Source: a virus
Strand: one strand, 5' to 3'
Virus record (IMG/VR): IMGVR_UViG_3300009514_000016
Location: 16,186 to 80,185 of that record
DNA length: 64,000 nt
A program made the translations under genes and the position numbers. A model generated the notes under the pieces. That model made no database searches. It saw only the letters and a program-made list of their open reading frames with translations, and was not told the origin of the DNA. Positions 1 through 64,000 of this stretch are shown in pieces. Position 1 is the stretch's first letter. Each line of letters opens with the position of its first letter.

Positions 1-103
1 ATTTGGAGTCGTCATGAATCGAACAAATCCGCCAGTTAGCATATCGCGAGTGTAACCATGATTGGTCCAGATCAAATATGATAAAGTCATGGTTATAAAA
101 AAC

Positions 104-1384
104 AGGGACAATCAGGAACACTGATTATCATTATTTTTCATTTTTCTTTCTTTTGCAGCCCAGGGACCATAACAGGATTATTTAATCCTTCCACCTGAGA
201 AAAACAAGAATTTCCATCACTATTCTGTGACTTGAGAATCTCCTCCTGCAACCGCTTCTGCGTTCTTCTTAACAAATTAAGTGATCCCACATAATCTGCG
301 TCAGCTTTATGTCCGCATTGTTTGCAATGAAAACTCTCCTTACTCCTGTTCTTAATGGACTCCCAACCACAAAGCGGACATATCCTGGAAGTGTTTTTTG
401 GATCAACCTCTAAAAGATGAACACGGTTCTCTTCTGACTTGTTTCTGATCCTCATTACCACCTGAGAATATGCCCATGGGGCCATCTGTTTTCTTAACTT
501 CTTATAACTCTTCTTTGAAGTGTTCTTCTTCAAATTTGTCAAATCTTCAATTCCTAAAACCTGGATTTCATCCCAAGGGAGATTCTTAATAACCTTAGCA
601 ATATAGTCATCTCTCCTCTTAATGGCTCTCCTTTTAGCTATGGAACCTTGCTTCTTTCTAGCAACAGCTTGACATAGTTCCTTAATTTTTATTCCATATC
701 TCCTATTCTTATTGTCAACACAGAGTTTATTATAACCAAGGTCAATTGCTAAAGTGTCTCCCTTAGTCTTTAATGGAGTGTCAGGAACTTCAACAAATAA
801 ACTGATATATTTATTGGATAACTGACAACCTTGAAGCAGTTTAGCCCCTGGTTTCTTTAACCACCTGTTTAGTGCTCTATTTGATTTAATAGGAACTTCA
901 ATTGGAGAACCTTTTTTCATTCCAGAGATTCTAACACAATAATCAAAGTGTTCTTGTCTAAATTTTTCAACTTTGCAAGTGTTTATAGAAAGTCTGATTG
1001 CTCCTTCAACTTTTGGAACAGAAGCTTTAACTTTTAGTGCTTTTGCTGATTTCTTTGTGGAAATAACAGTTTCCAAAGAAAATTTTAATGCTTCAGTCTT
1101 TTGCCTATAACCAAGAGAGCCAGAATTTAATCTTTTCAATGTTTTAGCATCTAGCTTCCCTTTTTCTATCCAAAGAGAGGGAATATAAGAATTCACTGCA
1201 TGAAGAAGCTCTCTTCTATAAGCTTGAAGAGCTTTCTTTTTCTCTTGAGTTAGATGGGATATGGATATTTTAAAACTTCTTAACATAGTGTGTTTATTAT
1301 ACAATGGATTATTTTGCGGAAAGTGAAAACAAGGAACGTTCCTTATTGTGAGATTTTTGTCTTAGATTGTCCTTATTTGTCCCT
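104..1384 (-). mobile_element. Non-autonomous TnpB-only insertion element with imperfect inverted ends
   Basis: AGGGACAA at 104-111 (+) is inverted at 1377-1384 (TTGTCCCT). The upstream end has short GACAA repeats. No transposase gene between the ends. Confidence 0.5.
138..1286 (-). CDS. tnpB: TnpB RNA-guided endonuclease (IS200/IS605/IS607-type)
   Basis: RuvC-I LAIDLGYNKL, RuvC-II GIEDLTNL, VDPKNTSRICPLCG...CKQCG zinc ribbon, RuvC-III DADYVGSLNL. Likely start is the ATG at 1286, 9 nt after a GTATAAT box (ORF track starts at 1304). Confidence 0.93.
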   Translation of the reverse strand: MLRSFKISISHLTQEKKKALQAYRRELLHAVNSYIPSLWIEKGKLDAKTLKRLNSGSLGYRQKTEALKFSLETVISTKKSAKALKVKASVPKVEGAIRLSINTCKVEKFRQEHFDYCVRISGMKKGSPIEVPIKSNRALNRWLKKPGAKLLQGCQLSNKYISLFVEVPDTPLKTKGDTLAIDLGYNKLCVDNKNRRYGIKIKELCQAVARKKQGSIAKRRAIKRRDDYIAKVIKNLPWDEIQVLGIEDLTNLKKNTSKKSYKKLRKQMAPWAYSQVVMRIRNKSEENRVHLLEVDPKNTSRICPLCGWESIKNRSKESFHCKQCGHKADADYVGSLNLLRRTQKRLQEEILKSQNSDGNSCFSQVEGLNNPVMVPGLQKKEK

Positions 1385-1580
1385 ATTTTGGAAAACTGTA
1401 AGTCATGCTGTTATCTGGATTAGTTTTGTTTTCAAAAACCTTGTCAACAATATGAATGCGAGAAAAGGCTTCTTCAGAAAGAATCAAATCTCCATTATAA
1501 ATGATGGTGTGATCTTTAAGGAAACATATCCCATCGCCTGTTTTAAGATAGAATGGATATATCAGCGCTATTGTCTGCAT
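1383..1580 (-). CDS. Hypothetical protein, possibly truncated by the TnpB element
   Basis: 65-aa ORF with AGGA SD; its TAG stop coincides with the putative element end. Confidence 0.45.
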   Translation of the reverse strand: MQTIALIYPFYLKTGDGICFLKDHTIIYNGDLILSEEAFSRIHIVDKVFENKTNPDNSMTYSFPK

Positions 1581-1709
1581 TATATGTCCTAATTGAAGTC
1601 TATTAATTTAAGCGATTTTCTGTTCATTTTTCCTTCATTTTAGAAGATGATTTTTGAAAAACATAAAGAATATATGAGAATATAGACATATTGCGGAAAA
1701 TCCTCAAAA

Positions 1710-2654
1710 ATGAACAACTGGCCAAATAACTGGTATAGTCAATTCAATAAAATAGCTCAATCTCGTGGTGCTTTGCAAGACATAATCGATGTGCAGAATA
1801 TATTTATTGATTCATTTGCTGAAACCGGGAAAATTGATCAAAAACTGCAGCAATCTATCGTTGATCCTGTTGTTGAAAATTCTGTGCGCGAATTGAGCGC
1901 ATCAGTGTCTCAATGGATAGATGATGTTCTGTCTCAAACAAATCAGTGGACGCGCGGAGATCAGAGAGATTTGTCTGTATCAGACTTGAATGTCACTTTA
2001 GAGCATAGTTGGGCGAATGCTATGAGAGAATCAAATACTTTTTATATAAATTTTTCATCTCCAATAACTAATAAAAATAGAGATTCATTATTGCGGATTA
2101 GCGAGATGACTCCCCCAGGAATGGTGGAAGGATATTCCAGCAGAGAATCGATTAGGACATATGATTTTGTAGAATTCAATATCAGAATACTTATAAAAAG
2201 CATATTGACAAGCATGATGTCTGAATCAATTAACGTATCTGGCAAGGGCGTCTATAGCGCATACGAAAAGTTTCTTGAGAAATGGATCATTCCGAATGTG
2301 AGCACAGAATATTATCCGCCAAATCCAAATAAACCCGGAGAAAAGATGCGCCCACATGGTCAACAAACTCATTTGTGGCATTTGGTTCATAAGCAGTTTC
2401 TTCCATCAAAAATATGGGATCTGATAGAAAAATACGGATTCAACATGACAGTCAGAGGAGATCATTCTTCCCTGTCATATAAAAGCCAGAGAACTAAAGC
2501 GCCATACAGATACGATCCAAGAAAAGGCACAACTGATTTCATTAAATTTCCAAGCATGGCAAATAAATGGGCGGAAAATAAAATGATAACAGACAATGAT
2601 AAAGTGAAGCTCATTAGTTTTATTCAGGAGGCAATGGATATCAAAGATGAGTAA
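1710..2654 (+). CDS. Hypothetical protein with N-terminal NWY tag (putative internal head protein)
   Basis: Starts MNNWPNNWYSQFNKIAQ; weak similarity to 3380 and 62567 ORFs. Confidence 0.75.
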   Translation: MNNWPNNWYSQFNKIAQSRGALQDIIDVQNIFIDSFAETGKIDQKLQQSIVDPVVENSVRELSASVSQWIDDVLSQTNQWTRGDQRDLSVSDLNVTLEHSWANAMRESNTFYINFSSPITNKNRDSLLRISEMTPPGMVEGYSSRESIRTYDFVEFNIRILIKSILTSMMSESINVSGKGVYSAYEKFLEKWIIPNVSTEYYPPNPNKPGEKMRPHGQQTHLWHLVHKQFLPSKIWDLIEKYGFNMTVRGDHSSLSYKSQRTKAPYRYDPRKGTTDFIKFPSMANKWAENKMITDNDKVKLISFIQEAMDIKDE

Positions 2655-3378
2655 CTGGTACAACATATTTAATCACAAAATGGCTCAAAACACTTCTTCA
2701 TACCCATATGAGAAAAATCCATTTAGCCTATCCAAAAGAGAAGTGGAACAACTCATGCATGACGCCAACAGAGATGTCGCTGATAAAGTCGCTGTCAACT
2801 CTGTGGGATCTCTATCTGAAAGAGATCTGGGATCCATAATGCAAGGAGGCGAGGATACTGTCAATGATATGTTTGATGAATTTATAAAAATTAAAGCTTC
2901 ATGGAGCGGCGGAATCATCCAAATATATATAAAAACTCCAGATCCCGCAAAAGAAGATCATATCACCCTTTACCTTAATGATATGGGAGTCGATGACGAA
3001 ACAGAGTTAGCTAATTATCTCCATGGCGCTGTATATGGGATGATTGTTCAATTTGTGTCCGATATGCACATTCAATACTCAACCGATGATATTCAAGGGG
3101 CAATTGACGATTTCTATAGCGGTGTAAGGCCATCTGATCTATCTTCTAAGGAAACACCCGAATATGAAGCGGAAATGCCACAGGAGGCCCCACAAGAGCC
3201 TGCAAAGGCTAAAAAACCATGGTATCACGAATATCTCAAGCAAGAACTAGAACACCAAAGAATTCAAGACAAAACATTTGAAGAAAAACTCATAGAAGAG
3301 ACTAAAGGAGACAAATTAGAGCAACAATTGCGGGAGTGGGAAGCTAAGGGATATATTTCAAGAAGACCTAGACGATAA
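2647..3378 (+). CDS. Hypothetical acidic protein with N-terminal NWY tag
   Basis: Starts MSNWYNIFNHKMAQ; overlaps the upstream stop. Confidence 0.75.
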   Translation: MSNWYNIFNHKMAQNTSSYPYEKNPFSLSKREVEQLMHDANRDVADKVAVNSVGSLSERDLGSIMQGGEDTVNDMFDEFIKIKASWSGGIIQIYIKTPDPAKEDHITLYLNDMGVDDETELANYLHGAVYGMIVQFVSDMHIQYSTDDIQGAIDDFYSGVRPSDLSSKETPEYEAEMPQEAPQEPAKAKKPWYHEYLKQELEHQRIQDKTFEEKLIEETKGDKLEQQLREWEAKGYISRRPRR

Positions 3379-3379
3379 A

Positions 3380-4357
3380 ATGAATAACTGGTATCTCAAA
3401 TTCATCAAACTGGCGCAAGAAGAAAAGTCTCCAACATGGCAAGATGAATTCGCTGATATTAAAGATCGTTTCAGCGTCGCTCACGATATGATGGCAGAAA
3501 AAGGCCACCAAACCTTTCAAGACCCCATGGTCACTGATCTTACAAATATTGATTATATATCAGAACAATTCTTAAATCAACACACTAGCGAAATTTTAGA
3601 CAAAATAGAAACACTAAAAAGAAGTTACCAAAACCAAACAAATATCAATGATGAACCACAAGAAATGCCAGATGCTTGGATTGGACCCTATCACGAAGAA
3701 GAAATAACATATCCAGAAGCCAGAGGAAGATTAATGTTTAATTTGCCGCTAATGAATTACAACATAAGCATCAATATGGATATGTATATTGACGAACACC
3801 CATCAACATTTGCTTGGAATCCTAATAATTCATATTTTTCACTTGCAGCAGATTTCACTTCAGAACCAGTTTTATCTAAGAAAGCATTCGAAGGAGAACG
3901 CGGAGGAAGCTCAATAGTTCATATCCCATACACCTTAGCTAATGAAAAATATATAAAGCCATACCTGAAAAATCTAATAAATGGATCAGTTCATAGCTAC
4001 ATCAATCGAAATAGCAACGCACTTCAAGATATGCTCCAATCAAAAGCACCTGATCAACATATCGGAAACCTAAATAAAAACAACCAAATGCTAATGAATA
4101 TAGCATGGAAATTCAATGAAGCAAATACTAATAATTGCACTCCAGAAATTCTAGATGGACAATTAGATGGATTGCAACTGGCCGCAGAAATATGCGAACA
4201 CCCATATATCAGAAAAATCTACAATGACCACATCAATCCTGACGATAGGCGAGAATCTATCTATGTTAGCAGCCTGTGGTCTCTCCCATATTCTGTTTTT
4301 GTGCATTTAGTTCACTGGATGGAAGAATTTATCAATAAGAATTCTGGGCCATCCTAA
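3380..4357 (+). CDS. Hypothetical protein with NWY tag; paralogue of 62567..63415
   Basis: Starts MNNWYLKFIKLAQ; shares AEKGH and SLP..V..H...M...IN blocks with 62567. Confidence 0.8.
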   Translation: MNNWYLKFIKLAQEEKSPTWQDEFADIKDRFSVAHDMMAEKGHQTFQDPMVTDLTNIDYISEQFLNQHTSEILDKIETLKRSYQNQTNINDEPQEMPDAWIGPYHEEEITYPEARGRLMFNLPLMNYNISINMDMYIDEHPSTFAWNPNNSYFSLAADFTSEPVLSKKAFEGERGGSSIVHIPYTLANEKYIKPYLKNLINGSVHSYINRNSNALQDMLQSKAPDQHIGNLNKNNQMLMNIAWKFNEANTNNCTPEILDGQLDGLQLAAEICEHPYIRKIYNDHINPDDRRESIYVSSLWSLPYSVFVHLVHWMEEFINKNSGPS

Positions 4358-4902
4358 ATCTCTAATTGTTCATACCTGTCAACATCTTCAATAAAAGACT
4401 CAATTAACTCAACCTCAATTAGATTTGTACTACACATGTCTTCTGCGACGCTTGCGTCCATTGATGCTAGTTTTTCTTCTTTGCTTTTTGATTTATGTTT
4501 TACACAAGTTCCATATTTATCGTGAGGCAAAGTAGTGTTATTTGGTAAGAAACACACATTTTTGCAAAACCAAAAATATTCGACAATTGGCCAAGGTCGG
4601 TATTCTTCTTTTTGTTCTGATTTAGAAAGTATATATGTGAATCTCACAAAACTAATAAAACCAATCAAGCATATTATTGCGCCGCTAATGGAAATTATAG
4701 AATAATTTCCCGATGTTAACATGCAAGATATGATACCTATAGTAAAAAAGGTTAATACTACATAAAAACCCTCGAATTCCCCCTGAGGTGTTGTTTTATC
4801 AACAGAGTTTTTGATTCTATAATATATTATTATAGGAATTGTCACCGGAAGTAACATTATTCTCACCCAAAAACATAGAAAATCCAATATTATTCTCATC
4901 AT
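4354..4902 (-). CDS. Membrane protein with C-terminal LEI tag
   Basis: Three hydrophobic segments; ends RYEQLEI. Confidence 0.75.
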   Translation of the reverse strand: MMRIILDFLCFWVRIMLLPVTIPIIIYYRIKNSVDKTTPQGEFEGFYVVLTFFTIGIISCMLTSGNYSIISISGAIICLIGFISFVRFTYILSKSEQKEEYRPWPIVEYFWFCKNVCFLPNNTTLPHDKYGTCVKHKSKSKEEKLASMDASVAEDMCSTNLIEVELIESFIEDVDRYEQLEI

Positions 4903-5378
4903 ATCTCTAAATTCCCATAAGTTGTTGGTTTGAATTCTTTGATTTCTATTTCTTTGCTTTTAATGTCATTGTTTATTTGCTCATCAATTGTTGCATCTTG
5001 ACAAAAATTGAAATTGTTTTTCTCAAGAATTTTAAAAACATCGTCATATTTAGCTCTAATAATTACATTTTTATCAGTCAAAATAGCCAAATATTTGAAA
5101 CCCAAAACATTTGAGGAATAAATTTTATTTATAGTTGCTTTATATTTACAGTTTATAGCGCCATCATCATTGCTAATATACCTATCAAAAATATTGCTTA
5201 TTTCGCTGGCTTCAATTTTAGCAAGCTTCATGTTTTCATCGTAAAAATAATATCTTAAAATGTCAATATGAATAACGTCGGATGGACCCAATTCATGAGC
5301 ATAAAACGCTTCTGAAATAATCTGGACAGTCTTATGTGGAAGACTCCTATACGCACAGCGATACACTTGATTTGTCAT
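4899..5378 (-). CDS. Hypothetical protein with C-terminal LEI tag
   Basis: GAGGA SD; ends TYGNLEI. Confidence 0.75.
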   Translation of the reverse strand: MTNQVYRCAYRSLPHKTVQIISEAFYAHELGPSDVIHIDILRYYFYDENMKLAKIEASEISNIFDRYISNDDGAINCKYKATINKIYSSNVLGFKYLAILTDKNVIIRAKYDDVFKILEKNNFNFCQDATIDEQINNDIKSKEIEIKEFKPTTYGNLEI

Positions 5379-5395
5379 CTGTTCCTCATTATTCG

Positions 5396-5680
5396 CTAAT
5401 TTTCTTTTCTCATTGCATAAACTTCCTCACCAGTTTGCAATGCGTCGCACAATTCTCTAGCCATGCCAACAGCGTAATCTATGTCATGTGGAAAACTATC
5501 AATATCATCCAGGTGGTCTTTATTTACAAATTTACTCTTAAGGGCATTGTTAATATATGATATTAGATCTTTGGCGTTTTGTTTTGCTTGTTTCAGCCAA
5601 TCTTTCACTTCGCTGTCAAGAATTTTGTAGTTTCTTTTGTCTTCTTCAGTTTCTAATTTATAGAATAATTCTTCGCTCAT
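5396..5680 (-). CDS. Hypothetical helical protein
   Basis: GGAG SD and upstream GTATAAT. Confidence 0.7.
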   Translation of the reverse strand: MSEELFYKLETEEDKRNYKILDSEVKDWLKQAKQNAKDLISYINNALKSKFVNKDHLDDIDSFPHDIDYAVGMARELCDALQTGEEVYAMRKEN

Positions 5681-5709
5681 GATAGTCTCCGCATATAGTC
5701 TACAAATTT

Positions 5710-5716
5710 ATTATAC
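5710..5716 (-). promoter_or_regulatory. GTATAAT sigma70-like -10 element (representative of 11 copies)
   Basis: Same 7-mer upstream of genes at 1296-1302, 9198-9204, 42719-42725, 43382-43388, 45034-45040, 54502-54508, 57134-57140, 58291-58297, 60673-60679 (all -) and 46380-46386 (+). Confidence 0.7.
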
Positions 5717-5780
5717 CGGATATGGATTGAGGATAAAATTTTATTGCTATTACTGTTGGTTTTCTATTGAATGGTTGTTA

Positions 5781-6449
5781 CTATATTTCTAAAACTCCAT
5801 ACATGCCATTTGCAAGTTTTCTACTTATTATGGTCAAAAATCCTTTTTTATGATCTATAAAATTATCTTTATTATAATAAGGAATGCACAGGCGTCGCTC
5901 GCTATCGTCTAAGTCATTTTTTATGCTAAGTCTTTTACCAATGTCATAGCCAGACAGCGAATTCTGCAACTCAAGCCACATACGTTTACATTTAAAATAA
6001 AGACCTATATACTCTTTCATTAGTTTGGTCCCATTAAAATTAAATACATATATTAGATCCCCTCCCAAGATATTGTCATGTATATATGTTATTTTATTGT
6101 GTGGTTTGATCTCTTTTAGCGAATTTTTATTGTCCTCATGGCTTAGTGCTATATGGCATTTAGCTATTATTTTGCTTACATCGGTAGACGAATAAGTAAA
6201 GTTGCAATGTTGTTCTTTCATGCAGTATTCAGTAAAATAACTTTTTATCACATATGGAACAGCGTACGTCAGAATGTCCTTTTTTATCGCCTTATAGGGA
6301 ATTGCGTTTTCTAATTTTATTTGACCGCTCTGATCGAATTTGATGTCATCATATTGGTTTTCGTTGAAAAATTCTTGTATCATAGAATGAGTATTGCGTG
6401 GCAGTAATTCGTTAAATTTGCTAGTATATTGTTGCACAATGCCGCTCAT
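5781..6449 (-). CDS. Hypothetical protein with C-terminal LEI tag
   Basis: AGGAG SD; ends MYGVLEI. Confidence 0.75.
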   Translation of the reverse strand: MSGIVQQYTSKFNELLPRNTHSMIQEFFNENQYDDIKFDQSGQIKLENAIPYKAIKKDILTYAVPYVIKSYFTEYCMKEQHCNFTYSSTDVSKIIAKCHIALSHEDNKNSLKEIKPHNKITYIHDNILGGDLIYVFNFNGTKLMKEYIGLYFKCKRMWLELQNSLSGYDIGKRLSIKNDLDDSERRLCIPYYNKDNFIDHKKGFLTIISRKLANGMYGVLEI

Positions 6450-6469
6450 AGTATCTCCTATAAAAAAAT

Positions 6470-6505
6470 ATTAGTGAATCTCAAAATTCTCAGATTAGTG
6501 AATCT
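6470..6505. repeat. 12-bp direct repeat ATTAGTGAATCT (2 copies), possible operator
   Basis: Copies at 6470-6481 and 6494-6505 in the intergenic gap. Confidence 0.5.
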
Positions 6506-6532
6506 TGGAATTAACAATTAGATTATCTATAT

Positions 6533-7978
6533 CTAGTTTCTAATAGAATATTCCTTTTTCCAAATTAATATATCGATATTCCTGTCCTCGCGTGTTTTGC
6601 GAAGATATTCTCTCCTTTGCGTCGCAAAGGGAATTGTCTCATGAAAAACAATCCCGCACTTCTCTGCTATTTTCTTGCAATCATCAACTAAATTATACTT
6701 TCTTCTGATATCCTCAACATATAGCCCAAAATATCCGCCATCCCGAACATGCTCAACACTTTTAGAGATGAACGGTTCCACAAAATTGGAAAGCCACTCT
6801 GAATAATCGCTGGATGGCGTCACTCCCTTATACTTTTCCACATCCAAAAATGGCGGGGAAGTAAAAACTAAATCAAAACAATCTGAAACCCTATCCAACT
6901 CCTCCAAACAATCGCCATGAATCACTGACAAATCCATATCAATCTGCTTTCTAATGAACTCTGCAGTTTTATTCAAGCCACTCACAGTGTCTGGAGACAA
7001 GTCTATGCCAACATACTTAGAAATCCCAGAAGCGGAAAATCCCAACATCCGACCACTAAACCCCGCACAAGGATCTAAAACCGATATGTGCTCATCACCA
7101 AATAAATGATGCTTAATCATCTTGGCAACTCTCGGAGGAAAATTGTTGACAGTTCCAGCCTTATTCTCTGTTCTGCAAATTTCTCTAATTCTACTGATAT
7201 TCACTTTTGGATAACGAGCCAAAACCTTTCTAATGCCCCTCTTGAAATCTTTGTCAGAATTAAAAAACTCTAACGGAGACATTTTCCCTTTCCGATAACA
7301 CTCCATCATATGCGGATGAAAAGAACTGGCCAATCCGCTCCCAACTCCATCCCACCTATAGTTGTCTGCTTTAGGAATGTAGTCATAGATCGTTTTCCAC
7401 TTGGCTAACATTTGGTCGCCGCTAAAACGATAGTGGGGGAATCCGTGCTTGCGATACTCTTGAAATATTTCCTCAACCTGAGCATCCATCTTATTCTGAG
7501 TCTCCTCAGAATTTATTTTGCTCTTCAATTTTTCAATCTGATTGACAGCAATCTTATTGCCTTTGGAAATATCCACTTCATTGTTATTGCCCAGCCACAT
7601 GGCTATCTGCTTCTGATCCTTGGAAATAACATCAGCAATGTCAACTTCAACAACGTCTTCTTTCATAACATTGCCACATGTCAAGGGAAAACCTGGAAAC
7701 CGAGATTGATATTCCGCCGCAGAGATATTGTGAACCTTCAAATGCCCAGTGTCATTCAACATCTTAAAAGGATGTTGGCATATCTGACACAAAATATAAT
7801 CCTGACCCAACACTCCATATTTTGACAAATAAGAGTTTTTATCTAACACTTTCTCTCTGACTTTGAGACGCTGATAGCATTTCTTGCAGCGCCCCTTAGA
7901 GAAATGAGGATATTCAATCAATCCGCATTCAACACATTTGTCGTGTTTGCGACTCCATTTATTCATATGCGCATCCAT
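6533..7978 (-). CDS. DNA amino-methyltransferase (N4-C/N6-A) with N-terminal Zn-finger modules
   Basis: SAM motif VLDPCAGFSGR precedes catalytic DLVFTSPPF; N-terminal CxxC-H-CxxC and CxxC...HLKVH modules. Confidence 0.85.
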   Translation of the reverse strand: MDAHMNKWSRKHDKCVECGLIEYPHFSKGRCKKCYQRLKVREKVLDKNSYLSKYGVLGQDYILCQICQHPFKMLNDTGHLKVHNISAAEYQSRFPGFPLTCGNVMKEDVVEVDIADVISKDQKQIAMWLGNNNEVDISKGNKIAVNQIEKLKSKINSEETQNKMDAQVEEIFQEYRKHGFPHYRFSGDQMLAKWKTIYDYIPKADNYRWDGVGSGLASSFHPHMMECYRKGKMSPLEFFNSDKDFKRGIRKVLARYPKVNISRIREICRTENKAGTVNNFPPRVAKMIKHHLFGDEHISVLDPCAGFSGRMLGFSASGISKYVGIDLSPDTVSGLNKTAEFIRKQIDMDLSVIHGDCLEELDRVSDCFDLVFTSPPFLDVEKYKGVTPSSDYSEWLSNFVEPFISKSVEHVRDGGYFGLYVEDIRRKYNLVDDCKKIAEKCGIVFHETIPFATQRREYLRKTREDRNIDILIWKKEYSIRN

Positions 7979-7981
7979 AAA

Positions 7982-9145
7982 TTACTGTGATTCAGAAGTT
8001 AATTGCAAAGAATCTCTAAATTGTTTTAGTGCATCTTCTGCTGAATAGTCTTTAATTGGCAGTCCTAAATCTGGAAATAATTCGCATATTTCTTCCAAAT
8101 AAAAATCATTTCTTATATCATGGCCCCAAAATTTTATAGCATTCCATTCATGTTGGGCAAATTTTTTAAATCTCTTTTTGTCTAAAACAAAATTGCGCGC
8201 AACCCACCCATCTAGTTCATCGAATTCTTTTTTCCCAGAGAGGTATTCCCATCCATGCCAATAATCCCCCATAATTTCTATTATAATTTTCCTTTCTGGG
8301 TCGGCAAAATCAGTTGTGGCAAAATCCATAAAATTATACTGCCATACAATTTTAGGCGATTTTTCAGCATTTATATCTCCAATTTGAATGTGATATCCAC
8401 GATTCAGCATCCAATTGGCAAATTTTCTTTCAATTCCAGAGACTTTTTCAAAACCGCCTTCTCTATTTTTTTTGATCATTCTGGCTCTTTGAGCTTCGCA
8501 CTGCTCAGGGGAATTGATATATCCCCTAGTTTCTTTGAGTAATATTCTTCCAGCAGAAGTGGCTTCGCTTCTATAATCAAGAATTTTTTGAGCCATCATG
8601 GGATAATTAGGAAATTCATCTTTATATTCAGATGTCTTTATATTATGAATTTTTAGGTGCCCATAATCAGCGAGCCACAAAAATGGTTCATGACATATTC
8701 GGCAAATAACATAATCTTCATTTTCTACACCATCTTCCATTATTTCTGCATTTTTAGCTCTAGTTTTTTCTTTGCCTCTCTCGTTTTCAATTTCATTTCT
8801 ATGATCTTTATAGCATATTTCACACATTCCTAAAGACTTATGCGCATATTCTGTGCTTTTACATTGCACGCATTTCTTATGTTTTTTAGACCATTTTCCG
8901 TTTAAAGAATTCATACTGGGTTTTCCTGTTGTGATTTTTCGTAGATTCTCAGCCCCTTTGGAATAGAATTTTTTCATTTCCTCAGGCTTGTCCTTCATCC
9001 ATGATTCTCTTGTCGGCGCATTATGTTTTGCTTTATACTCTTTGGCGCTCATTCCATGAACTTGTCTAACATGACTCAAAATCGTTTTCTCTTGTTCGAA
9101 TCCACATTCTTCACATTTTAACATCTCATTATTCCTTTGTTTCAA
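7982..9145 (-). CDS. Zn-finger protein with C-terminal Vsr/DUF559-like endonuclease domain (homing-endonuclease-like)
   Basis: SGIERKF...DF...IIIEIMGDYWHG...D..R....W..IKFWGHDI nuclease signature; C2H2-like fingers (HVRQVHGM, HLKIHNI). Confidence 0.8.
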   Translation of the reverse strand: MKQRNNEMLKCEECGFEQEKTILSHVRQVHGMSAKEYKAKHNAPTRESWMKDKPEEMKKFYSKGAENLRKITTGKPSMNSLNGKWSKKHKKCVQCKSTEYAHKSLGMCEICYKDHRNEIENERGKEKTRAKNAEIMEDGVENEDYVICRICHEPFLWLADYGHLKIHNIKTSEYKDEFPNYPMMAQKILDYRSEATSAGRILLKETRGYINSPEQCEAQRARMIKKNREGGFEKVSGIERKFANWMLNRGYHIQIGDINAEKSPKIVWQYNFMDFATTDFADPERKIIIEIMGDYWHGWEYLSGKKEFDELDGWVARNFVLDKKRFKKFAQHEWNAIKFWGHDIRNDFYLEEICELFPDLGLPIKDYSAEDALKQFRDSLQLTSESQ

Positions 9146-9339
9146 AATTTGCGTCTTGGCGACTGATCATTAATTGCGTCAATTGCCTTGTGATTTCATT
9201 ATACTATTGATTTTTGGCATCCGTGAAAGAAAAATGATTTTCTCAAAGAAAAATATCGATCCGTCTACAAAAAAATATCTAGCCACTAGGCGTATCGATA
9301 TATGCGAATAAGACGTGTCGATATTTTTATTAAACAGTT

Positions 9340-9373
9340 AAAAAGAAAAGGGAGAGAACGAGTCTCTCCCTTT
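9340..9373 (-). terminator. Rho-independent terminator after the major capsid gene
   Basis: 11-bp stem AAAGGGAGAGA/TCTCTCCCTTT, 5-nt loop, U-rich tail on the minus strand. Confidence 0.85.
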
Positions 9374-9410
9374 CTAACTCCTTGATTTATAAGGACTTAC
9401 CTAGATCGGA

Positions 9411-10274
9411 TTAGGAACCAGATGTCACGCTGACTTTTGCCAGAGCATAGTCATTGATGATTACTATGCCCACTTCTTCATAAATTATCCAGCCAAGGCG
9501 AAGCTCTTTAGGGTTATCTGCTGGTAGAACGGTGATGTCCTGGCGAACCGGGAAGGCACCGACGTATTCGGCTGGAGCGAGCAGGAATACTTCGTCGGTT
9601 CTCATACGAGAAGAGACGTGAATATCTGCTGTCCAGAGGTGTCCGAATAAACCAGAGGTTAGAACCTCTCTCTGGGTTGCTTCATCGTAAACGGTTTTTC
9701 CGAAGTTACGAACGTCAGCATAGCGTGAAGCATGCATAACGATCTTAGCAACGGTTAGGTCGTGTTGCTCGATGAAAGCGAAAGCGCTGTTTAGGGCGGC
9801 TAGGGTTAGAGCGCCACCAGTTGTGGTGACAGTGTGATCAGCAAGAATGGAGCTTCTGATTGCGGCGAAGATGTTTGTATCTTCTTCCTTTTGAATAGCT
9901 TCTTTTGCTTTGATCTGAGCGCGGTCTACAATGTAGAATCTACGAGCTTTGATCTCGGAAATTCTGATTTGTGGGTTGACAGCGATCTCGAAAGTTGGGA
10001 CAAGGATTTCCTCGCCCTCGGTGATTTCGTCTGGCACAGCGCCTCTACGGGAGATGACGTGAGCGACTGAACGAACGTCTTTTTCGTAGCGAGCTAGGGC
10101 TCCTTGTGGTAGTTCGTCAACCATGAGAAGTTTACGACCTACAGCCTGATACTCAAGTGCTCTACGAATTGGTTCAACCATTGCCTGGGCAAGGGCTACA
10201 CGTCCTTCGTCTGTTTCAAGAGCTTGAGCGATAAGAGCTTCGCGTTCTGCTACTGCTGATTTATCTAAAGCCAT
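9411..10274 (-). CDS. Major capsid protein (HK97 fold, encapsulin-like size)
   Basis: GRVALAQAMVEPIRRALEYQAVGRKLLMVDELPQG N-terminus typical of large-phage MCPs; C-terminal GWIIYEEVGIVIIN; strong AAGGA SD; follows protease/scaffold and precedes a terminator. Confidence 0.85.
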   Translation of the reverse strand: MALDKSAVAEREALIAQALETDEGRVALAQAMVEPIRRALEYQAVGRKLLMVDELPQGALARYEKDVRSVAHVISRRGAVPDEITEGEEILVPTFEIAVNPQIRISEIKARRFYIVDRAQIKAKEAIQKEEDTNIFAAIRSSILADHTVTTTGGALTLAALNSAFAFIEQHDLTVAKIVMHASRYADVRNFGKTVYDEATQREVLTSGLFGHLWTADIHVSSRMRTDEVFLLAPAEYVGAFPVRQDITVLPADNPKELRLGWIIYEEVGIVIINDYALAKVSVTSGS

Positions 10275-10376
10275 TTTTGTTATTCCTTTTTCTGAGTTAT
10301 ACTTAGAAATTTCTTATTTGTTCTATATTAGAAACTTTTCTAATTAGACGCGATCTAATAAGAGTTATACTCTAAA

Positions 10377-10904
10377 TTAGATTACTAGTTTGAAGACTAG
10401 GTAGGTGCCGAGTGACAGATCGCCATTCAGACCGGAGCTTGTTCCTGGAACTCCTGATGGATATGGACCTGGAACTTCAACAACTGTTGCTACAACTTGT
10501 GAGTTTGCAGAAGAGGTTGTTGTTAGTTTACCATCTGAACCGACGAATAGGTCAGCGCCTACAGTGTAGGAAACGCCGTCGTCATATTGGTCAGTGGCGA
10601 ACTTTCCGCCTGAGTGATAGACGGTCATCTTGCCAGAGGCAGATGTTTCGTCTACGAATGGGTCTGATACTCTGTTCACAAAGCTATCTGAACCACCGCT
10701 GATTCCAGCGCCTACTTTTGGAAGACCAGGAGCGGATGATTTAGTATCACCAGCGATTCCTAGTGTCTTTGTAGAAGCGCCTCCGGTTGCTAGAGCAGCT
10801 TCTCCAGAGGAGTTTAGCTGAACGAACATTCCTTCAACGATATCTGCTGCGCTGTTTACAGGGTAAAAATCAGCGACAACGTGATAAATTTCGACTAATG
10901 CCAT
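10377..10904 (-). CDS. Probable capsid cement/decoration protein
   Basis: Gly/Ser-rich beta-type 175-aa protein between scaffold and MCP; YTVGADLFVGSDGKLT motif seen in decoration proteins. Confidence 0.65.
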   Translation of the reverse strand: MALVEIYHVVADFYPVNSAADIVEGMFVQLNSSGEAALATGGASTKTLGIAGDTKSSAPGLPKVGAGISGGSDSFVNRVSDPFVDETSASGKMTVYHSGGKFATDQYDDGVSYTVGADLFVGSDGKLTTTSSANSQVVATVVEVPGPYPSGVPGTSSGLNGDLSLGTYLVFKLVI

Positions 10905-10950
10905 TGTTATATTCCTTTTTGGACTTTTTTCAAATTATTTGTTTCGACTA

Positions 10951-13900
10951 CTACTTTTCGTCAGATTCAAACATTTTGTTCTTTTTGTTTAGGCTCATGA
11001 GATTCATGAGTTTCTGAGCTAGATCTTCTGTTTCAGACTCTTTCGAGGCTGTTCTAGTAATTAGAGGAATTTCTAGTCCAGGGTTTTCCTTGCTTGCTGT
11101 CTTGGTGAGTCTATTGGAAGCAGCTTTTCTAACGGTTGCCTCATATTTTTGAATTAGAGGAACGGCTTGCTCTGATAGATCTGCAACAAGTGTTTCGTAT
11201 TCGTCTGCTTCGACTAGTCCATCTCTTAGAAGTGAGGCTGCAGTTTTGCAGGCTTCTTTATATCTTGCTGTTGCAACCTTAGTCTCATTGACTTCTTTTT
11301 CGGCTTTAGCAGCTTTAGCAGAGAGTGATTTTACCTTGTCAGACTCTTTATTGTCTTTGCTGGAAGAAACCTTTACAACTGTACGTTTCTTGCAGGACTT
11401 GCAGGTAATAGCATTGTTTCCAGATGCTACTACTTTATCGTGTCCGCATTGCGGGCAGGATGCGAGAACGGTTCCTTTGATTCTGGTGTCTCCACCTTCA
11501 AGTTCTTCGTTCCCCAGGTTTCCGCTTCCAGCCGGAATATTCGGGCCGTCTTTCGGAACAGAAGTTTCGTTACCTATTCTTGCGCCATCCCCCTTAGAAG
11601 GAATTTCTGGGGCTTTCTTGGTAGCAGGCTCTTCTTTGCCTAAAGTTTTTCCAGTTGATGGAACATCAACTTCTGATTCGTTGATATGATCAACTTTATC
11701 GAGTTTCTTTTCTTTTGGAGTTGATTCCTTTATTTTTTCTGCTTTTGGCAGTTCTTGCTGAGCAAACTTTTCATTAATTGCTTTCTGAGTGCTATCAGCC
11801 AGGGTTGTTCCCTTGATGTCGTAATCTCCTCCGTCTAGTTCTTCGTTTCCTAGTTGTTGATTTTTGACAGGAACTTCTGGTTTTTCAACTCCGAAGTTTT
11901 CTTCTTTGCCCATGGTTGCTTTTCCGCCTTTGTCTGGAACATCTGGTCCCTTCTTATCGACGTGTTCTTCTTTGCCCATGGTTTTTCCGTCATGTGTTTT
12001 GCCTAGATCCTTGACTTCTTCAACAGCGATTGGCTCTTTGAGTTGTTTATTCTTTGGAGATTCGCTTTTGACTGGTTTTGGTTCTACGCTATCAACAACA
12101 TCTGCGTTTTTCTGCAGGTGTCCGCCTTTGAGTGCTAGAGTTTCCATGGCCTCATCTTCTTCGACCATGTCTTCATCAGCAAGTTCTTCTGTCATATCTT
12201 CAACAGCATCTTCTTCTTTCATATCCTCTAGTTCTTCCTCGGCATCTTCGTGGAATTCTTCGAGTGAGCTTTCTAGTTGGTCTTCGACTTCATCTAGAAC
12301 GTTCTTTAGGGCTTCGGCGTCTTCTTCATCAAGAGTGATTGTAACAGAGCCTTCGCCTTTATCTCCCTCTTCGAATTCATAGCCTTCGTTGGCGATGTCG
12401 AATTCAGATTCTGTTTCGGCTGGAACTTCTTTTTCTTCTGGTTCAGTGTTGAAATCATAGTCAAATGCTAGGACCATGTTTTCTGCTTCTAGTTCGTCTT
12501 GTTCTGCGTATTCAGCTTTGATTGCTTCGCATGTTGCGCAAGCAGCTTTTTTGCTTAGACCTTCGGCCATTCTTTCGGCAACGCATTGTTTCATTGGGTC
12601 GGCTTCAGCTAGTTTAGAAGCGACTTTCATGAATAGTCCAGCAGTTACTTGCTTGCTGGCTTTCTTTTCCCATTGTGAAAGCATTTTGCAAACTGATTCA
12701 GCGAGTGGCTTGCCTTCAAATGGACCTGATAGACATACGGCGTTTTCACCATATCTGCGGCTCATTTTTTCGAGGCAAGTTTCAACTGGGAATTTGCGAT
12801 CAGCCATGTATGAGGCAACTAGTTGTTTGTGTGATTTTTTTGTTGCGGCGGAAATTATTTTGCCTTTTGGACCTTTTGGATCTGTTTCATCTTTGAATAC
12901 AACTGGAACCCATGTTAGGTGGGCAATAAGTTTCTTAGAATCTTTTGGATGTGCAACAATGTCAACTTTGTAGTTTTGCGAGCATGCAGAGCATGATCCG
13001 ATGTTGTTATCCATTGCGACTTTAGATGAATTGCAGTTCGGGCAGAAAGATCCGAATGATGCTTTTCCAGCAGTTTTTGTTGCTTTATCTGGAGAAATAA
13101 CCATTGAAAGTCTGATTGGAAGAGCAATTTTCTTAGAAGCGGCTAGTCCAACTGGCTCTTCCAGTTTTAGTCCGCCTTCTTCTTCTTCGCCTTCGCCGCC
13201 TTTGCTATCCTCGATAGTTCCTGGCCATTTGTGGACATCAATATTGACAGAGATTTTGAATTCTGCTCCGCAGGAGTTACATTCTCCTTCTCCGTTCATG
13301 ATGTCAACGTCGTCAGAGGCGCATGCTGGGCATGTTGAGCCTGGTGGTTGAGCTTCGCCTTCAGATTCTGTTTCTGCGGCAAGATCTTCTTCCATTTTTG
13401 GCTCTGCTTCTGGTGGAGTGGCAAGTGTTTCAGCACCAAGTCCGCCCATATCGGTTGGACCAGCAGCCAGATCGCCTCCGGCTGGAGCGGCAGTCATCTG
13501 ATCTGGAGTTCCGCCTCCAATTTGAGCAATTAGCTTGCGTCTTTTTTCCGCTCTTGCTTTCAAGAAATCTTCTTTTGATTCAGCTTTCTCTTTTGCGGCA
13601 GTTTTCTTTGTGGCCTTAGAGAATGCGACATGAACTTCTTTTGCTTTTTTGTCGACTTCTACGCCGGTTGCCTCAACAACTTCGAATCCGTTCTCAGCAG
13701 CAATTTCAACTGCTCTTGCGATAACAGATTCTTTATCATCGATTTTGGCATCGCCTAGATCATCGAATTTAATGTGAACATTTGCTGTCTCGTCGCTTGC
13801 GACTTTTGTTTCTTCTTCAGCGGAAGCTTCGGTTGTTTCTTCTTCCTCGGTTGAGTCTTCAGTTTCTTCAACTTCTTCTTCTTTTTCGGCTTCTTTTGTT

Positions 13901-16236
13901 TCTTCTTTGGCATCCATAGCAAGCAGTGTTGCTTCAAGATCGCTGCCGATTGTTGGGATTGAATCCTCTTCTTCAGCTTGCTTGACAAATTCTTCTGCCA
14001 TAGTGGTGATTTTGCCAGTTGAAACATTTGGGTGTTTGGCTAGAACAGCAATTCCTTCCATGATTAGTTCAGAAGGAACATCTTCATCAGTGATGGATGC
14101 AGCAATGTTCTTGCCTAGTTCTTTTTCAGAAGACTTTGCACTAGCGACTTTAACTCTGGTTTCTCCAGACTGGATGCTCTTGACCAAATCTGCAGTTCCT
14201 GATTGCCAAGATGGAGACACGATCTTGCTTGCAATGCTTAGAACTCTCTCTGGTTGAGCGCCAGTGCGGGCGACGACTCTAGCTAGAGCGCTGATGGAGG
14301 CTTTGATAACTTCATCAGATTTCTTAGCGAATCGTTTGCCAAGTGGTTGATCTTGTGAGTAAAGTTGTTTCTCGGTAATATCGTCTGTTGGAGACCATCT
14401 GCTATCTTTGGATTTCCACTCGTCAAGCTGAGCTTCCATGGTCTTTTCTAGTTGATCTTTTTGATACCATGAACCATTAGACGGAGCAGAGTTGCCTTTC
14501 CATGACTCATCTCTTAGCTGTTCGTCAGTGATGTCGAGACGTGGTTCGTCCTGTCTTGTATGATTTGCGATGTATCCTTCAGCGACAGAGGCATTTTTTC
14601 CTGGCTTATCCTTGTCTAGCTGATCTTCTGTAATTGTTTCAATAGATTTATTCCAACGAGGATGAGAAGTTGTTCCAACTCCTTTGCCGTCCAGCTGAGC
14701 TTCTGTTGTCTCTTCTGGGTATCCTTTTCTGCTATGGATGGCATTACCGTTGTGCTCTTCAAGCTGCTTTTCGGTAATGTCTTGGCGAGGCTCTTTCTCA
14801 CCTTCCCATTTGGTTTTTGCTTCTTTTATATCTTTAGCCACTGTTTTGTCTCCTGTGCTAGATGTAAGGATTTCTTTAGAAATTTCCTCAGTATGGGATG
14901 CCATAAGATCTTTCAACAAACTCTTAAGGACTGCTTCCTTTTCATCTGTCATAGCTTTTCTGATATTATTATCTTCAAAGTCGTCTATATTCAGACTTTT
15001 TATAACAGAATCCTTGTAATATCCGAAATAACTATTTCCATCGGCTACTACTTTATAATCTCCAGAGCTAGCTTCCAATTTTGAGCCAGACTCTTTTTTA
15101 TTGCCTTTTCCGGCAAATTGGTTTTTTATTGTTTGCAGTTGTTCTACAACTTGCGATATTTTTTCCATTGCTTTTTCGCGCTCGGCAGCAACCGGCATTC
15201 CAGTTATTGATCCAACGCCTCCGGCTGGAGCGGCTTCTGGAGAAACTTCTGGTTCTGCTGAGGCTTCTGGGGCTTCTTCTGGAAGACCTGCTGGACCATC
15301 TGGCCCTTCTGCTCCTTCTGGACCTTCGCCGCCAACTTGAGAGTAACCCATTTCAACCAAAGTATCAGTTGTTTCCTGAAGATCACCAAGAACCTTGATA
15401 AGATCAGTTAGATAATCCATGTCAACGATATGGCGCTGATCCAGCATGGCGCGGCAAACATCTTCAATGTCTTTTAGAGCGGCTTGCAATTTGTCAACTT
15501 CAGCTTTTCCGCCAGTTTTGATAGATCCAGCTGATACTATTTTTTTGATTTTGCCAACAGCAGATGCGGCTTTGGTCATATACTCTTCATTATCAATAAT
15601 GTCTTGAATTGTGCAATCTTCGCAAGCGCCATCGGTTACGCAAGAAAGTTCAATGAATTTAATGCCATAGTTTTCTTCGTAAACTTTCTTGCCGTTTACG
15701 GTGCGTCCTTTATGATTTTGAACGCACTTGCAATAATCTTCAGCGGTAACAGCTTTATTGCGGCAAACTGAGCAAACGGAATGCTCAACTTGGCATCCCA
15801 TTGAAACGTCAGTAATATAACCTTGCTCGATTCCTCTGCAAAGCTGCGGATAAGCTTGACGATCAATGAACATGACAGTATAAACTGATTTATCATCTTC
15901 TGACCATTCAGCAGAAACGACCTTGCCTTTGGCGGTTTCAATCTTATCGTTTTCATGATTCGTAAAAACTGGAACACCAACAAATGAACGGTAAGACTTT
16001 TTCAATTCCTCAGTTGAGAAATAATCTCCGTTATCGTTTGGCTCATCGGCAACGATTGCCTTGACTTTGATAAACAAGGCGTCAGGGTGCTTTTCGATGG
16101 CTTCTCTAATATTCTTTTCATTTTCTGTTCTATCTTTTTCTGCGTCAATAAGGATAGAGGCAGTTTTCACTGTCTTATCTTTCTTTGCAGTATCTATAAT
16201 AGAAACAATTTTATGAGTTGCTGTTTTTATAAGCAT
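10951..16236 (-). CDS. Prohead (capsid maturation) protease fused to a giant scaffold with Zn fingers and repeats
   Basis: N-terminal domain with NDNGDYF..EEL...Y.SFVG.PVF.NH, VSMGC...CSVC and E.N.GI.FIELS.V..GA motifs of phage serine prohead proteases, followed by a long acidic region with CxxC pairs; located upstream of the MCP. Confidence 0.8.
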   Translation of the reverse strand: MLIKTATHKIVSIIDTAKKDKTVKTASILIDAEKDRTENEKNIREAIEKHPDALFIKVKAIVADEPNDNGDYFSTEELKKSYRSFVGVPVFTNHENDKIETAKGKVVSAEWSEDDKSVYTVMFIDRQAYPQLCRGIEQGYITDVSMGCQVEHSVCSVCRNKAVTAEDYCKCVQNHKGRTVNGKKVYEENYGIKFIELSCVTDGACEDCTIQDIIDNEEYMTKAASAVGKIKKIVSAGSIKTGGKAEVDKLQAALKDIEDVCRAMLDQRHIVDMDYLTDLIKVLGDLQETTDTLVEMGYSQVGGEGPEGAEGPDGPAGLPEEAPEASAEPEVSPEAAPAGGVGSITGMPVAAEREKAMEKISQVVEQLQTIKNQFAGKGNKKESGSKLEASSGDYKVVADGNSYFGYYKDSVIKSLNIDDFEDNNIRKAMTDEKEAVLKSLLKDLMASHTEEISKEILTSSTGDKTVAKDIKEAKTKWEGEKEPRQDITEKQLEEHNGNAIHSRKGYPEETTEAQLDGKGVGTTSHPRWNKSIETITEDQLDKDKPGKNASVAEGYIANHTRQDEPRLDITDEQLRDESWKGNSAPSNGSWYQKDQLEKTMEAQLDEWKSKDSRWSPTDDITEKQLYSQDQPLGKRFAKKSDEVIKASISALARVVARTGAQPERVLSIASKIVSPSWQSGTADLVKSIQSGETRVKVASAKSSEKELGKNIAASITDEDVPSELIMEGIAVLAKHPNVSTGKITTMAEEFVKQAEEEDSIPTIGSDLEATLLAMDAKEETKEAEKEEEVEETEDSTEEEETTEASAEEETKVASDETANVHIKFDDLGDAKIDDKESVIARAVEIAAENGFEVVEATGVEVDKKAKEVHVAFSKATKKTAAKEKAESKEDFLKARAEKRRKLIAQIGGGTPDQMTAAPAGGDLAAGPTDMGGLGAETLATPPEAEPKMEEDLAAETESEGEAQPPGSTCPACASDDVDIMNGEGECNSCGAEFKISVNIDVHKWPGTIEDSKGGEGEEEEGGLKLEEPVGLAASKKIALPIRLSMVISPDKATKTAGKASFGSFCPNCNSSKVAMDNNIGSCSACSQNYKVDIVAHPKDSKKLIAHLTWVPVVFKDETDPKGPKGKIISAATKKSHKQLVASYMADRKFPVETCLEKMSRRYGENAVCLSGPFEGKPLAESVCKMLSQWEKKASKQVTAGLFMKVASKLAEADPMKQCVAERMAEGLSKKAACATCEAIKAEYAEQDELEAENMVLAFDYDFNTEPEEKEVPAETESEFDIANEGYEFEEGDKGEGSVTITLDEEDAEALKNVLDEVEDQLESSLEEFHEDAEEELEDMKEEDAVEDMTEELADEDMVEEDEAMETLALKGGHLQKNADVVDSVEPKPVKSESPKNKQLKEPIAVEEVKDLGKTHDGKTMGKEEHVDKKGPDVPDKGGKATMGKEENFGVEKPEVPVKNQQLGNEELDGGDYDIKGTTLADSTQKAINEKFAQQELPKAEKIKESTPKEKKLDKVDHINESEVDVPSTGKTLGKEEPATKKAPEIPSKGDGARIGNETSVPKDGPNIPAGSGNLGNEELEGGDTRIKGTVLASCPQCGHDKVVASGNNAITCKSCKKRTVVKVSSSKDNKESDKVKSLSAKAAKAEKEVNETKVATARYKEACKTAASLLRDGLVEADEYETLVADLSEQAVPLIQKYEATVRKAASNRLTKTASKENPGLEIPLITRTASKESETEDLAQKLMNLMSLNKKNKMFESDEK

Positions 16237-16269
16237 TTAGATTGGACCCCAATCGTTAAATTAGTAACC

Positions 16270-16848
16270 TCAGCTGGAGCTTTCTGACTCTAGCTCTTCC
16301 ATTAGTGCTTCCAGATATTCGGCTTCAGCCGCATCTAGAACGTTTTCAGCAACCAATGATTTTTTGCTGTGGCCGCTTGCGATTAGAGATTTGTACATTC
16401 TAGCTTCCAACTCGCCTTTTGGAGCTTTAGAGGCAGAAATAACATCCTTTTTATCGACAATATTGAATTCCTCAAGGGATTCTAGGTTATCATCGATTGA
16501 ACTGATGATTTTGCTCATTGCAACTCTTTGATCTCTGTTCGGGAATTCTTTTCTGCCAACGCTAACTCTGTCGATTAGTTTGCTGGCAGCTCTGTAGAAT
16601 CCTTTTAGAGCGGTTTTATCTTTGTTGGATAGTTTCGCAGCAGGAATTTCCGGCTCGCTAACTTTGGTCTCTTCTGTGTTTTTAGCTTGGACTGGTTCAT
16701 CTTGTTCAATTGAGCTAATCAATTCAGTGATTTCATCAGATAGTTCCAACATTTCTTTCGACTGATCGAATGAAACAGTTTCATCCATGGCTTTTTCATC
16801 GATTGTTTCGGCAATTTGAGCCAGACGTTCGAGTAATCTTTTTGGCAT
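16270..16848 (-). CDS. Putative head-associated protein
   Basis: First gene of the capsid operon; N-terminal LERLAQIAETIDEK motif. Confidence 0.65.
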   Translation of the reverse strand: MPKRLLERLAQIAETIDEKAMDETVSFDQSKEMLELSDEITELISSIEQDEPVQAKNTEETKVSEPEIPAAKLSNKDKTALKGFYRAASKLIDRVSVGRKEFPNRDQRVAMSKIISSIDDNLESLEEFNIVDKKDVISASKAPKGELEARMYKSLIASGHSKKSLVAENVLDAAEAEYLEALMEELESESSS

Positions 16849-16908
16849 AGCTATCTTTCCATTGTTTAAATTTTTGTAAAAACAGGCCGCACTGCTGCTT
16901 GCGTGTTT

Positions 16909-16936
16909 ATTTGACTGTCTTCGCGATTAAATCCTT
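16909..16936 (-). promoter_or_regulatory. Putative phage late promoter AAGGA-N16-GTCAAAT
   Basis: Matches a bipartite motif also seen at 19336-19362, 37902-37928, 40479-40505, 45895-45920, 57662-57689 (-) and 58353-58378, 62471-62498 (+). Confidence 0.5.
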
Positions 16937-16962
16937 CAATTTTCTGAGAAATCAAGACTCTA

Positions 16963-18846
16963 TTAATCTAGTCTTATGATTCTTTTGATTGTTTCGTGGA
17001 TCTTTTTTGCGGCCTCTGGGTTTTGCTCTTTAACTTTGCTGGCCATTTTCTTTAAGTCATTAACAATAGATGACTTAGGTTTTCTGGCCTCTGGTGGCAG
17101 CGGCGGCGGAACAGATCTTGGTTTCTTTGGTAATGGTGGCGGCATTGGAGGCTGAGTTTGTTGCATTTCTTGACGCATTCTGGCTATTTCTTCTGGAGAT
17201 GGACCTTCCATCTCAAAAATATCCTCATCTGTTTCTACGTCAAATTCTGGAGTATCAGGAACTTCTGGGAATTCTGGCTCAACTTCTTCTAATTCTTCAA
17301 CTGGAACAGTTGGAGCCTCAATCTTTGGCTCTTCCTTGACTTTTTTCTTTTTCGGCGCTTTTGGTTTTTTGGTTTTTTTCTTAGTTTCGATTGGCATGTC
17401 AAGATCAGTTTCATTGATTTCAGCGTAATCAATCTCTGTCATACCTTGTTCTTCTAGTTCTCTGAGTGCGTCAATAACTTCAGGCTTCTTGGTTTTAGTC
17501 AATGGTTTACCCTTGGCGTCCAAGATAACCAACTGGTCATCATCCCAATCAAGTCTCACTTTAGTCATATCTCTGACGTTCCAGTCAGGAATGATCAAAG
17601 GCTCTTGAAATGCTGGCCCAAAACTTCCATCCTCTTGTGGATCTAAGTAGTTAGATCCGCCAACCAAATCTTTTGCAACTTGGAATGCGTGCTTTAGAGT
17701 TGGAAATGCGGATAGTCCTTTGACGTTCTGCGGATCGCCAATTCTATTACCAGTCTTGTCAGTGTTCATTGTTGACATAATGGCAGCAAAACCGATGTGC
17801 GGCCTAATAGGCAGGAAGCCTCCAAATCTTTTAATGTCTTGACGACCAACGGCTTGCGGGAACAATTGCTCTTGATACTCTTTCATTGACTCTGTTGGCT
17901 CAAATTGATAAGCATAATATGGCCCAACAGCTAATCTGAATGTGTCGCCATACATAACTTCACCTTCAGAAAACATATCGTAATCTCTGACTGGTCTAGT
18001 CTGATAGTTTCCGCTCCACGGATTTAGGATTGATCCCATTCCTTCTTTTTGAGCTGAAATTCTATAACCTGGCTGCGAACTTCCAGTTGCTTGAATTGTT
18101 TTTGTCGCGCATGTTGATAGGTCAACTATATCATAGTTTTTGAAGATTGGATCATCTGCAGTAACATAGCCACGAGCTTTGAATGTTTCAAAATATCCAT
18201 CGGCAGGATACATTTGCGGGGAATCAGGGTCTTTTGGTCTAAATCCTAATTTGGTGTTCATGACCATGTATGGTATATTGCCGCCCGCAGACACAATAAA
18301 TGGCTGACCTTTTTCTTGGTCTAATCCGCCATTAATTATATCGAGCGCCTGATCCAAATCTAAAACTCTTGGGTTGCTTCTTTGTGGAGCATTTTTGGAT
18401 TCATCCCACATGACATCAGTATTGATGTAGTGAAATATAGATCCTGGGCCAATATATCTTAACCCGCGAAGTGGTCTAGTCCCCTCGCTGTAGTGGCCTT
18501 CCGCAGGAGGCATTTCGAAACTCTCTCTAATTCCTCTAATTCCATATTTAGACGGGAACGGCATCATGCCATAATCAACTTTATGTAGTTCTTCTTCCCA
18601 GTCTGGGTAATAAACTTTCCATCCTGGAATTCCCTCTGGATGTTCTCTAAGCATTTGGTCGAATCTGGCTCTGGTAGATTCATTGACATTTCTTAGTTTT
18701 GCCAAAGTATCTTCGTCATAATTGAATGAGTCAGCATAAATTGGAAGCCATTTTCCAGCCCATTTTCTTTTATGAAAACGGACTCCACCAGCTTCGCGAT
18801 AAATTTGCTTGTAAATTAGAGAAAGTAAATTATTTCTATCAATCAT
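16963..18846 (-). CDS. Putative virion protein with Pro/Glu-rich C-terminal region
   Basis: 627-aa ORF in the head module; ends IVNDLKKMASKVKEQNPEAAKKIHETI helix motif. Confidence 0.7.
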   Translation of the reverse strand: MIDRNNLLSLIYKQIYREAGGVRFHKRKWAGKWLPIYADSFNYDEDTLAKLRNVNESTRARFDQMLREHPEGIPGWKVYYPDWEEELHKVDYGMMPFPSKYGIRGIRESFEMPPAEGHYSEGTRPLRGLRYIGPGSIFHYINTDVMWDESKNAPQRSNPRVLDLDQALDIINGGLDQEKGQPFIVSAGGNIPYMVMNTKLGFRPKDPDSPQMYPADGYFETFKARGYVTADDPIFKNYDIVDLSTCATKTIQATGSSQPGYRISAQKEGMGSILNPWSGNYQTRPVRDYDMFSEGEVMYGDTFRLAVGPYYAYQFEPTESMKEYQEQLFPQAVGRQDIKRFGGFLPIRPHIGFAAIMSTMNTDKTGNRIGDPQNVKGLSAFPTLKHAFQVAKDLVGGSNYLDPQEDGSFGPAFQEPLIIPDWNVRDMTKVRLDWDDDQLVILDAKGKPLTKTKKPEVIDALRELEEQGMTEIDYAEINETDLDMPIETKKKTKKPKAPKKKKVKEEPKIEAPTVPVEELEEVEPEFPEVPDTPEFDVETDEDIFEMEGPSPEEIARMRQEMQQTQPPMPPPLPKKPRSVPPPLPPEARKPKSSIVNDLKKMASKVKEQNPEAAKKIHETIKRIIRLD

Positions 18847-18849
18847 GTC

Positions 18850-19302
18850 CTAGTCTCTCTTCTTGGGATAGAGAACTCGATCCCAAGCCTTTTGATATTT
18901 ATCTTCCATCTCTTTTGGTTCTTTTGATTTTCCAGTATCTTCTCCTGGAACATGAACATTAGCCAGATGGGCTTTAGTATAAGATGGTATAACTGGAGCA
19001 GGAACACCCCATTTATCTCTTGCATACTTTGCTGCTGCCTGCATTGTTGGGAAATAATCGCCGCTAGGCGCATAATCAGCAGGCATTTTTCTAATTCCAG
19101 AAAAAAATGATTTGCCTTCTTTCTTAGAAAAACCTGGACCTAAAACTACATAATAACTGGAATCAGATGTGGCATCGTAACCTTCCCATCTGAAGTATGA
19201 ATTGGCACCAATTTCGCGATCATAGCGTTCTTTGAGAGTTTTAGATTTCTCTCTATAGATTTCTCGCCACTGAATTCCACGGTCTCTAATTCTCTTTGGC
19301 AC
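18850..19302 (-). CDS. Conserved-looking hypothetical head-module protein
   Basis: GTG start with AAGGA SD; preceded by AAGGT-N16-CTAAAT. Confidence 0.7.
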   Translation of the reverse strand: MPKRIRDRGIQWREIYREKSKTLKERYDREIGANSYFRWEGYDATSDSSYYVVLGPGFSKKEGKSFFSGIRKMPADYAPSGDYFPTMQAAAKYARDKWGVPAPVIPSYTKAHLANVHVPGEDTGKSKEPKEMEDKYQKAWDRVLYPKKRD

Positions 19303-19362
19303 TACTAATCCTTATTTCTAAATGAGTTATTATTCATTTAGAACAAAATGAAAGAAAACCTT

Positions 19363-21495
19363 CTAATCTTTTTGCTTCGCCTGCCTGATGGTTTCAGCTT
19401 TTTTCTGAACATTGGCGATAATAACTTTTGCGACTTCTGGCATTTTTTCTTCAATTTCGAAATCTTTAAATCTCAAAATAGTCCATCCCATTCCAGCCAG
19501 CAACCTGTCTCTTTCTTGATCAGAGGCAATCTGCTCTGGAAGCCCATGGAATAATCGACCGTCTGCCTCAATTCCAAACTTTATTTCTGGCATAGCGAAA
19601 TCAAGAGCAAAATCTTTTCCGCCTTTTGGGTTTTTCACTGGATACTGAGCATATTTGGCATACGGAATATTCATTCCCATTAATGCCTTATACATTTTGC
19701 GCTCAATGGAAGTAAACTGAATTTGTTGTCTTTGAACTTCTAAATAATCACCTTCTCCACCGCTGCTCTTTTTCTGCTTCTTAGCTTTTTCTGGAGTTAA
19801 TATCTTGCCGCCAGTTCCTGCCAATGCTGGACCCGGCATTCCGCCTCCTCCAGATTCTGCTGGAGGCGGCGCTCCTCCCGGTGCTCCTCCTGGTGCTCCA
19901 CCTAAGCCTCCTCCTGGTGGTGGTGGCATTGGAAGTCCGCCTCCCATTCCTCCTCCGAAACCGCCGCCCATGCCGCCCATGCCGCCTCCAATCGGAGCGC
20001 CCATGCTCGCCATTTGCTCTGCTTGCTCGAATCTTAGACGTTCAATTTCTTGATCAAAATCTATGCCGCCAAATAGTTCCCATAGAGTTTCTCTGGAAAT
20101 ATCTCCATTGCTTTTCATTTGCAATAGCATTTGCAATTTGGCTGAATTATCTCTGATCTTGAGATCATTCCATTTGATTTCTGGGACGACGTACACAGTC
20201 TCGCCCATCTTCTTGGATTTTTCTTCATCAATAAATCCGCGCATCTTGGCCAATGGCAAGAATATCTTCTCTTCAATCCACTCAGCAAGCTCTGTTCGCC
20301 AAGATTCCAATTTCTGAATCATAGCTTCAACACCAACCGCCGCAGATTGATAAGCAGCGGCCTCTCCGTTGAGCAGGGCTTGGTTAATCATCATTCCATC
20401 AAGAATTTCTTGAGAGATTAACTCAAATTCATTGCTCAGAGATAGGACGCGACCTGATGTTCCATACCATTCATAATCAAAAGCATGGTGAGTTACCAAA
20501 GTCAGGTTTGGATCGTTTGCCGTCAAAGCCAATTGAGCCTGAACATTCGCCAAGTCTTCTGGACCCGCTGGACGATCATCATTTCCAACCTTGACGACTC
20601 TAACTGGGAGAATTAATCTTTCCGCGACAATCCATTGAGCGACCATGAGCTTGTCTTTGTATGACAAAATCTTGAATAGTCGGCGGATAAAAGAAGATCC
20701 ATAAGTTGTATAAGAATTTCCCTTATGTTTTAGATGGGAAACAACTCTATTACTTAATTTTATTGGCTGACCAGCAGCAACTTTTTTTCTAACTTCAAGA
20801 GGAAGTCTCTCATAAATCTCTCTAGGAGATCTGGTCATCACCACTGATTTCAAAGTTTCATCTGGCAACATCTTGATCTGTGGGTCGTCAACAAAAGGAG
20901 AGTCTTCAACCTCTACATTGTCTGGGTTGAGAATAATAATTGCTGAGAATTCTCCGCCTTCATGATTGCATACCCCACCAGTTTCTGGATCAACAGAGCT
21001 TCCAGCACATTTGTCGCATTTGACTTGGAGCATTGGGAACACATCGCCAATGACAAGTCTATCATGAGAAATTTCTTTGAGGATTCTATTGAGTTTTATT
21101 TTCTTGCAGAAACTTTCGTAATATTGTTTGATATTTCTGTCTTGGCACTGCAGAGTAAATCCATTCATAGGAAATTCAGAATACCAGTCAATCGCAGCGG
21201 CAACTTTAGGCTCATTCTCATAAAAATATCTAGCCCATTGCATAACCTCTCTGCGCTTTGACGGAATCTGCCAGTTGATAGGCGTGTGAAGCGGAGAGTA
21301 ATATTGCGGTTGAGTTGTTATAACATTGCCGCCGATTCCGCCTGTCAACCCTGAGACACTGCCCAATCCAGCAATTCTAGTAAATTTCTTATCGTTGGCC
21401 GCTTGAATAGTCAATCCCTGTTTAGACATATGGTATGCCTCTTCAGTTCTACTAGTGATTATTTTGTTGGTAACTATTCTAGGAATCTTGTTCAT
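19363..21495 (-). CDS. Portal protein with Gly/Pro linker and C-terminal DUF559/Vsr-like endonuclease domain
   Basis: WARYFYENEPKVAAAIDWYSEFP, GDVFP, IILNPDNVEV, VSHLKH...YG.S.I.R, P.RVVKVG portal motifs; C-terminal TSIERKMY...DFA....KFGIEADGRLFH...DQERDRLL...GWTILRF. Confidence 0.85.
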   Translation of the reverse strand: MNKIPRIVTNKIITSRTEEAYHMSKQGLTIQAANDKKFTRIAGLGSVSGLTGGIGGNVITTQPQYYSPLHTPINWQIPSKRREVMQWARYFYENEPKVAAAIDWYSEFPMNGFTLQCQDRNIKQYYESFCKKIKLNRILKEISHDRLVIGDVFPMLQVKCDKCAGSSVDPETGGVCNHEGGEFSAIIILNPDNVEVEDSPFVDDPQIKMLPDETLKSVVMTRSPREIYERLPLEVRKKVAAGQPIKLSNRVVSHLKHKGNSYTTYGSSFIRRLFKILSYKDKLMVAQWIVAERLILPVRVVKVGNDDRPAGPEDLANVQAQLALTANDPNLTLVTHHAFDYEWYGTSGRVLSLSNEFELISQEILDGMMINQALLNGEAAAYQSAAVGVEAMIQKLESWRTELAEWIEEKIFLPLAKMRGFIDEEKSKKMGETVYVVPEIKWNDLKIRDNSAKLQMLLQMKSNGDISRETLWELFGGIDFDQEIERLRFEQAEQMASMGAPIGGGMGGMGGGFGGGMGGGLPMPPPPGGGLGGAPGGAPGGAPPPAESGGGGMPGPALAGTGGKILTPEKAKKQKKSSGGEGDYLEVQRQQIQFTSIERKMYKALMGMNIPYAKYAQYPVKNPKGGKDFALDFAMPEIKFGIEADGRLFHGLPEQIASDQERDRLLAGMGWTILRFKDFEIEEKMPEVAKVIIANVQKKAETIRQAKQKD

Positions 21496-21498
21496 TTT

Positions 21499-22665
21499 CT
21501 ATGCCAACTGTTCAATTAATATGTTGTCCACAAACATCAGGGATTCATCAGTGTTCACAAAGGTTTGTAGCATCGCCAGTGTATCTACTTTGTTCTCATA
21601 GACGAATTCTCCTCTATGAATGTTGTCAATGAACACATTAACTTTCTTCTGAACTCTATCGAATTCTAATGAAATATTATACCATGTTCCCAGAGAATAA
21701 TTGATGCCCAATCCGACATTTTGATGAATTGTGTTCTGGAACGAGATTTGACCCGGACTATCTAGCTCAGTATTGTCAGGCCCGACAAAAGAAACCATCC
21801 CTGCGAAGAATTCTCCAAAGGAAGCAACTCCTCCATCACTTTTGATTTCTCTTTCTACTCTAACGTCAGCAGTTATTCTTACTGCATTAACAAAATCATC
21901 GAAATCAAATTGTCTGCCAAAAACCTGACTTCCAGATCCCAGTCCTGGTTCAACTCTGAGCTTAAGACTCTTTGTCCCATCCTGAGCAGCGTCTGTCGTC
22001 ACTGTAAAAGTTCCAACAGAATCTACTGTAACTTTGCTTACAAAACTGATCCCTCTAAAGAGGAATTTTCCCTTAGTGACCGGCAGGGCAATTGGAATAT
22101 GGTCGAATACTTCTTTTAGCCCTAAAGGAAGAGAGCCTGTAAACCCTCTTACTCCACTGAAATCAGTGTCGGCGTCATATGCCTCAAAATTCTCTGAAAA
22201 CAATGTAAAAGGAAATGATCCATCATTAAATGTGTCAAAAGTATATAAATCGCCGTTCGGGTCAACAGCCAAATTTCCAATAGTATCTGATGGATCTTGG
22301 CTCAATAGCCTCGTCACGGTTGTGACTTTGCCATAATCTCTAACTAATCTTATCGCTGAATTTCCAGTGTCAACAACATAAATGTTGCCAGAAGCATCGC
22401 ATATCATGTGAGATGGGCGATTGAATCTGGCGGCATTTCCCAATCCATCCACAAACCCTGAGACCCCTCTAGTTCCAGCAAGAACTATGGGTTCATTGAA
22501 TCCTGGATTTATTTTTAGAATGAGATGATTCTCAATGTCAGAAACGTATATGTCGCCAGATGGAGTAACTGCAACTCCAGAGCCATCGCTAAGAATTAAA
22601 TTGGAAAGGATTCTCCGTCTGCCATCTGGTGTGATTTTTATCAGTCTGTTTAGTGGTGTTGCCAT
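21499..22665 (-). CDS. NHL-repeat protein with C-terminal beta-sandwich (lectin/LamG-like) domain
   Basis: GVAVTPSGDIYVSDIENHLILKI and GFVDGLGNAARFNRPSHMICDASGNIYVVDTGNSAIR NHL repeats; WYNISLEFD....VNVFIDN...FVDNILI C-terminus. Confidence 0.75.
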   Translation of the reverse strand: MATPLNRLIKITPDGRRRILSNLILSDGSGVAVTPSGDIYVSDIENHLILKINPGFNEPIVLAGTRGVSGFVDGLGNAARFNRPSHMICDASGNIYVVDTGNSAIRLVRDYGKVTTVTRLLSQDPSDTIGNLAVDPNGDLYTFDTFNDGSFPFTLFSENFEAYDADTDFSGVRGFTGSLPLGLKEVFDHIPIALPVTKGKFLFRGISFVSKVTVDSVGTFTVTTDAAQDGTKSLKLRVEPGLGSGSQVFGRQFDFDDFVNAVRITADVRVEREIKSDGGVASFGEFFAGMVSFVGPDNTELDSPGQISFQNTIHQNVGLGINYSLGTWYNISLEFDRVQKKVNVFIDNIHRGEFVYENKVDTLAMLQTFVNTDESLMFVDNILIEQLA

Positions 22666-22674
22666 CTAACATTT

Positions 22675-24327
22675 CTATTGCTGTTGTTCCTGATCAGGAA
22701 ATTCATGTTCTACATCTTCATCCGCGCCAGTTTCATGAAGAAATTCTTCTTCATCTTCATAGTGTTCTGGAACATACTTGGCGAAATGGGTTATGGCCTC
22801 ATCCTCTGAATCATGGAAGTGCATCTTGCCAGCAACGACTGATCTCCATACGCCATCTTTGTAAAATACTCCACCGTCTAGTGAAGCTGATTTTCCTGGA
22901 TACTCTACAAAATCTTCGACTCTCTCTTCAACTGAATCGTCTTCATTTTCTTCAAATTCATCTCCAATGCCAATTGGGCCATTGGATTCTGGAAGATCAA
23001 TGTCTTCTGTTATTGGCATTTGATCCATTAGCTTTTGAACATCTGCCATATCAACCATGTCCGCTGGAGTGTCCGTCTGAATGGCTTGCAAAGTTTCATG
23101 AGTAACATCAAACTCTGGGGAAGAAGTCATAATCTGCATTGGGTGAACCCCTTGTATCCATGCTTCATCGTGAGTCATAGCGCCTAATTCATCGAGATTG
23201 TATCCCTGAGCGGCCATGAAATCGCCATAGCTCGCCATGTCTTGACTAATTTGCTCTTGAGCAACTGCTTGTGCTTTCTTGACCAGCCCGTTAGATGCAC
23301 TAACTTCTGGATTCAAGAACACTTGTTTCATTGCAGAGATGATTTTTCCGGCTGTTTTAATTTCTTTCTTACCAGAGCCAACAACCTTTTTGTCTGGTTC
23401 TGGTGCGCCGCCAAGATATTCTCTTTCTTCTGAAAGTTTATCTCTCATGTTGGAAAGGCGTTTCTCGTAGCTCCACTCATCTGGGCTAATTGGTCTGCGT
23501 CTCTGTCCTGGCTTTAGCTGATAAGAGTTTCCTGCGGTGTCATAATGAACTTCAAATCTCTTATTAAAATACCCGCCAACATAGTTCCCATCTTTGTCGC
23601 GATATTCTCTTGAGAATTTGTCAATAACATTTTGTCTGAAAAGAGTTTCAGCACAAATAATACGGTAATCATCTAGGGCAAGTCCATCTAAGCAGTGCCA
23701 GCGGCAAACATAATCAGAAATGACATTGCGAATCTTGGGACACCAGCGTTTTTCATCTGGTCCATTTAGGATATATGGTTCGCTCATACGAACTGCTGTT
23801 TTAGTGAATTTCTTTAAGTTAAACGCTTTCATTGGTTCTCTTTCGTGAATATCCTCAACAACTTGTTCATATTTAGGAAGTTCTTCGGATCTTTCCTCTT
23901 TAACTTCCTCTTCAACCGCCTTCTCTGGATCTCTCGCCATATTGTTCTTTTCGAATATATTGAACAATTTTACTGCTATTTCTTTTTGGTCTTCTTTTGC
24001 ATCTGGATGCTCTGACTCCCCCAATGCGATATAGGCGTCAATTAGCTCATCTGTGCTATGTTCCATAGATGGATTGGGAATCCGACTCAAGAAGTCAAAT
24101 TTGATCTCTTCTCTATTCTCGTCTTGCGCCAAGGAATCTAGCCATGTTTGAACAGAAGGGACTTCTTGACCTTGCTCATCCGTCATTGAATAACCGACAG
24201 CAGATTGAAAGAGCGGAGGATTTTGAACCCAGTCCTGAGAACCGAATTCCCCTTGTTGATCCTGCGGACCATCAAGGGGAGATTCAGAAATTTGTGCTAG
24301 TTTATAAGCTTTTTTGTTGAATCCCAT
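22675..24327 (-). CDS. Putative internal head protein (acidic, central Cys/His cluster)
   Basis: Probable start MGFNKKAYKLAQ; internal MKAFNLKKFTKTA; WCPK...CRWHC...C cluster. Confidence 0.7.
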   Translation of the reverse strand: MGFNKKAYKLAQISESPLDGPQDQQGEFGSQDWVQNPPLFQSAVGYSMTDEQGQEVPSVQTWLDSLAQDENREEIKFDFLSRIPNPSMEHSTDELIDAYIALGESEHPDAKEDQKEIAVKLFNIFEKNNMARDPEKAVEEEVKEERSEELPKYEQVVEDIHEREPMKAFNLKKFTKTAVRMSEPYILNGPDEKRWCPKIRNVISDYVCRWHCLDGLALDDYRIICAETLFRQNVIDKFSREYRDKDGNYVGGYFNKRFEVHYDTAGNSYQLKPGQRRRPISPDEWSYEKRLSNMRDKLSEEREYLGGAPEPDKKVVGSGKKEIKTAGKIISAMKQVFLNPEVSASNGLVKKAQAVAQEQISQDMASYGDFMAAQGYNLDELGAMTHDEAWIQGVHPMQIMTSSPEFDVTHETLQAIQTDTPADMVDMADVQKLMDQMPITEDIDLPESNGPIGIGDEFEENEDDSVEERVEDFVEYPGKSASLDGGVFYKDGVWRSVVAGKMHFHDSEDEAITHFAKYVPEHYEDEEEFLHETGADEDVEHEFPDQEQQQ

Positions 24328-24328
24328 C

Positions 24329-25345
24329 TTACTCCTCTTCGGATTCAGATGGTTCATTTCTTGTTGTATCAGTGAAAAGCTTAGAAAGAGAATCGACTAT
24401 TTCAGCTTGCTTATCTGCGGAACGGGTTCCTTTGCCGACTTTTTTCCAGCTATCATCTTTTTCCGCTTTACGGCTAATGTCAGCTTTTCTCTTTTTAGCG
24501 GCTTCAACGCTTTGCTCTTTTGTGGTTTTCTCTGATGCGAAAGCAGAGCCTTCTCCGTCAAACATGCTGATTTGGTCTTTTCCGACTCCAACGTAAGACT
24601 GAGAAACTGCTGGCTCTGATGCTGCGGTCTGAACAGTGTGAGACTGAACTAGATCCAAGCCCTCTCTTAGAGAAGCAAGCATAATTTCCTGACGCTCAGT
24701 TTCCATTTCTTTGATTGAGTTCTTTCTGGCTTCAACAGACTTTTGAATTCTTTCTTTGTTGTCGTCTAATTCCATTGACTCGACTTGAACATCAAAATCT
24801 TCAAACATGCTAAACTGGCCCGGAGCAACTCTGTGTGATCCGCCGAAGTTAGTCTCTGTCTGAGAGCCCGAGTAACGAACCTCTCTCTCCAAGCTGGTTG
24901 ATTCAACCTTGAATCCACTATCGCCAAGTTTCTTAGCAACTTTGGTTGTGATTTTTTTCACAGAAGCCTCAATGTCGTCGTCATCTTCCATTTCGATGTC
25001 TTCTTCTGTTTCTTCTGATTCTATCTCCTCCAGCTCTTCATCGGTTGGTTCATCGTCTTCCTCCTCTTCGTCGTATCCATATCCAGCAACGATAAGAGTT
25101 TTTATTGCTTGAGAGCTAGATTCTGTGAATTTAATTCCAAGATTAGCCATTGCCTCAACAGCGGCTTCAGGAGATTCAGTGCTCTCTTTGTAATAAGAAA
25201 GCATGTCGTCATCTAGACCTTGAGCGGCCAAATCTGCTGGAATTTCTTTAATTTCTTCAACAGGAGAAAATGATTCTTCTACTGTTTGAGCTTCTTTCCG
25301 AGCAAACCATTCTAGATTGTTTTGATCTTTAGTTTTGCGCAACAT
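24329..25345 (-). CDS. Acidic putative head protein
   Basis: Very D/E-rich; LEWFARKEAQ and KVA motifs; repeated Q[FI]SMF[ED] motif. Confidence 0.7.
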   Translation of the reverse strand: MLRKTKDQNNLEWFARKEAQTVEESFSPVEEIKEIPADLAAQGLDDDMLSYYKESTESPEAAVEAMANLGIKFTESSSQAIKTLIVAGYGYDEEEEDDEPTDEELEEIESEETEEDIEMEDDDDIEASVKKITTKVAKKLGDSGFKVESTSLEREVRYSGSQTETNFGGSHRVAPGQFSMFEDFDVQVESMELDDNKERIQKSVEARKNSIKEMETERQEIMLASLREGLDLVQSHTVQTAASEPAVSQSYVGVGKDQISMFDGEGSAFASEKTTKEQSVEAAKKRKADISRKAEKDDSWKKVGKGTRSADKQAEIVDSLSKLFTDTTRNEPSESEEE

Positions 25346-25806
25346 TATTTTTTATCTCCTGTGCTCTTTTTAGAAATTGCTTTAGAAATGATAATTTTTT
25401 CCACTGCAAGAGAGCTTTTTGATTTCTTTTTATCGCCACTAATACTATGGCTTTTATTTTTCATCCAGTGAGCTAAAGCCCAAGGATTATCGCTGTCTTT
25501 TAGCTCTTCACCATTGTCTTCTTTAGCGGCAGCTTTGGGTTTTCCTGGTTTAACTTCCCAATCTAAGGTGTTTCTGCCTTGCAGGGAGCAATCTTCGCAT
25601 TGAGTTTCTCCACAATCGCATCCTTGGCTTTCTCCAATTCTCAAAAATTCCTCATGGACTTCTTGAGCAATGTTGAAAATACCCTGCTTATCAGCTAGGA
25701 CAGCCGCTTCTTCCATGGAAACACCTTTTTTCTCAGCTAGCCGAGAAATGATGTTATTAATGGATGCGTGGATTAGATTGGAAAATTCTTTTTTAGCTTC
25801 GCTCAT
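25345..25806 (-). CDS. Putative head protein
   Basis: CDCG..QCEDC cluster; DNPWALAHWM motif. Confidence 0.65.
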   Translation of the reverse strand: MSEAKKEFSNLIHASINNIISRLAEKKGVSMEEAAVLADKQGIFNIAQEVHEEFLRIGESQGCDCGETQCEDCSLQGRNTLDWEVKPGKPKAAAKEDNGEELKDSDNPWALAHWMKNKSHSISGDKKKSKSSLAVEKIIISKAISKKSTGDKK

Positions 25807-25827
25807 TATTGATCCCTTAATAAACTT

Positions 25828-25852
25828 AGGGGCGGGACAACCGCCCGCCCCT
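25828..25852. terminator. GC-rich intergenic hairpin (terminator or mRNA-stabilising stem)
   Basis: AGGGGCGGG/CCCGCCCCT stem with 7-nt loop; U-tract is on the + strand side, antisense to the flanking genes. Confidence 0.6.
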
Positions 25853-25864
25853 TTTCGTTTTTGC

Positions 25865-26677
25865 TTAGTAGTCTTGGACTAGCGCCTTAGCATATTCTTT
25901 TGGATAGTAGAGCCCGAAATAATTTTGCAACCATTTCTTGTCTTTATCCGTTAGCTTGGCAACAGTTGTGAACTTGCCTTTGAATCCAGCGTAAAGAGGA
26001 TCGCTAATGACAACAACTTCTCCGGTTCCTTCGTCCATTCTCTCTCCTGGAACAGACTTTTCAGACCCTTCTTCGTCAACGCAACCGCAAACGCATTTTT
26101 CGTCTTCGCATTTGCATTCTATTGACTCATGTGAAGCGCATCCCATTTTGGCACAATCCATGCAAAAATAGCATTCGTCATCTTCATCTTCGGCAGAGAA
26201 TTCCATTTCGACTGTCTCTTCTGGCTCTGGGATAGATGCGCATTTGTGTTCTAGAGCTTCTTCCTCGCCGCATGAATCGCAAGTAGATGCTTCTGTAATT
26301 TCTTCTTCTGGAGCCTCTTCGGATTTTTCTTGAGCAACTTTTGGATAAGTTGACTTGACGGCAGCGTAAATTGACGCCTTTAGTTCTTCAAGAGTTCCAT
26401 CAAACCATTTTGGAACTTCCTTGTACTCAGCCATTCTGATGAGAGCATCAGTTGCCTGCTTGGCATTGTTAATTGGATAGTGATGCTTTCCGTCTTTGAC
26501 TTTTGGATTACTGGAAGCAAAAACAACTTTTTCTTTTGAAGATTCAGCTTTCTTTTCTTCTTTGCTGGCTTCTTTTGTTAGTTTTTCTGAAGATGCGATC
26601 TTCTTTTGCTTGGCCACCCAGTCAGTCCAACTGGATTTGCTTGAGTCGCCTTTAATTTTATTGCTGAATAGTTTCAT
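25865..26677 (-). CDS. Putative head protein with Cys-rich region
   Basis: Start MKLFSNK with AGGAG SD; HHYPINNAKQATDALIR helical module; Cys-rich acidic stretch; KKIAS and KEAS motifs. Confidence 0.7.
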   Translation of the reverse strand: MKLFSNKIKGDSSKSSWTDWVAKQKKIASSEKLTKEASKEEKKAESSKEKVVFASSNPKVKDGKHHYPINNAKQATDALIRMAEYKEVPKWFDGTLEELKASIYAAVKSTYPKVAQEKSEEAPEEEITEASTCDSCGEEEALEHKCASIPEPEETVEMEFSAEDEDDECYFCMDCAKMGCASHESIECKCEDEKCVCGCVDEEGSEKSVPGERMDEGTGEVVVISDPLYAGFKGKFTTVAKLTDKDKKWLQNYFGLYYPKEYAKALVQDY

Positions 26678-26785
26678 GTTGATGTAACTCCTGTTTAGTG
26701 GGTAGTATATACGCACACAGATAAATTGTTATGGTATTAACGATTGTACCTTTAAAAAAAATCTTTTCCTCTATTTTTCGATAAT

Positions 26786-28735
26786 TTAGAGTGCAGCTTT
26801 AGCTTGCCCAATATTTGCCATGTTTTGCGATAGTTGATCCATCTCTCCAATTTGGCCGCTTAATCCTGAAATGACATCTATGGTTTCCATCAGATTGGCT
26901 CTGATGCTCTCTAGTTGTGCCATAACTCCTTGCATGTCGGCAGCGGCTGTAATTTTTTTAGAAGATTCAGAAATAGCGCGCAAAAATAGATTTCCATATT
27001 TTTTGTGATCATTGGCGCTTGCATATTTGGCAAAACTTGGTGTTTGCGCCAAAGTCATGTAGTCGTTATACTCTGTAATAGCAGTAATCCATGCCTCATA
27101 TGGGGACATATCAGTTTTAGCTCTCAGTTCGCGAATTCTCTTTTGCAAAGCCCTGGAGTTGGCAATAAAATATCCCTGGACTCCAACGTACTGAGCTTTC
27201 TTATTGAGTTTGTGTTGTTTGCTATTAAATGAATTTTTCATATTAGTCTCTTTTGCTAAATTGGAAGATGTTTTCCTTTTTGTGGAATTGTTTTTCGCAT
27301 TAATCGTTGAATATGAGTTCTGTATTGTTTCAAGATTATTTTTGATTGAATTCCCCATTTGAAGAACGATGTTGTCTTTTGCGTCTGCAGATATTTTCCT
27401 ATTAGCCAGAACTGTTCTAGCAAATATTCTAAACATATCATATAATAATATGAATCTTACTAGATCTGCATTTCTCCTGATTGCGGCATCAGCGCTGTCA
27501 TCTGTAATAACTGCTTTGATTACATTTTCTTTTACTGGGCCATATAATGCCATAACTGATTTTTGATCTAATTCTGTATCTTTTTGAATTTTTGACGATT
27601 CTTGATTTATTTGGTTGCCAACATTCCTCCATATTTTTTCCATATCTCTGTACGCTTGTTTTCGAGCATTTTGTAAAATAGCTTGTCTGACAAGTGGTAA
27701 AATTGTCGTATAAAATTGGCTATACCTGCTTATGTAATAATTGTAGTTTTCATTTGAAGACTGTTGCTGAGATAATTGTTCGCCTTCTTCGTCTGGATCG
27801 CCATCTAACTCATCATCTGACTCTTCATCCGATTTAGCTCTGTTTCTCATAATAGTGTTGATACTACTTATAAAGTTATCGCTTCTTATGGCATCAAAAG
27901 TTCCAAGTCCGCGCAATTCTGGCACCGGAGCAGTATTGATCCGATAAAATTCATCCGCCCATCTATAGAATGAACTCAGTGATGATAGTAATTGCATTTT
28001 CGGATCATTTTGATCAAAACCAGCCGCACTGCCAATCTGAGAAGCCATATTTTCTATAATTGGTCTGATTGAATTGTAATATTGTAAATATCTATCGTAA
28101 TGATTTTTGACATTGCTCCATGTAGACCTTAAGTCCTCGCTAAATTGATTGAGAAATCTAATTTGCATTTCACTAATGTTTTGCCCAACATTTTGCCCGA
28201 TATGAACGATAAACTTGTTTTTTGATTTGGCAGATGTTGTATTTTGAATTGCTATATTTTGCGATTGAGTCGATGCGCTCTGAGATGCGCTCTGAGATGT
28301 ATTCAGCGCTGTGGCAAAAGCCGCGCTGGCCCTATTCATGCTGGACACTACTTCCGTTGTTTGATCCTTCATGCCCATTACGATATCAGCTAAAGAGGAA
28401 ACGGCGCTTATCATGTTTTCTGGGATTAAATCATCAAAGCCTTTATACCGTTGATTCTGAAGGACACTCTGTGTGTTTCTTATTTCTTTCTCATATCGCG
28501 ACAGTGCTGCATGGTACATGCTAATGGATTCAACAACGGCAGGGATGTTCGTCTCAAGTATCGGCATATTATTGCCAAACACAGACATTATCTGATTGAA
28601 TTTATTGTGAATATATCCAGGGGTGTTTTGAGGATTTTGATTTTGCTGGTTGAACTGCGGACTCCCTTGCACTTGAGTTTGCTGAGGTTCGTTTTGCGCT
28701 AAAGTGATATGTTTTCTTTTATTGAACTTTGGCAT
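26786..28735 (-). CDS. Large helical Q/N-rich putative internal/ejection protein
   Basis: 649 aa; MPKFNKRKHITLAQ N-terminus; internal SFNSKQHKLNKKAQ. Confidence 0.7.
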   Translation of the reverse strand: MPKFNKRKHITLAQNEPQQTQVQGSPQFNQQNQNPQNTPGYIHNKFNQIMSVFGNNMPILETNIPAVVESISMYHAALSRYEKEIRNTQSVLQNQRYKGFDDLIPENMISAVSSLADIVMGMKDQTTEVVSSMNRASAAFATALNTSQSASQSASTQSQNIAIQNTTSAKSKNKFIVHIGQNVGQNISEMQIRFLNQFSEDLRSTWSNVKNHYDRYLQYYNSIRPIIENMASQIGSAAGFDQNDPKMQLLSSLSSFYRWADEFYRINTAPVPELRGLGTFDAIRSDNFISSINTIMRNRAKSDEESDDELDGDPDEEGEQLSQQQSSNENYNYYISRYSQFYTTILPLVRQAILQNARKQAYRDMEKIWRNVGNQINQESSKIQKDTELDQKSVMALYGPVKENVIKAVITDDSADAAIRRNADLVRFILLYDMFRIFARTVLANRKISADAKDNIVLQMGNSIKNNLETIQNSYSTINAKNNSTKRKTSSNLAKETNMKNSFNSKQHKLNKKAQYVGVQGYFIANSRALQKRIRELRAKTDMSPYEAWITAITEYNDYMTLAQTPSFAKYASANDHKKYGNLFLRAISESSKKITAAADMQGVMAQLESIRANLMETIDVISGLSGQIGEMDQLSQNMANIGQAKAAL

Positions 28736-31700
28736 TTTTCTTTGCTATGGATTTGTTGTAGGCTCTCACGCTAGATGGACTTGATTCATACAGATAGCTT
28801 TCCAGCGTCGCCAACTGCATGCCGATATTGCCCTCATTCCACTCTTGATCTAAAATGTTATTGATGTTGGTCAATTTTTTGCTTATTTCTTCTTCACTAT
28901 GTCCTTTTTGAAACAAGATATCAGACATGCTCCTGCTTATAGAAACGAATTTGTCTTTGGAAATATAATCTGATGCATTCGGCACGCTTCTTATTTTGTT
29001 TTTGAATTTATTTGTCACATTATCATATATTGTGTCTGGATCATTCATCTTGCGAATATGGTGCGACGGATTTGGTCTCGATAGGATATCGAGTATCTCT
29101 GCCGCATTCATGCTAATATTGCTTTCATCCCATTCTTTGCCAAGAACATTTCTCACCTCTCTTATCTTTCGATTTCTTTCTTCCTCAGTCCCTTCTGCAG
29201 GATCATTGATTTGTGACAGGATGCTGAGTATTCTTTTGCTTACTTGATTTATTTCATTTTCAGATATATAATTTGATGCATTCGGGATGTTCTTTACTTT
29301 GCCTCGCAATTGCGCATCCATTTCTTTCCATGTCGTTGACGGAGCATCCAAATAAGATGTTCCATCGTAATCAGCAGCAATTTTTCTATTGCGTTTATTC
29401 CAAGCAACTTGTCGCTGAGATGGTTCTTCAACAGATATTTCCGGTTCACCAACTTGGGAGGGGTCTGTCTTAGGGGTTTGAGGTTGTGATTGATTTTTTG
29501 TTTTTCTTCTTTCAGTTGCTGCAGGATAATTCTCTTGTATGTGGGACAAAGATTTCTTAATTGATCCAACCAATTCGGGTTTAAATATGTTTTTCAACAT
29601 AGAGCTTAAATAATTAGAAAAATTTATCTTCTCTTCTGAACCGCCCTCATATTGCTTATACTGCCTGAATAAATCAGGCAAAATTTGTCGTATAGAATTT
29701 AATACTCCAAGCATTATTGAGGCATTTTTGATTCCCCCAACAAGGTCTTTTGATGTTATTATGTTAGCATTGAATGATTGCGCAGCTTGATTTAGATCTT
29801 CAATTGAATAATCTTGTTTTGCAATGTTGGCAATTTCACTTCGCAACTCAGAAGACATTGTCGATGCCAGTTCGTCCAATGTGTTTTGAACTGCGTCTAG
29901 TGGATGCATTTTGAGCATATCATCATAGGCGAAGTATCCTCTCCACAGAGGATCTTTTTCATTATCTTTCCGCCATGTATGGACTTTTTCTTCTTTAGAG
30001 GCCTGTTCTTGAGCATCTTTCAATTCTTGATTTTTTGCATTTAGTATTTCTGTATATTTATCTGCATCTATACCTGTAAACGGTTTGATGAATCTTTCAC
30101 TGAACTCCTGATGTGAACTTCTAAATAGAACCTTAATATTTTCTAGTGATTTTACTGAATCTTCAATTCTAAGGTTGATTTTTTCATAAGCGGAATTGTC
30201 CTTAGATTTTTCATTGAATATTTTTATTTTGTCTATGACATTTTGCAGCGATCTCTCATATTCTGGATTATAATTGGCGATTTTTATAACCCTATTGCCG
30301 CTAGATTTTCTAGACATTTCTGACAAATGCCCGCGAGTAATTGCCATGCTGTTATTTAGTCGTTTAACTTCTTTTTCAATTTGATTGATTGATTCATCTA
30401 GGAATGGCAATGCATTTTTAGCAAAATCTTTCGCGAATAATGTGGCCTGAGATTTTATGTCATTGTCTTGAATGGACCTCAAATGCTCATTGTGGATTTT
30501 ATTGAATTCTGAGAGTATTTCTTTTTTGAACTTGCTTACGTCTATAGACCCAAGAATGTCATAAACTTCTGTTTGAAGTTTTTCAAATTCGTCTCTGGCA
30601 TGTTGTGGGTTGACAAATTTTTCAATTGGCGATTCTGCTGGTGTAATTTCAGGCTCCATAGATGTCGATTTGGATTCTGTTCCCTTTTGAGCGCCGGATG
30701 GCTCATAAGCCCATGACCCGCGATCTTTATTGATCTCTTTTGGATCAAATTTAGTTGCACCAGATAGGCCTTCTGCAATTTTTTTTGCTGCATCAGGGTT
30801 TTTTGTTATAAAAGACTTAAATTGATCTTTTATAATTTTGAAATTTGTGGACACATTTTCTATTAAAGACGCAATATTTTTGGGAGTCGGAGGAACTGGG
30901 CCGCTGCCCAAGTCTAGCCCTCTCATCATTTGTTTAAATGTTTCATTCGCTGTTACGGTGGCATCGTCTTTGGACTGACCGAATCCTATGTCATTAAATA
31001 CTTTTGTGGCAGTTTGTTTTAAGTCATCATCAACTTCGTTACTGTTTATTATGTTTCTAGATAAATTCCACAATAATGCAAGAGCTTGACTTGTCTCTCT
31101 TAGTATTGTTGGCTGTGCCTCTATTATTGATGTTATTTTTGAATAGCTATTTCCGAGCAAATTTTCTATGGTCGCAAAATGTGTGGATTCTATTTTTTGT
31201 TCTGCCGCTTCCAGTATTTTACTGGCTATATTAAATATCTTGTTATTATTTGTTTTTTTCCCAATAGCAATTATATCTGCGCATGCGCAGGCTGCTCTTC
31301 CATAAATGTTTGCTGGATCATGTTCTTTGAACTTGCCCCATTTTCTTTTTTCCAAAGCTTTCAACGCTTTAGCGCCGGGAGTTCCCTTTCCCTTGTCAAT
31401 CTCATCGTAAAATTCTCTTTCAACCTTAGACATACTGTCGCCACCTGAGGCTCCTCCAACAGCGGCTGCATGCTTTCTGTTCCATCTGTCTGATTTTAGG
31501 TCTTTGCCCCTAAACTCATTAATAACTTCTTTCCAACATTCGTCAGCAGTCTTTACGCTGGATGATTTTTTCATTCTGTATAATTCGAGGAAAGCGGCTT
31601 CTTTTTTGACCCAATGCTCGCAATTATCTTTGATATCCAACATATTCATGACTTCAATGGCTTCATCCAAAGACTTTGCCTCTTTGAACAATAGGCGAGA

Positions 31701-31748
31701 TTGCAAGTCGCTAATAATATTTTTTAGTTCTTTTATTTCTTTCTTCAT
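28719..31748 (-). CDS. Large helical putative internal/ejection protein with C-terminal tandem repeat
   Basis: 1009 aa; two copies of a ~90-aa PNAS.YIS...EW.E.NI.M unit; several WNxK/KxA motifs. Confidence 0.7.
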   Translation of the reverse strand: MKKEIKELKNIISDLQSRLLFKEAKSLDEAIEVMNMLDIKDNCEHWVKKEAAFLELYRMKKSSSVKTADECWKEVINEFRGKDLKSDRWNRKHAAAVGGASGGDSMSKVEREFYDEIDKGKGTPGAKALKALEKRKWGKFKEHDPANIYGRAACACADIIAIGKKTNNNKIFNIASKILEAAEQKIESTHFATIENLLGNSYSKITSIIEAQPTILRETSQALALLWNLSRNIINSNEVDDDLKQTATKVFNDIGFGQSKDDATVTANETFKQMMRGLDLGSGPVPPTPKNIASLIENVSTNFKIIKDQFKSFITKNPDAAKKIAEGLSGATKFDPKEINKDRGSWAYEPSGAQKGTESKSTSMEPEITPAESPIEKFVNPQHARDEFEKLQTEVYDILGSIDVSKFKKEILSEFNKIHNEHLRSIQDNDIKSQATLFAKDFAKNALPFLDESINQIEKEVKRLNNSMAITRGHLSEMSRKSSGNRVIKIANYNPEYERSLQNVIDKIKIFNEKSKDNSAYEKINLRIEDSVKSLENIKVLFRSSHQEFSERFIKPFTGIDADKYTEILNAKNQELKDAQEQASKEEKVHTWRKDNEKDPLWRGYFAYDDMLKMHPLDAVQNTLDELASTMSSELRSEIANIAKQDYSIEDLNQAAQSFNANIITSKDLVGGIKNASIMLGVLNSIRQILPDLFRQYKQYEGGSEEKINFSNYLSSMLKNIFKPELVGSIKKSLSHIQENYPAATERRKTKNQSQPQTPKTDPSQVGEPEISVEEPSQRQVAWNKRNRKIAADYDGTSYLDAPSTTWKEMDAQLRGKVKNIPNASNYISENEINQVSKRILSILSQINDPAEGTEEERNRKIREVRNVLGKEWDESNISMNAAEILDILSRPNPSHHIRKMNDPDTIYDNVTNKFKNKIRSVPNASDYISKDKFVSISRSMSDILFQKGHSEEEISKKLTNINNILDQEWNEGNIGMQLATLESYLYESSPSSVRAYNKSIAKKNAKVQ

Positions 31749-31758
31749 AATTTCGCCT

Positions 31759-32277
31759 TTAGGCCATTAGGACATATTCTCTAATATGCTGAATTCTTGG
31801 AATCACATATGCTCTCCATGCGCTCATATTGTGATCCCATGCCACACATAGTTCATTGCCAGTTCCAGCAGTGAACATGTCGTCTGGAGTAATATCTCTT
31901 TCGATAAAGTGATTCCCCATCAAAGTAATATAGGCTATATTCAGTTTGCCTTCCTTTTTTCTTATGTAATTGTCAATCAAGGTTCTTATGTTCAACGACC
32001 CCTCGACAGGGGAATCAGATAAGACATATCTTCCAGCCGGAACAGTATTAGGATTCAATCCAGTGTATTGAGTCCCTGGCTGTGTTGTTATTAGATTTCC
32101 ATATTCCGGGCTATAAATATCGATTTGTGGCCCTCTCCTGTCAACGTATTGAGGAGGAACCATGGCAATTTCTTGGCTTTCATCAATTTGCTCAACAGGA
32201 GCAACTTCCTGAACAGGATATCCTCCCAATTCAGTGTTGTCTTGTTGAGCATAGCGAAAACTAAATATCTCCACCAT
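31759..32277 (-). CDS. Protein with C-terminal WYL-like domain
   Basis: NIAY......IERDITP......GNELCVAWDH...AWRAYVIPRI resembles the WYL (Sm-like) core. Confidence 0.6.
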   Translation of the reverse strand: MVEIFSFRYAQQDNTELGGYPVQEVAPVEQIDESQEIAMVPPQYVDRRGPQIDIYSPEYGNLITTQPGTQYTGLNPNTVPAGRYVLSDSPVEGSLNIRTLIDNYIRKKEGKLNIAYITLMGNHFIERDITPDDMFTAGTGNELCVAWDHNMSAWRAYVIPRIQHIREYVLMA

Positions 32278-32983
32278 CGAATTTTACAACCTTATTTTCG
32301 TCATCTACAACAATCTTATGCCCAATTGCGATATTGTGCTTGGAGAAAAATCCTTTAGGAACTTCTAGGGCATAAACGCATTTGTCTTTAGATTTGTGGG
32401 CTTGCGTCGAAAGCGGAGTCATAGAGTCAATTTGTTTAATAGTATAATCTTGATCAATAAATGCAATGTCTAGTGGAATGTAAGTGTTTTCCATCCAGAA
32501 AGATAGATTGTGTGGAGATTGGAACTTGAAAAGCATCCCCTCGTTAGATCCAAGAGTCTTTCTATATTTTAGTCCGACTGACTGATCTATGGAATTAGAA
32601 GCTATTGATAACAACTTCACTTCTGGTCCAGATTCTTTTTTGTGCGCTTTGGTCATTTTGTTGTTGTTATTTGCAAAAATAAATTTCTCTGCTTTTTTCT
32701 GTTGGTCAAAAGTTGAAACTTCGCTAGAGAGAACGTAGTTGCGAATAAATTTTTTACCCTTAGAGGTGATAACGTGATCGCCATCTCTATAAGAAACCAA
32801 TCCTTTGGCTTTCAGAGCGGTTAGCATCATTCTGTCGAAATCCACTGGAACGCTCAGAATGTCGACTTCTCTATTTTTATCCCATAGATCAACTAGGGCT
32901 TTTGATTCTTCTCTGGATGCTGTTACTTCTTTTGATTTCCAGCTATCATCTGAAAAGAAAAATGGCATAATTGGTAGTGGCAT
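32261..32983 (-). CDS. DUF192-family protein with N-terminal winged-helix-like region
   Basis: GLKYRKTL..NEGMLFKF.....SFWMENTYIPLDIAFID...YALEVPKGFF. Confidence 0.85.
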   Translation of the reverse strand: MPLPIMPFFFSDDSWKSKEVTASREESKALVDLWDKNREVDILSVPVDFDRMMLTALKAKGLVSYRDGDHVITSKGKKFIRNYVLSSEVSTFDQQKKAEKFIFANNNNKMTKAHKKESGPEVKLLSIASNSIDQSVGLKYRKTLGSNEGMLFKFQSPHNLSFWMENTYIPLDIAFIDQDYTIKQIDSMTPLSTQAHKSKDKCVYALEVPKGFFSKHNIAIGHKIVVDDENKVVKFDGGDI

Positions 32984-32992
32984 GGCTTTCTC

Positions 32993-33826
32993 CTAATCTC
33001 TCATTAATAGAGATCTAATTTTGTATGGACTGTCGCCCTTCATTACTTTATCCCATGTTGTGGGTTCCCAAGATAGTTCTCTAATTTCGAAATATATCCC
33101 GTTTCTGCTGTGTTCAGGATTGTATCTTGGTTGGTTCTTGATGGCTTTGTCCCTGTTCTCTAATCCATCCGCGACTCCATATGGCCCATCGAATGGATAA
33201 ACTCTTTCTAATTCTGGTAGATCCAGTCTATTATAAGGCCCGTCAACGTTATCTTTTGTTGAACTGTAGTACCCAGGTCCAAATAGTGATCCAGCGGTCC
33301 TCATTTGCTTTTTCTCTTCTATTTCCTCATGAAATGCTAAAAGCAAAATGATTCTGTATTTCACTCGATCTATGGCCATAAAATTGTTTTGCAGTCTTAT
33401 AATGTATTTTTGCAGAGCGTCTATATCTGACTGTTTAGCGAATACTCCATTTTTAGAGTCGCTGATTTCATCTATGAAATTCTGAGTTAGTTCTTCAATA
33501 TCGCTTTGTTGATCTTTTTGTGAAAAACTGACTAATTCTCTAAGTCTGTAGGATATTTTTTCGCCATTGCTAATAAATTCCGGCTTGACTCTTCCAAGAA
33601 TATCGGCGAATATATGTCTGATTGTTTGCCATGTTTTTTCTTTGATCGAGATATTGGCGCAAAGGAGAGAATTCAAAAAGTTATAGCATTCTTCAATGGA
33701 TTTGAATTTCTTCCATCCCTTTTTAGTCACGTCAAATGCGGAAATTGACCCATCTCTCTGCGGAGCAATTTGGTAATGCCACATTTCGTGAATTAGTCTG
33801 TCAAAAAATGGAATGTGATGAGTCAT
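32993..33826 (-). CDS. Hypothetical head-module protein
   Basis: 277-aa ORF in the contiguous operon; internal QMRTAG. Confidence 0.65.
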   Translation of the reverse strand: MTHHIPFFDRLIHEMWHYQIAPQRDGSISAFDVTKKGWKKFKSIEECYNFLNSLLCANISIKEKTWQTIRHIFADILGRVKPEFISNGEKISYRLRELVSFSQKDQQSDIEELTQNFIDEISDSKNGVFAKQSDIDALQKYIIRLQNNFMAIDRVKYRIILLLAFHEEIEEKKQMRTAGSLFGPGYYSSTKDNVDGPYNRLDLPELERVYPFDGPYGVADGLENRDKAIKNQPRYNPEHSRNGIYFEIRELSWEPTTWDKVMKGDSPYKIRSLLMRD

Positions 33827-34291
33827 CTATTGTTTTGCTTTCCATTTTTTGGCTAGAGTTGCCATTCCGATGTCCGAAATTCTTTCTATTTGATGTTCCG
33901 GGCCAAGTTCAATCATATTTTTGTTATGCAAAGAATTCAAGGCTTGCTGATTGATGTTTTGTATTCCGCGTCTCTTTCCGCTGCTGATATGCTTTGATAT
34001 TTCGAGAAGCATTCTAAATTCTTCATCATTTAAAATTGGAGCTTGCTCTTCATCTTCTGCGCCCATTTCTGGAAAACGCCATGCTGTTTTGACAGAGAAT
34101 CTTCCATACCAGTTGTTGGCACTGATCTTCTTTTTTATCTTTTGCAGATTTTTGGTTTCCAAAATATAACGTGAGTTAGAATTGCTTTCAATGACAATGG
34201 CTTTATCTCCCATAAGCATCTGGACTTTTCCAGTTCTTTTGGTTCCGCCATCATTCCATTCTACTGTATTAGTTGCGAATATTTTAGCCAT
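33827..34291 (-). CDS. Hypothetical protein with internal NWY tag
   Basis: Internal KKISANNWYGRFSVKTAW between an N-terminal beta domain and a C-terminal wHTH-like domain. Confidence 0.65.
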   Translation of the reverse strand: MAKIFATNTVEWNDGGTKRTGKVQMLMGDKAIVIESNSNSRYILETKNLQKIKKKISANNWYGRFSVKTAWRFPEMGAEDEEQAPILNDEEFRMLLEISKHISSGKRRGIQNINQQALNSLHNKNMIELGPEHQIERISDIGMATLAKKWKAKQ

Positions 34292-35591
34292 TAGATTGAA
34301 ACCTTAGTTCTTCTACTCCAGTTATTTTGACAACCTCTGGAGCAAGATAGTCCAGAGTTAATTCTGTTCCTTTACTAATTGGCAATTTAGCATACAATTT
34401 ACCTTTTGCGTTTATTTTTGCATTAGGGCTTTTATCGTAATTGATATACGTTCCCAATTCAGTTCTTATGTCACTGCCATTATGACTCGCACTCTTAAGC
34501 ATATCGCCAGTGACAATCACATTTCCGATATATTCGCCAGGGAATAAGTCTCTGTCGGCAATAACGCCTTTTCCATGAATTGAACTCTTATCAATTCTAT
34601 ATTTCTTGCTGGAAATGGATTTGCTTTGGAATTTATACCAAGCAGTCACTTCTGAAAAGTTATCATCGTAAAGACATCTTGTAATGGCCTGCCTCTCAGA
34701 CTCCCATAGCTTTCTATGCTTGAATCCGTTATTCTTTGTCGATGATTTATATAGAATATTATCTTCTCGATCCAAGATCGAAAAGTCAGTTTCTCTAAAT
34801 TCTGAGATAATATAGCGACTAGGAATAATTTCTATCCCGTGTTGGTACTCGATCTGGTTTTCATCCAACCACTGCATAATATATTCAGAAGGAACAATAA
34901 CATTATAGCCATTTCCTTTTGTTGCCGAAACAACTGGAACAATCATTCCAATCGTATCGCCATTTCTGGGATCGACAACTGCCCCGCCAGAAGCAGAAGA
35001 GGTTACTGGGCCATTTATTATGTGGACTTTCGGTTTATTTTTATCGGCAAATATAATTCTATTCTTGGAGAAAACATGGCCCAAACAAGTTCTGTTCCTG
35101 AACTGAGAATCTAGGCCAGCATAAACAATCTGATTGCCATTTCCAGCCAAAGAAGAATTTCCCAAATTAGCAATGAAAAGATTCCTCTCTTCCACTTCTA
35201 GAACAGAAAGATTGTTTTTTCTGCTGGCACAGACTATCTTTGCTTTTTGAAATCCAGAACTGCTATTGATCCAAACTTGGGAATGTTCTATTTTTTCTCC
35301 TAGAATTGTTGCATCCAGAGATGTGAGAATGTGATTATCAGATATATTAATCCCGCTGGAGAATTTGAATTCTCCATTAGAGAATTTGGCAATAATCATG
35401 CTAGAGCTATTAATAACTCTCTCTCTTATGTCGGATAATTTGTCATTATCTTTTTCTATTTCATCCAAATAGATCGATTCTTCATCATTGTTGCTGTCAA
35501 AAAGGATAGAAGCCCTGTTGTCCGCAAGGCTTCTAATCATCCCTTTATCTCCGCTAAATTTGTGAATTATGCGATCATTTATTCGAAACAT
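34284..35591 (-). CDS. Degenerate trypsin/HtrA-like domain fused to a SET domain
   Basis: SSGINISDNHILTS, NLSVLEV, LGNSS, ASGGAVVD...GDTIGM (trypsin-like); KSSIHGKGVIA...PGEYIG, YINYDKSPNA, ISKGTELTLDY (SET). Confidence 0.75.
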   Translation of the reverse strand: MFRINDRIIHKFSGDKGMIRSLADNRASILFDSNNDEESIYLDEIEKDNDKLSDIRERVINSSSMIIAKFSNGEFKFSSGINISDNHILTSLDATILGEKIEHSQVWINSSSGFQKAKIVCASRKNNLSVLEVEERNLFIANLGNSSLAGNGNQIVYAGLDSQFRNRTCLGHVFSKNRIIFADKNKPKVHIINGPVTSSASGGAVVDPRNGDTIGMIVPVVSATKGNGYNVIVPSEYIMQWLDENQIEYQHGIEIIPSRYIISEFRETDFSILDREDNILYKSSTKNNGFKHRKLWESERQAITRCLYDDNFSEVTAWYKFQSKSISSKKYRIDKSSIHGKGVIADRDLFPGEYIGNVIVTGDMLKSASHNGSDIRTELGTYINYDKSPNAKINAKGKLYAKLPISKGTELTLDYLAPEVVKITGVEELRFQSNG

Positions 35592-36335
35592 CTATATTTC
35601 TAGAAGCATGTCCTTGGGACCGTCCTCCTCGACAACCAAGAAATCGTCAAAAGCTTTAATGGCTTCATTTGTTTCCGGTTTCTTTGGAGCTAGATCCATG
35701 ACGGTAACTTCCTCTCCTTTTGTGTTAGATGATTTGATTTTCTTTGGCTTTTCTTCAGAAGAGTCTTTTATTTCAAAAGGAACCTCTTCTTTTTTCTCTG
35801 CTTTTTTAGATGGTCTGCCACGTTTCTTCGCAGTTTTCTTTGTTGCAGTCTTTTGTGCAGTCTTCTTCTTCGCAGGCTTTGCGCTTCTCTTTTCAAGAAT
35901 TTCTAGTTCTTCTGCTGATAACTCTGGCTCAACAGTCTTAAACTCTTCTTTGTCAACCTTGATAAGAAATTTTGCTTTTTCCGCTCCTAAGAAATCAGGC
36001 GCAAAAGAATGTTTCTTAGGCACTGTCAAGAATTTATCTTCTTTAGAAACTCTATAAGTAGCTCTTTTGTCGCCTTCCAGATATTGCAGGGCCATATGTC
36101 CTGATGGAAGATGAACTGAATAACGAACTGTTTCATTATCATCATATTCTTCTTCTTCTGGATGAATTTCAACTTTCCCAATTAGTTCAAGAACCTTGTG
36201 AGAAATCGCATTCTGCACTTCTGCGGTCTGGAAGTGAACATCGTCAATGTCCACGATTGAATTGTACGGGACTAACGCTCTGGCGCACTCCAACGAAACT
36301 GCGGTTTTTCTTGGGTTTATGTTTTTCAATTTCAT
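35592..36335 (-). CDS. Protein with Lys/Ala-rich histone-H1-like segment and AT-hook
   Basis: AKPAKKKTAQKTATKKTAKKRGRPSKK; ends DMLLEI. Confidence 0.7.
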   Translation of the reverse strand: MKLKNINPRKTAVSLECARALVPYNSIVDIDDVHFQTAEVQNAISHKVLELIGKVEIHPEEEEYDDNETVRYSVHLPSGHMALQYLEGDKRATYRVSKEDKFLTVPKKHSFAPDFLGAEKAKFLIKVDKEEFKTVEPELSAEELEILEKRSAKPAKKKTAQKTATKKTAKKRGRPSKKAEKKEEVPFEIKDSSEEKPKKIKSSNTKGEEVTVMDLAPKKPETNEAIKAFDDFLVVEEDGPKDMLLEI

Positions 36336-36345
36336 TTCATTTCTC

Positions 36346-37014
36346 CTATATGGATTTTATAATAACCCCTGGAGCTATCTTCTCAATAGCCAGGGCTTTC
36401 TCAAAACTTGGGCAAATCACTTCAACAGTATTATCCTTGTGGATTTTTACTTCAATATCTTTATGCTTCTTAGCAAATTCTTTGGCCTTATCGTGACTAT
36501 CAAATTTTACGAAAGCAGCATAACTTTTGCCATCTTTGTCAACATCGGCATTTTCAATATTGTCTTTAATGATGTTTTTCAGATAAAGATCATGATAGTC
36601 TTCTGGACGTTGCTGTCTTAGACTCTTATTCTTTTCGTCCCGATCATCATCTATTTGCTGATCGCCACCCGAGATATCTGGCCTGCCATTTCCTTTGCCA
36701 TCCTTGCCTCTCCATCTCCCTCCGAATTCTGGGACAGAAGTGAATGGATTGAATCTCGGATTATTTCCTGTCGATGGGCTCCATCCGTATTCTTGATTGC
36801 CTCCCTGAAAAGAAGTTGGCAAACCTCCTCCGATACCTCCGTGGTAAGCTGTTTTGTATGCCTTAAGATTGAATCCAGACTTGTTAAATGATTGACTGGC
36901 CAGATGTTTTAGCAGTGAATCATGAGCATCTTGGACGCTTTTGAATTCCTTGCCTACAAAATCTGGATGCCCAATTTCATAAGTGTTTTGTCTGTTCTTA
37001 GTAATTTTAACCAC
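36346..37014 (-). CDS. Putative head protein
   Basis: Internal GFNLKAYKTA followed by a Gly-rich segment. Confidence 0.65.
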   Translation of the reverse strand: MVKITKNRQNTYEIGHPDFVGKEFKSVQDAHDSLLKHLASQSFNKSGFNLKAYKTAYHGGIGGGLPTSFQGGNQEYGWSPSTGNNPRFNPFTSVPEFGGRWRGKDGKGNGRPDISGGDQQIDDDRDEKNKSLRQQRPEDYHDLYLKNIIKDNIENADVDKDGKSYAAFVKFDSHDKAKEFAKKHKDIEVKIHKDNTVEVICPSFEKALAIEKIAPGVIIKSI

Positions 37015-37863
37015 TTAATTCTTGCCGCTATAGATTCCCAATAGTTTTGATTTTGCAATCTTAATTTGTGCCATGCGAACAAAATCTTCTTCAGTGTATT
37101 CGCCCTTGCTTGAGAGAGAAATAAACTCTTCATCTAGCTTAGACATTGATTTAGAAATATCTTGCTCATCATTGCTGGCTATTTTTTGAAGTTTCTTATT
37201 GTATGCAGCCCTATTCCACCCATTGCTCAATCCTCTTTCGACAAAGTCGCCAAAAGAGAAATACTCTGGGCCTTCTTTTTTGCTGTGACTTGAATTGTCT
37301 CCGTCATAATATTTGGTTGACGGAGATTGAGTTGGATCATAATCTTCTTGCTGAGGCGTATTCTGAGTAATCTTGTGCTTTGGAAGGTCTTTCTGGTCAC
37401 CGATGTTCTTTTCTTGGAGAAGTTCTGAACTTTCGGCCCCAAAATACTCTGTGTCTTTTGTTGACTCAACCTCTAAAGCATTGGTTAGCTCTCTAAGCTT
37501 AGGAACGTCGCCATCCCAAGCTGACTCATTTCTATGAGGAACGCCTATAGCTTTCTTGGATTCAAATTTCTTTTCTGGCAAATCATGAACATCTTTAGAT
37601 CCATGGTGTTTGGTCTCTAGCAAAGTATTGTAATGATTTTTTGCAATTGCCTCGCCATCATACTCAGAAGCCTCTTCTCTCAATAGAGATTCTTCTGGCT
37701 TTGACCAATCTGTTTTGTGGTCAAACTTTTCTCTCTCTTGCTCAAGAAGCTTGTCTTCTGTTGGAAGATTGGCTTTTTCCTTTTTCTGGGATTCCAAAAC
37801 TTTCTTTAGGCTCTCACCTACTGAGTTCTCATCGCCATTGTTGTAGCTGATAATTTTTGTCAT
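37015..37863 (-). CDS. Putative head/scaffold-like protein
   Basis: Charged low-complexity sequence; WNRAAYNKKLQKIAS; GGAG SD; late-type promoter upstream. Confidence 0.65.
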   Translation of the reverse strand: MTKIISYNNGDENSVGESLKKVLESQKKEKANLPTEDKLLEQEREKFDHKTDWSKPEESLLREEASEYDGEAIAKNHYNTLLETKHHGSKDVHDLPEKKFESKKAIGVPHRNESAWDGDVPKLRELTNALEVESTKDTEYFGAESSELLQEKNIGDQKDLPKHKITQNTPQQEDYDPTQSPSTKYYDGDNSSHSKKEGPEYFSFGDFVERGLSNGWNRAAYNKKLQKIASNDEQDISKSMSKLDEEFISLSSKGEYTEEDFVRMAQIKIAKSKLLGIYSGKN

Positions 37864-37927
37864 TTGTTTTCTCCAAGAATATAATAATCCTTAATCCTAC
37901 CATTTCGATAGGTGGATATCATATCCT

Positions 37928-38713
37928 TTATTTTCCAAGCGACTTAGCGGCGACTTTCTTTATAGCGTCTGCCGTCATATCTTGGCCGGTAGAAAATGTT
38001 TTCACAACAACATCATTTTTCATAATATCAAAAACATCTTTTCCTGATTCTGAGTGGGAAAAACATATTTTGTAAGTCCCAAGATGATATGTCTCATTAT
38101 TAGACTTCTTTTTCTTATTCTTTTTATAATTCTTGAAATCGGGGTGGTGACCATGTTCCTCATACCATTTGCGCCACATTTCTGGCTTATTGATCATCAT
38201 CCAATATTCTTGTTTTGCCGACTCAAATGGGGCTTGTTTCATCAATTTGGATGTTACAGTTTTATTGCTGGATTCTGCCATCCCTCCCAATCCTCCTCCT
38301 GGTTGTTGCGGCTGAGGAATTAATGGGATACTGTCGAGAATATCTGTTACTTCTTTATGGTATTTTTCGATGTTTTCTAAAATTCTATCAACTATCTGAT
38401 TAAGAGCCTTATGATAATTGTCATCCAAATACTCAAATAGATTCGTCTCATTATCCCATGGGTTAATATGGGACTGAATATAATCTAAAATCATATCTCG
38501 ATCAATCCCCAAGCCTTCTTCTTGATCAGAGTGTTTATTGGCTCTTTTATCGCGAATCAGATCAAGCACAATTCTTTTGCCCATAGTGTCAATTTTTGAC
38601 GGATCTTTAACCAGATCTTTGACTATTCTCTCGTATCCGAGAGCAATAGCATCATCAGTATGATCTATCGTTTTTTCTTTTGGTTCTTTTTGCGATATTC
38701 TATACCAATTCAT
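37928..38713 (-). CDS. NWY-tagged hypothetical protein downstream of terminase
   Basis: Probable start MNWYRISQ at 38713. Confidence 0.7.
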   Translation of the reverse strand: MNWYRISQKEPKEKTIDHTDDAIALGYERIVKDLVKDPSKIDTMGKRIVLDLIRDKRANKHSDQEEGLGIDRDMILDYIQSHINPWDNETNLFEYLDDNYHKALNQIVDRILENIEKYHKEVTDILDSIPLIPQPQQPGGGLGGMAESSNKTVTSKLMKQAPFESAKQEYWMMINKPEMWRKWYEEHGHHPDFKNYKKNKKKKSNNETYHLGTYKICFSHSESGKDVFDIMKNDVVVKTFSTGQDMTADAIKKVAAKSLGK

Positions 38714-38717
38714 CTTA

Positions 38718-40445
38718 TTACCTAAACCCTGTATAAGCAACAATCGCTCTCGGAAGCCTCTTGTCGTTCCTCTGATTAAAGTTCATTCCGACGTAAAGAG
38801 CGCCTGCCAAGCAGTCAGCTAAGTCGTCTGTTCCGACTTCGCCGTCTTGATCGGGATAAAGAGTATATCCCTTATGAGTGTACTTCATCTTCAACTCTTT
38901 CAATTCATTTATCAAATAGTAATTATCTGGAATGCTAACGTTTTCCATTCTGACCGCTTCTCGCAAAGCTCCATAAATTAGAGATTTATAGCTCTGACCA
39001 AACCTTGTCTCTACGGCATTTAGACCATATTTAACAAATCTCTGCCTGCTGTGAACAGATTGAAAGTTGTCAAAAGTCAAAGTTGCAAGCTGAAATCTGC
39101 GCGAAAGATCAATAATTTCATTGTCAATGGATTCCAAGTCTAATTCTTTTCCGCCTTCTGGTTCCCACCTTCTGATGAGATCGACAACAAATTTCTTTCT
39201 CTCTTCACCGCCTGTGTGAGTATAGTGCTCAACATGTCCAATAATGCATCCGTAAATGTGGCTTGAAATAGCCGGGTCGATGTGCATGTGGTATATTTTC
39301 CCTTTGACGCCCACATGCTGCTCTGAAAGAGTCAAATCGACAATATTTTCTACCTGCTCTCCAGTTAGGAAATTTGAAGCAGCGCTTCCGCTGAATTGCG
39401 CTCCATATTCCATCTCTGCAGAAACCGGATCTCTTTTGAAATCGTTTTTAAAGTCTTCCCTAGTAAGTGTTTCATTCGCAACCCATGTTGGAAGCTGGAA
39501 ACAAATTGTGTCCTGGGCTGACAAATCATTCCCCTGCTTGTAGAGTTTGTAGAATATCCCCTCTTTTCCAGCCGGGTTCGATAGACTCATGATCCTTCCA
39601 TGCTCTTTGAAAGTTTTAGTTGACGGAATCATGGACTCATAAACTTGAGAGCCACTGCTTTTTCCAGTTGAGGTGACAAAGTGGGCTAACTCATCAAAAA
39701 TAACGGCGATTGCCAGTTTTCCACGAAGCGAGGCGCTGTTGGAGTGCCCGCATCTTAGGACAATAGAGCCCTTGATGTCAATTGGATTGCCATCATCTTG
39801 CAGTTCTTTTTGTCTTTCTCTGTCTTTTCTGGTGTAGACGTGGATTGTGTCTTCAGTGCTTGCGCCGATTCTTCCAAAGAAATATGGAGAGTTTCTTAGT
39901 CTCGCTTTAATTTCTTCAAAAAGCGGAGATTTAGCCTGCTCTTTAGAAACAGCGCAGTTGATGATGGATATTTCCTTATCCTTTGGCAGTCCGTAAAACT
40001 CATGGGGATCGCCATTGTTTATTTCTAGCAGTTTATAGATTTCATAAGCACTAATAACTGAAATGATGAACGTTTTGCTGGAACGACGACCAAGGACTAA
40101 CACTAGTTCTTTAACATGTGCAGGAAGTCCGGCCTCATTTTTCATGCCGTACTTTTTAAGAGCGGCAGTCTGACCGTTCTCTTCCATGAGCCTGATCTCT
40201 TCTTCTGTCAATTCGAGATCTTCGTTCCCGATGCTTCCTCGATAGAAACATTTGAGAATAATTCGCTGCCAAGGCCACAAAGCGAATCCCTGAGCCTTAA
40301 CGTTTAGTAGATCTGATCTTTCGCAGAATTCGATAACGTTAGCAATGTCTTTGCCGGAAGTTAGGTCTGTAGATATTCGACTTGTTAAGTCATCAACAAT
40401 ATTGTTGAAACTTATCACTTGTTTTTTGTTTTGTTTTTTTGCCAT
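38718..40445 (-). CDS. terL: Terminase large subunit
   Basis: Q motif LWPWQ, Walker A LVLGRRSSKT, SLRG, Walker B AVIFDELAHF, coupling motif LSNP, nuclease HIDPA and DDLADCLAG. Confidence 0.92.
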   Translation of the reverse strand: MAKKQNKKQVISFNNIVDDLTSRISTDLTSGKDIANVIEFCERSDLLNVKAQGFALWPWQRIILKCFYRGSIGNEDLELTEEEIRLMEENGQTAALKKYGMKNEAGLPAHVKELVLVLGRRSSKTFIISVISAYEIYKLLEINNGDPHEFYGLPKDKEISIINCAVSKEQAKSPLFEEIKARLRNSPYFFGRIGASTEDTIHVYTRKDRERQKELQDDGNPIDIKGSIVLRCGHSNSASLRGKLAIAVIFDELAHFVTSTGKSSGSQVYESMIPSTKTFKEHGRIMSLSNPAGKEGIFYKLYKQGNDLSAQDTICFQLPTWVANETLTREDFKNDFKRDPVSAEMEYGAQFSGSAASNFLTGEQVENIVDLTLSEQHVGVKGKIYHMHIDPAISSHIYGCIIGHVEHYTHTGGEERKKFVVDLIRRWEPEGGKELDLESIDNEIIDLSRRFQLATLTFDNFQSVHSRQRFVKYGLNAVETRFGQSYKSLIYGALREAVRMENVSIPDNYYLINELKELKMKYTHKGYTLYPDQDGEVGTDDLADCLAGALYVGMNFNQRNDKRLPRAIVAYTGFR

Positions 40446-40516
40446 GAAAATAACCGCAAATAGAATTAACTACTTACGGTTACAATTATTTATGATTGAA
40501 AACCTGCGTTTTATTC

Positions 40517-41059
40517 TTAGGACATAACTGAAAATACCTTTTGATTAAGTTTTTCTTCAATCATATTAACCAACTCGAAATGTTTGTTGCTATAAGAATT
40601 TAGGCTATCTGCGTATATGGCATCACATTTCGTTCCGCGGTATATTTCAATTTCATGAATATTCCCAAAATGGACAGAATATAAATAGTCCCCCAAAGGA
40701 AACGATATTTCATGATTAAATCCACAAGTAAGAAAAACATCATCCATATTTACAACTTCACCAATTTGCAAATTAAAAAACAAATTATTGAGCATAAGCT
40801 TGCAATTAAATTTAGCTCGACTTATGATCAGAATGTTTCTATCTCCGCAGCATTCTGTTTCTTGCATAAATTCTTCCGAATCAAATGCTGGAGCTATCTT
40901 TGTTGTCTCGTAATATTGGACATAATCTTTCATCGCGCAAAATAAAAGAGCCCATGAATTTCCTGCGCGCCTTGGAGCAACAATATGTCGATGAGCACCT
41001 TCTTCAAAAGTGCTCATGACATATTGCTGATATCTAGTCGGAGTAAAATGAAGAATCAT
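40517..41059 (-). CDS. Degenerate terminase-ATPase-like protein
   Basis: PTRYQ, APRRAGNS (Walker A Lys lost), NILIIS, YRG..CDAIYADS; no nuclease domain. Confidence 0.55.
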   Translation of the reverse strand: MILHFTPTRYQQYVMSTFEEGAHRHIVAPRRAGNSWALLFCAMKDYVQYYETTKIAPAFDSEEFMQETECCGDRNILIISRAKFNCKLMLNNLFFNLQIGEVVNMDDVFLTCGFNHEISFPLGDYLYSVHFGNIHEIEIYRGTKCDAIYADSLNSYSNKHFELVNMIEEKLNQKVFSVMS

Positions 41060-41062
41060 TTT

Positions 41063-42688
41063 TTAGAATGGAATTCCTGGAATGCCGCTCAACATTTCCC
41101 CGCCTGCTTTTGGATTTTCCTCAACCAACATGACTTGGCTTGTTAGAAGCAATCCGGCAATGCTCGCAGCAGTTTCTAAAGCAGTTGTTGTAACTTTAGC
41201 TGGGTCAATGATTCCGCTCTCAACAACGTCTCCATACTCTCCACTCGCAGCATCATAGCCATATTCATACTTGTTTTCTCTGAGAACATTTTGGACAACA
41301 ACCTCCCCATTTGCTCCAGCATTCTCAGCAATTTTCATAATAGGAGCAGCAAGAGCTTCATAGACTATCTGAATTCCTCTTGCGAAATCTCCCTTATGTT
41401 CTTTGGCAAAGTCTGTTAGAACTTCTCTTGATCTTAGCAAAGCGATCCCACCTCCAGGGAGAACTCCAGTTTCAATTGCAGCTCTGGTTGCGTGTAGAGC
41501 ATCCTCGATTCTGGCTTTCTTTTCTTTCATCTCTACTTCAGTGGCAGCGCCAACATTAATCTGAGCAATTCCGCCAGCAAGTCTAGCTAGACGCTCTTGC
41601 AATTTCTCAGTTTCATATTCACTCTTTGAAGCAGCGATATGTGATTTGATTTGCTCAATTGCCTCGTCAATCTTTTCATCCTCGCCATAGCCATTGGTAA
41701 TAGTTGTTGAATGTTTGGTTATGACGATTTTCCCGCAACGTCCCATATCTTCAATTTTGAAGTCTCTAGCTTTCTTGCCTGAGTCTTTTAGGAGTGCTTT
41801 TCCGCCAGTGGCAACAGCAATATCTTCAATAAGGTTTCTCTGGGTGTCACCAACACCGGGGACTTTGACGCAGCAAGCACTCATTCTGCCTTGCAGCTTA
41901 TTGGTCAAAATGGTTGTCAAGAATATTTCAGAGAAATCTGGAGCAATGAGAACAACTGATTCGCCTTCATTGGCGCATGCTTGAAGCACTCCAGTTAAAT
42001 CTCTGATGTTCACATTTTTGTCATCTGTCAAAAACAGGCGAGCATTGTGGAAAACACATGTCTGCTTATCTTTTTCTGTTGCGAATGCCTGACTGACCCA
42101 TCCTTTATCAAATTGCATACCAGCAATTAGGTCGATATAAGTTTCATTGGTTTTGCCCTCTTCAACTGTGACAACGCCATCTGTCCCAACCTTCTCCATT
42201 GCATCAGCGATAATTTCGCCGATATAGGTATCGTTGTTGGATGCGATTGAGGCAACTTGAGTTACTTCATTTTTGCTGTCAATTTGCTTAACTTTGGCCT
42301 TCAAGTCTGCCATAACTTTATCGACCGCAGCGTGAATCCCGTTCTTTAGAGTGACTGGGTTAGCGCCAGCAGAAACTGCTTTTCTTCCGCTTTGATAAAT
42401 TGCTCTTCCAAGAACAGTAGAAGTTGTGGTTCCATCTCCAGCGACTTCAGCAGCTTTGACAGCAACTTCTTTTAGCATTCTTGCGCCAAGATTCACAAAT
42501 TCATCTGATACTTCAAATTCTTTTGCTACAGTAACGCCGTCTTTGGTGACTATTGGAGAACCGCCTAGTTTTCCAATGATAACATGTCTTCCTTTTGGCC
42601 CAAGAGTAGATCCAACTGCATCGGCAATTTGATTTACGCCTTGCTCAATAGCATCCTGAGCATACTCAAAGTATATGACTTTTTTCAT
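41063..42688 (-). CDS. groEL: Chaperonin GroEL
   Basis: TLGPKGR, TKDGVTVAKE, AGDGTTTSTV, GMQFDKG, LQERLARLAGG, PGGG, GIIDPAKV. Confidence 0.97.
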   Translation of the reverse strand: MKKVIYFEYAQDAIEQGVNQIADAVGSTLGPKGRHVIIGKLGGSPIVTKDGVTVAKEFEVSDEFVNLGARMLKEVAVKAAEVAGDGTTTSTVLGRAIYQSGRKAVSAGANPVTLKNGIHAAVDKVMADLKAKVKQIDSKNEVTQVASIASNNDTYIGEIIADAMEKVGTDGVVTVEEGKTNETYIDLIAGMQFDKGWVSQAFATEKDKQTCVFHNARLFLTDDKNVNIRDLTGVLQACANEGESVVLIAPDFSEIFLTTILTNKLQGRMSACCVKVPGVGDTQRNLIEDIAVATGGKALLKDSGKKARDFKIEDMGRCGKIVITKHSTTITNGYGEDEKIDEAIEQIKSHIAASKSEYETEKLQERLARLAGGIAQINVGAATEVEMKEKKARIEDALHATRAAIETGVLPGGGIALLRSREVLTDFAKEHKGDFARGIQIVYEALAAPIMKIAENAGANGEVVVQNVLRENKYEYGYDAASGEYGDVVESGIIDPAKVTTTALETAASIAGLLLTSQVMLVEENPKAGGEMLSGIPGIPF

Positions 42689-42742
42689 ATTTCAATTCTC
42701 CGTTTTGTTCGCTTTGCAATTATACAAGCTTTGTCGGTGTCT

Positions 42743-43069
42743 CTAAGCTGTTTCTACTAGTTCGTCTTCTGTTTCTTCAACTAGAGAGATAACAGCCAGT
42801 ACATTTTCATCTTTGACGACGGTGTACTTTTGTCCGCCGATTTCAATAATAGTTCCTTGAGAGAAAACAATCTGGTCTCCAAGCTGAACATCAAGATTTT
42901 CAAATTCTTTGACTTGAACACCGATTCTAACGACAGTTCCTTTAATGCTGTTACTATTCATTTCTTCTTCTGATTCAGGAATGAATAGAGCATCAGGGTC
43001 TTGTTCCACTTTTTTAACTGGAGTGACCAAGAAGTGTCTAGGGGCTGGACGAATCTCTACTTTGCTCAT
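42743..43069 (-). CDS. groES: Co-chaperonin GroES
   Basis: IRP...FLV, LFIPES, GTVVRIG, GDQIVF, VKDENVLAVI; adjacent to groEL. Confidence 0.85.
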   Translation of the reverse strand: MSKVEIRPAPRHFLVTPVKKVEQDPDALFIPESEEEMNSNSIKGTVVRIGVQVKEFENLDVQLGDQIVFSQGTIIEIGGQKYTVVKDENVLAVISLVEETEDELVETA

Positions 43070-43376
43070 CTAAGTGCCTTTCATTTTCAATTTGTTTTTT
43101 CAATTCATTTGCCAATTCAAACTCGCCATTCATGATGGCTTGTTCTAATTGGGATTTCCGCTCTGAATCAGATATATCCTCTTCTTTTATGGAATCACGA
43201 GAAATGTTCTCGCAATTTGAATTTGTTCTGCCTTTATGTTTTATGCTGCGGCTCTGAATTTCAGTCAGAATAACTTCTAACTCTTCTCTAAAAACATCAT
43301 AGCATTTTGGGCATCCCAAGTATGGCGATGTTTTTAGGTTTGCAATTTGGAAACCGCATTCACAAGATTCTGGCAT
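43038..43376 (-). CDS. McsA-like protein (CxxC plus UVR motif)
   Basis: CECG...LGCPKCYDVF...L..IL..IQ.....H.G and LEQAIMNGEFELANELKKQI UVR motif. Confidence 0.8.
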   Translation of the reverse strand: MPESCECGFQIANLKTSPYLGCPKCYDVFREELEVILTEIQSRSIKHKGRTNSNCENISRDSIKEEDISDSERKSQLEQAIMNGEFELANELKKQIENERHLDEQSRDSSSP

Positions 43377-43396
43377 TCGTCATTATACAAGAGTTT

Positions 43397-43912
43397 TTAG
43401 GAAACTCGCATGCTCACTTCATATATTGTTGAGCCAATCACATAATAGTAGCGATTGATTAGTTTGAAAATAGAATTGGGTTTCAAATCAAATATGGCAT
43501 GAAGCGCTGCATTGTTTACAGTTGTGAACGGTGTGACGCTCGGGCTTAGTCTTCTGTTCCCGTAAACCAAAGCAATGAATGGTGTATTTTTGGATCTGTG
43601 TTTGACTATCGCCAAATTGATTGGGGCTGGCTCATTGGTTGGCCCGTCGTCAATATCGTTTTTGGGAGTAAAATCGTTTGGAGGATTTCTTCTCTCAGTG
43701 ACATCGACTCTAGTTATTCTGTAATAAACAAAATCCTGCCCCTCCCTATAAACTTCATTAGCATCGCCATCAGATGTTAGGGCAGCAGAAACAGCACTGA
43801 CGATTGGCTCAACATCGGTGTCTTCATCTCCAATAATGGCCACGAATTCTCCGGCAGTAAATTTATCTGTAGCTTCGTCTATGAATTCGCTGATAGTAAA
43901 AGTTTTACCCAT
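43397..43912 (-). CDS. Hypothetical protein
   Basis: 171-aa ORF abutting the upstream gene. Confidence 0.6.
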   Translation of the reverse strand: MGKTFTISEFIDEATDKFTAGEFVAIIGDEDTDVEPIVSAVSAALTSDGDANEVYREGQDFVYYRITRVDVTERRNPPNDFTPKNDIDDGPTNEPAPINLAIVKHRSKNTPFIALVYGNRRLSPSVTPFTTVNNAALHAIFDLKPNSIFKLINRYYYVIGSTIYEVSMRVS

Positions 43913-44248
43913 TTATATCTCTATGTTTGTAAATCTGTCTTCTGAACCACCAGTTTTAGGAGTGTTTTTGCCCTTAACAAATGTATCAGCGATTTTTGTA
44001 GCCAAAAATTTGTCTATGCATCTAGGCCCGTGAAAAGGAACGTCATATATATGTTCTTTTTTCTTATCTGGCTCAGCGGCTGGTCGGTAGATCTTTAATC
44101 TGCAATACATAGTTCCTGTTCGGATCTCTTTATTGCATCCGGGGCATGTGTAGTCTTTGGACGCAGGAAATCTGGAATCTCTTATTAGTAAATACTCTCC
44201 TAAAGATTTTCGAATTAGGGGATTCCAATCTGTGTCCTTATTAGCCAT
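43913..44248 (-). CDS. Zn-ribbon protein with C-terminal IEI tag
   Basis: ASKDYTCPGCNKEIRTG...HGPRC; ends RFTNIEI. Confidence 0.7.
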   Translation of the reverse strand: MANKDTDWNPLIRKSLGEYLLIRDSRFPASKDYTCPGCNKEIRTGTMYCRLKIYRPAAEPDKKKEHIYDVPFHGPRCIDKFLATKIADTFVKGKNTPKTGGSEDRFTNIEI

Positions 44249-44249
44249 G

Positions 44250-44591
44250 TCACTGCCTTTTGATTTTAGATATTTCTAACACTAGATATCTCAAATACAT
44301 TGGAATTAGGAATATCGCAGCAATAGGAAAGAAATAGGCCGACACTCCAAACAACGCTGACATTGAGATGAAAATAGCTGCATTAAAACCAAATTCAAGT
44401 TTTGTATGCTCTTTTCCCTCTTTTGATTTATCAGAAAGTTCTTGAATCTTGTCTAAAATCTTCTCTGAAGCGGCTGTCATAGATTCTGCTAGTTGTTGGC
44501 CTTGTTTGTCTTTTGCGGATTTCGCATTTTTAAGTGTATCAATAAAATCATTATATTCTTGGCCGTAATTGTTTTTATTTTCTTCTGTCAT
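44250..44591 (-). CDS. Small membrane protein
   Basis: C-terminal hydrophobic hairpin; ATGA overlap with the upstream stop. Confidence 0.6.
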   Translation of the reverse strand: MTEENKNNYGQEYNDFIDTLKNAKSAKDKQGQQLAESMTAASEKILDKIQELSDKSKEGKEHTKLEFGFNAAIFISMSALFGVSAYFFPIAAIFLIPMYLRYLVLEISKIKRQ

Positions 44592-45028
44592 ATTTCCAAC
44601 CCAACCCATCTGTCAGTGTGGTCCCACATTTTTTTGTTCTCTTCATGAAGATATTCGACACTGATATCTTTGTAGACGCAAATCTCTCCAGCGTGAGGCC
44701 CCTCAATAAATTCAATATTAAATGAAGTGCCAGTGTAGTAGTCTACGTCAATTGAATGTATTATACCAACGGATTGTTCCGGGTCAAATCGTTTCTTAAG
44801 TCTTACTTTATCGCCTATTGTTGGCATCCATTCCATATTGCACGATCCGATGATTTCATATTGTCTAGGATTTAAGACGGCCCGATATCCGGGTTTACCG
44901 CTAATGAATGAGACAAGAACAAATAGGCCAGTCTCGCGCTCTTGCACGCTAAGAATTCTGGCGACACAATTGTGAAGTTGGTGATTTTCGGCCAAACACC
45001 GAATCACTTTATCTTTTTCCGGTTTCAT
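44588..45028 (-). CDS. Tandem SH3/KOW-like protein with C-terminal LEI tag
   Basis: P.IGDKVR type repeats; ends RWVGLEI; leaderless GTATAAT promoter. Confidence 0.7.
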   Translation of the reverse strand: MKPEKDKVIRCLAENHQLHNCVARILSVQERETGLFVLVSFISGKPGYRAVLNPRQYEIIGSCNMEWMPTIGDKVRLKKRFDPEQSVGIIHSIDVDYYTGTSFNIEFIEGPHAGEICVYKDISVEYLHEENKKMWDHTDRWVGLEI

Positions 45029-45045
45029 GCGCTATTATACAGCGA

Positions 45046-45867
45046 TTAGGAATATATTCTGAGAAGAATATCCTTGATTCTATCGTATCCGAGAGTCTTT
45101 TTCAAACCCAGCATGGCAGTGCTAATGGCAAATGCCCAACGATAATCGTTGTCTTTAATCGAGTCTTTATCAACCTGTTTTGGCTCAACAGTTAATTTGC
45201 CAACCAATTTATCATAGTAGTCAATATTGTCATAAACCTTATTGAGATTGGCTCTTTCAATATATGATCTCCAAAGATCATTCATATCTTCAGCTATTTT
45301 TTTGAACTCTTCGGCTTTTCCAGTTTCTAAAATATCAGTAACTCTGTGGTGAGTCTCATTATAGCGGTGAGTGTAATTCCTGTCGTGAACTCTGTTCTTG
45401 AGAGTCTTTTTCCATTGTCCAAATTCTTTCATCATTTTTCTATTGCGAGCATCGAGCATAACTTCTGCTTCTAATTTTTTAAGCATTTCAGGAGAATAGT
45501 CTAGCATGACGTTTTGAGGGTTTTTATAAACGCGATACTCAGCGTCAAAAGCTTCAACAACTCTTTTTTTATTCCATGAGCCAGATTTCGCAATACTGCC
45601 ATCAAACTTTTTATTGTTAATGCTGTTTTTGATATCGCGCGGATAAATATGGGTGTCAGCTAACATTGTAATGGTTGATGGAATATCCATGTCTATGTTG
45701 GCCATTTTTTTGATGAGAAATCGGTAATCAACCCCAAATAGGTTCTGGGCGATTTCATCTGAATCTTCAGCGTGCTGCATAATGAATGCAAATTTCTCTG
45801 ATCCAAGAATGGTGTGCAGATCGTTTACTAGGTTTCTAATTTCTCTTGAATATGGTTCCATTGACAA
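45046..45867 (-). CDS. Hypothetical protein (putative head protein)
   Basis: Internal SWNKKRVVEA and IKKMAN; late-type promoter upstream. Confidence 0.65.
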   Translation of the reverse strand: MSMEPYSREIRNLVNDLHTILGSEKFAFIMQHAEDSDEIAQNLFGVDYRFLIKKMANIDMDIPSTITMLADTHIYPRDIKNSINNKKFDGSIAKSGSWNKKRVVEAFDAEYRVYKNPQNVMLDYSPEMLKKLEAEVMLDARNRKMMKEFGQWKKTLKNRVHDRNYTHRYNETHHRVTDILETGKAEEFKKIAEDMNDLWRSYIERANLNKVYDNIDYYDKLVGKLTVEPKQVDKDSIKDNDYRWAFAISTAMLGLKKTLGYDRIKDILLRIYS

Positions 45868-45918
45868 TTTCTCTTTGCAAAAGATATATTGACAATTACA
45901 ATATCTTGAGGAAGATTC

Positions 45919-46290
45919 CTATAGGAAATTTGCCGAAAAGAAAATTATCCCAGCGATAGACATGAGCGCAAGCCCTATCCATAATGCTCCAATGGACAGT
46001 TTATTCTCTGCTTCTGTCTCCGTTTGCGCTTCTGATTTTGTATTCAATTTGTCCAGAACCTCCAAAATCAGTTCATTATTAGCGTAGCATATATTAATAA
46101 TGTCTCCTGTTTCCTGATAGATGGTGTTGAATGATTTTTCTACTCCTTTAACAAGCTGCTCAAAATAAGCTGCTGCTTCCATGCTCCGAGCTGTTATTTC
46201 TTGATTCTGAGCAGCCTGAGCACATTCCTGGCACAATTCGCTCTCATTCAGCTCTCCTAGTTCATTGCAGTTATTACATTCTCCGAACAT
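45919..46290 (-). CDS. Zn-finger protein with C-terminal transmembrane anchor
   Basis: Start MFGECNNC with AAGGAG SD; CxxC...CxxC; hydrophobic C-terminus. Confidence 0.65.
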   Translation of the reverse strand: MFGECNNCNELGELNESELCQECAQAAQNQEITARSMEAAAYFEQLVKGVEKSFNTIYQETGDIINICYANNELILEVLDKLNTKSEAQTETEAENKLSIGALWIGLALMSIAGIIFFSANFL

Positions 46291-46409
46291 ATTCAACTCC
46301 TTATGAGATTCAACCGCTATTATATGAATAAAGTGTTGATGGCCAATGATTTTTAAATTTTCCTCTTTTCCGACACCGAGTATAATACCAAAGATTGAAA
46401 GGAATGACA

Positions 46410-47729
46410 ATGAATTGGGAAAACATCACAGAATTTATTGTTCCAGCCATGACGACTGGAATAGCCCCGCGCCCAAATATCAAAAACATCAAAACTGAAA
46501 ATCTTTTTCAGTACACAATCAAGTCATATCTCGAATGGACAGATAAAAACAGTCTGACCATTGTTGCTAAAAACGCAATCCCTGGTGATAACATACATCT
46601 CTCTGGCTGGAATTTATCGGCAAAAACCTTAGATTTAGACGTTAAGTCTATGACTTTCAAAGAAAAATTGTCAACTTTTCTTCTTCCAGTCAAAAGTTAC
46701 CCGCCAAATACTTATGACTCATTTGCCACAACTAAAAATGGCAAAATATTTAATATATCCAATTACCCATATCAAGACCCATACTACAAAACACAAACCA
46801 AATCTGATTACCACGACTACCGACTGCACATACTGAATAATGATGATAAAACTGGATATGCCGGGGAATATAATATTCTGACTCAAGAACATCCGATGTC
46901 AGTAAATATCCCCATTAAAGACCAAATATTTGATCACATAAATGAGAGAAATCCATATCCATTCATGAGCACTAGTAATAACAAAGAAAAAACGCTGATA
47001 AGCAATGAGAAATTAGGATTATTCACTGTCTATGATGAAAACCTTAACTACTGTTTATTTGTTGTTCAAGCAAAAGGAGCTAATGCTGCCATCCTGTCCC
47101 CGAATGGATGTCAAATAATTGTATTCTTGCAACATAAAAACAAGCTAAATTACAAATGCTATGACATAAATTCTGGAACATTGACCAAAACTGGTCAATT
47201 TGCCATCGGGAACAAAAGAAACAAATTTGAACTCAAACCTGAACTAATGGCAATGGACAGCAAAAGAAAGCTGATGTATCTTGGCTATCATAATAATGGA
47301 ATCCCATATATTGCAGTTGCTAATTTTGCAGATGATTCAGTTGTGATCAAGCCATTGGGCGACATAAATGAAATCACTTCTATTAAACAAGATGGAGATT
47401 ATATCTCTGTTGGCGGGGTTATGGTTAAAGGGATGAATTCTATTAATGCCTATGTCCCAAAGAACACCTTTTCGCTTGCTCTAAAAACAAAACCGACTCA
47501 CATATGTAACTCTTTCTTTCAATATGATGATGAAGAAAAAACAATCTCTCACTGCAAGCAATACGATTTCAGCTACAAACTTAATATCGCTAAATCACAG
47601 AGCATATCAAGCAATATCGCTAATAATATGTTGGCTGTTATGGTTGACGATCGCATTCAAATCAAGGAATTCATCAATGAGGAGTTGAAAAACACATATG
47701 ACAAGAAATACCAAGACCTTGAAATCTAA
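46410..47729 (+). CDS. Beta-propeller-like protein with C-terminal LEI tag
   Basis: WD40-like pieces (AILSPNGCQI, EITSIKQDGDYISVGG); ends KYQDLEI; GTATAAT at 46380. Confidence 0.65.
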   Translation: MNWENITEFIVPAMTTGIAPRPNIKNIKTENLFQYTIKSYLEWTDKNSLTIVAKNAIPGDNIHLSGWNLSAKTLDLDVKSMTFKEKLSTFLLPVKSYPPNTYDSFATTKNGKIFNISNYPYQDPYYKTQTKSDYHDYRLHILNNDDKTGYAGEYNILTQEHPMSVNIPIKDQIFDHINERNPYPFMSTSNNKEKTLISNEKLGLFTVYDENLNYCLFVVQAKGANAAILSPNGCQIIVFLQHKNKLNYKCYDINSGTLTKTGQFAIGNKRNKFELKPELMAMDSKRKLMYLGYHNNGIPYIAVANFADDSVVIKPLGDINEITSIKQDGDYISVGGVMVKGMNSINAYVPKNTFSLALKTKPTHICNSFFQYDDEEKTISHCKQYDFSYKLNIAKSQSISSNIANNMLAVMVDDRIQIKEFINEELKNTYDKKYQDLEI

Positions 47730-47730
47730 T

Positions 47731-48300
47731 ATGCCCGGAAAGACTAAAAAATCTTCTAAAGAATCACATTACGAGAAAATGGGGAAACCATCTGAAAAGT
47801 ACATCAGAAGTTTTTCTCAGATTCCAACTAGCAGAATGAGTGAAGAAGATTACTGTCTGATCATGGATAGATTTTTTTTCCAATTAAACAATATTGACGA
47901 AAAGAAACCGCAAACCCTAATTGATAATATCAGTCTAAAATATGAAACAAAAGATGGAGAAGTCAAATATAGCCCCATAGTTGACACTGATTATTGGGTC
48001 AAATATGACGTGAAAGCCAGAACGTACTATATCTATCACTTGATGGCTCGAAAAGTGTCGCAGGGAAAAAGCAAAAATATCCGACTAGAAAAATGGAATG
48101 AAGAAAAACATGGGCCAATCATTCCGCAAACCAGAATCAAATCTAAAAAAGATTCATCAAGAGAAGGGGCAATTTATCCTCATGGCCATCAGTGTTTGAT
48201 TCGGTGGGATGACGGCAAAATAGAATTTCTTAAAACTAAAAGCAGCTTAGTCTTTCTCTGGAAAGAAGACTACGATATTTATAAGACTTTTATAAAATAG
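47731..48300 (+). CDS. Hypothetical basic protein
   Basis: ORF directly after the 47729 stop. Confidence 0.6.
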   Translation: MPGKTKKSSKESHYEKMGKPSEKYIRSFSQIPTSRMSEEDYCLIMDRFFFQLNNIDEKKPQTLIDNISLKYETKDGEVKYSPIVDTDYWVKYDVKARTYYIYHLMARKVSQGKSKNIRLEKWNEEKHGPIIPQTRIKSKKDSSREGAIYPHGHQCLIRWDDGKIEFLKTKSSLVFLWKEDYDIYKTFIK

Positions 48301-48360
48301 CAGGGTGAATATTCGACTTGTCTGAATGGAAAGGAATAATCCTTTTCAGGACAAATCGAA

Positions 48361-48759
48361 GTGAATTTTGAAGAAGAACAAAGCAAATACGCTTACAGAA
48401 AAAACTTACTGTTAAATATGTTTGGCAACAAATGTGCTTGCTGCGGATATGAAGGAAGTCCATCAAGCATGCATTTCCACCATAGAAATCCTGAAGAAAA
48501 AACAGCATCTATCTCCCAGCTTTTAGGCGGCAAGTGGATTAAAGTTCTCAAAGAGGCAGAGAAATGCATTTTATTGTGCAGTCGATGTCACGCCGAACAT
48601 CATGATGGGATAGTTGAGATCCCCGAGGATGCAAAAACAATAATATCCAAGCGAGATGTTTCTTCAGAACTAAAAGAAGACTTAAATAAAATTGCCGAAA
48701 ACACCGGAATGGAGTATAATGATGCGATGAAAATGCTTTTCGGATTTGATTTGGATTAA
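48361..48759 (+). CDS. HNH endonuclease
   Basis: CACCGY.....MHFHHRNPEEK...EAEKCILLCSRCHAEHH. Confidence 0.88.
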   Translation: MNFEEEQSKYAYRKNLLLNMFGNKCACCGYEGSPSSMHFHHRNPEEKTASISQLLGGKWIKVLKEAEKCILLCSRCHAEHHDGIVEIPEDAKTIISKRDVSSELKEDLNKIAENTGMEYNDAMKMLFGFDLD

Positions 48760-48761
48760 AA

Positions 48762-49283
48762 ATGAAATACTACACGGGAATCGGCTCAAGAAAAACTCCT
48801 GCGGATGTCCTAAGCAAAATGCAGCAAACCGCCTCTGTGCTCGCCAAGAGAGGATATGTGTTGCGCTCTGGAGGCGCGGATGGCGCTGACTATGCCTTTG
48901 AATGCGGTGCAGCCTCAATAAATCCAAAATTGGTTCATCTCATGTTGCCATGGAAAAACTTCAACGCTAATATCAGGAATAAAGGCGTATTCTGTTTTAT
49001 ATGCGGTGACAACGACAAAATGAGAGAAATTGCGAGTCAAGTTCATCCGGCTTGGGGCAATTGTTCTTATGGAGCGAAAGCGCTGCACACAAGAAATGTT
49101 GCTCAAATCTTGGGGCCAGAATTAGATTGCCCATCGGATTTTGTTATTGCATGGACTGATCAAGGAATGAAAAAAGGCGGGACAAGAACTGCCCTCATGA
49201 TTGCAGAACAAAATAATGTTCCGATATTCAATGTTTTCAATGAGCAAGATAAAAAGAGATTGAAAGAGTTTTTGGGAGAATAA
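48762..49283 (+). CDS. SLOG-superfamily (DprA/Smf-like) phage protein
   Basis: YTGIGSRKTP, LRSGGADGADYAFE, RNVAQILG, GGTRTA...A....VPIFN. Confidence 0.85.
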   Translation: MKYYTGIGSRKTPADVLSKMQQTASVLAKRGYVLRSGGADGADYAFECGAASINPKLVHLMLPWKNFNANIRNKGVFCFICGDNDKMREIASQVHPAWGNCSYGAKALHTRNVAQILGPELDCPSDFVIAWTDQGMKKGGTRTALMIAEQNNVPIFNVFNEQDKKRLKEFLGE

Positions 49284-49286
49284 AAA

Positions 49287-49859
49287 ATGTTGAATCCATT
49301 TTTACTATCTGTTGGGTCTATATTCATAGACAAATACAGTAGATATCAAAAAGTTTTAAGCATCGATAGCCATAATGGTTTTATAGAATTTCAACTCATA
49401 AACGGCACTGGTCCAAAACATAATCATCTGAATTCTGATAAGGGATGGTGGAACTCATGCACTCTAGTGGATGACACTAGCTCTTTAGGAGTAGACCCTT
49501 GGCTATTGAGCCAGGGCGATTTAGTCCACAATGTTCTAACCGGAAAAAAACAAACAGTTCAGACCACTAGTTCAAGTGGCATCATTTTTAAAGAAGACAT
49601 GCACACTCTGGTTGATTTAAATGATCCAGTTTGGCATTACTGCAAACTCGATCTTGACCTAGATTACATGGATTGGGATGATATCATTATTGATCTTAGT
49701 GATATCACAACTATAGAAGAAGAATTAGAAGAATCTCTAAAAACTCCTGAACAAAAGAGCAAAGAGGCTGAAATAGACTTTTTCTTTTTCCCTGAAAAAT
49801 GGGCCGAAAGAGTTAAGAGAAACCAAGAAAAGTACGGCAAGAATAACGATACTTTTTAA
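49287..49859 (+). CDS. Hypothetical protein with two internal repeats
   Basis: [ND]P[FW]LLS.G...Q.V...W..C.L occurs twice. Confidence 0.65.
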   Translation: MLNPFLLSVGSIFIDKYSRYQKVLSIDSHNGFIEFQLINGTGPKHNHLNSDKGWWNSCTLVDDTSSLGVDPWLLSQGDLVHNVLTGKKQTVQTTSSSGIIFKEDMHTLVDLNDPVWHYCKLDLDLDYMDWDDIIIDLSDITTIEEELEESLKTPEQKSKEAEIDFFFFPEKWAERVKRNQEKYGKNNDTF

Positions 49860-51094
49860 AGAGCTGTTTTCAAATAGCCTCGCGCGAAATCCATAATTGC
49901 AAATTCATCATCTGCAATAGATGGGTTATCTAAAATGTGATCTTTAACCAATTGATTCACAGTTCCCAGTATTCTAGGATCTTCCGAAATCGCGGGGAAT
50001 TCATCCATTAGCTGTTTATTGTTTATCTTCGGCTTTTGCAATAAAGAGATAAATTCTTCTGGACTATGAGGCAAATACTCATTGCGATCTAAAATATCTC
50101 TGAATTTAGTTCTCTGATCTGGCCGCAAGAATCCTAGGGCACTAACATTCATTATCGATGATTCAAATAGCTCATAAAGCAAGTCTATGTTTTTATTGTT
50201 TTGCATTTGTCTTTTCAGATAAGTTGCAAATGGTTGATTCTGCGCAATCATTTCTTCAATAACGGAAACTAACCCCAGTCTCTTCATGTCTTGGAACATA
50301 ATATGAGCATTTGGTTCATCCAAAATATTTTCAACCAGTATCGTTCCAATGGCTTCCCATGGAGCATTCTTCATTTTATCAGCATTTCTCATTATAGATT
50401 GTTCAACTTCTGGAGACAGAGTAAATCCATATTTGCCCATGAATTTTATTGCTCTTAAAATTCTTGTTGGGTCGTCTGAAAATGTCACATCTGGATCAGA
50501 CGGAGTTCTCATATTCTTATTATAAAGATCTTTAAGTCCAGTTCCAAGGATATCAATTGTATCGGAAGCATCTGGACCATCATCTAGGTCAGCCATTCTC
50601 CATAACAGAGTGTTGAAAGTGAATTCTCTTCTCAACAAGTCTTCTTGAATTGTTGCTGGTTGAACATCTGTCGGCTTGTATCCCTTGCCTTCGTCATCTT
50701 TTGTTTTGCCATATGACTCTTTGCGGGCGTTGGCTATTTCAATTATTTCTCCATTGAAGTTTTGTCCATCAATAATCCAATCATCTTTGATTGTTACGAT
50801 TGCGACTCCATACTGATTAGTTGCCAAATTGGTTTCAACTGGAATTTCGCTCATAATATTGTGAGCAAGCCAAGCAGAATCTTTCCCTTCTCCCATGGCG
50901 ACGCTGTCAATGACAATATCAATATCTTTTATGGGCTTTCCCAATAGGAAGTTTCGAACTGCCCCTCCAACAACATAAGTATCATTCCCAGCGCCTAATT
51001 TTTTAGTAACTTCTGAAATGAATTTCATCAGAATAATAGATTTCTTGTGTTCATCGACTATGTTTTGCGCGAATTTATGATACCAATTATTCAT
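49856..51094 (-). CDS. cca: CCA-adding tRNA nucleotidyltransferase / poly(A) polymerase family, with N-terminal NWY tag
   Basis: YVVGGAVRNFLLG..IKDIDI, EIANAR.E.Y, EDLLRREFTFNTL, F.DDPTRILRAIKF; probable start MNNWYHKFAQ at 51094 (TAATG overlap with the upstream gene). Confidence 0.9.
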   Translation of the reverse strand: MNNWYHKFAQNIVDEHKKSIILMKFISEVTKKLGAGNDTYVVGGAVRNFLLGKPIKDIDIVIDSVAMGEGKDSAWLAHNIMSEIPVETNLATNQYGVAIVTIKDDWIIDGQNFNGEIIEIANARKESYGKTKDDEGKGYKPTDVQPATIQEDLLRREFTFNTLLWRMADLDDGPDASDTIDILGTGLKDLYNKNMRTPSDPDVTFSDDPTRILRAIKFMGKYGFTLSPEVEQSIMRNADKMKNAPWEAIGTILVENILDEPNAHIMFQDMKRLGLVSVIEEMIAQNQPFATYLKRQMQNNKNIDLLYELFESSIMNVSALGFLRPDQRTKFRDILDRNEYLPHSPEEFISLLQKPKINNKQLMDEFPAISEDPRILGTVNQLVKDHILDNPSIADDEFAIMDFARGYLKTAL

Positions 51095-51561
51095 TATCTC
51101 TTTCTCTGATCCCTCATAAAATCTTCTATAAGTTGTTTGACTTGTTTCCTCCACTCATCATAACTTGTTTTTGAGGCGACTAAAGATTCTTCATAAGTTG
51201 TTTGATCTAGAACCTCAGAAAATTTCATTTCCCCATTATTGCCGCATGCGATATCAAATTTATTAAGCAATCTTTTTCTGGAATTATAAGACAGCAAGTC
51301 AGACAGAGATGTAATTATGGCAATAAATGCATCTGGTTTTTCACAAATATTTATTTGCTCAATGTCGGTTTGAGATTCAATGAACTTTTTATTCCAGTTA
51401 TAGGCGATATAATCCATGTTCTCTGACAATCCTTGTGGTGGACCAATGGGCGCTTTAGGCTCTTTTATAAAACCCACATCGCGTCTAGGTTGAATGGTTC
51501 CCAAATCCGGCTCTGGGGATTCAATGCGTTTTTTCTTTTTGATCTTTTTCTTTTTGGCCAT
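51094..51561 (-). CDS. Hypothetical protein (putative head protein)
   Basis: Lys-rich start MAKKKKIKKKKR; internal YNWNKKFIESQ. Confidence 0.65.
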   Translation of the reverse strand: MAKKKKIKKKKRIESPEPDLGTIQPRRDVGFIKEPKAPIGPPQGLSENMDYIAYNWNKKFIESQTDIEQINICEKPDAFIAIITSLSDLLSYNSRKRLLNKFDIACGNNGEMKFSEVLDQTTYEESLVASKTSYDEWRKQVKQLIEDFMRDQRKR

Positions 51562-51604
51562 AATGATAACAATTGGGAATAAAATCATCTATTCCCTTTA
51601 AAGT

Positions 51605-51630
51605 AAAAGAGCCGGTTACCCGGCTCTTTT
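51605..51630. terminator. Bidirectional rho-independent terminator after hsp20
   Basis: AAAAGAGCCGG-TTAC-CCGGCTCTTTT. Confidence 0.88.
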
Positions 51631-51649
51631 GTTCCTCAGGAAAATCAGA

Positions 51650-52066
51650 TTATTTCGATATTTTGATCTGTTTCAAAACAGGTTTCTCTTCTTCTTTTTT
51701 ATTCACTCTCAACTTCAACACTCCATTTTTGCAAGTTGCAACCAAAGTATCAATATCTGCATCTGATGGAAAATTATACTTGTAATAGTGCGATCTTGAT
51801 TCTAAGGTTTCTTCTGAGCTTTTTGCACTTACTTCAACATGAGATTCACCGCATTTTATCTCAATGTCTTCATCAGAAACTCCTGGCACATCTAGGTTCA
51901 TATAGTAATAATGCCCTGGACACTCTCCTAAGTCTTGAATCTCTTTCCAATAGTGAGATTTCAAAATACTCTTGTCTTCCAACATGTGTTTTGCGCCAGA
52001 ATAAGCCCCATGCCAAATCTTATCAAAATCACTCCAAAGTTTATGCCACATACTCGAATGAAACAT
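51650..52066 (-). CDS. Small heat-shock protein Hsp20 (alpha-crystallin domain)
   Basis: LDVPGVSDEDIEI, FPSDADIDTLVATCKNGVLKLRVNK, C-terminal IKI motif. Confidence 0.9.
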   Translation of the reverse strand: MFHSSMWHKLWSDFDKIWHGAYSGAKHMLEDKSILKSHYWKEIQDLGECPGHYYYMNLDVPGVSDEDIEIKCGESHVEVSAKSSEETLESRSHYYKYNFPSDADIDTLVATCKNGVLKLRVNKKEEEKPVLKQIKISK

Positions 52067-52132
52067 AATAATTCTCCTTATAAATAGTCTTTATGCCAAA
52101 ACGGCATACATAAATGTCATAATAACATGAAT

Positions 52133-52148
52133 AGCAAGCGGTGTGCCA
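52133..52148 (-). promoter_or_regulatory. Sigma54 (RpoN) -24/-12 promoter of hsp20
   Basis: Minus strand TGGCAC-ACCGC-TTGCT, an exact match to TGGCAC-N5-TTGCW, about 67 nt upstream of the ATG. Confidence 0.8.
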
Positions 52149-52154
52149 AATCAA

Positions 52155-52955
52155 TCAGATTTCTAGTTTTGCGAAATCTTGTTCACAATTCCCTATGGAT
52201 TTCATGATTTTTTTAATATATCTGTTGTAGGCGTTCAGGTATTTTTTCATTAAATACGTTTCGCATATTTCCAGATAGCGATCATTTTTGATGTCATATA
52301 TTTTTTTAGACTTACCTTTTTGCATAATTTTAAATCTGTTAATGAATAGTTCTGGCCTGTCCAAGAACGGAATTATATTAGCAAACTCATCTTTCCCATA
52401 AGGGAAACCGCTTATATTCCGCTTCATCCACACGCCGCTATGTTTATTGAAACACTCGAAAGTATGAATAGAGTATCCGGTGCCTTCTCCGTAAGAAATA
52501 GTCCTGTTATTAGAGCATACTCTGAATTTTTGAGCATCAAAAGATATTTTGTTAAATTTCTTGCCAAACTCTTTTCCAAAATTCCTTTCGATAAACATGT
52601 AAAACTCTTTGGGAATGCTTAAAAAGAATTTATCGGTTCTGTTGATCTTTTCTGGTTTGACTTTAGCGCGGTACTCACATTCATATGCAACGTAATATTC
52701 TTCTTTGTCGATATAATCGCTGCAAAGAGAAATAGAGTCAATATCTTTTCTGAAATTTGCTCCTTCATAGAGTTCCGTGAATGTTTCTCTACTTCCGTCT
52801 CTGCCCATGCTGTCATTCAACAAATACGTCATCAAGTCATGAATATCATATGAAACTACAAACACATATTCAATTCCAGACTCGTCTTTGAAACCAATCT
52901 TGATTGAATTGCTTGTGTAGTGTCGGCCATCGAAAAATGTCCATTCTTTTTTCAT
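52155..52955 (-). CDS. Hypothetical protein with LEI tag; probable paralogue of 52957..53691
   Basis: Start MKKEWTFFDG; ends DFAKLEI. Confidence 0.7.
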   Translation of the reverse strand: MKKEWTFFDGRHYTSNSIKIGFKDESGIEYVFVVSYDIHDLMTYLLNDSMGRDGSRETFTELYEGANFRKDIDSISLCSDYIDKEEYYVAYECEYRAKVKPEKINRTDKFFLSIPKEFYMFIERNFGKEFGKKFNKISFDAQKFRVCSNNRTISYGEGTGYSIHTFECFNKHSGVWMKRNISGFPYGKDEFANIIPFLDRPELFINRFKIMQKGKSKKIYDIKNDRYLEICETYLMKKYLNAYNRYIKKIMKSIGNCEQDFAKLEI

Positions 52956-52956
52956 A

Positions 52957-53691
52957 TTACAATTCCAAGAGAGAGTATTCTTTTTCTGTTGGGGCAGCAA
53001 CCCGATTTATGGCGTTGTATTTACACATAATAATTGCGTTCATAGGCGAATTCTTCTCATAAACCCATGCATGTTGGATTTTATCTGATTTAGGCGACAC
53101 AATAGCTGCGCCACTATCCCTTTTAATGCAAATCTCAAATAGCTCTTCAAAAACTTGATCATTCCAATAACTCAGAAACATATGCGCTGAAGGCTCTCTT
53201 CGCACAGGGTAAAACCTATAAATAACATTTTTGTTGTCAACTACATAGTATGAATCGTCTGTCGGACACTGATAAATTTTGTCGTAGAATATTTTCCTGT
53301 CTTCATTAAAGTGCTTGCCAATCGACTCTCCGCATATATTGGATAAATCATCGTAAGTTGCTTTTGCTATCTTACTGGACAATTTCCCTTTTGGCCCTTC
53401 ACCACTAACGCTATATTTCTTCCCATCCTTAGTGATTGCGATGCTTTTAGGGTTGATCTCGCTGAATATTGATTGCTTTGTAGCCGTTTTAATTTTCTTA
53501 CCTTTAATCTGAGATTCGTCACGTTCAACATCGCCATAAATTGCTTTGATGAACAAATTTATAGATAAAGCTGATTGCATAAAATAATACTGACTTAGAA
53601 CCCCCATTTCCTCATCGCATTGATCACCAACAACGAAAAGCGGTCCAGCATGCAAATAGCTTCCATCAAATTCAAAATATTTATCCGACAT
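52957..53691 (-). CDS. Hypothetical protein with LEL tag
   Basis: MSDKYFEFDG start, G..[FI]GK.FN and KY.NA.NR blocks shared with 52155; ends EYSLLEL. Confidence 0.7.
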   Translation of the reverse strand: MSDKYFEFDGSYLHAGPLFVVGDQCDEEMGVLSQYYFMQSALSINLFIKAIYGDVERDESQIKGKKIKTATKQSIFSEINPKSIAITKDGKKYSVSGEGPKGKLSSKIAKATYDDLSNICGESIGKHFNEDRKIFYDKIYQCPTDDSYYVVDNKNVIYRFYPVRREPSAHMFLSYWNDQVFEELFEICIKRDSGAAIVSPKSDKIQHAWVYEKNSPMNAIIMCKYNAINRVAAPTEKEYSLLEL

Positions 53692-54493
53692 CTGTAAACA
53701 TTCCTATTTTGGATCTGATCTCAGCAAAATAATCATCGTCTCTTTCGATGAGAACAAATCTTCTTCCCAAATCTATTGCCGCCTCTCCAACAGTTCCAGA
53801 GCCACCAAATGGGTCTAAAACAATATCATTCTTAAAAGAATATAATTCAATAACATCCTTTGCCAACTCATGAGGAAAAACAGCCGGATGATTTTTATCT
53901 GATCTTGGATTGATTTTCCACACATTTGTTGAATTGTATTCGCCGCTTATTTTGGATTCTTCAACCATATTCTGATCAGGATGTCTTTTTACAAACCACT
54001 CAACTAACTTGTCGCTAGATTTCCTGTAAACCATAACATATTCAGTTATCGGAATTGTCTTATACTGCATCGGTTTTCTGTCAACAGCAAATCTTCTTCC
54101 CCTGCCACACCCCGCCCCTTCCGGTTTCAACCATATAATATCGTCTATAAATTCAAAATCCGCATCCATAAACAATTTATGAATATCAAATGGGATTGCC
54201 AGTCTTTTGGATGATTTGCTTCTGTTTTCTCTTGCCACTATGACATGAGAAGTGTTCATTATGAAAAACTTTCCATCCATCAAAACTCTTTGGCATTCCA
54301 AAATTAAATCATTTATAAAAGCGAGATAATCTGGATATGATTTGTATTCAGCATATTCCGGTCTTGCATTGAAATATGGCGGGGAAGTAAAAATTAAATC
54401 AACACTCTGATCAGGAAGTTTCTTTAACTCATCCAGACAATCTCCATGTATTATGGAATTTTTTAGATTTGATACAATATATTTATTCACCAT
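53681..54493 (-). CDS. DNA methyltransferase, beta class (probably N4-cytosine)
   Basis: IIHGDCL, DLIFTSPPY, HPAVFP, VLDPFGGSGTVG. Confidence 0.93.
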   Translation of the reverse strand: MVNKYIVSNLKNSIIHGDCLDELKKLPDQSVDLIFTSPPYFNARPEYAEYKSYPDYLAFINDLILECQRVLMDGKFFIMNTSHVIVARENRSKSSKRLAIPFDIHKLFMDADFEFIDDIIWLKPEGAGCGRGRRFAVDRKPMQYKTIPITEYVMVYRKSSDKLVEWFVKRHPDQNMVEESKISGEYNSTNVWKINPRSDKNHPAVFPHELAKDVIELYSFKNDIVLDPFGGSGTVGEAAIDLGRRFVLIERDDDYFAEIRSKIGMFTDVG

Positions 54494-54530
54494 AGCGATA
54501 TATTATACCGCACAAAGATAAAATTGGCAA

Positions 54531-54929
54531 TTATATTTCTAGTTCTGAGAACCTTTTCATTGGGTCATACAATTTCGATATAACTTCTTTTTTATGGGCA
54601 TCTAAATTAGGATATTCAACACCGTGAATAAAATATCTGTGCTTTCCTGATGGCGTTATAATGGCGGGGCCATCCTCTCTGTGATATTGCTCATTAAAAT
54701 AGTAAGCAATGAAACCATCGGCGCATACAACGGCAGGCCCATCTTCTCTATGAAGTTGTCCCCATTTATTTTTCCATTCTTTTCTGAATTCTCCATTGGA
54801 AAACAAAATATACTTGCCAACCATTTTGCGAGCATAAGTTTCATTAGAATTAATAACTAATGGCTGTGCTTCATCAATATATATGGTTTCAGGGTATTTG
54901 CTAGAGTTGTTATACGACGTTATCTTCAT
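54531..54929 (-). CDS. HREDGPA-repeat protein with LEI tag
   Basis: Two HREDGPA repeats; ends RFSELEI. Confidence 0.75.
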   Translation of the reverse strand: MKITSYNNSSKYPETIYIDEAQPLVINSNETYARKMVGKYILFSNGEFRKEWKNKWGQLHREDGPAVVCADGFIAYYFNEQYHREDGPAIITPSGKHRYFIHGVEYPNLDAHKKEVISKLYDPMKRFSELEI

Positions 54930-54966
54930 AGCGCCATATTCTAAAAAATATTACTTTCTCCTAGTT

Positions 54967-55473
54967 CTATCTCGGCATGGGGTACTTTTGATCCCATTCA
55001 TATTGCGCTATATCTCTAGCCCTAGAAACATCTGCAAACAAATCTAGGTGGTCTGCATCGACATCGCCGTACAGACGATAGGAAAAGAAATGATGCAATT
55101 CATGAGCCAGCGCCCAAAGAACACTGTTAGAGTAAGGAACATTATAGATTCTTATTCGGTTATGCCAAGTGCTATAATTCGCCCCGCAATAGCCTGTAGA
55201 AGTATAGGGGCATGACACACGACCATAATCATTGATGATGATTCTAATATTTGGAGTTGGGATGGGCAACTTTGATTTTGCAACTTGATTAGGATATAGC
55301 TCTCTGACAAAAACCCCAAATATAAAATCTATCTGCTCTGCGAGATTTCTTTCTATGGCCCAGTCCGGGGCTTCATAATCAATATTCCAGATTGGCGTTC
55401 TGTGATCATATCTTTCACATCCAGTCACAAATAAAAACAATAAAAGTAAAGTTAATTTAGTTTTCCATTTCAT
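54967..55473 (-). CDS. Lipoprotein with zincin HExxH motif
   Basis: Signal peptide with lipobox FVTGC; ALAHELHH. Confidence 0.7.
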   Translation of the reverse strand: MKWKTKLTLLLLFLFVTGCERYDHRTPIWNIDYEAPDWAIERNLAEQIDFIFGVFVRELYPNQVAKSKLPIPTPNIRIIINDYGRVSCPYTSTGYCGANYSTWHNRIRIYNVPYSNSVLWALAHELHHFFSYRLYGDVDADHLDLFADVSRARDIAQYEWDQKYPMPR

Positions 55474-56014
55474 ACATCATCCTAAACTTACTAGATATTC
55501 TCCATAAATTCAATCCAAGTCTTTTGGGGGAAGGTTTAGCGGAATGTAGGTTTTTACAGTTAAATTGCCATACAGACCCTGGGATCAAATTTACTGATTT
55601 AATTCCAGTTTCTTTTTCTTTAGTCCAAGTAAACCCCTTATACCCCAATCTGTATTCAAATTCACATTCCCCAATAAGATTTATCCCCCAACTTTCATAG
55701 TCGGCATAGCTATCATCTCTGTGAGGATTGATGCCGATACCACTTTTCCCGCTCCAAGTTAGAAGCCCAATTTCAGGCTGCCAATCTGAAAATTCTTTTA
55801 TAACATCTTGAGACCAAGAAAGAATTTTATTTGCAGTTTCTGAATCTGGCGCAGAGAAAAATTTTCTCTCATTAAGAGACCATTCTCTGCCAAGCCATAC
55901 TCTTTTTCTCCCTTTGGCATATGAACTAACATCCTCATTCATGTGGGGATACATTTTTCTGCATGTATCTATCATTTCTTCAGGCACAGAAATAGGACCG
56001 TATATATTCAGCAT
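55457..56014 (-). CDS. 2OG-Fe(II) dioxygenase (AlkB-like)
   Basis: INPHRDD (HxD), LHSA (distal His), RLGLNLWR. Confidence 0.7.
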   Translation of the reverse strand: MLNIYGPISVPEEMIDTCRKMYPHMNEDVSSYAKGRKRVWLGREWSLNERKFFSAPDSETANKILSWSQDVIKEFSDWQPEIGLLTWSGKSGIGINPHRDDSYADYESWGINLIGECEFEYRLGYKGFTWTKEKETGIKSVNLIPGSVWQFNCKNLHSAKPSPKRLGLNLWRISSKFRMMYEMEN

Positions 56015-56710
56015 CTATATTTCCAATCCAGAATAAGTTTCGTCAACTTCTTCTTCTCTTTCGCATTTTTTCTTGGCCTTTTTCTTTGATTTTTTCTTTC
56101 CACCTTTAAAAAGATCAGGTCTGTTTTCTTTGCGATAGGGAGTAAGTTCTTTCAAAACATCAAAATACTTTGGATCAGTTAAGAATGTTATTTCCTCTAA
56201 TATCCCTAATGCTGCATCTTTCTTTTTTTGTTCCTCATATAGCGCGTAGACATTATCCGCTATAACAGATGAAATTACAGAGCATGGATTGCGATAAGAT
56301 AGATGGATTACACTTGTCTCTGGCGGGCAGAATTGCCATCTATCTTTTGCAGGATCAGTAAGAGCATTTTCTATGTCCTTCTCAATATTTTCTTCTCCGA
56401 CCCCCTTGTAGAGATCCCATCTTAACGTAAAAGCCAATCCGCATTTCGCCCAAAAAACATTTGATCCAACATGTAAAACACCGTTTGAGCTTTGATTGCA
56501 CACAGACATATTCATTGAGGAAAAACACCAAGGACATCCATCTCGAAATATCTTTGATACATTATGGATGTACTTGTAATTTTTACATTTGTCACATATC
56601 TTGTCTTTGACTAGGTATGCCGAAAAATCAAAATATTTTCCTGGATCTCCTTTACATAACTCGCAATCATATGGAACTCTCAACGGCTCGGGCATTAATG
56701 CGGTTTTCAT
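56015..56710 (-). CDS. Cys-rich Zn-binding protein with LEI tag
   Basis: CELC, CDKC, CPWC; ends TYSGLEI; GGAG SD. Confidence 0.7.
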   Translation of the reverse strand: MKTALMPEPLRVPYDCELCKGDPGKYFDFSAYLVKDKICDKCKNYKYIHNVSKIFRDGCPWCFSSMNMSVCNQSSNGVLHVGSNVFWAKCGLAFTLRWDLYKGVGEENIEKDIENALTDPAKDRWQFCPPETSVIHLSYRNPCSVISSVIADNVYALYEEQKKKDAALGILEEITFLTDPKYFDVLKELTPYRKENRPDLFKGGKKKSKKKAKKKCEREEEVDETYSGLEI

Positions 56711-56711
56711 C

Positions 56712-57128
56712 TCAATTCTCCAAATCACTCAAAATCTTGTTAACCAAATGCCAACACATAGTAACGCATTTGACTCTCATTGGGTATTCTCTTACTCCTG
56801 AGAAAACCATGAGTTTTTCATCTTCAATATCTCCATCATTAGTCAACATCCCATGGAATTTTTCAAATATATTTTTAATATCACTAACGCTCATGCCTTT
56901 AAGCTTCTCTGTCATGATGGACGCCGACGCCGTGGACAGGGCACATCCGCTGCCTGTGAAGTTAACTTGCGAGACTGTGTCGTTTTCTAATGATAACCAT
57001 AATTGAATTTTATCACCACATAAGCGATTATGTTCAGATCCACAGTGTGTATACTTTGATGGTTCACTGAAATTACGCGGATTATTATTGTGATCAATAA
57101 TCACTTCACGGTATAAATCGTCAATCAT
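56712..57128 (-). CDS. sufU: SufU/NifU-type Fe-S cluster scaffold
   Basis: LYREVIIDHNNNPRN, NRLCGDKI, FTGSGCALSTASASIM, FSGVREYPMRVKCVTMCWH. Confidence 0.92.
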   Translation of the reverse strand: MIDDLYREVIIDHNNNPRNFSEPSKYTHCGSEHNRLCGDKIQLWLSLENDTVSQVNFTGSGCALSTASASIMTEKLKGMSVSDIKNIFEKFHGMLTNDGDIEDEKLMVFSGVREYPMRVKCVTMCWHLVNKILSDLEN

Positions 57129-57184
57129 CAAATATTATACCCGAGATTCGGGTGCGGCAAATATTAAAATCTAATTACATGTAG

Positions 57185-57625
57185 TTATTCAGAAAGCGCA
57201 GCAGCCGGAGCGTTTTCCATAAGTTGAATTTCATTTAGAGCTTCATCAACTGTGGTTTTGAATGGAATTCCATAGCTTTCCTCATATCCTTCCATATAGG
57301 TTTTTGCTTTTTCAAGATCTCTTTTCAATGTTGTCATATCTATTGCTTTGTTGCGATATGCATAAATACTCTCAATAACATGGTTAATCCATCCAACAAT
57401 ATCTTGTTGATGAGAGCCGAATAGCCCACTCATCAATCCAGAGTCATCTGCCCATTGCCTTCCTCGCAATCCAATTAATTTGCCCAAAACCTCGTCAATC
57501 CTGCCGCCATCGCTCATCGCGCAGATGATATTATCAATCTCTTCAGAAATCTCAAACATTCCAATTTTATCTAGTTTGTCAGCTATTTTCGCAAGTTTTT
57601 CTGCAAATGTTTTTGTGGTTGCCAT
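57185..57625 (-). CDS. Putative head protein with LxKIAxKLD motif
   Basis: EKLAKIADKLDKIGMFEISEEIDNII; late-type promoter upstream. Confidence 0.65.
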   Translation of the reverse strand: MATTKTFAEKLAKIADKLDKIGMFEISEEIDNIICAMSDGGRIDEVLGKLIGLRGRQWADDSGLMSGLFGSHQQDIVGWINHVIESIYAYRNKAIDMTTLKRDLEKAKTYMEGYEESYGIPFKTTVDEALNEIQLMENAPAAALSE

Positions 57626-57711
57626 GTAATAATGATCCTAAAATTCGAACTATATGGTTCAATTTTAGATTATTGCTAATGATTTCCTTTCAATATTTTT
57701 GGCGCAAAATA

Positions 57712-58263
57712 TTATATTTCCAGCATTGAGTACGGATCATCTTTAGTCATAACCTTTAAAACTAGATCATGCTTTTCTTTATCTGATTTATATTTTTCGA
57801 TGATAGGTTCTTTATTTTTATATTCTTCTGATTTTGAATTAGTGTTGAAACTATTTAAATATTGAGTATACTTCGCAATATGTCCTTGCCATTCAGCGAC
57901 GTAACTATCATACTTTGATGCTTTTATTTTGATTCCTAAAATATAGTATTCTTTGCTCCCTCCAGATGAAAACCATGCAGGCCCATCTTCTCTGTGAATA
58001 TACCCTGACGCAGTTCTATAGGTAGTTGTGTCTAAAGTTGTCGTTACATGCGTTGTTTGCGGAGTGGACGGTATGACGATTAGGCCAGTGCCACACTTCA
58101 TAGATTTAAAGTTTTTCATTTCATAGATAATAAAGATAATAAACAAAAATACTGTTGCAAGATATGCGATGCTTACTGTAACAGCGTCAAAAAATATGAG
58201 GCCCAAAGGAAAAGTGAAAAACAATATGTTAGGAATTTTATCTCTTATCTTTTGCGCTATCAT
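57712..58263 (-). CDS. Membrane protein with HREDGPA repeat and LEI tag
   Basis: Start MIAQK with AGGAG SD; two TM segments; ends PYSMLEI. Confidence 0.7.
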   Translation of the reverse strand: MIAQKIRDKIPNILFFTFPLGLIFFDAVTVSIAYLATVFLFIIFIIYEMKNFKSMKCGTGLIVIPSTPQTTHVTTTLDTTTYRTASGYIHREDGPAWFSSGGSKEYYILGIKIKASKYDSYVAEWQGHIAKYTQYLNSFNTNSKSEEYKNKEPIIEKYKSDKEKHDLVLKVMTKDDPYSMLEI

Positions 58264-58386
58264 GTTAGATCTCCTAAAAGTATGCATTCCATTATACATG
58301 ATCATTGTGTTTGTTCCTAATTCCGCCCAAAAATAAAGCAAATCAAATAAACAGGAAATTTATAATCCAAAAAGAAATAATCCCTT

Positions 58387-58989
58387 ATGAACAATTGGTA
58401 TAATAAATTCCACAAAATATCTCAACAAAACTGGATGCAAAATATCCAAGAACAATCCAGCGTAGATGGGAATATAGGGCAAGAAGAAGAATTATCTGAA
58501 ATTCACTCAAAAAGCTACAAAATGAAAAAGAATGCTGCCGCTTTTGAGATAGCCGGAGCCGTGTTCCTTATAACAAATATCTTGATCGCTCTCAAGTATA
58601 GTGTGACTGACTCAATTGATCCAGAAACTCTAAATCGAATTGATGATCAGGCCGAAAAAGAAAAGATAGCAAGAAATAAAATTCAAATATTTGACAAATT
58701 ATCTAAACAATTATTCAATCTCGTGCATAGTCTAAATATGCTCATTGATGATGATAGTAATGTTAGAGAACAGATAATGGAATATGCCAAAATAGCTAAA
58801 AGCACTAGCATAGATTATGAGAATTTAGTTTTAGATGGAAAGTCCCTGCCAACTGAAACCCACCGAAAAGAAGATAGTTTGAAAAATGTTATGCCAAATA
58901 TGTTAGACAGACTAAAAAATAAACTGGAAGAATTCCATGCAAAAGGCGATGAAGTTGCAGGGAAAGCGTTGTCGCAAATTCCACAGTAA
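58387..58989 (+). CDS. NWY-tagged protein with one hydrophobic segment
   Basis: MNNWYNKFHKISQ; KKNAA then a hydrophobic helix; isolated + strand gene with late-type promoter. Confidence 0.72.
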   Translation: MNNWYNKFHKISQQNWMQNIQEQSSVDGNIGQEEELSEIHSKSYKMKKNAAAFEIAGAVFLITNILIALKYSVTDSIDPETLNRIDDQAEKEKIARNKIQIFDKLSKQLFNLVHSLNMLIDDDSNVREQIMEYAKIAKSTSIDYENLVLDGKSLPTETHRKEDSLKNVMPNMLDRLKNKLEEFHAKGDEVAGKALSQIPQ

Positions 58990-58990
58990 T

Positions 58991-59683
58991 TTATATCTCT
59001 AATCCTGAATATGGATTATCATATAATTGTTTGTCCAAGATATCTGCTTCTACTAAATTCTTTTTGCTCACAATCAATTTATCACTGTAATTATTATCAA
59101 CAATATCTTGCACCCTGATATTGTCGTCAACATATTTGTTCTTAGGAATATACCATTGACGCTTTTTCATGAATTCTTTGGCATAATGCATATCAAGCCA
59201 TCTGTTTGTAAAGAAATCAACCAAATCTGAATACTGAAAAACACAAAGTGTGCGCTCTATTTTATAGAGAAAACCATCTGTCGGAATTCCAAGGTGAGTC
59301 AACTTTGCCTTGTGATCGTATTCCATTTTATCTTTGTGCAATTGCCACAAAAATCCACCAATGTTATAAAAAATACTTTCATCACTTCCATTGTCCCTGT
59401 GACCTTCTGGAATTTTATCTAATTTTTCATTTATCTCTTTAACCGTTGGTATCAAATTGGAACTTAGGTCGCATTCGGTGTTGGATGATCCGTCTTCAAC
59501 AGTCAAAACTTTGCCTAATAGATTTTTATTATTATTGTGAGTGAAGCTAATTTCAATTCTAAATTGAGATGAACACGCTGTAGTTATCTTAGTTTGACAT
59601 GCTGGTGATAGATTTTTCATAAATTCATCAAGAGTGTATCTTTTCCAATTTGGGTCGTAGCCCCAATAATATAAATTGCCCAT
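58991..59683 (-). CDS. Hypothetical protein with LEI tag
   Basis: Ends NPYSGLEI. Confidence 0.72.
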   Translation of the reverse strand: MGNLYYWGYDPNWKRYTLDEFMKNLSPACQTKITTACSSQFRIEISFTHNNNKNLLGKVLTVEDGSSNTECDLSSNLIPTVKEINEKLDKIPEGHRDNGSDESIFYNIGGFLWQLHKDKMEYDHKAKLTHLGIPTDGFLYKIERTLCVFQYSDLVDFFTNRWLDMHYAKEFMKKRQWYIPKNKYVDDNIRVQDIVDNNYSDKLIVSKKNLVEADILDKQLYDNPYSGLEI

Positions 59684-60144
59684 TATATCTCCAATCCTGA
59701 GTAAGGATCTCTCTTTGTGACAATGAATTTTTTGTCTTCGATATAACTGCCATAAATAATAGTCTCAAAGTCTTGTTTGCTAAAACATTTTCCACCAATA
59801 TAGTAATGATTTTCTTCGCCCACCATAACCGCAGGGCCATCCAATCTGTGGATCTTGCCGCAAACAAAAAAGAGTCTACTATCTGCTGCCCAAAACGATA
59901 CATTAGATTCTAAAATATGAGGAAACTCAGAAATAACTGGAATCTCCTGAGCTACCAACAATGCTGGACCTCCAACCCTGTGCCGAACCCCATTGAGCCA
60001 CCACTCCTCAGAGCCATTGTCCCACACAACTGCTGGCCCACCTTCTCTGTGAATCCTTCCGTTATCATCATAATAAGTTTTATACTGAGGAGATTTCATG
60101 AACTGAGAAAAGAAATCATAGCCCAAGTTATCAAAATTAAACAA
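59683..60144 (-). CDS. HRxDGPA-repeat protein with LEI tag
   Basis: Three HRxxGPA repeats; ends DPYSGLEI. Confidence 0.75.
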   Translation of the reverse strand: MFNFDNLGYDFFSQFMKSPQYKTYYDDNGRIHREGGPAVVWDNGSEEWWLNGVRHRVGGPALLVAQEIPVISEFPHILESNVSFWAADSRLFFVCGKIHRLDGPAVMVGEENHYYIGGKCFSKQDFETIIYGSYIEDKKFIVTKRDPYSGLEI

Positions 60145-60146
60145 CT

Positions 60147-60623
60147 CTAAATCTCCAATAACTCATATGGGTTTCTAGGATGAGCAAGCTGAATCTCTCC
60201 AGCAATTTTTTGAACAATGCCGTGTTTGGCCTTATAGGATTCTGCGGATTTTTTATATCTTCCCATATCTACAGTGTCTATTATTTCATTGCGCGATCCA
60301 AAATAAGCACCGTCAACATAATAATAAGCAGATCGGACAATTGGCTTTCCTTGATCTTGACGGTCAACTCTCTGAATCGCAGGGCCATCGACATTGTGAT
60401 ACAACCCATTTTTGTAGTATTTGTAAAAATAGAAGAACTCATTCTTTATTTCCACATAAGCAGGGCCATTATCTCTGTGAAGTTTTCCATTTTTATGCCA
60501 AGTTCTTATTGATGTATTTTGACCTGAAAATTGCAATGAAGATGGCTCATCATTAAAGCTGTGCAATTTCCCATCGTCATTATAGGTTCTAATACCGCCA
60601 TTTTTAAACGTTTTCTTTTTCAT
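60147..60623 (-). CDS. HRxDGPA-repeat protein with LEI tag
   Basis: LHSFNDEPS, LHRDNGPA, YHNVDGPA; ends NPYELLEI. Confidence 0.75.
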   Translation of the reverse strand: MKKKTFKNGGIRTYNDDGKLHSFNDEPSSLQFSGQNTSIRTWHKNGKLHRDNGPAYVEIKNEFFYFYKYYKNGLYHNVDGPAIQRVDRQDQGKPIVRSAYYYVDGAYFGSRNEIIDTVDMGRYKKSAESYKAKHGIVQKIAGEIQLAHPRNPYELLEI

Positions 60624-60697
60624 ATCTCTAACATTTCAAATGCAAATAACCCCATGTTTGAAACATAGGGCCATTATACATGAGAATACTATTAGTC

Positions 60698-62239
60698 CTA
60701 TATCTCTTTGGGATTTATATCTTCGCTAAACATTAGCTGATCAAAATACGCCCCTAGATCATCAATAAATCTGGCATATTGAATGTCATTCATATTGCGG
60801 ATTTCATAACTAGACATTGCATTTGGTCTGTATAACGCTTGTTTAATTATTTCTTCAGGAAAGCCAATTTTTTGATAGAATCCCTCTAACAATCCGCGCT
60901 CAAATTTGTCTGGGTACTCTGTGTATGATATGGTTTTAGAGTCTTTATCCAAATAAGCGACATAAGTTTTAGATGAAGCAGGATCAAAAACAATAGGAGG
61001 CGTAATTAACGCGATATCAAATAAAGCAGCTAGTTCTGGCCTGCTCAATTCATTAATCGGTTTGGTTTTTTCATACATCTCTATAAATGTCTGGTCATTC
61101 ATATCTCTGACTGGCATGTCCCCATATCCATGCTGAGCATACAACTCCTGCAACATGGCCTGCTCTTGGGGACTCAACTCCCTATCAACTCCAGCGCATC
61201 CAGTGCTCAGAGTGCATGCTCCAATCATTATTAACAAAGCAGCAGCCCATTTCCTAACTGATTGGGCAGCATTCCCAAACATGCCTTTCAATTTATCAAA
61301 CCATCCTGTTTGTTTCGCTGTGTTCTCAACTGCAGAAACATCTTGAGGAGTGCTCTCGCCGTTTTCTGCAATCTTTTTCAGCCGCGAAATATATGAACTA
61401 GACAAAATAACTATTGATGGCTTAGACTTACTAACTAACAAATCCAATTTGTCAGCCTCCTCATGCAATCCTAGTTTATCCAATTTATTCGCAATTCTCA
61501 CAAGCTCGCTTAACACTGAAGCTCTGACTGGATATTTGCCGCCTCTTGGGATTTCCGCATGGTGCTCGTCTATTAGTCTCATTAGTTCCTCTCTGATATT
61601 TTCTTTATTAGATAACATTTCAGGAGTAACTGGCTTCCACACTTCACGCAACTTCCAGTTTTCTTCATCTGATCGGTCAATGTCAGGCATTAATGCCAAT
61701 TCTGATTTCTCTTGCTGAAATATCGGTTTTATTTTGAGTGCAGGCTCTTCTGGAAGCGGAGTAGCGCTTCCGCTTTCATCATAATTTTCTAGATACTCCA
61801 TCCATTTTTTATGATCTTCAATTTCTTCTGGAGTTGATTTGCGCTCTTTGATGTTGGGGTCATTAAATACAGTTACATACCCGCCATCGATGACTTTTTT
61901 AGTTTCTTTCGACCATTCATCGCGTTTATTATACTGAATAAGAGATATGCCTTGGTTAACTGAGTATAAGTAAGCAGGTCCATTGTCTCTGTGAATCATG
62001 TCGTCAACCCACCACACTAATTCTTTAATGCCTTCCCACAAATCTAAAGCCGCTGGTTTATCTCCGTCCCTGTGTTTTAATCCGTTTTTATAGTAAACTG
62101 TCGATCCGTTTTTCTCAATATAGGCCGGAAGATCGCCATCCCTATGGAGTTCCCCTTGTTCGTTTTTCCACTGTTTAGTTCCACGGCCAGTCACTGCGTC
62201 AGGATTCGCATTTACGGGATCGTTATAAGGATTTTCCAC
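60698..62239 (-). CDS. Multidomain protein: HRDGDxPA repeats, LxRIAxKLD motif, internal hydrophobic segment
   Basis: LHRDGDLPA/KHRDGDKPA; SELVRIANKLDKLGLHEEADKLD; LKKIAE; WAAALLIMIGACTLSTGC. Confidence 0.72.
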   Translation of the reverse strand: MENPYNDPVNANPDAVTGRGTKQWKNEQGELHRDGDLPAYIEKNGSTVYYKNGLKHRDGDKPAALDLWEGIKELVWWVDDMIHRDNGPAYLYSVNQGISLIQYNKRDEWSKETKKVIDGGYVTVFNDPNIKERKSTPEEIEDHKKWMEYLENYDESGSATPLPEEPALKIKPIFQQEKSELALMPDIDRSDEENWKLREVWKPVTPEMLSNKENIREELMRLIDEHHAEIPRGGKYPVRASVLSELVRIANKLDKLGLHEEADKLDLLVSKSKPSIVILSSSYISRLKKIAENGESTPQDVSAVENTAKQTGWFDKLKGMFGNAAQSVRKWAAALLIMIGACTLSTGCAGVDRELSPQEQAMLQELYAQHGYGDMPVRDMNDQTFIEMYEKTKPINELSRPELAALFDIALITPPIVFDPASSKTYVAYLDKDSKTISYTEYPDKFERGLLEGFYQKIGFPEEIIKQALYRPNAMSSYEIRNMNDIQYARFIDDLGAYFDQLMFSEDINPKEI

Positions 62240-62566
62240 GAGACCAGTTCTCCATAAGGTTTTTATTCTATTTGTTTCTTTTTCCTAAGAATTCCTACAT
62301 ATTTTCACAAGATCTCCCAGTTCACAATTTTTTTGAGACCTATTTTTTTCAACTATGTTTTTTGCAATTTTAGACAATTATTCCACAACTCTAAAAATGC
62401 TGAAAATAACCACTTTTCGGCCAATCCCTTTTTCTTCAATTTCCAACAATTATTGCAATCCATTCCAGAAAAGGAAAGAAACCAAATCAGCCGAAAATAA
62501 AGATAACCTAAAAGAACTAGGAAACGAACAAATAATCAAAACCATAAATAAATTAGAACTAATATA

Positions 62567-63415
62567 ATGAACTGGATCCATAGATTCAAAGCTGCCCAAA
62601 TAACTCCGCATATGCAGGATTTCCATGATATTCTAGCTGTGGCAGCCGATATATTAGCCGAAAAAGGCCATACTGAATATGAATCCCAAGATATAACAGA
62701 TTTAATAAATAGTATAGAACCAATTGTGCGCCAAATAGTTGAACCACAAATAGCCAACCTAGAACAAGAAGTGCGAGACACGCTAAATAACCCTCCTCCT
62801 CGACCAGAAGAAGAAATACATCCAAATCAAATGCCTTCATATGAACCGCTGAAAGTAAAAGATATTGATATAGATAAAAATGTATCCATAGAAGTCTATG
62901 TAGAAAATAGTATCATGCCTGAACCAGATATTAGATTCGAATTAGACGGAGAATCATCTTTTTTGTATCTTCCATACAATGAAGAATTAGGATTAATAGA
63001 GCCATTCTCTGAAGATACAAAAAACAAAATATTCTCCCATATATTCTATCTAATAAAATACCATATCAATATGAATAGCGATACAATAAGTCAATTGCTG
63101 CAACGAAAAGATATGTACCCAGAAACTTATACTACAAATCAGGGGCTCCAAAAACTAATAGGAGAATTCAACCACCGAATCATACGCAATAGACGATCTA
63201 CTAGATCGCCATATAATAGACTTCTGTACCTAAAAGATGAATATCTAATAAATGTGCTAGAAAAATATGTCCCTGATAAAGTCGGCACAATTAGAAGCGG
63301 ACCATTTGATGGGATAAAAAATATAACCTATGAAGGAATAATGAGTCTACCTCAACCTGTGCTAATACATGTAATAAACTATATGAAAGACAAGATTAAT
63401 GGAAGTAAACAATGA
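62567..63415 (+). CDS. NW-tagged protein, paralogue of 3380..4357
   Basis: MNWIHRFKAAQ; AEKGH; GIMSLPQPVLIHVINYM. Confidence 0.78.
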   Translation: MNWIHRFKAAQITPHMQDFHDILAVAADILAEKGHTEYESQDITDLINSIEPIVRQIVEPQIANLEQEVRDTLNNPPPRPEEEIHPNQMPSYEPLKVKDIDIDKNVSIEVYVENSIMPEPDIRFELDGESSFLYLPYNEELGLIEPFSEDTKNKIFSHIFYLIKYHINMNSDTISQLLQRKDMYPETYTTNQGLQKLIGEFNHRIIRNRRSTRSPYNRLLYLKDEYLINVLEKYVPDKVGTIRSGPFDGIKNITYEGIMSLPQPVLIHVINYMKDKINGSKQ

Positions 63416-63714
63416 ACTGGTTAGATAAACTATACAATCAAATACGCAATAAACCTACACAAGAAGTAGATGACACCACAAAAGCAATGAGACAACAACG
63501 CAAAGCAGAGTTCTATGAGGCTTTGCCTAATGTCCCAGAAGAACATCGTGAAAAACTTGAAAAACTATTCAATGATACAGTAATGCGTGAATCTGGAGTG
63601 AATTGCCGATGCACGGGAGAAATGCTCCCTCTTGTAAAAATAACAGGATATGAATTAGGAATCAAACACCCAAAAGATCCAAATCCATTCTATTATGCAA
63701 TAGAGAGACAATAA
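63412..63714 (+). CDS. Small protein with NW-type N-terminus
   Basis: MNWLDKLYNQ; ATGA-type overlap with the upstream gene. Confidence 0.6.
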   Translation: MNWLDKLYNQIRNKPTQEVDDTTKAMRQQRKAEFYEALPNVPEEHREKLEKLFNDTVMRESGVNCRCTGEMLPLVKITGYELGIKHPKDPNPFYYAIERQ

Positions 63715-63720
63715 ATAAAA

Positions 63721-64000
63721 ATGAATAATTGGTATCTTAAATTCAATAAAACAGGCCAAAATTCTAATCCTTACAATCACCCTGATAACCAGGATTTCAC
63801 AGAAATAGATTCTGCTGGATGTAAGATTTGGAGAAATTCTGCAGGAAAAATCCACAGGGATGGCGACAAACCTGCCTATATTTATCCTGATGGATCAGCA
63901 TTTTATTACAAAGAAGATAAGCTTCACAGAGAAGGAGATAAGCCTGCTGTAATTTGGCCCAATGGAACAGTAGAGTATTTCAAAAACAATAAGCTTCACA
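63721..64000 (+). CDS. NWY-tagged HRDGDKPA-repeat protein (partial, runs off the window; absent from the ORF track)
   Basis: Manual translation: MNNWYLKFNKTGQNSNPYNHPDNQDFTEIDSAGCKIWRNSAGKIHRDGDKPAYIYPDGSAFYYKEDKLHREGDKPAVIWPNG... Confidence 0.85.
   Translation, partial: MNNWYLKFNKTGQNSNPYNHPDNQDFTEIDSAGCKIWRNSAGKIHRDGDKPAYIYPDGSAFYYKEDKLHREGDKPAVIWPNGTVEYFKNNKLH

Follow-up and report, generated by a model that had tools for sequence, protein, structure and literature searches.

In encapsulins, a short terminal cargo-loading peptide docks unrelated enzymes inside an HK97-fold shell, and in phage T4 the internal proteins IPI, IPII and IPIII carry the capsid targeting sequence (CTS) MKTYQEFIAE. 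The varied defence proteins of T4 have only a capsid targeting sequence in common (PMC3012670). In giant phages of the phiKZ type (201phi2-1, SPN3US) the head contains dozens of proteins of different kinds and many of these pass into the host on ejection; their prohead protease cuts head and ejection propeptides at S/A/G-x-E (PMC7411985, PMC10052503). RNA-repair genes of jumbo phages include CCA-adding enzymes (PMC7824862), so that such an enzyme is ordinary when taken alone, and the interest of the locus described here lies in the peptide at its N-terminus, hereafter the tag. The window analysed is a stretch of viral DNA of 64,000 nucleotides, for which an earlier note had proposed a class II nucleotidyltransferase with a putative capsid-targeting leader:

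49856-51094, minus strand: class II tRNA nucleotidyltransferase gene of the CCA-adding/repair type, 412 aa, stop codon (49856-49858) included; from ORF, Pfam, PHROG, AlphaFold2 and Foldseek data
50507-50980, minus strand: catalytic head domain (residues 39-196), with the GGAVRN...DIDIV carboxylates, a putative flexible loop and RREFTFN
51065-51094, minus strand: N-terminal tag MNNWYHKFAQ, ten codons, recurring at eight other ORF starts in the window

The enzyme class proposed by the earlier note was borne out by sequence profiles and by structure prediction. The PolyA_pol head domain (Pfam PF01743) was recognised at residues 39-196 (1.5e-15, 58 bits against a cut-off of 23), and the match to PHROG 2244 'tRNA nucleotidyltransferase' reached 8.6e-32. 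An AlphaFold2 model (pLDDT 92.3, pTM 0.85) was searched with Foldseek, where the best match was the CCA-adding enzyme of T. maritima (5.3e-13, about 445 columns), within a set of full-length matches to T. maritima, A. aeolicus, psychrophilic and B. stearothermophilus enzymes (E 5e-13 to 2e-11, 350-470 columns). The best NCBIfam matches all stayed below their equivalog cut-offs (PcnB, 91.5 bits against a cut-off of 306; CCA tRNA nucleotidyltransferase, 85.9 against 439). The protein was compared with the B. stearothermophilus (1MIV) and T. maritima (5HC9) enzymes, the A. aeolicus A-adding enzyme (1VFG), phage G gp522 and the multifunctional Cca of E. coli, which has an HD domain. It has in common with these bacterial and phage class II enzymes the head-neck-body-tail fold, which according to the model would be able to hold a tRNA acceptor arm, the GGxVR(D/N) and DxD carboxylate motifs, putative RR(D/E) and (E/D)DxxR template motifs, and the expected role in tRNA 3'-end repair; it differs from the solved ones in an identity of only about 20%, in the extra N-terminal tag and in a family-specific first helix. 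The residues of GGAVRN...KDIDIV and RREFTFN are invariant in alignment A1 (33 sequences). The putative motif B, RREFTFN, has Glu instead of the Asp of RRD, and the putative motif D template (EDxxR) reads DDPTRILRAIKF, with Asp instead of Glu, both substitutions looking conservative by sequence. A loop modelled with low confidence (residues 131-140) lies at the site expected for the flexible loop needed for adding A.

The earlier note had allowed for either repair or maturation of tRNA 3' ends. The contig has five tRNA genes, each of them with CCA already encoded, and the enzyme would therefore repair tRNA ends rather than mature them; only the first of these roles fits, and it is likely from the gene content that the enzyme rebuilds damaged 3'-CCA ends during infection. 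Among the close homologues there are fusions with 2H phosphoesterase, HD and 'Swiss Army Knife' RNA-repair HAD domains, and the 2H/HD phosphoesterase fusions mirror the HD domain of E. coli Cca.

The tag is not confined to this gene. The DNA pattern ATGAAYAAYTGGTAY, with at most one mismatch allowed, was found five times in the window against 0.04 expected, every time at an ORF start, and peptide scans gave nine tagged starts, including that of the CCA gene: 1710, 2647, 3380, 38713 (minus strand), 51094 (minus strand), 58387, 62567, 63412 (weak) and 63721. Apart from the CCA gene and the weak case, the tags are the following:

1710-1760, plus strand: tag MNNWPNNWYSQFNKIAQ on a 314-aa protein, no family match
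2647-2688, plus strand: tag MSNWYNIFNHKMAQ on a 243-aa protein, no family match
3380-3418, plus strand: tag MNNWYLKFIKLAQ on a 325-aa protein, no family match
38690-38713, minus strand: tag MNWYRISQ on a 261-aa protein whose gene lies 4 nt after the large terminase gene
58387-58425, plus strand: tag MNNWYNKFHKISQ on a 200-aa protein, no family match
62567-62599, plus strand: tag variant MNWIHRFKAAQ on a 282-aa protein
63721-63759, plus strand: tag MNNWYLKFNKTGQ on a repeat protein running off the window

No Pfam or PHROG family was found for these tagged proteins of the window. The 261-aa protein encoded after the terminase gene is not conserved in three complete relatives; it was therefore rejected as a core head protein and is regarded as cargo. 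The consensus M-N-W-Y-K-x-A-Q is lengthened locally to MNNWYxKFxKxAQ. K-x-A-Q is about six times denser within the first 35 residues than elsewhere, and 23 forward matches stand against 7 in reversed sequences.

In related huge phages, M-N-W-Y-K-x-A-Q was found on 58 unrelated ORFs from about 25 contigs, with 16 different Pfam families represented and with varying synonymous codons, and the tag stands on about a tenth of the accessory proteins of the clade. Its bearers include the Thoeris inhibitor Tad6, GNAT enzymes, an SLT transglycosylase and RNA-repair domains, and also a glucose-6-phosphate dehydrogenase and predicted membrane proteins in which a hydrophobic helix directly follows the tag. 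As in T4, the same short N-terminal peptide stands on several unrelated proteins of one phage. The tag is genuine and modular, and selection acts on it as a peptide; a role of its codons in RNA or translation was rejected because the tagged genes differ at synonymous positions and have no upstream sequence in common. A DNA pattern for MNNWYxKF gave no matches in viral contigs and 56 in metagenome contigs, of which 55 were chance matches, lying in short or internal frames, and only L174 (MNNWYKKFAQETN..., 177 aa) looked genuine. Viral-contig scans that took either the CCA enzyme or the large terminase as query found no close relatives. The MNWY start occurs nowhere in the phage G genome, and a 'phage-G-like' label would suit the present phage only loosely; the nearest large terminase in the phage collection (28% identical) comes from an uncultured phage, no cultured relative being found there. 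In the literature searched, no paper contained MNWYK or NWYKKAQ and none described the tag.

In more distant relatives the same enzyme is preceded by a second dialect of the tag, [RK]-V-A-x-R-[FY], which occurs at N-termini and at fusion junctions. Its core motif gave 133 matches versus 24 in a mirror control, and 47 versus 0 when preceded by Met; in a MAFFT alignment K-F-A-Q stands opposite R-V-A-S. Capsid proteins of the second-dialect phages are 36-39% identical to the capsid protein encoded here, and most of their tagged proteins are without a Pfam or PHROG family. We read about 17 of 23 fusions as retaining the motif at an internal junction, and since it is kept inside fusion proteins it needs no free N-terminus. 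The two dialects borne by one enzyme family follow the phage and not the enzyme. This second dialect before the same enzyme is new, as are the five CCA-encoding tRNA genes and an F-N-L-K-K-A-Q motif placed around the core of a portal-adjacent protein. The latter belongs to the head gene module, of which the following members are relevant here:

9411-10274, minus strand: major capsid protein, HK97-like (Pfam Phage_capsid 2.4e-4, below the curated cut-off)
10951-16236, minus strand: 1761-aa protein whose N-terminal domain resembles prohead proteases; the gene lies upstream of those for decoration and capsid
19363-21495, minus strand: portal protein (phrog_16240, 2.8e-55)
22675-24357, minus strand: 560-aa portal-adjacent protein, with tag-like GFNKKAYKLAQ at the N-terminus and KAFNLKKFTKTA just before its conserved core

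ORFs of three complete phages of 461-548 kb share 72-73% identity with the capsid protein, and the portal protein is 47-54% identical in G006, G007 and G009, which indicates that the tag-bearing huge phages are true relatives. The protease-like domain of the 1761-aa ORF matched phrog_18299 'head maturation protease' (6e-16) and the protease part of NCBIfam NF045541 (1.6e-5), and a sequence search of solved structures gave no match for it. The gene of the 560-aa protein is the second one upstream of portal, with a 388-aa NHL-repeat ORF standing between the two. Its homologues in G006, G007 and G009 are likewise upstream of portal, and in these the core is preceded by FNLKK(T)AQ and followed by FNWKEAQ/S. 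Over the window and the head modules of three relatives, this motif was found 24 times versus 2 in reversed controls. In two of the three relatives (G006 and G007), C-terminal copies lie 5-8 residues from the end of the portal-adjacent protein, a position that would fit docking better than cleavage. Tag-like motifs were also found at the N-termini of the head-module ORFs 16270, 22675, 24329 and 26786, and in G009 and G005 the capsid gene is followed directly by tagged genes. The '...IAQ...ALAQ...' of the capsid N-terminus resembles cleavage sites but was not counted, as it belongs to a conserved N-arm common to the second-dialect phages (GRxKLAAS). The trypsin-like ORF at 34284-35591 makes a poor candidate for a Gln-specific protease, its matches being weak (4.6e-6).

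The T4 CTS and the tag are alike in being N-terminal peptides of about ten residues, in being the sole thing common to unrelated, fast-evolving accessory or anti-defence proteins, in ending on a small residue followed by Glu or Gln, and in being movable from protein to protein. There is, however, no sequence similarity between them, and the end of the tag, K-x-A-Q or more broadly K-x-[AGS]-Q, matches neither the L/I-x-E site of the T4 protease gp21 nor the S/A/G-x-E site of phiKZ. The head module also differs from that of T4 in being HK97-like, with a small capsid protein and a putative protease fused into the 1761-aa protein; many more proteins are tagged here, about a tenth of the contig genes, and their packaging and cleavage are putative. 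The phage is unrelated to phiKZ, and neither a virion RNA polymerase nor a nucleus-shell gene was seen in the window. The N-terminal propeptides that phiKZ-like phages remove in head maturation are long and have only the cleavage motif in common, without a common leader. Encapsulin cargo peptides are usually C-terminal and of other sequence, and binding of the tag to the capsid protein would be a putative counterpart of their docking.

We propose that the tag is a docking peptide bound by one shared phage partner, and its recognition by such a partner is very probable. In its most likely use the tag would bind to the assembling prohead, so that tagged proteins become enclosed; the prohead protease might then trim them at the K-x-A-Q end, in the manner of the T4 CTS, and the phage DNA would bring the repair enzyme with it into the next cell. 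Loading into the head is put forward tentatively, as a reading with somewhat less than an even chance of being right, and the same caution applies to the whole chain of steps up to and including it. The case for it is circumstantial: K-x-A-Q-like motifs in the head module, capsid-adjacent tagged genes in relatives and the T4 precedent. Removal of the tag is rather doubtful, and injection of the enzyme followed by early tRNA repair is likewise on the unlikely side. In its widest form, the proposal would be that a broad clade of uncultured phages of 300-550 kb has a cargo code readable from sequence, in two dialects, which copies a docking or processing motif of head proteins and loads dozens of unrelated enzymes, and that a delivered tRNA-repair enzyme undoes tRNA-directed defences before phage expression; this we regard as speculative and, as a whole, on the unlikely side. 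If the tag does load the head, genomes would suffice for reading off which proteins a large clade of uncultured huge phages injects, and RNA repair would join anti-restriction and ADP-ribosylation among the functions delivered with DNA. The question is made testable by the two phage-following dialects, by the motif bracketing the portal-adjacent core and by a short, transferable consensus suitable for reporter fusion.

The strongest alternative is that the tag, as a shared peptide, docks or marks proteins in the cytoplasm and not in the head, the CCA enzyme working only inside the producing cell. The tag might gather accessory proteins at a phage hub, for instance a chaperone or a factory for replication or translation, or it might be an N-terminal degradation signal that times their removal by way of an AAA+ protease adaptor of host or phage. 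A metabolic enzyme such as glucose-6-phosphate dehydrogenase and proteins with a hydrophobic helix after the tag, likely membrane proteins, would be odd head cargo; they count against head loading and fit the cytoplasm, and the motif copies inside fusion proteins count, on sequence grounds, against a strictly N-terminal signal. GroEL, GroES and Hsp20 are encoded in the window. A C-terminal LEI forms a second tag on a separate protein set, and its lack of any overlap with the N-terminally tagged set suggests several sorting routes. The order N-W-Y-K-hydrophobic also fits, loosely, a class of N-terminal ClpX recognition signals that Flynn and colleagues are said to have described in 2003 as 'polar, hydrophobic, hydrophobic, basic, hydrophobic'. 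In addition, the only class II nucleotidyltransferases of three complete close relatives are distant and all untagged, which indicates that tagging of the CCA enzyme is lineage-specific. Against a cytoplasmic role, the tag-like motifs at head-module N-termini and around the portal-adjacent core would be left unexplained, as would the tagged genes beside the capsid gene; a degradation signal needing a free N-terminus would decay at internal positions, whereas the internal copies are conserved; and no candidate partner was identified. We consider this explanation quite possible, though short of probable. Were it correct, a tag with a hub or turnover function would still be a sorting signal not described before, and about a tenth of the accessory genes of these phages would bear it.

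It could also be argued that the N-terminal segment does no more than open the first helix in a huge-phage subfamily of CCA enzymes, perhaps making an RNA-binding or dimer contact, and that its resemblance to the tag is functionally meaningless. The segment before the conserved ALMKFLS helix is indeed kept in many homologues, N-terminal or internal, and the AlphaFold2 model draws residues 3-32 as a single continuous helix; model confidence is nevertheless low for residues 1-10 (pLDDT 58, against 89-98 for what follows). The solved CCA and A-adding enzymes align only from query residues 25-35 on, phage G gp522 has no leader, and 43 of the 120 closest homologues start at most 12 residues before the first conserved helix; a cut after Q10 would give an N-terminus where the untagged homologues begin. 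Because the segment is absent from all solved enzymes, from gp522 and from about a third of these homologues, it is an add-on, and the alignment that the earlier note had suggested as a check thus agrees with its view of the leader as an added extension. Moreover, the sequence of the segment tracks the phage dialect and not the enzyme phylogeny (NWY..KFAQ here and in the homologue P0002, RVAxRF in others), and unrelated proteins of the same genomes begin with the same peptides, which makes the first-helix explanation very unlikely. What had to be amended in the earlier description, a leader and then the catalytic domain, is the direct succession of the two: the leader stands, and a family-conserved helix of 25 residues, HKKSIILMKFISEVTKKLG, intervenes between the tag and the catalytic motif.

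The start codon of the CCA gene is bound up with the ORF upstream of it:

51094-51588, minus strand: upstream ORF of 164 aa, no family match, in translational coupling (TAATG) with the CCA gene
51373-51420, minus strand: tag-like MDYIAYNWNKKFIESQ inside the upstream ORF, from motif scan and translation

The TAA of this ORF (51096-51094) overlaps the ATG of the CCA gene (51094-51092). The tag lies exactly at that ATG, as in the other tagged genes, and it also forms the start of the closest homologue, P0002 (76% identical), which begins MTNWYKKFAQ and is the only close homologue bearing the tag; for these reasons the start at 51094 given by the earlier note was retained. A GTG start at 51154, with the NWY peptide internal and its resemblance to other ORF starts due to chance, is hardly credible: the frame does stay open back to that position, but the 20 residues added would reach 61 nt into the upstream ORF, the GTG has no Shine-Dalgarno sequence before it, P0002 begins at the tag, and only 0.04 tag patterns per window are expected by chance. 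With the ATG preferred and the solved enzymes lacking the segment, the outcome that the earlier note had set against its own proposal, a true start at 51154 and an NWY segment conserved in non-phage homologues, was not what we found.

The upstream ORF proved unrelated to the N-terminal domains fused to the enzyme in relatives, no similarity to these domains of the fused CCA homologues being found. In a promoter scan, sites were no commoner than in shuffled sequence, and the CCA gene could be given neither a promoter class nor a time of expression. A terminator-like hairpin lies about 20 nt before the annotated ATG of the upstream ORF (51588), and M57, judging from the sequence, may be the true start of that ORF.

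The CCA enzyme is encoded by a minus-strand ORF whose stop codon lies at 49856-49858. Its start codon, the ATG at 51094, forms TAATG with the stop (TAA) of the ORF upstream; the product has 412 aa and the N-terminus MNNWYHKFAQ. The earlier note had proposed this start and this leader, and the ORF coordinates, the TAA/ATG overlap and the translation bear it out. A GTG start at 51154 together with an NWY segment conserved in non-phage homologues, which would have spoken against that observation, was not what we found, and so the observation stands. Residues 39-196 match the Pfam PolyA_pol head domain (1.5e-15), the protein matches the PHROG "tRNA nucleotidyltransferase" (8.6e-32), and its sequence retains the catalytic carboxylates (DIDIV), RREFTFN and DDPTR. 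Full-length Foldseek matches of an AlphaFold2 model (mean pLDDT 92.3; input of 33 homologues) were the Thermotoga maritima CCA-adding enzyme (5.3e-13) and the Aquifex aeolicus A-adding enzyme (7.7e-13), at about 20% identity. By sequence and model it is well supported as a typical class II tRNA nucleotidyltransferase, a type of enzyme already known. Since it fell below every NCBIfam equivalog cut-off, addition of CCA, A or poly(A) would all be possible.

The leader is, judged by alignment and model, an add-on to this enzyme. Of the solved enzymes, that of A. aeolicus begins to align with its chain residue 3 at query residue 27, and that of B. stearothermophilus with its chain residue 18 at query residue 35; gp522 of Phage G has 15 residues ahead of the position matching query residue 36. 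Among the 120 best database homologues, 43 start no more than 12 residues ahead of the first conserved helix, about 41 carry another N-terminal motif (the second dialect described below), and the NWY tag occurs in two, the query and P0002 (76% identical, MTNWYKKFAQ). The added extension that the earlier note had supposed is thus confirmed by solved enzymes, gp522 and the 43 homologues that do without the segment. In the AlphaFold2 model, pLDDT is 58 at residues 1-10 versus 89-98 in the following blocks. A hypothetical cut after Q10 would leave the N-terminus NIVDEHKKSIILMKF..., coinciding with the start of untagged homologues.

The enzyme shares its tag with other proteins. Allowing at most one mismatch, the M-N-N-W-Y DNA pattern has five matches in the window where 0.04 would be expected, and each of them begins an ORF. 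Peptide scans gave the following tagged starts.

Tagged ORF starts in the window
1710, plus strand, MNNWPNNWYSQFNKIAQ
2647, plus strand, MSNWYNIFNHKMAQ
3380, plus strand, MNNWYLKFIKLAQ
38713, minus strand, MNWYRISQ
51094, minus strand, MNNWYHKFAQ, the CCA enzyme
58387, plus strand, MNNWYNKFHKISQ
62567, plus strand, MNWIHRFKAAQ
63412, plus strand, MNWLDKLYNQ, weak
63721, plus strand, MNNWYLKFNKTGQ

No Pfam or PHROG family common to the bodies of these proteins was found. Across the proteins of the contig, the first 35 residues have about six times the density of K-x-[AGS]-Q found in the remainder, with 23 forward matches versus 7 in reversed sequences.

The DNA pattern for M-N-W-Y-K-x-A-Q matched 37 stretches, containing 58 different tagged ORFs. 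These stretches come from about 25 contigs of viruses, and lengths of 460-548 kb are frequent among them. Synonymous codons vary at every position of the tag and the upstream DNA has nothing in common, which indicates selection on the peptide and not on RNA. Complete genomes have 7-14 strict MNWY starts, in small arrays; Phage G has none, and a literature search gave no paper containing the motif. Tagged proteins of huge phages include cREC_REC, AAA_33 and Zeta-type kinases, GNAT acetyltransferases, glucose-6-phosphate dehydrogenase, the Thoeris inhibitor Tad6, PcfJ, DUF5661, a methyltransferase and an SLT transglycosylase by Pfam; a single PolyA_pol domain forms the C-terminal part of a protein of 1235 aa. 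In related huge phages, a complete glucose-6-phosphate dehydrogenase (L087:11652-12971, plus strand; Pfam 6e-63) and a 78-aa protein, HicA-like by eye (...GKGSHEIW...; L129:1357-1593, minus strand), both begin with MNWYK.

The N-terminal segment might instead be a helix specific to the CCA enzyme. An alignment-driven scan, which gave 80 loci around homologues (38-61% identical) in other huge phages, argues against this. Most of these homologues carry [RK]-[VI]-A-x-[RK]-[FYW] ahead of the conserved helix (e.g., MDITQRVASRFINAEEH), and unrelated ORFs at the same loci begin with the same motif (MKPYQRVALRY..., MSRLAARVASRH..., MPTASRVAERY...). The dialect M-x(2-9)-[RK]-[VI]-A-x-[RK]-[FYW] belongs to GC-richer huge phages (L005-L084, e.g., L015:11207-12310, minus; L067:7993-9023, plus; L069:3316-5314, plus; L135:470-1406, minus), whose capsid proteins are 36-39% identical to that of the window. 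At second-dialect loci its core gave 133 matches versus 24 for the mirror image, and 47 versus 0 when a Met had to precede it by 2-9 residues. Genomes of 360-540 kb have 8-12 copies of the strict core each, versus 0-6 in the control. MAFFT sets K-F-A-Q of the window's enzyme opposite R-V-A-S of these homologues. One enzyme family thus bears two dialects, each tracking its phage, which argues for a modular, phage-specific signal. The tag is real, modular, peptide-selected and widespread. One complication is that multi-domain RNA-repair fusions (2H phosphoesterase-CCA, HD-CCA and larger forms) retain the second-dialect motif at the internal junction in about 17 of 23 cases by our reading, so a free N-terminus is not required.

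On the contig (G000), ARAGORN detected five tRNA genes (Val-GAC, Met, Ile-GAT, Lys-CTT and Lys-TTT), located 5192-5729 bases ahead of the window. All five already encode the 3' CCA, so tRNAs of the phage itself can mature without the enzyme, whose role is likely the repair of shortened tRNA 3' ends. This role would fit the RNA-repair fusions of its relatives and the presence of CCA-adding enzymes among jumbo-phage RNA-repair genes (PMC7824862). Many homologues (P0003, P0005, P0009, P0011, P0017, P0029 and others) join it to 2H phosphoesterase (PF13563, PF02834), HD, DUF5661 (PF18905) or "Swiss Army Knife" RNA-repair HAD (HAD_SAK_1, PF10307) domains, and seem to provide huge phages with ready-made cassettes for repairing tRNA ends. 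The 164-aa ORF directly upstream, coupled to the CCA gene, showed no family match and no similarity to those fused domains. Its N-terminal region (51373-51588, minus strand) opens with a Lys/Pro-rich stretch of low complexity and has a tag-like MDYIAYNWNKKFIESQ at residue 57; about 20 nt separate its annotated ATG from the end of a terminator-like hairpin. A promoter scan found sites no more often than in shuffled sequence and yielded no promoter or expression time for the gene pair. From the hairpin and the tag-like peptide, M57 may be the true start; the ORF would then be a second tagged gene in tandem with the CCA gene.

The window spans bases 16186-80185 of an 80,185-bp IMG/VR virus record. 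CheckV gave this record a completeness of 17%, so it is part of a phage genome several hundred kb in size. No cultured relatives were found; the top large-terminase match in the phage collection was 28% identical, in an uncultured 485-kb phage. Three complete genomes from IMG/VR (G006, G007 and G009; 461-548 kb), with capsid proteins 72-73% and portals 47-54% identical to those of the window, are by these proteins true relatives. A second complication for the tag as a phage-specific signal is that their only class II nucleotidyltransferases are distant and all untagged.

Head genes, chaperone genes and tag-like N-termini of head-module ORFs in the window
9411-10274, HK97-like capsid protein
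19363-21495, portal
38718-40445, large terminase
head module, 1761-aa protein with a prohead protease-like N-terminus
GroEL and Hsp20 genes
16270, MPKRLLERLAQ
22675, MGFNKKAYKLAQ, 560-aa protein (22675-24357, minus strand)
24329, EWFARKEAQ
26786, MPKFNKRKHITLAQ

The evidence linking the tag to the head is circumstantial as a whole; it includes the four tag-like N-termini and the prohead protease-like domain listed above. The relaxed motif occurs 24 times in the window and three head modules versus 2 in reversed proteins, and in G009, as in the second-dialect genome G005, tagged genes immediately follow the capsid gene. Homologues of the 560-aa protein (L129:17903-18967, minus; L130:255-917, plus; L131:1-1089, plus) lie upstream of the portal gene in the three relatives; in the window, a 388-aa NHL-repeat ORF separates the two genes. 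In these relatives the portal-adjacent protein has FNLKK(T)AQ immediately before its conserved core and FNWKEAQ/S after it, and that of G009 begins MTKPFNLKKAQ. The bracketing motifs look like processing or docking sites copied by the accessory-protein tag. In two of the three relatives only 5-8 residues follow the C-terminal copies, so docking fits better than cleavage, and the known cleavage sites of T4 and phiKZ differ from the motif. A precedent is T4, whose varied anti-defence internal proteins have only a capsid targeting sequence in common, one able to bring foreign proteins into the head (PMC3012670). Against head loading, besides the position of the C-terminal copies and the difference from the T4 and phiKZ sites, the tagged set includes glucose-6-phosphate dehydrogenase, and some tagged proteins have a hydrophobic helix just behind the tag. 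We regard head loading of tagged proteins as possible, though somewhat short of probable, and the injection with early tRNA repair that the earlier note envisaged as rather unlikely. Virion-delivered counter-defence is a plausible hypothesis, in slightly better agreement with the data than the rival readings.

About 15 other contig proteins carry a C-terminal [YFW]-x-x-L-E-I tag, which is on none of the N-terminally NWY-tagged proteins window-wide; the two tags label separate protein sets. Shine-Dalgarno sequences are mostly absent before tagged genes, and AAGGAG or GGAG precedes many other genes. GTATAAT lies 3-7 nt ahead of start codons at 43376, 45028, 46395, 54493 and 57131, and of one 6447 bases ahead of the window, a spacing that suggests nearly leaderless transcripts.
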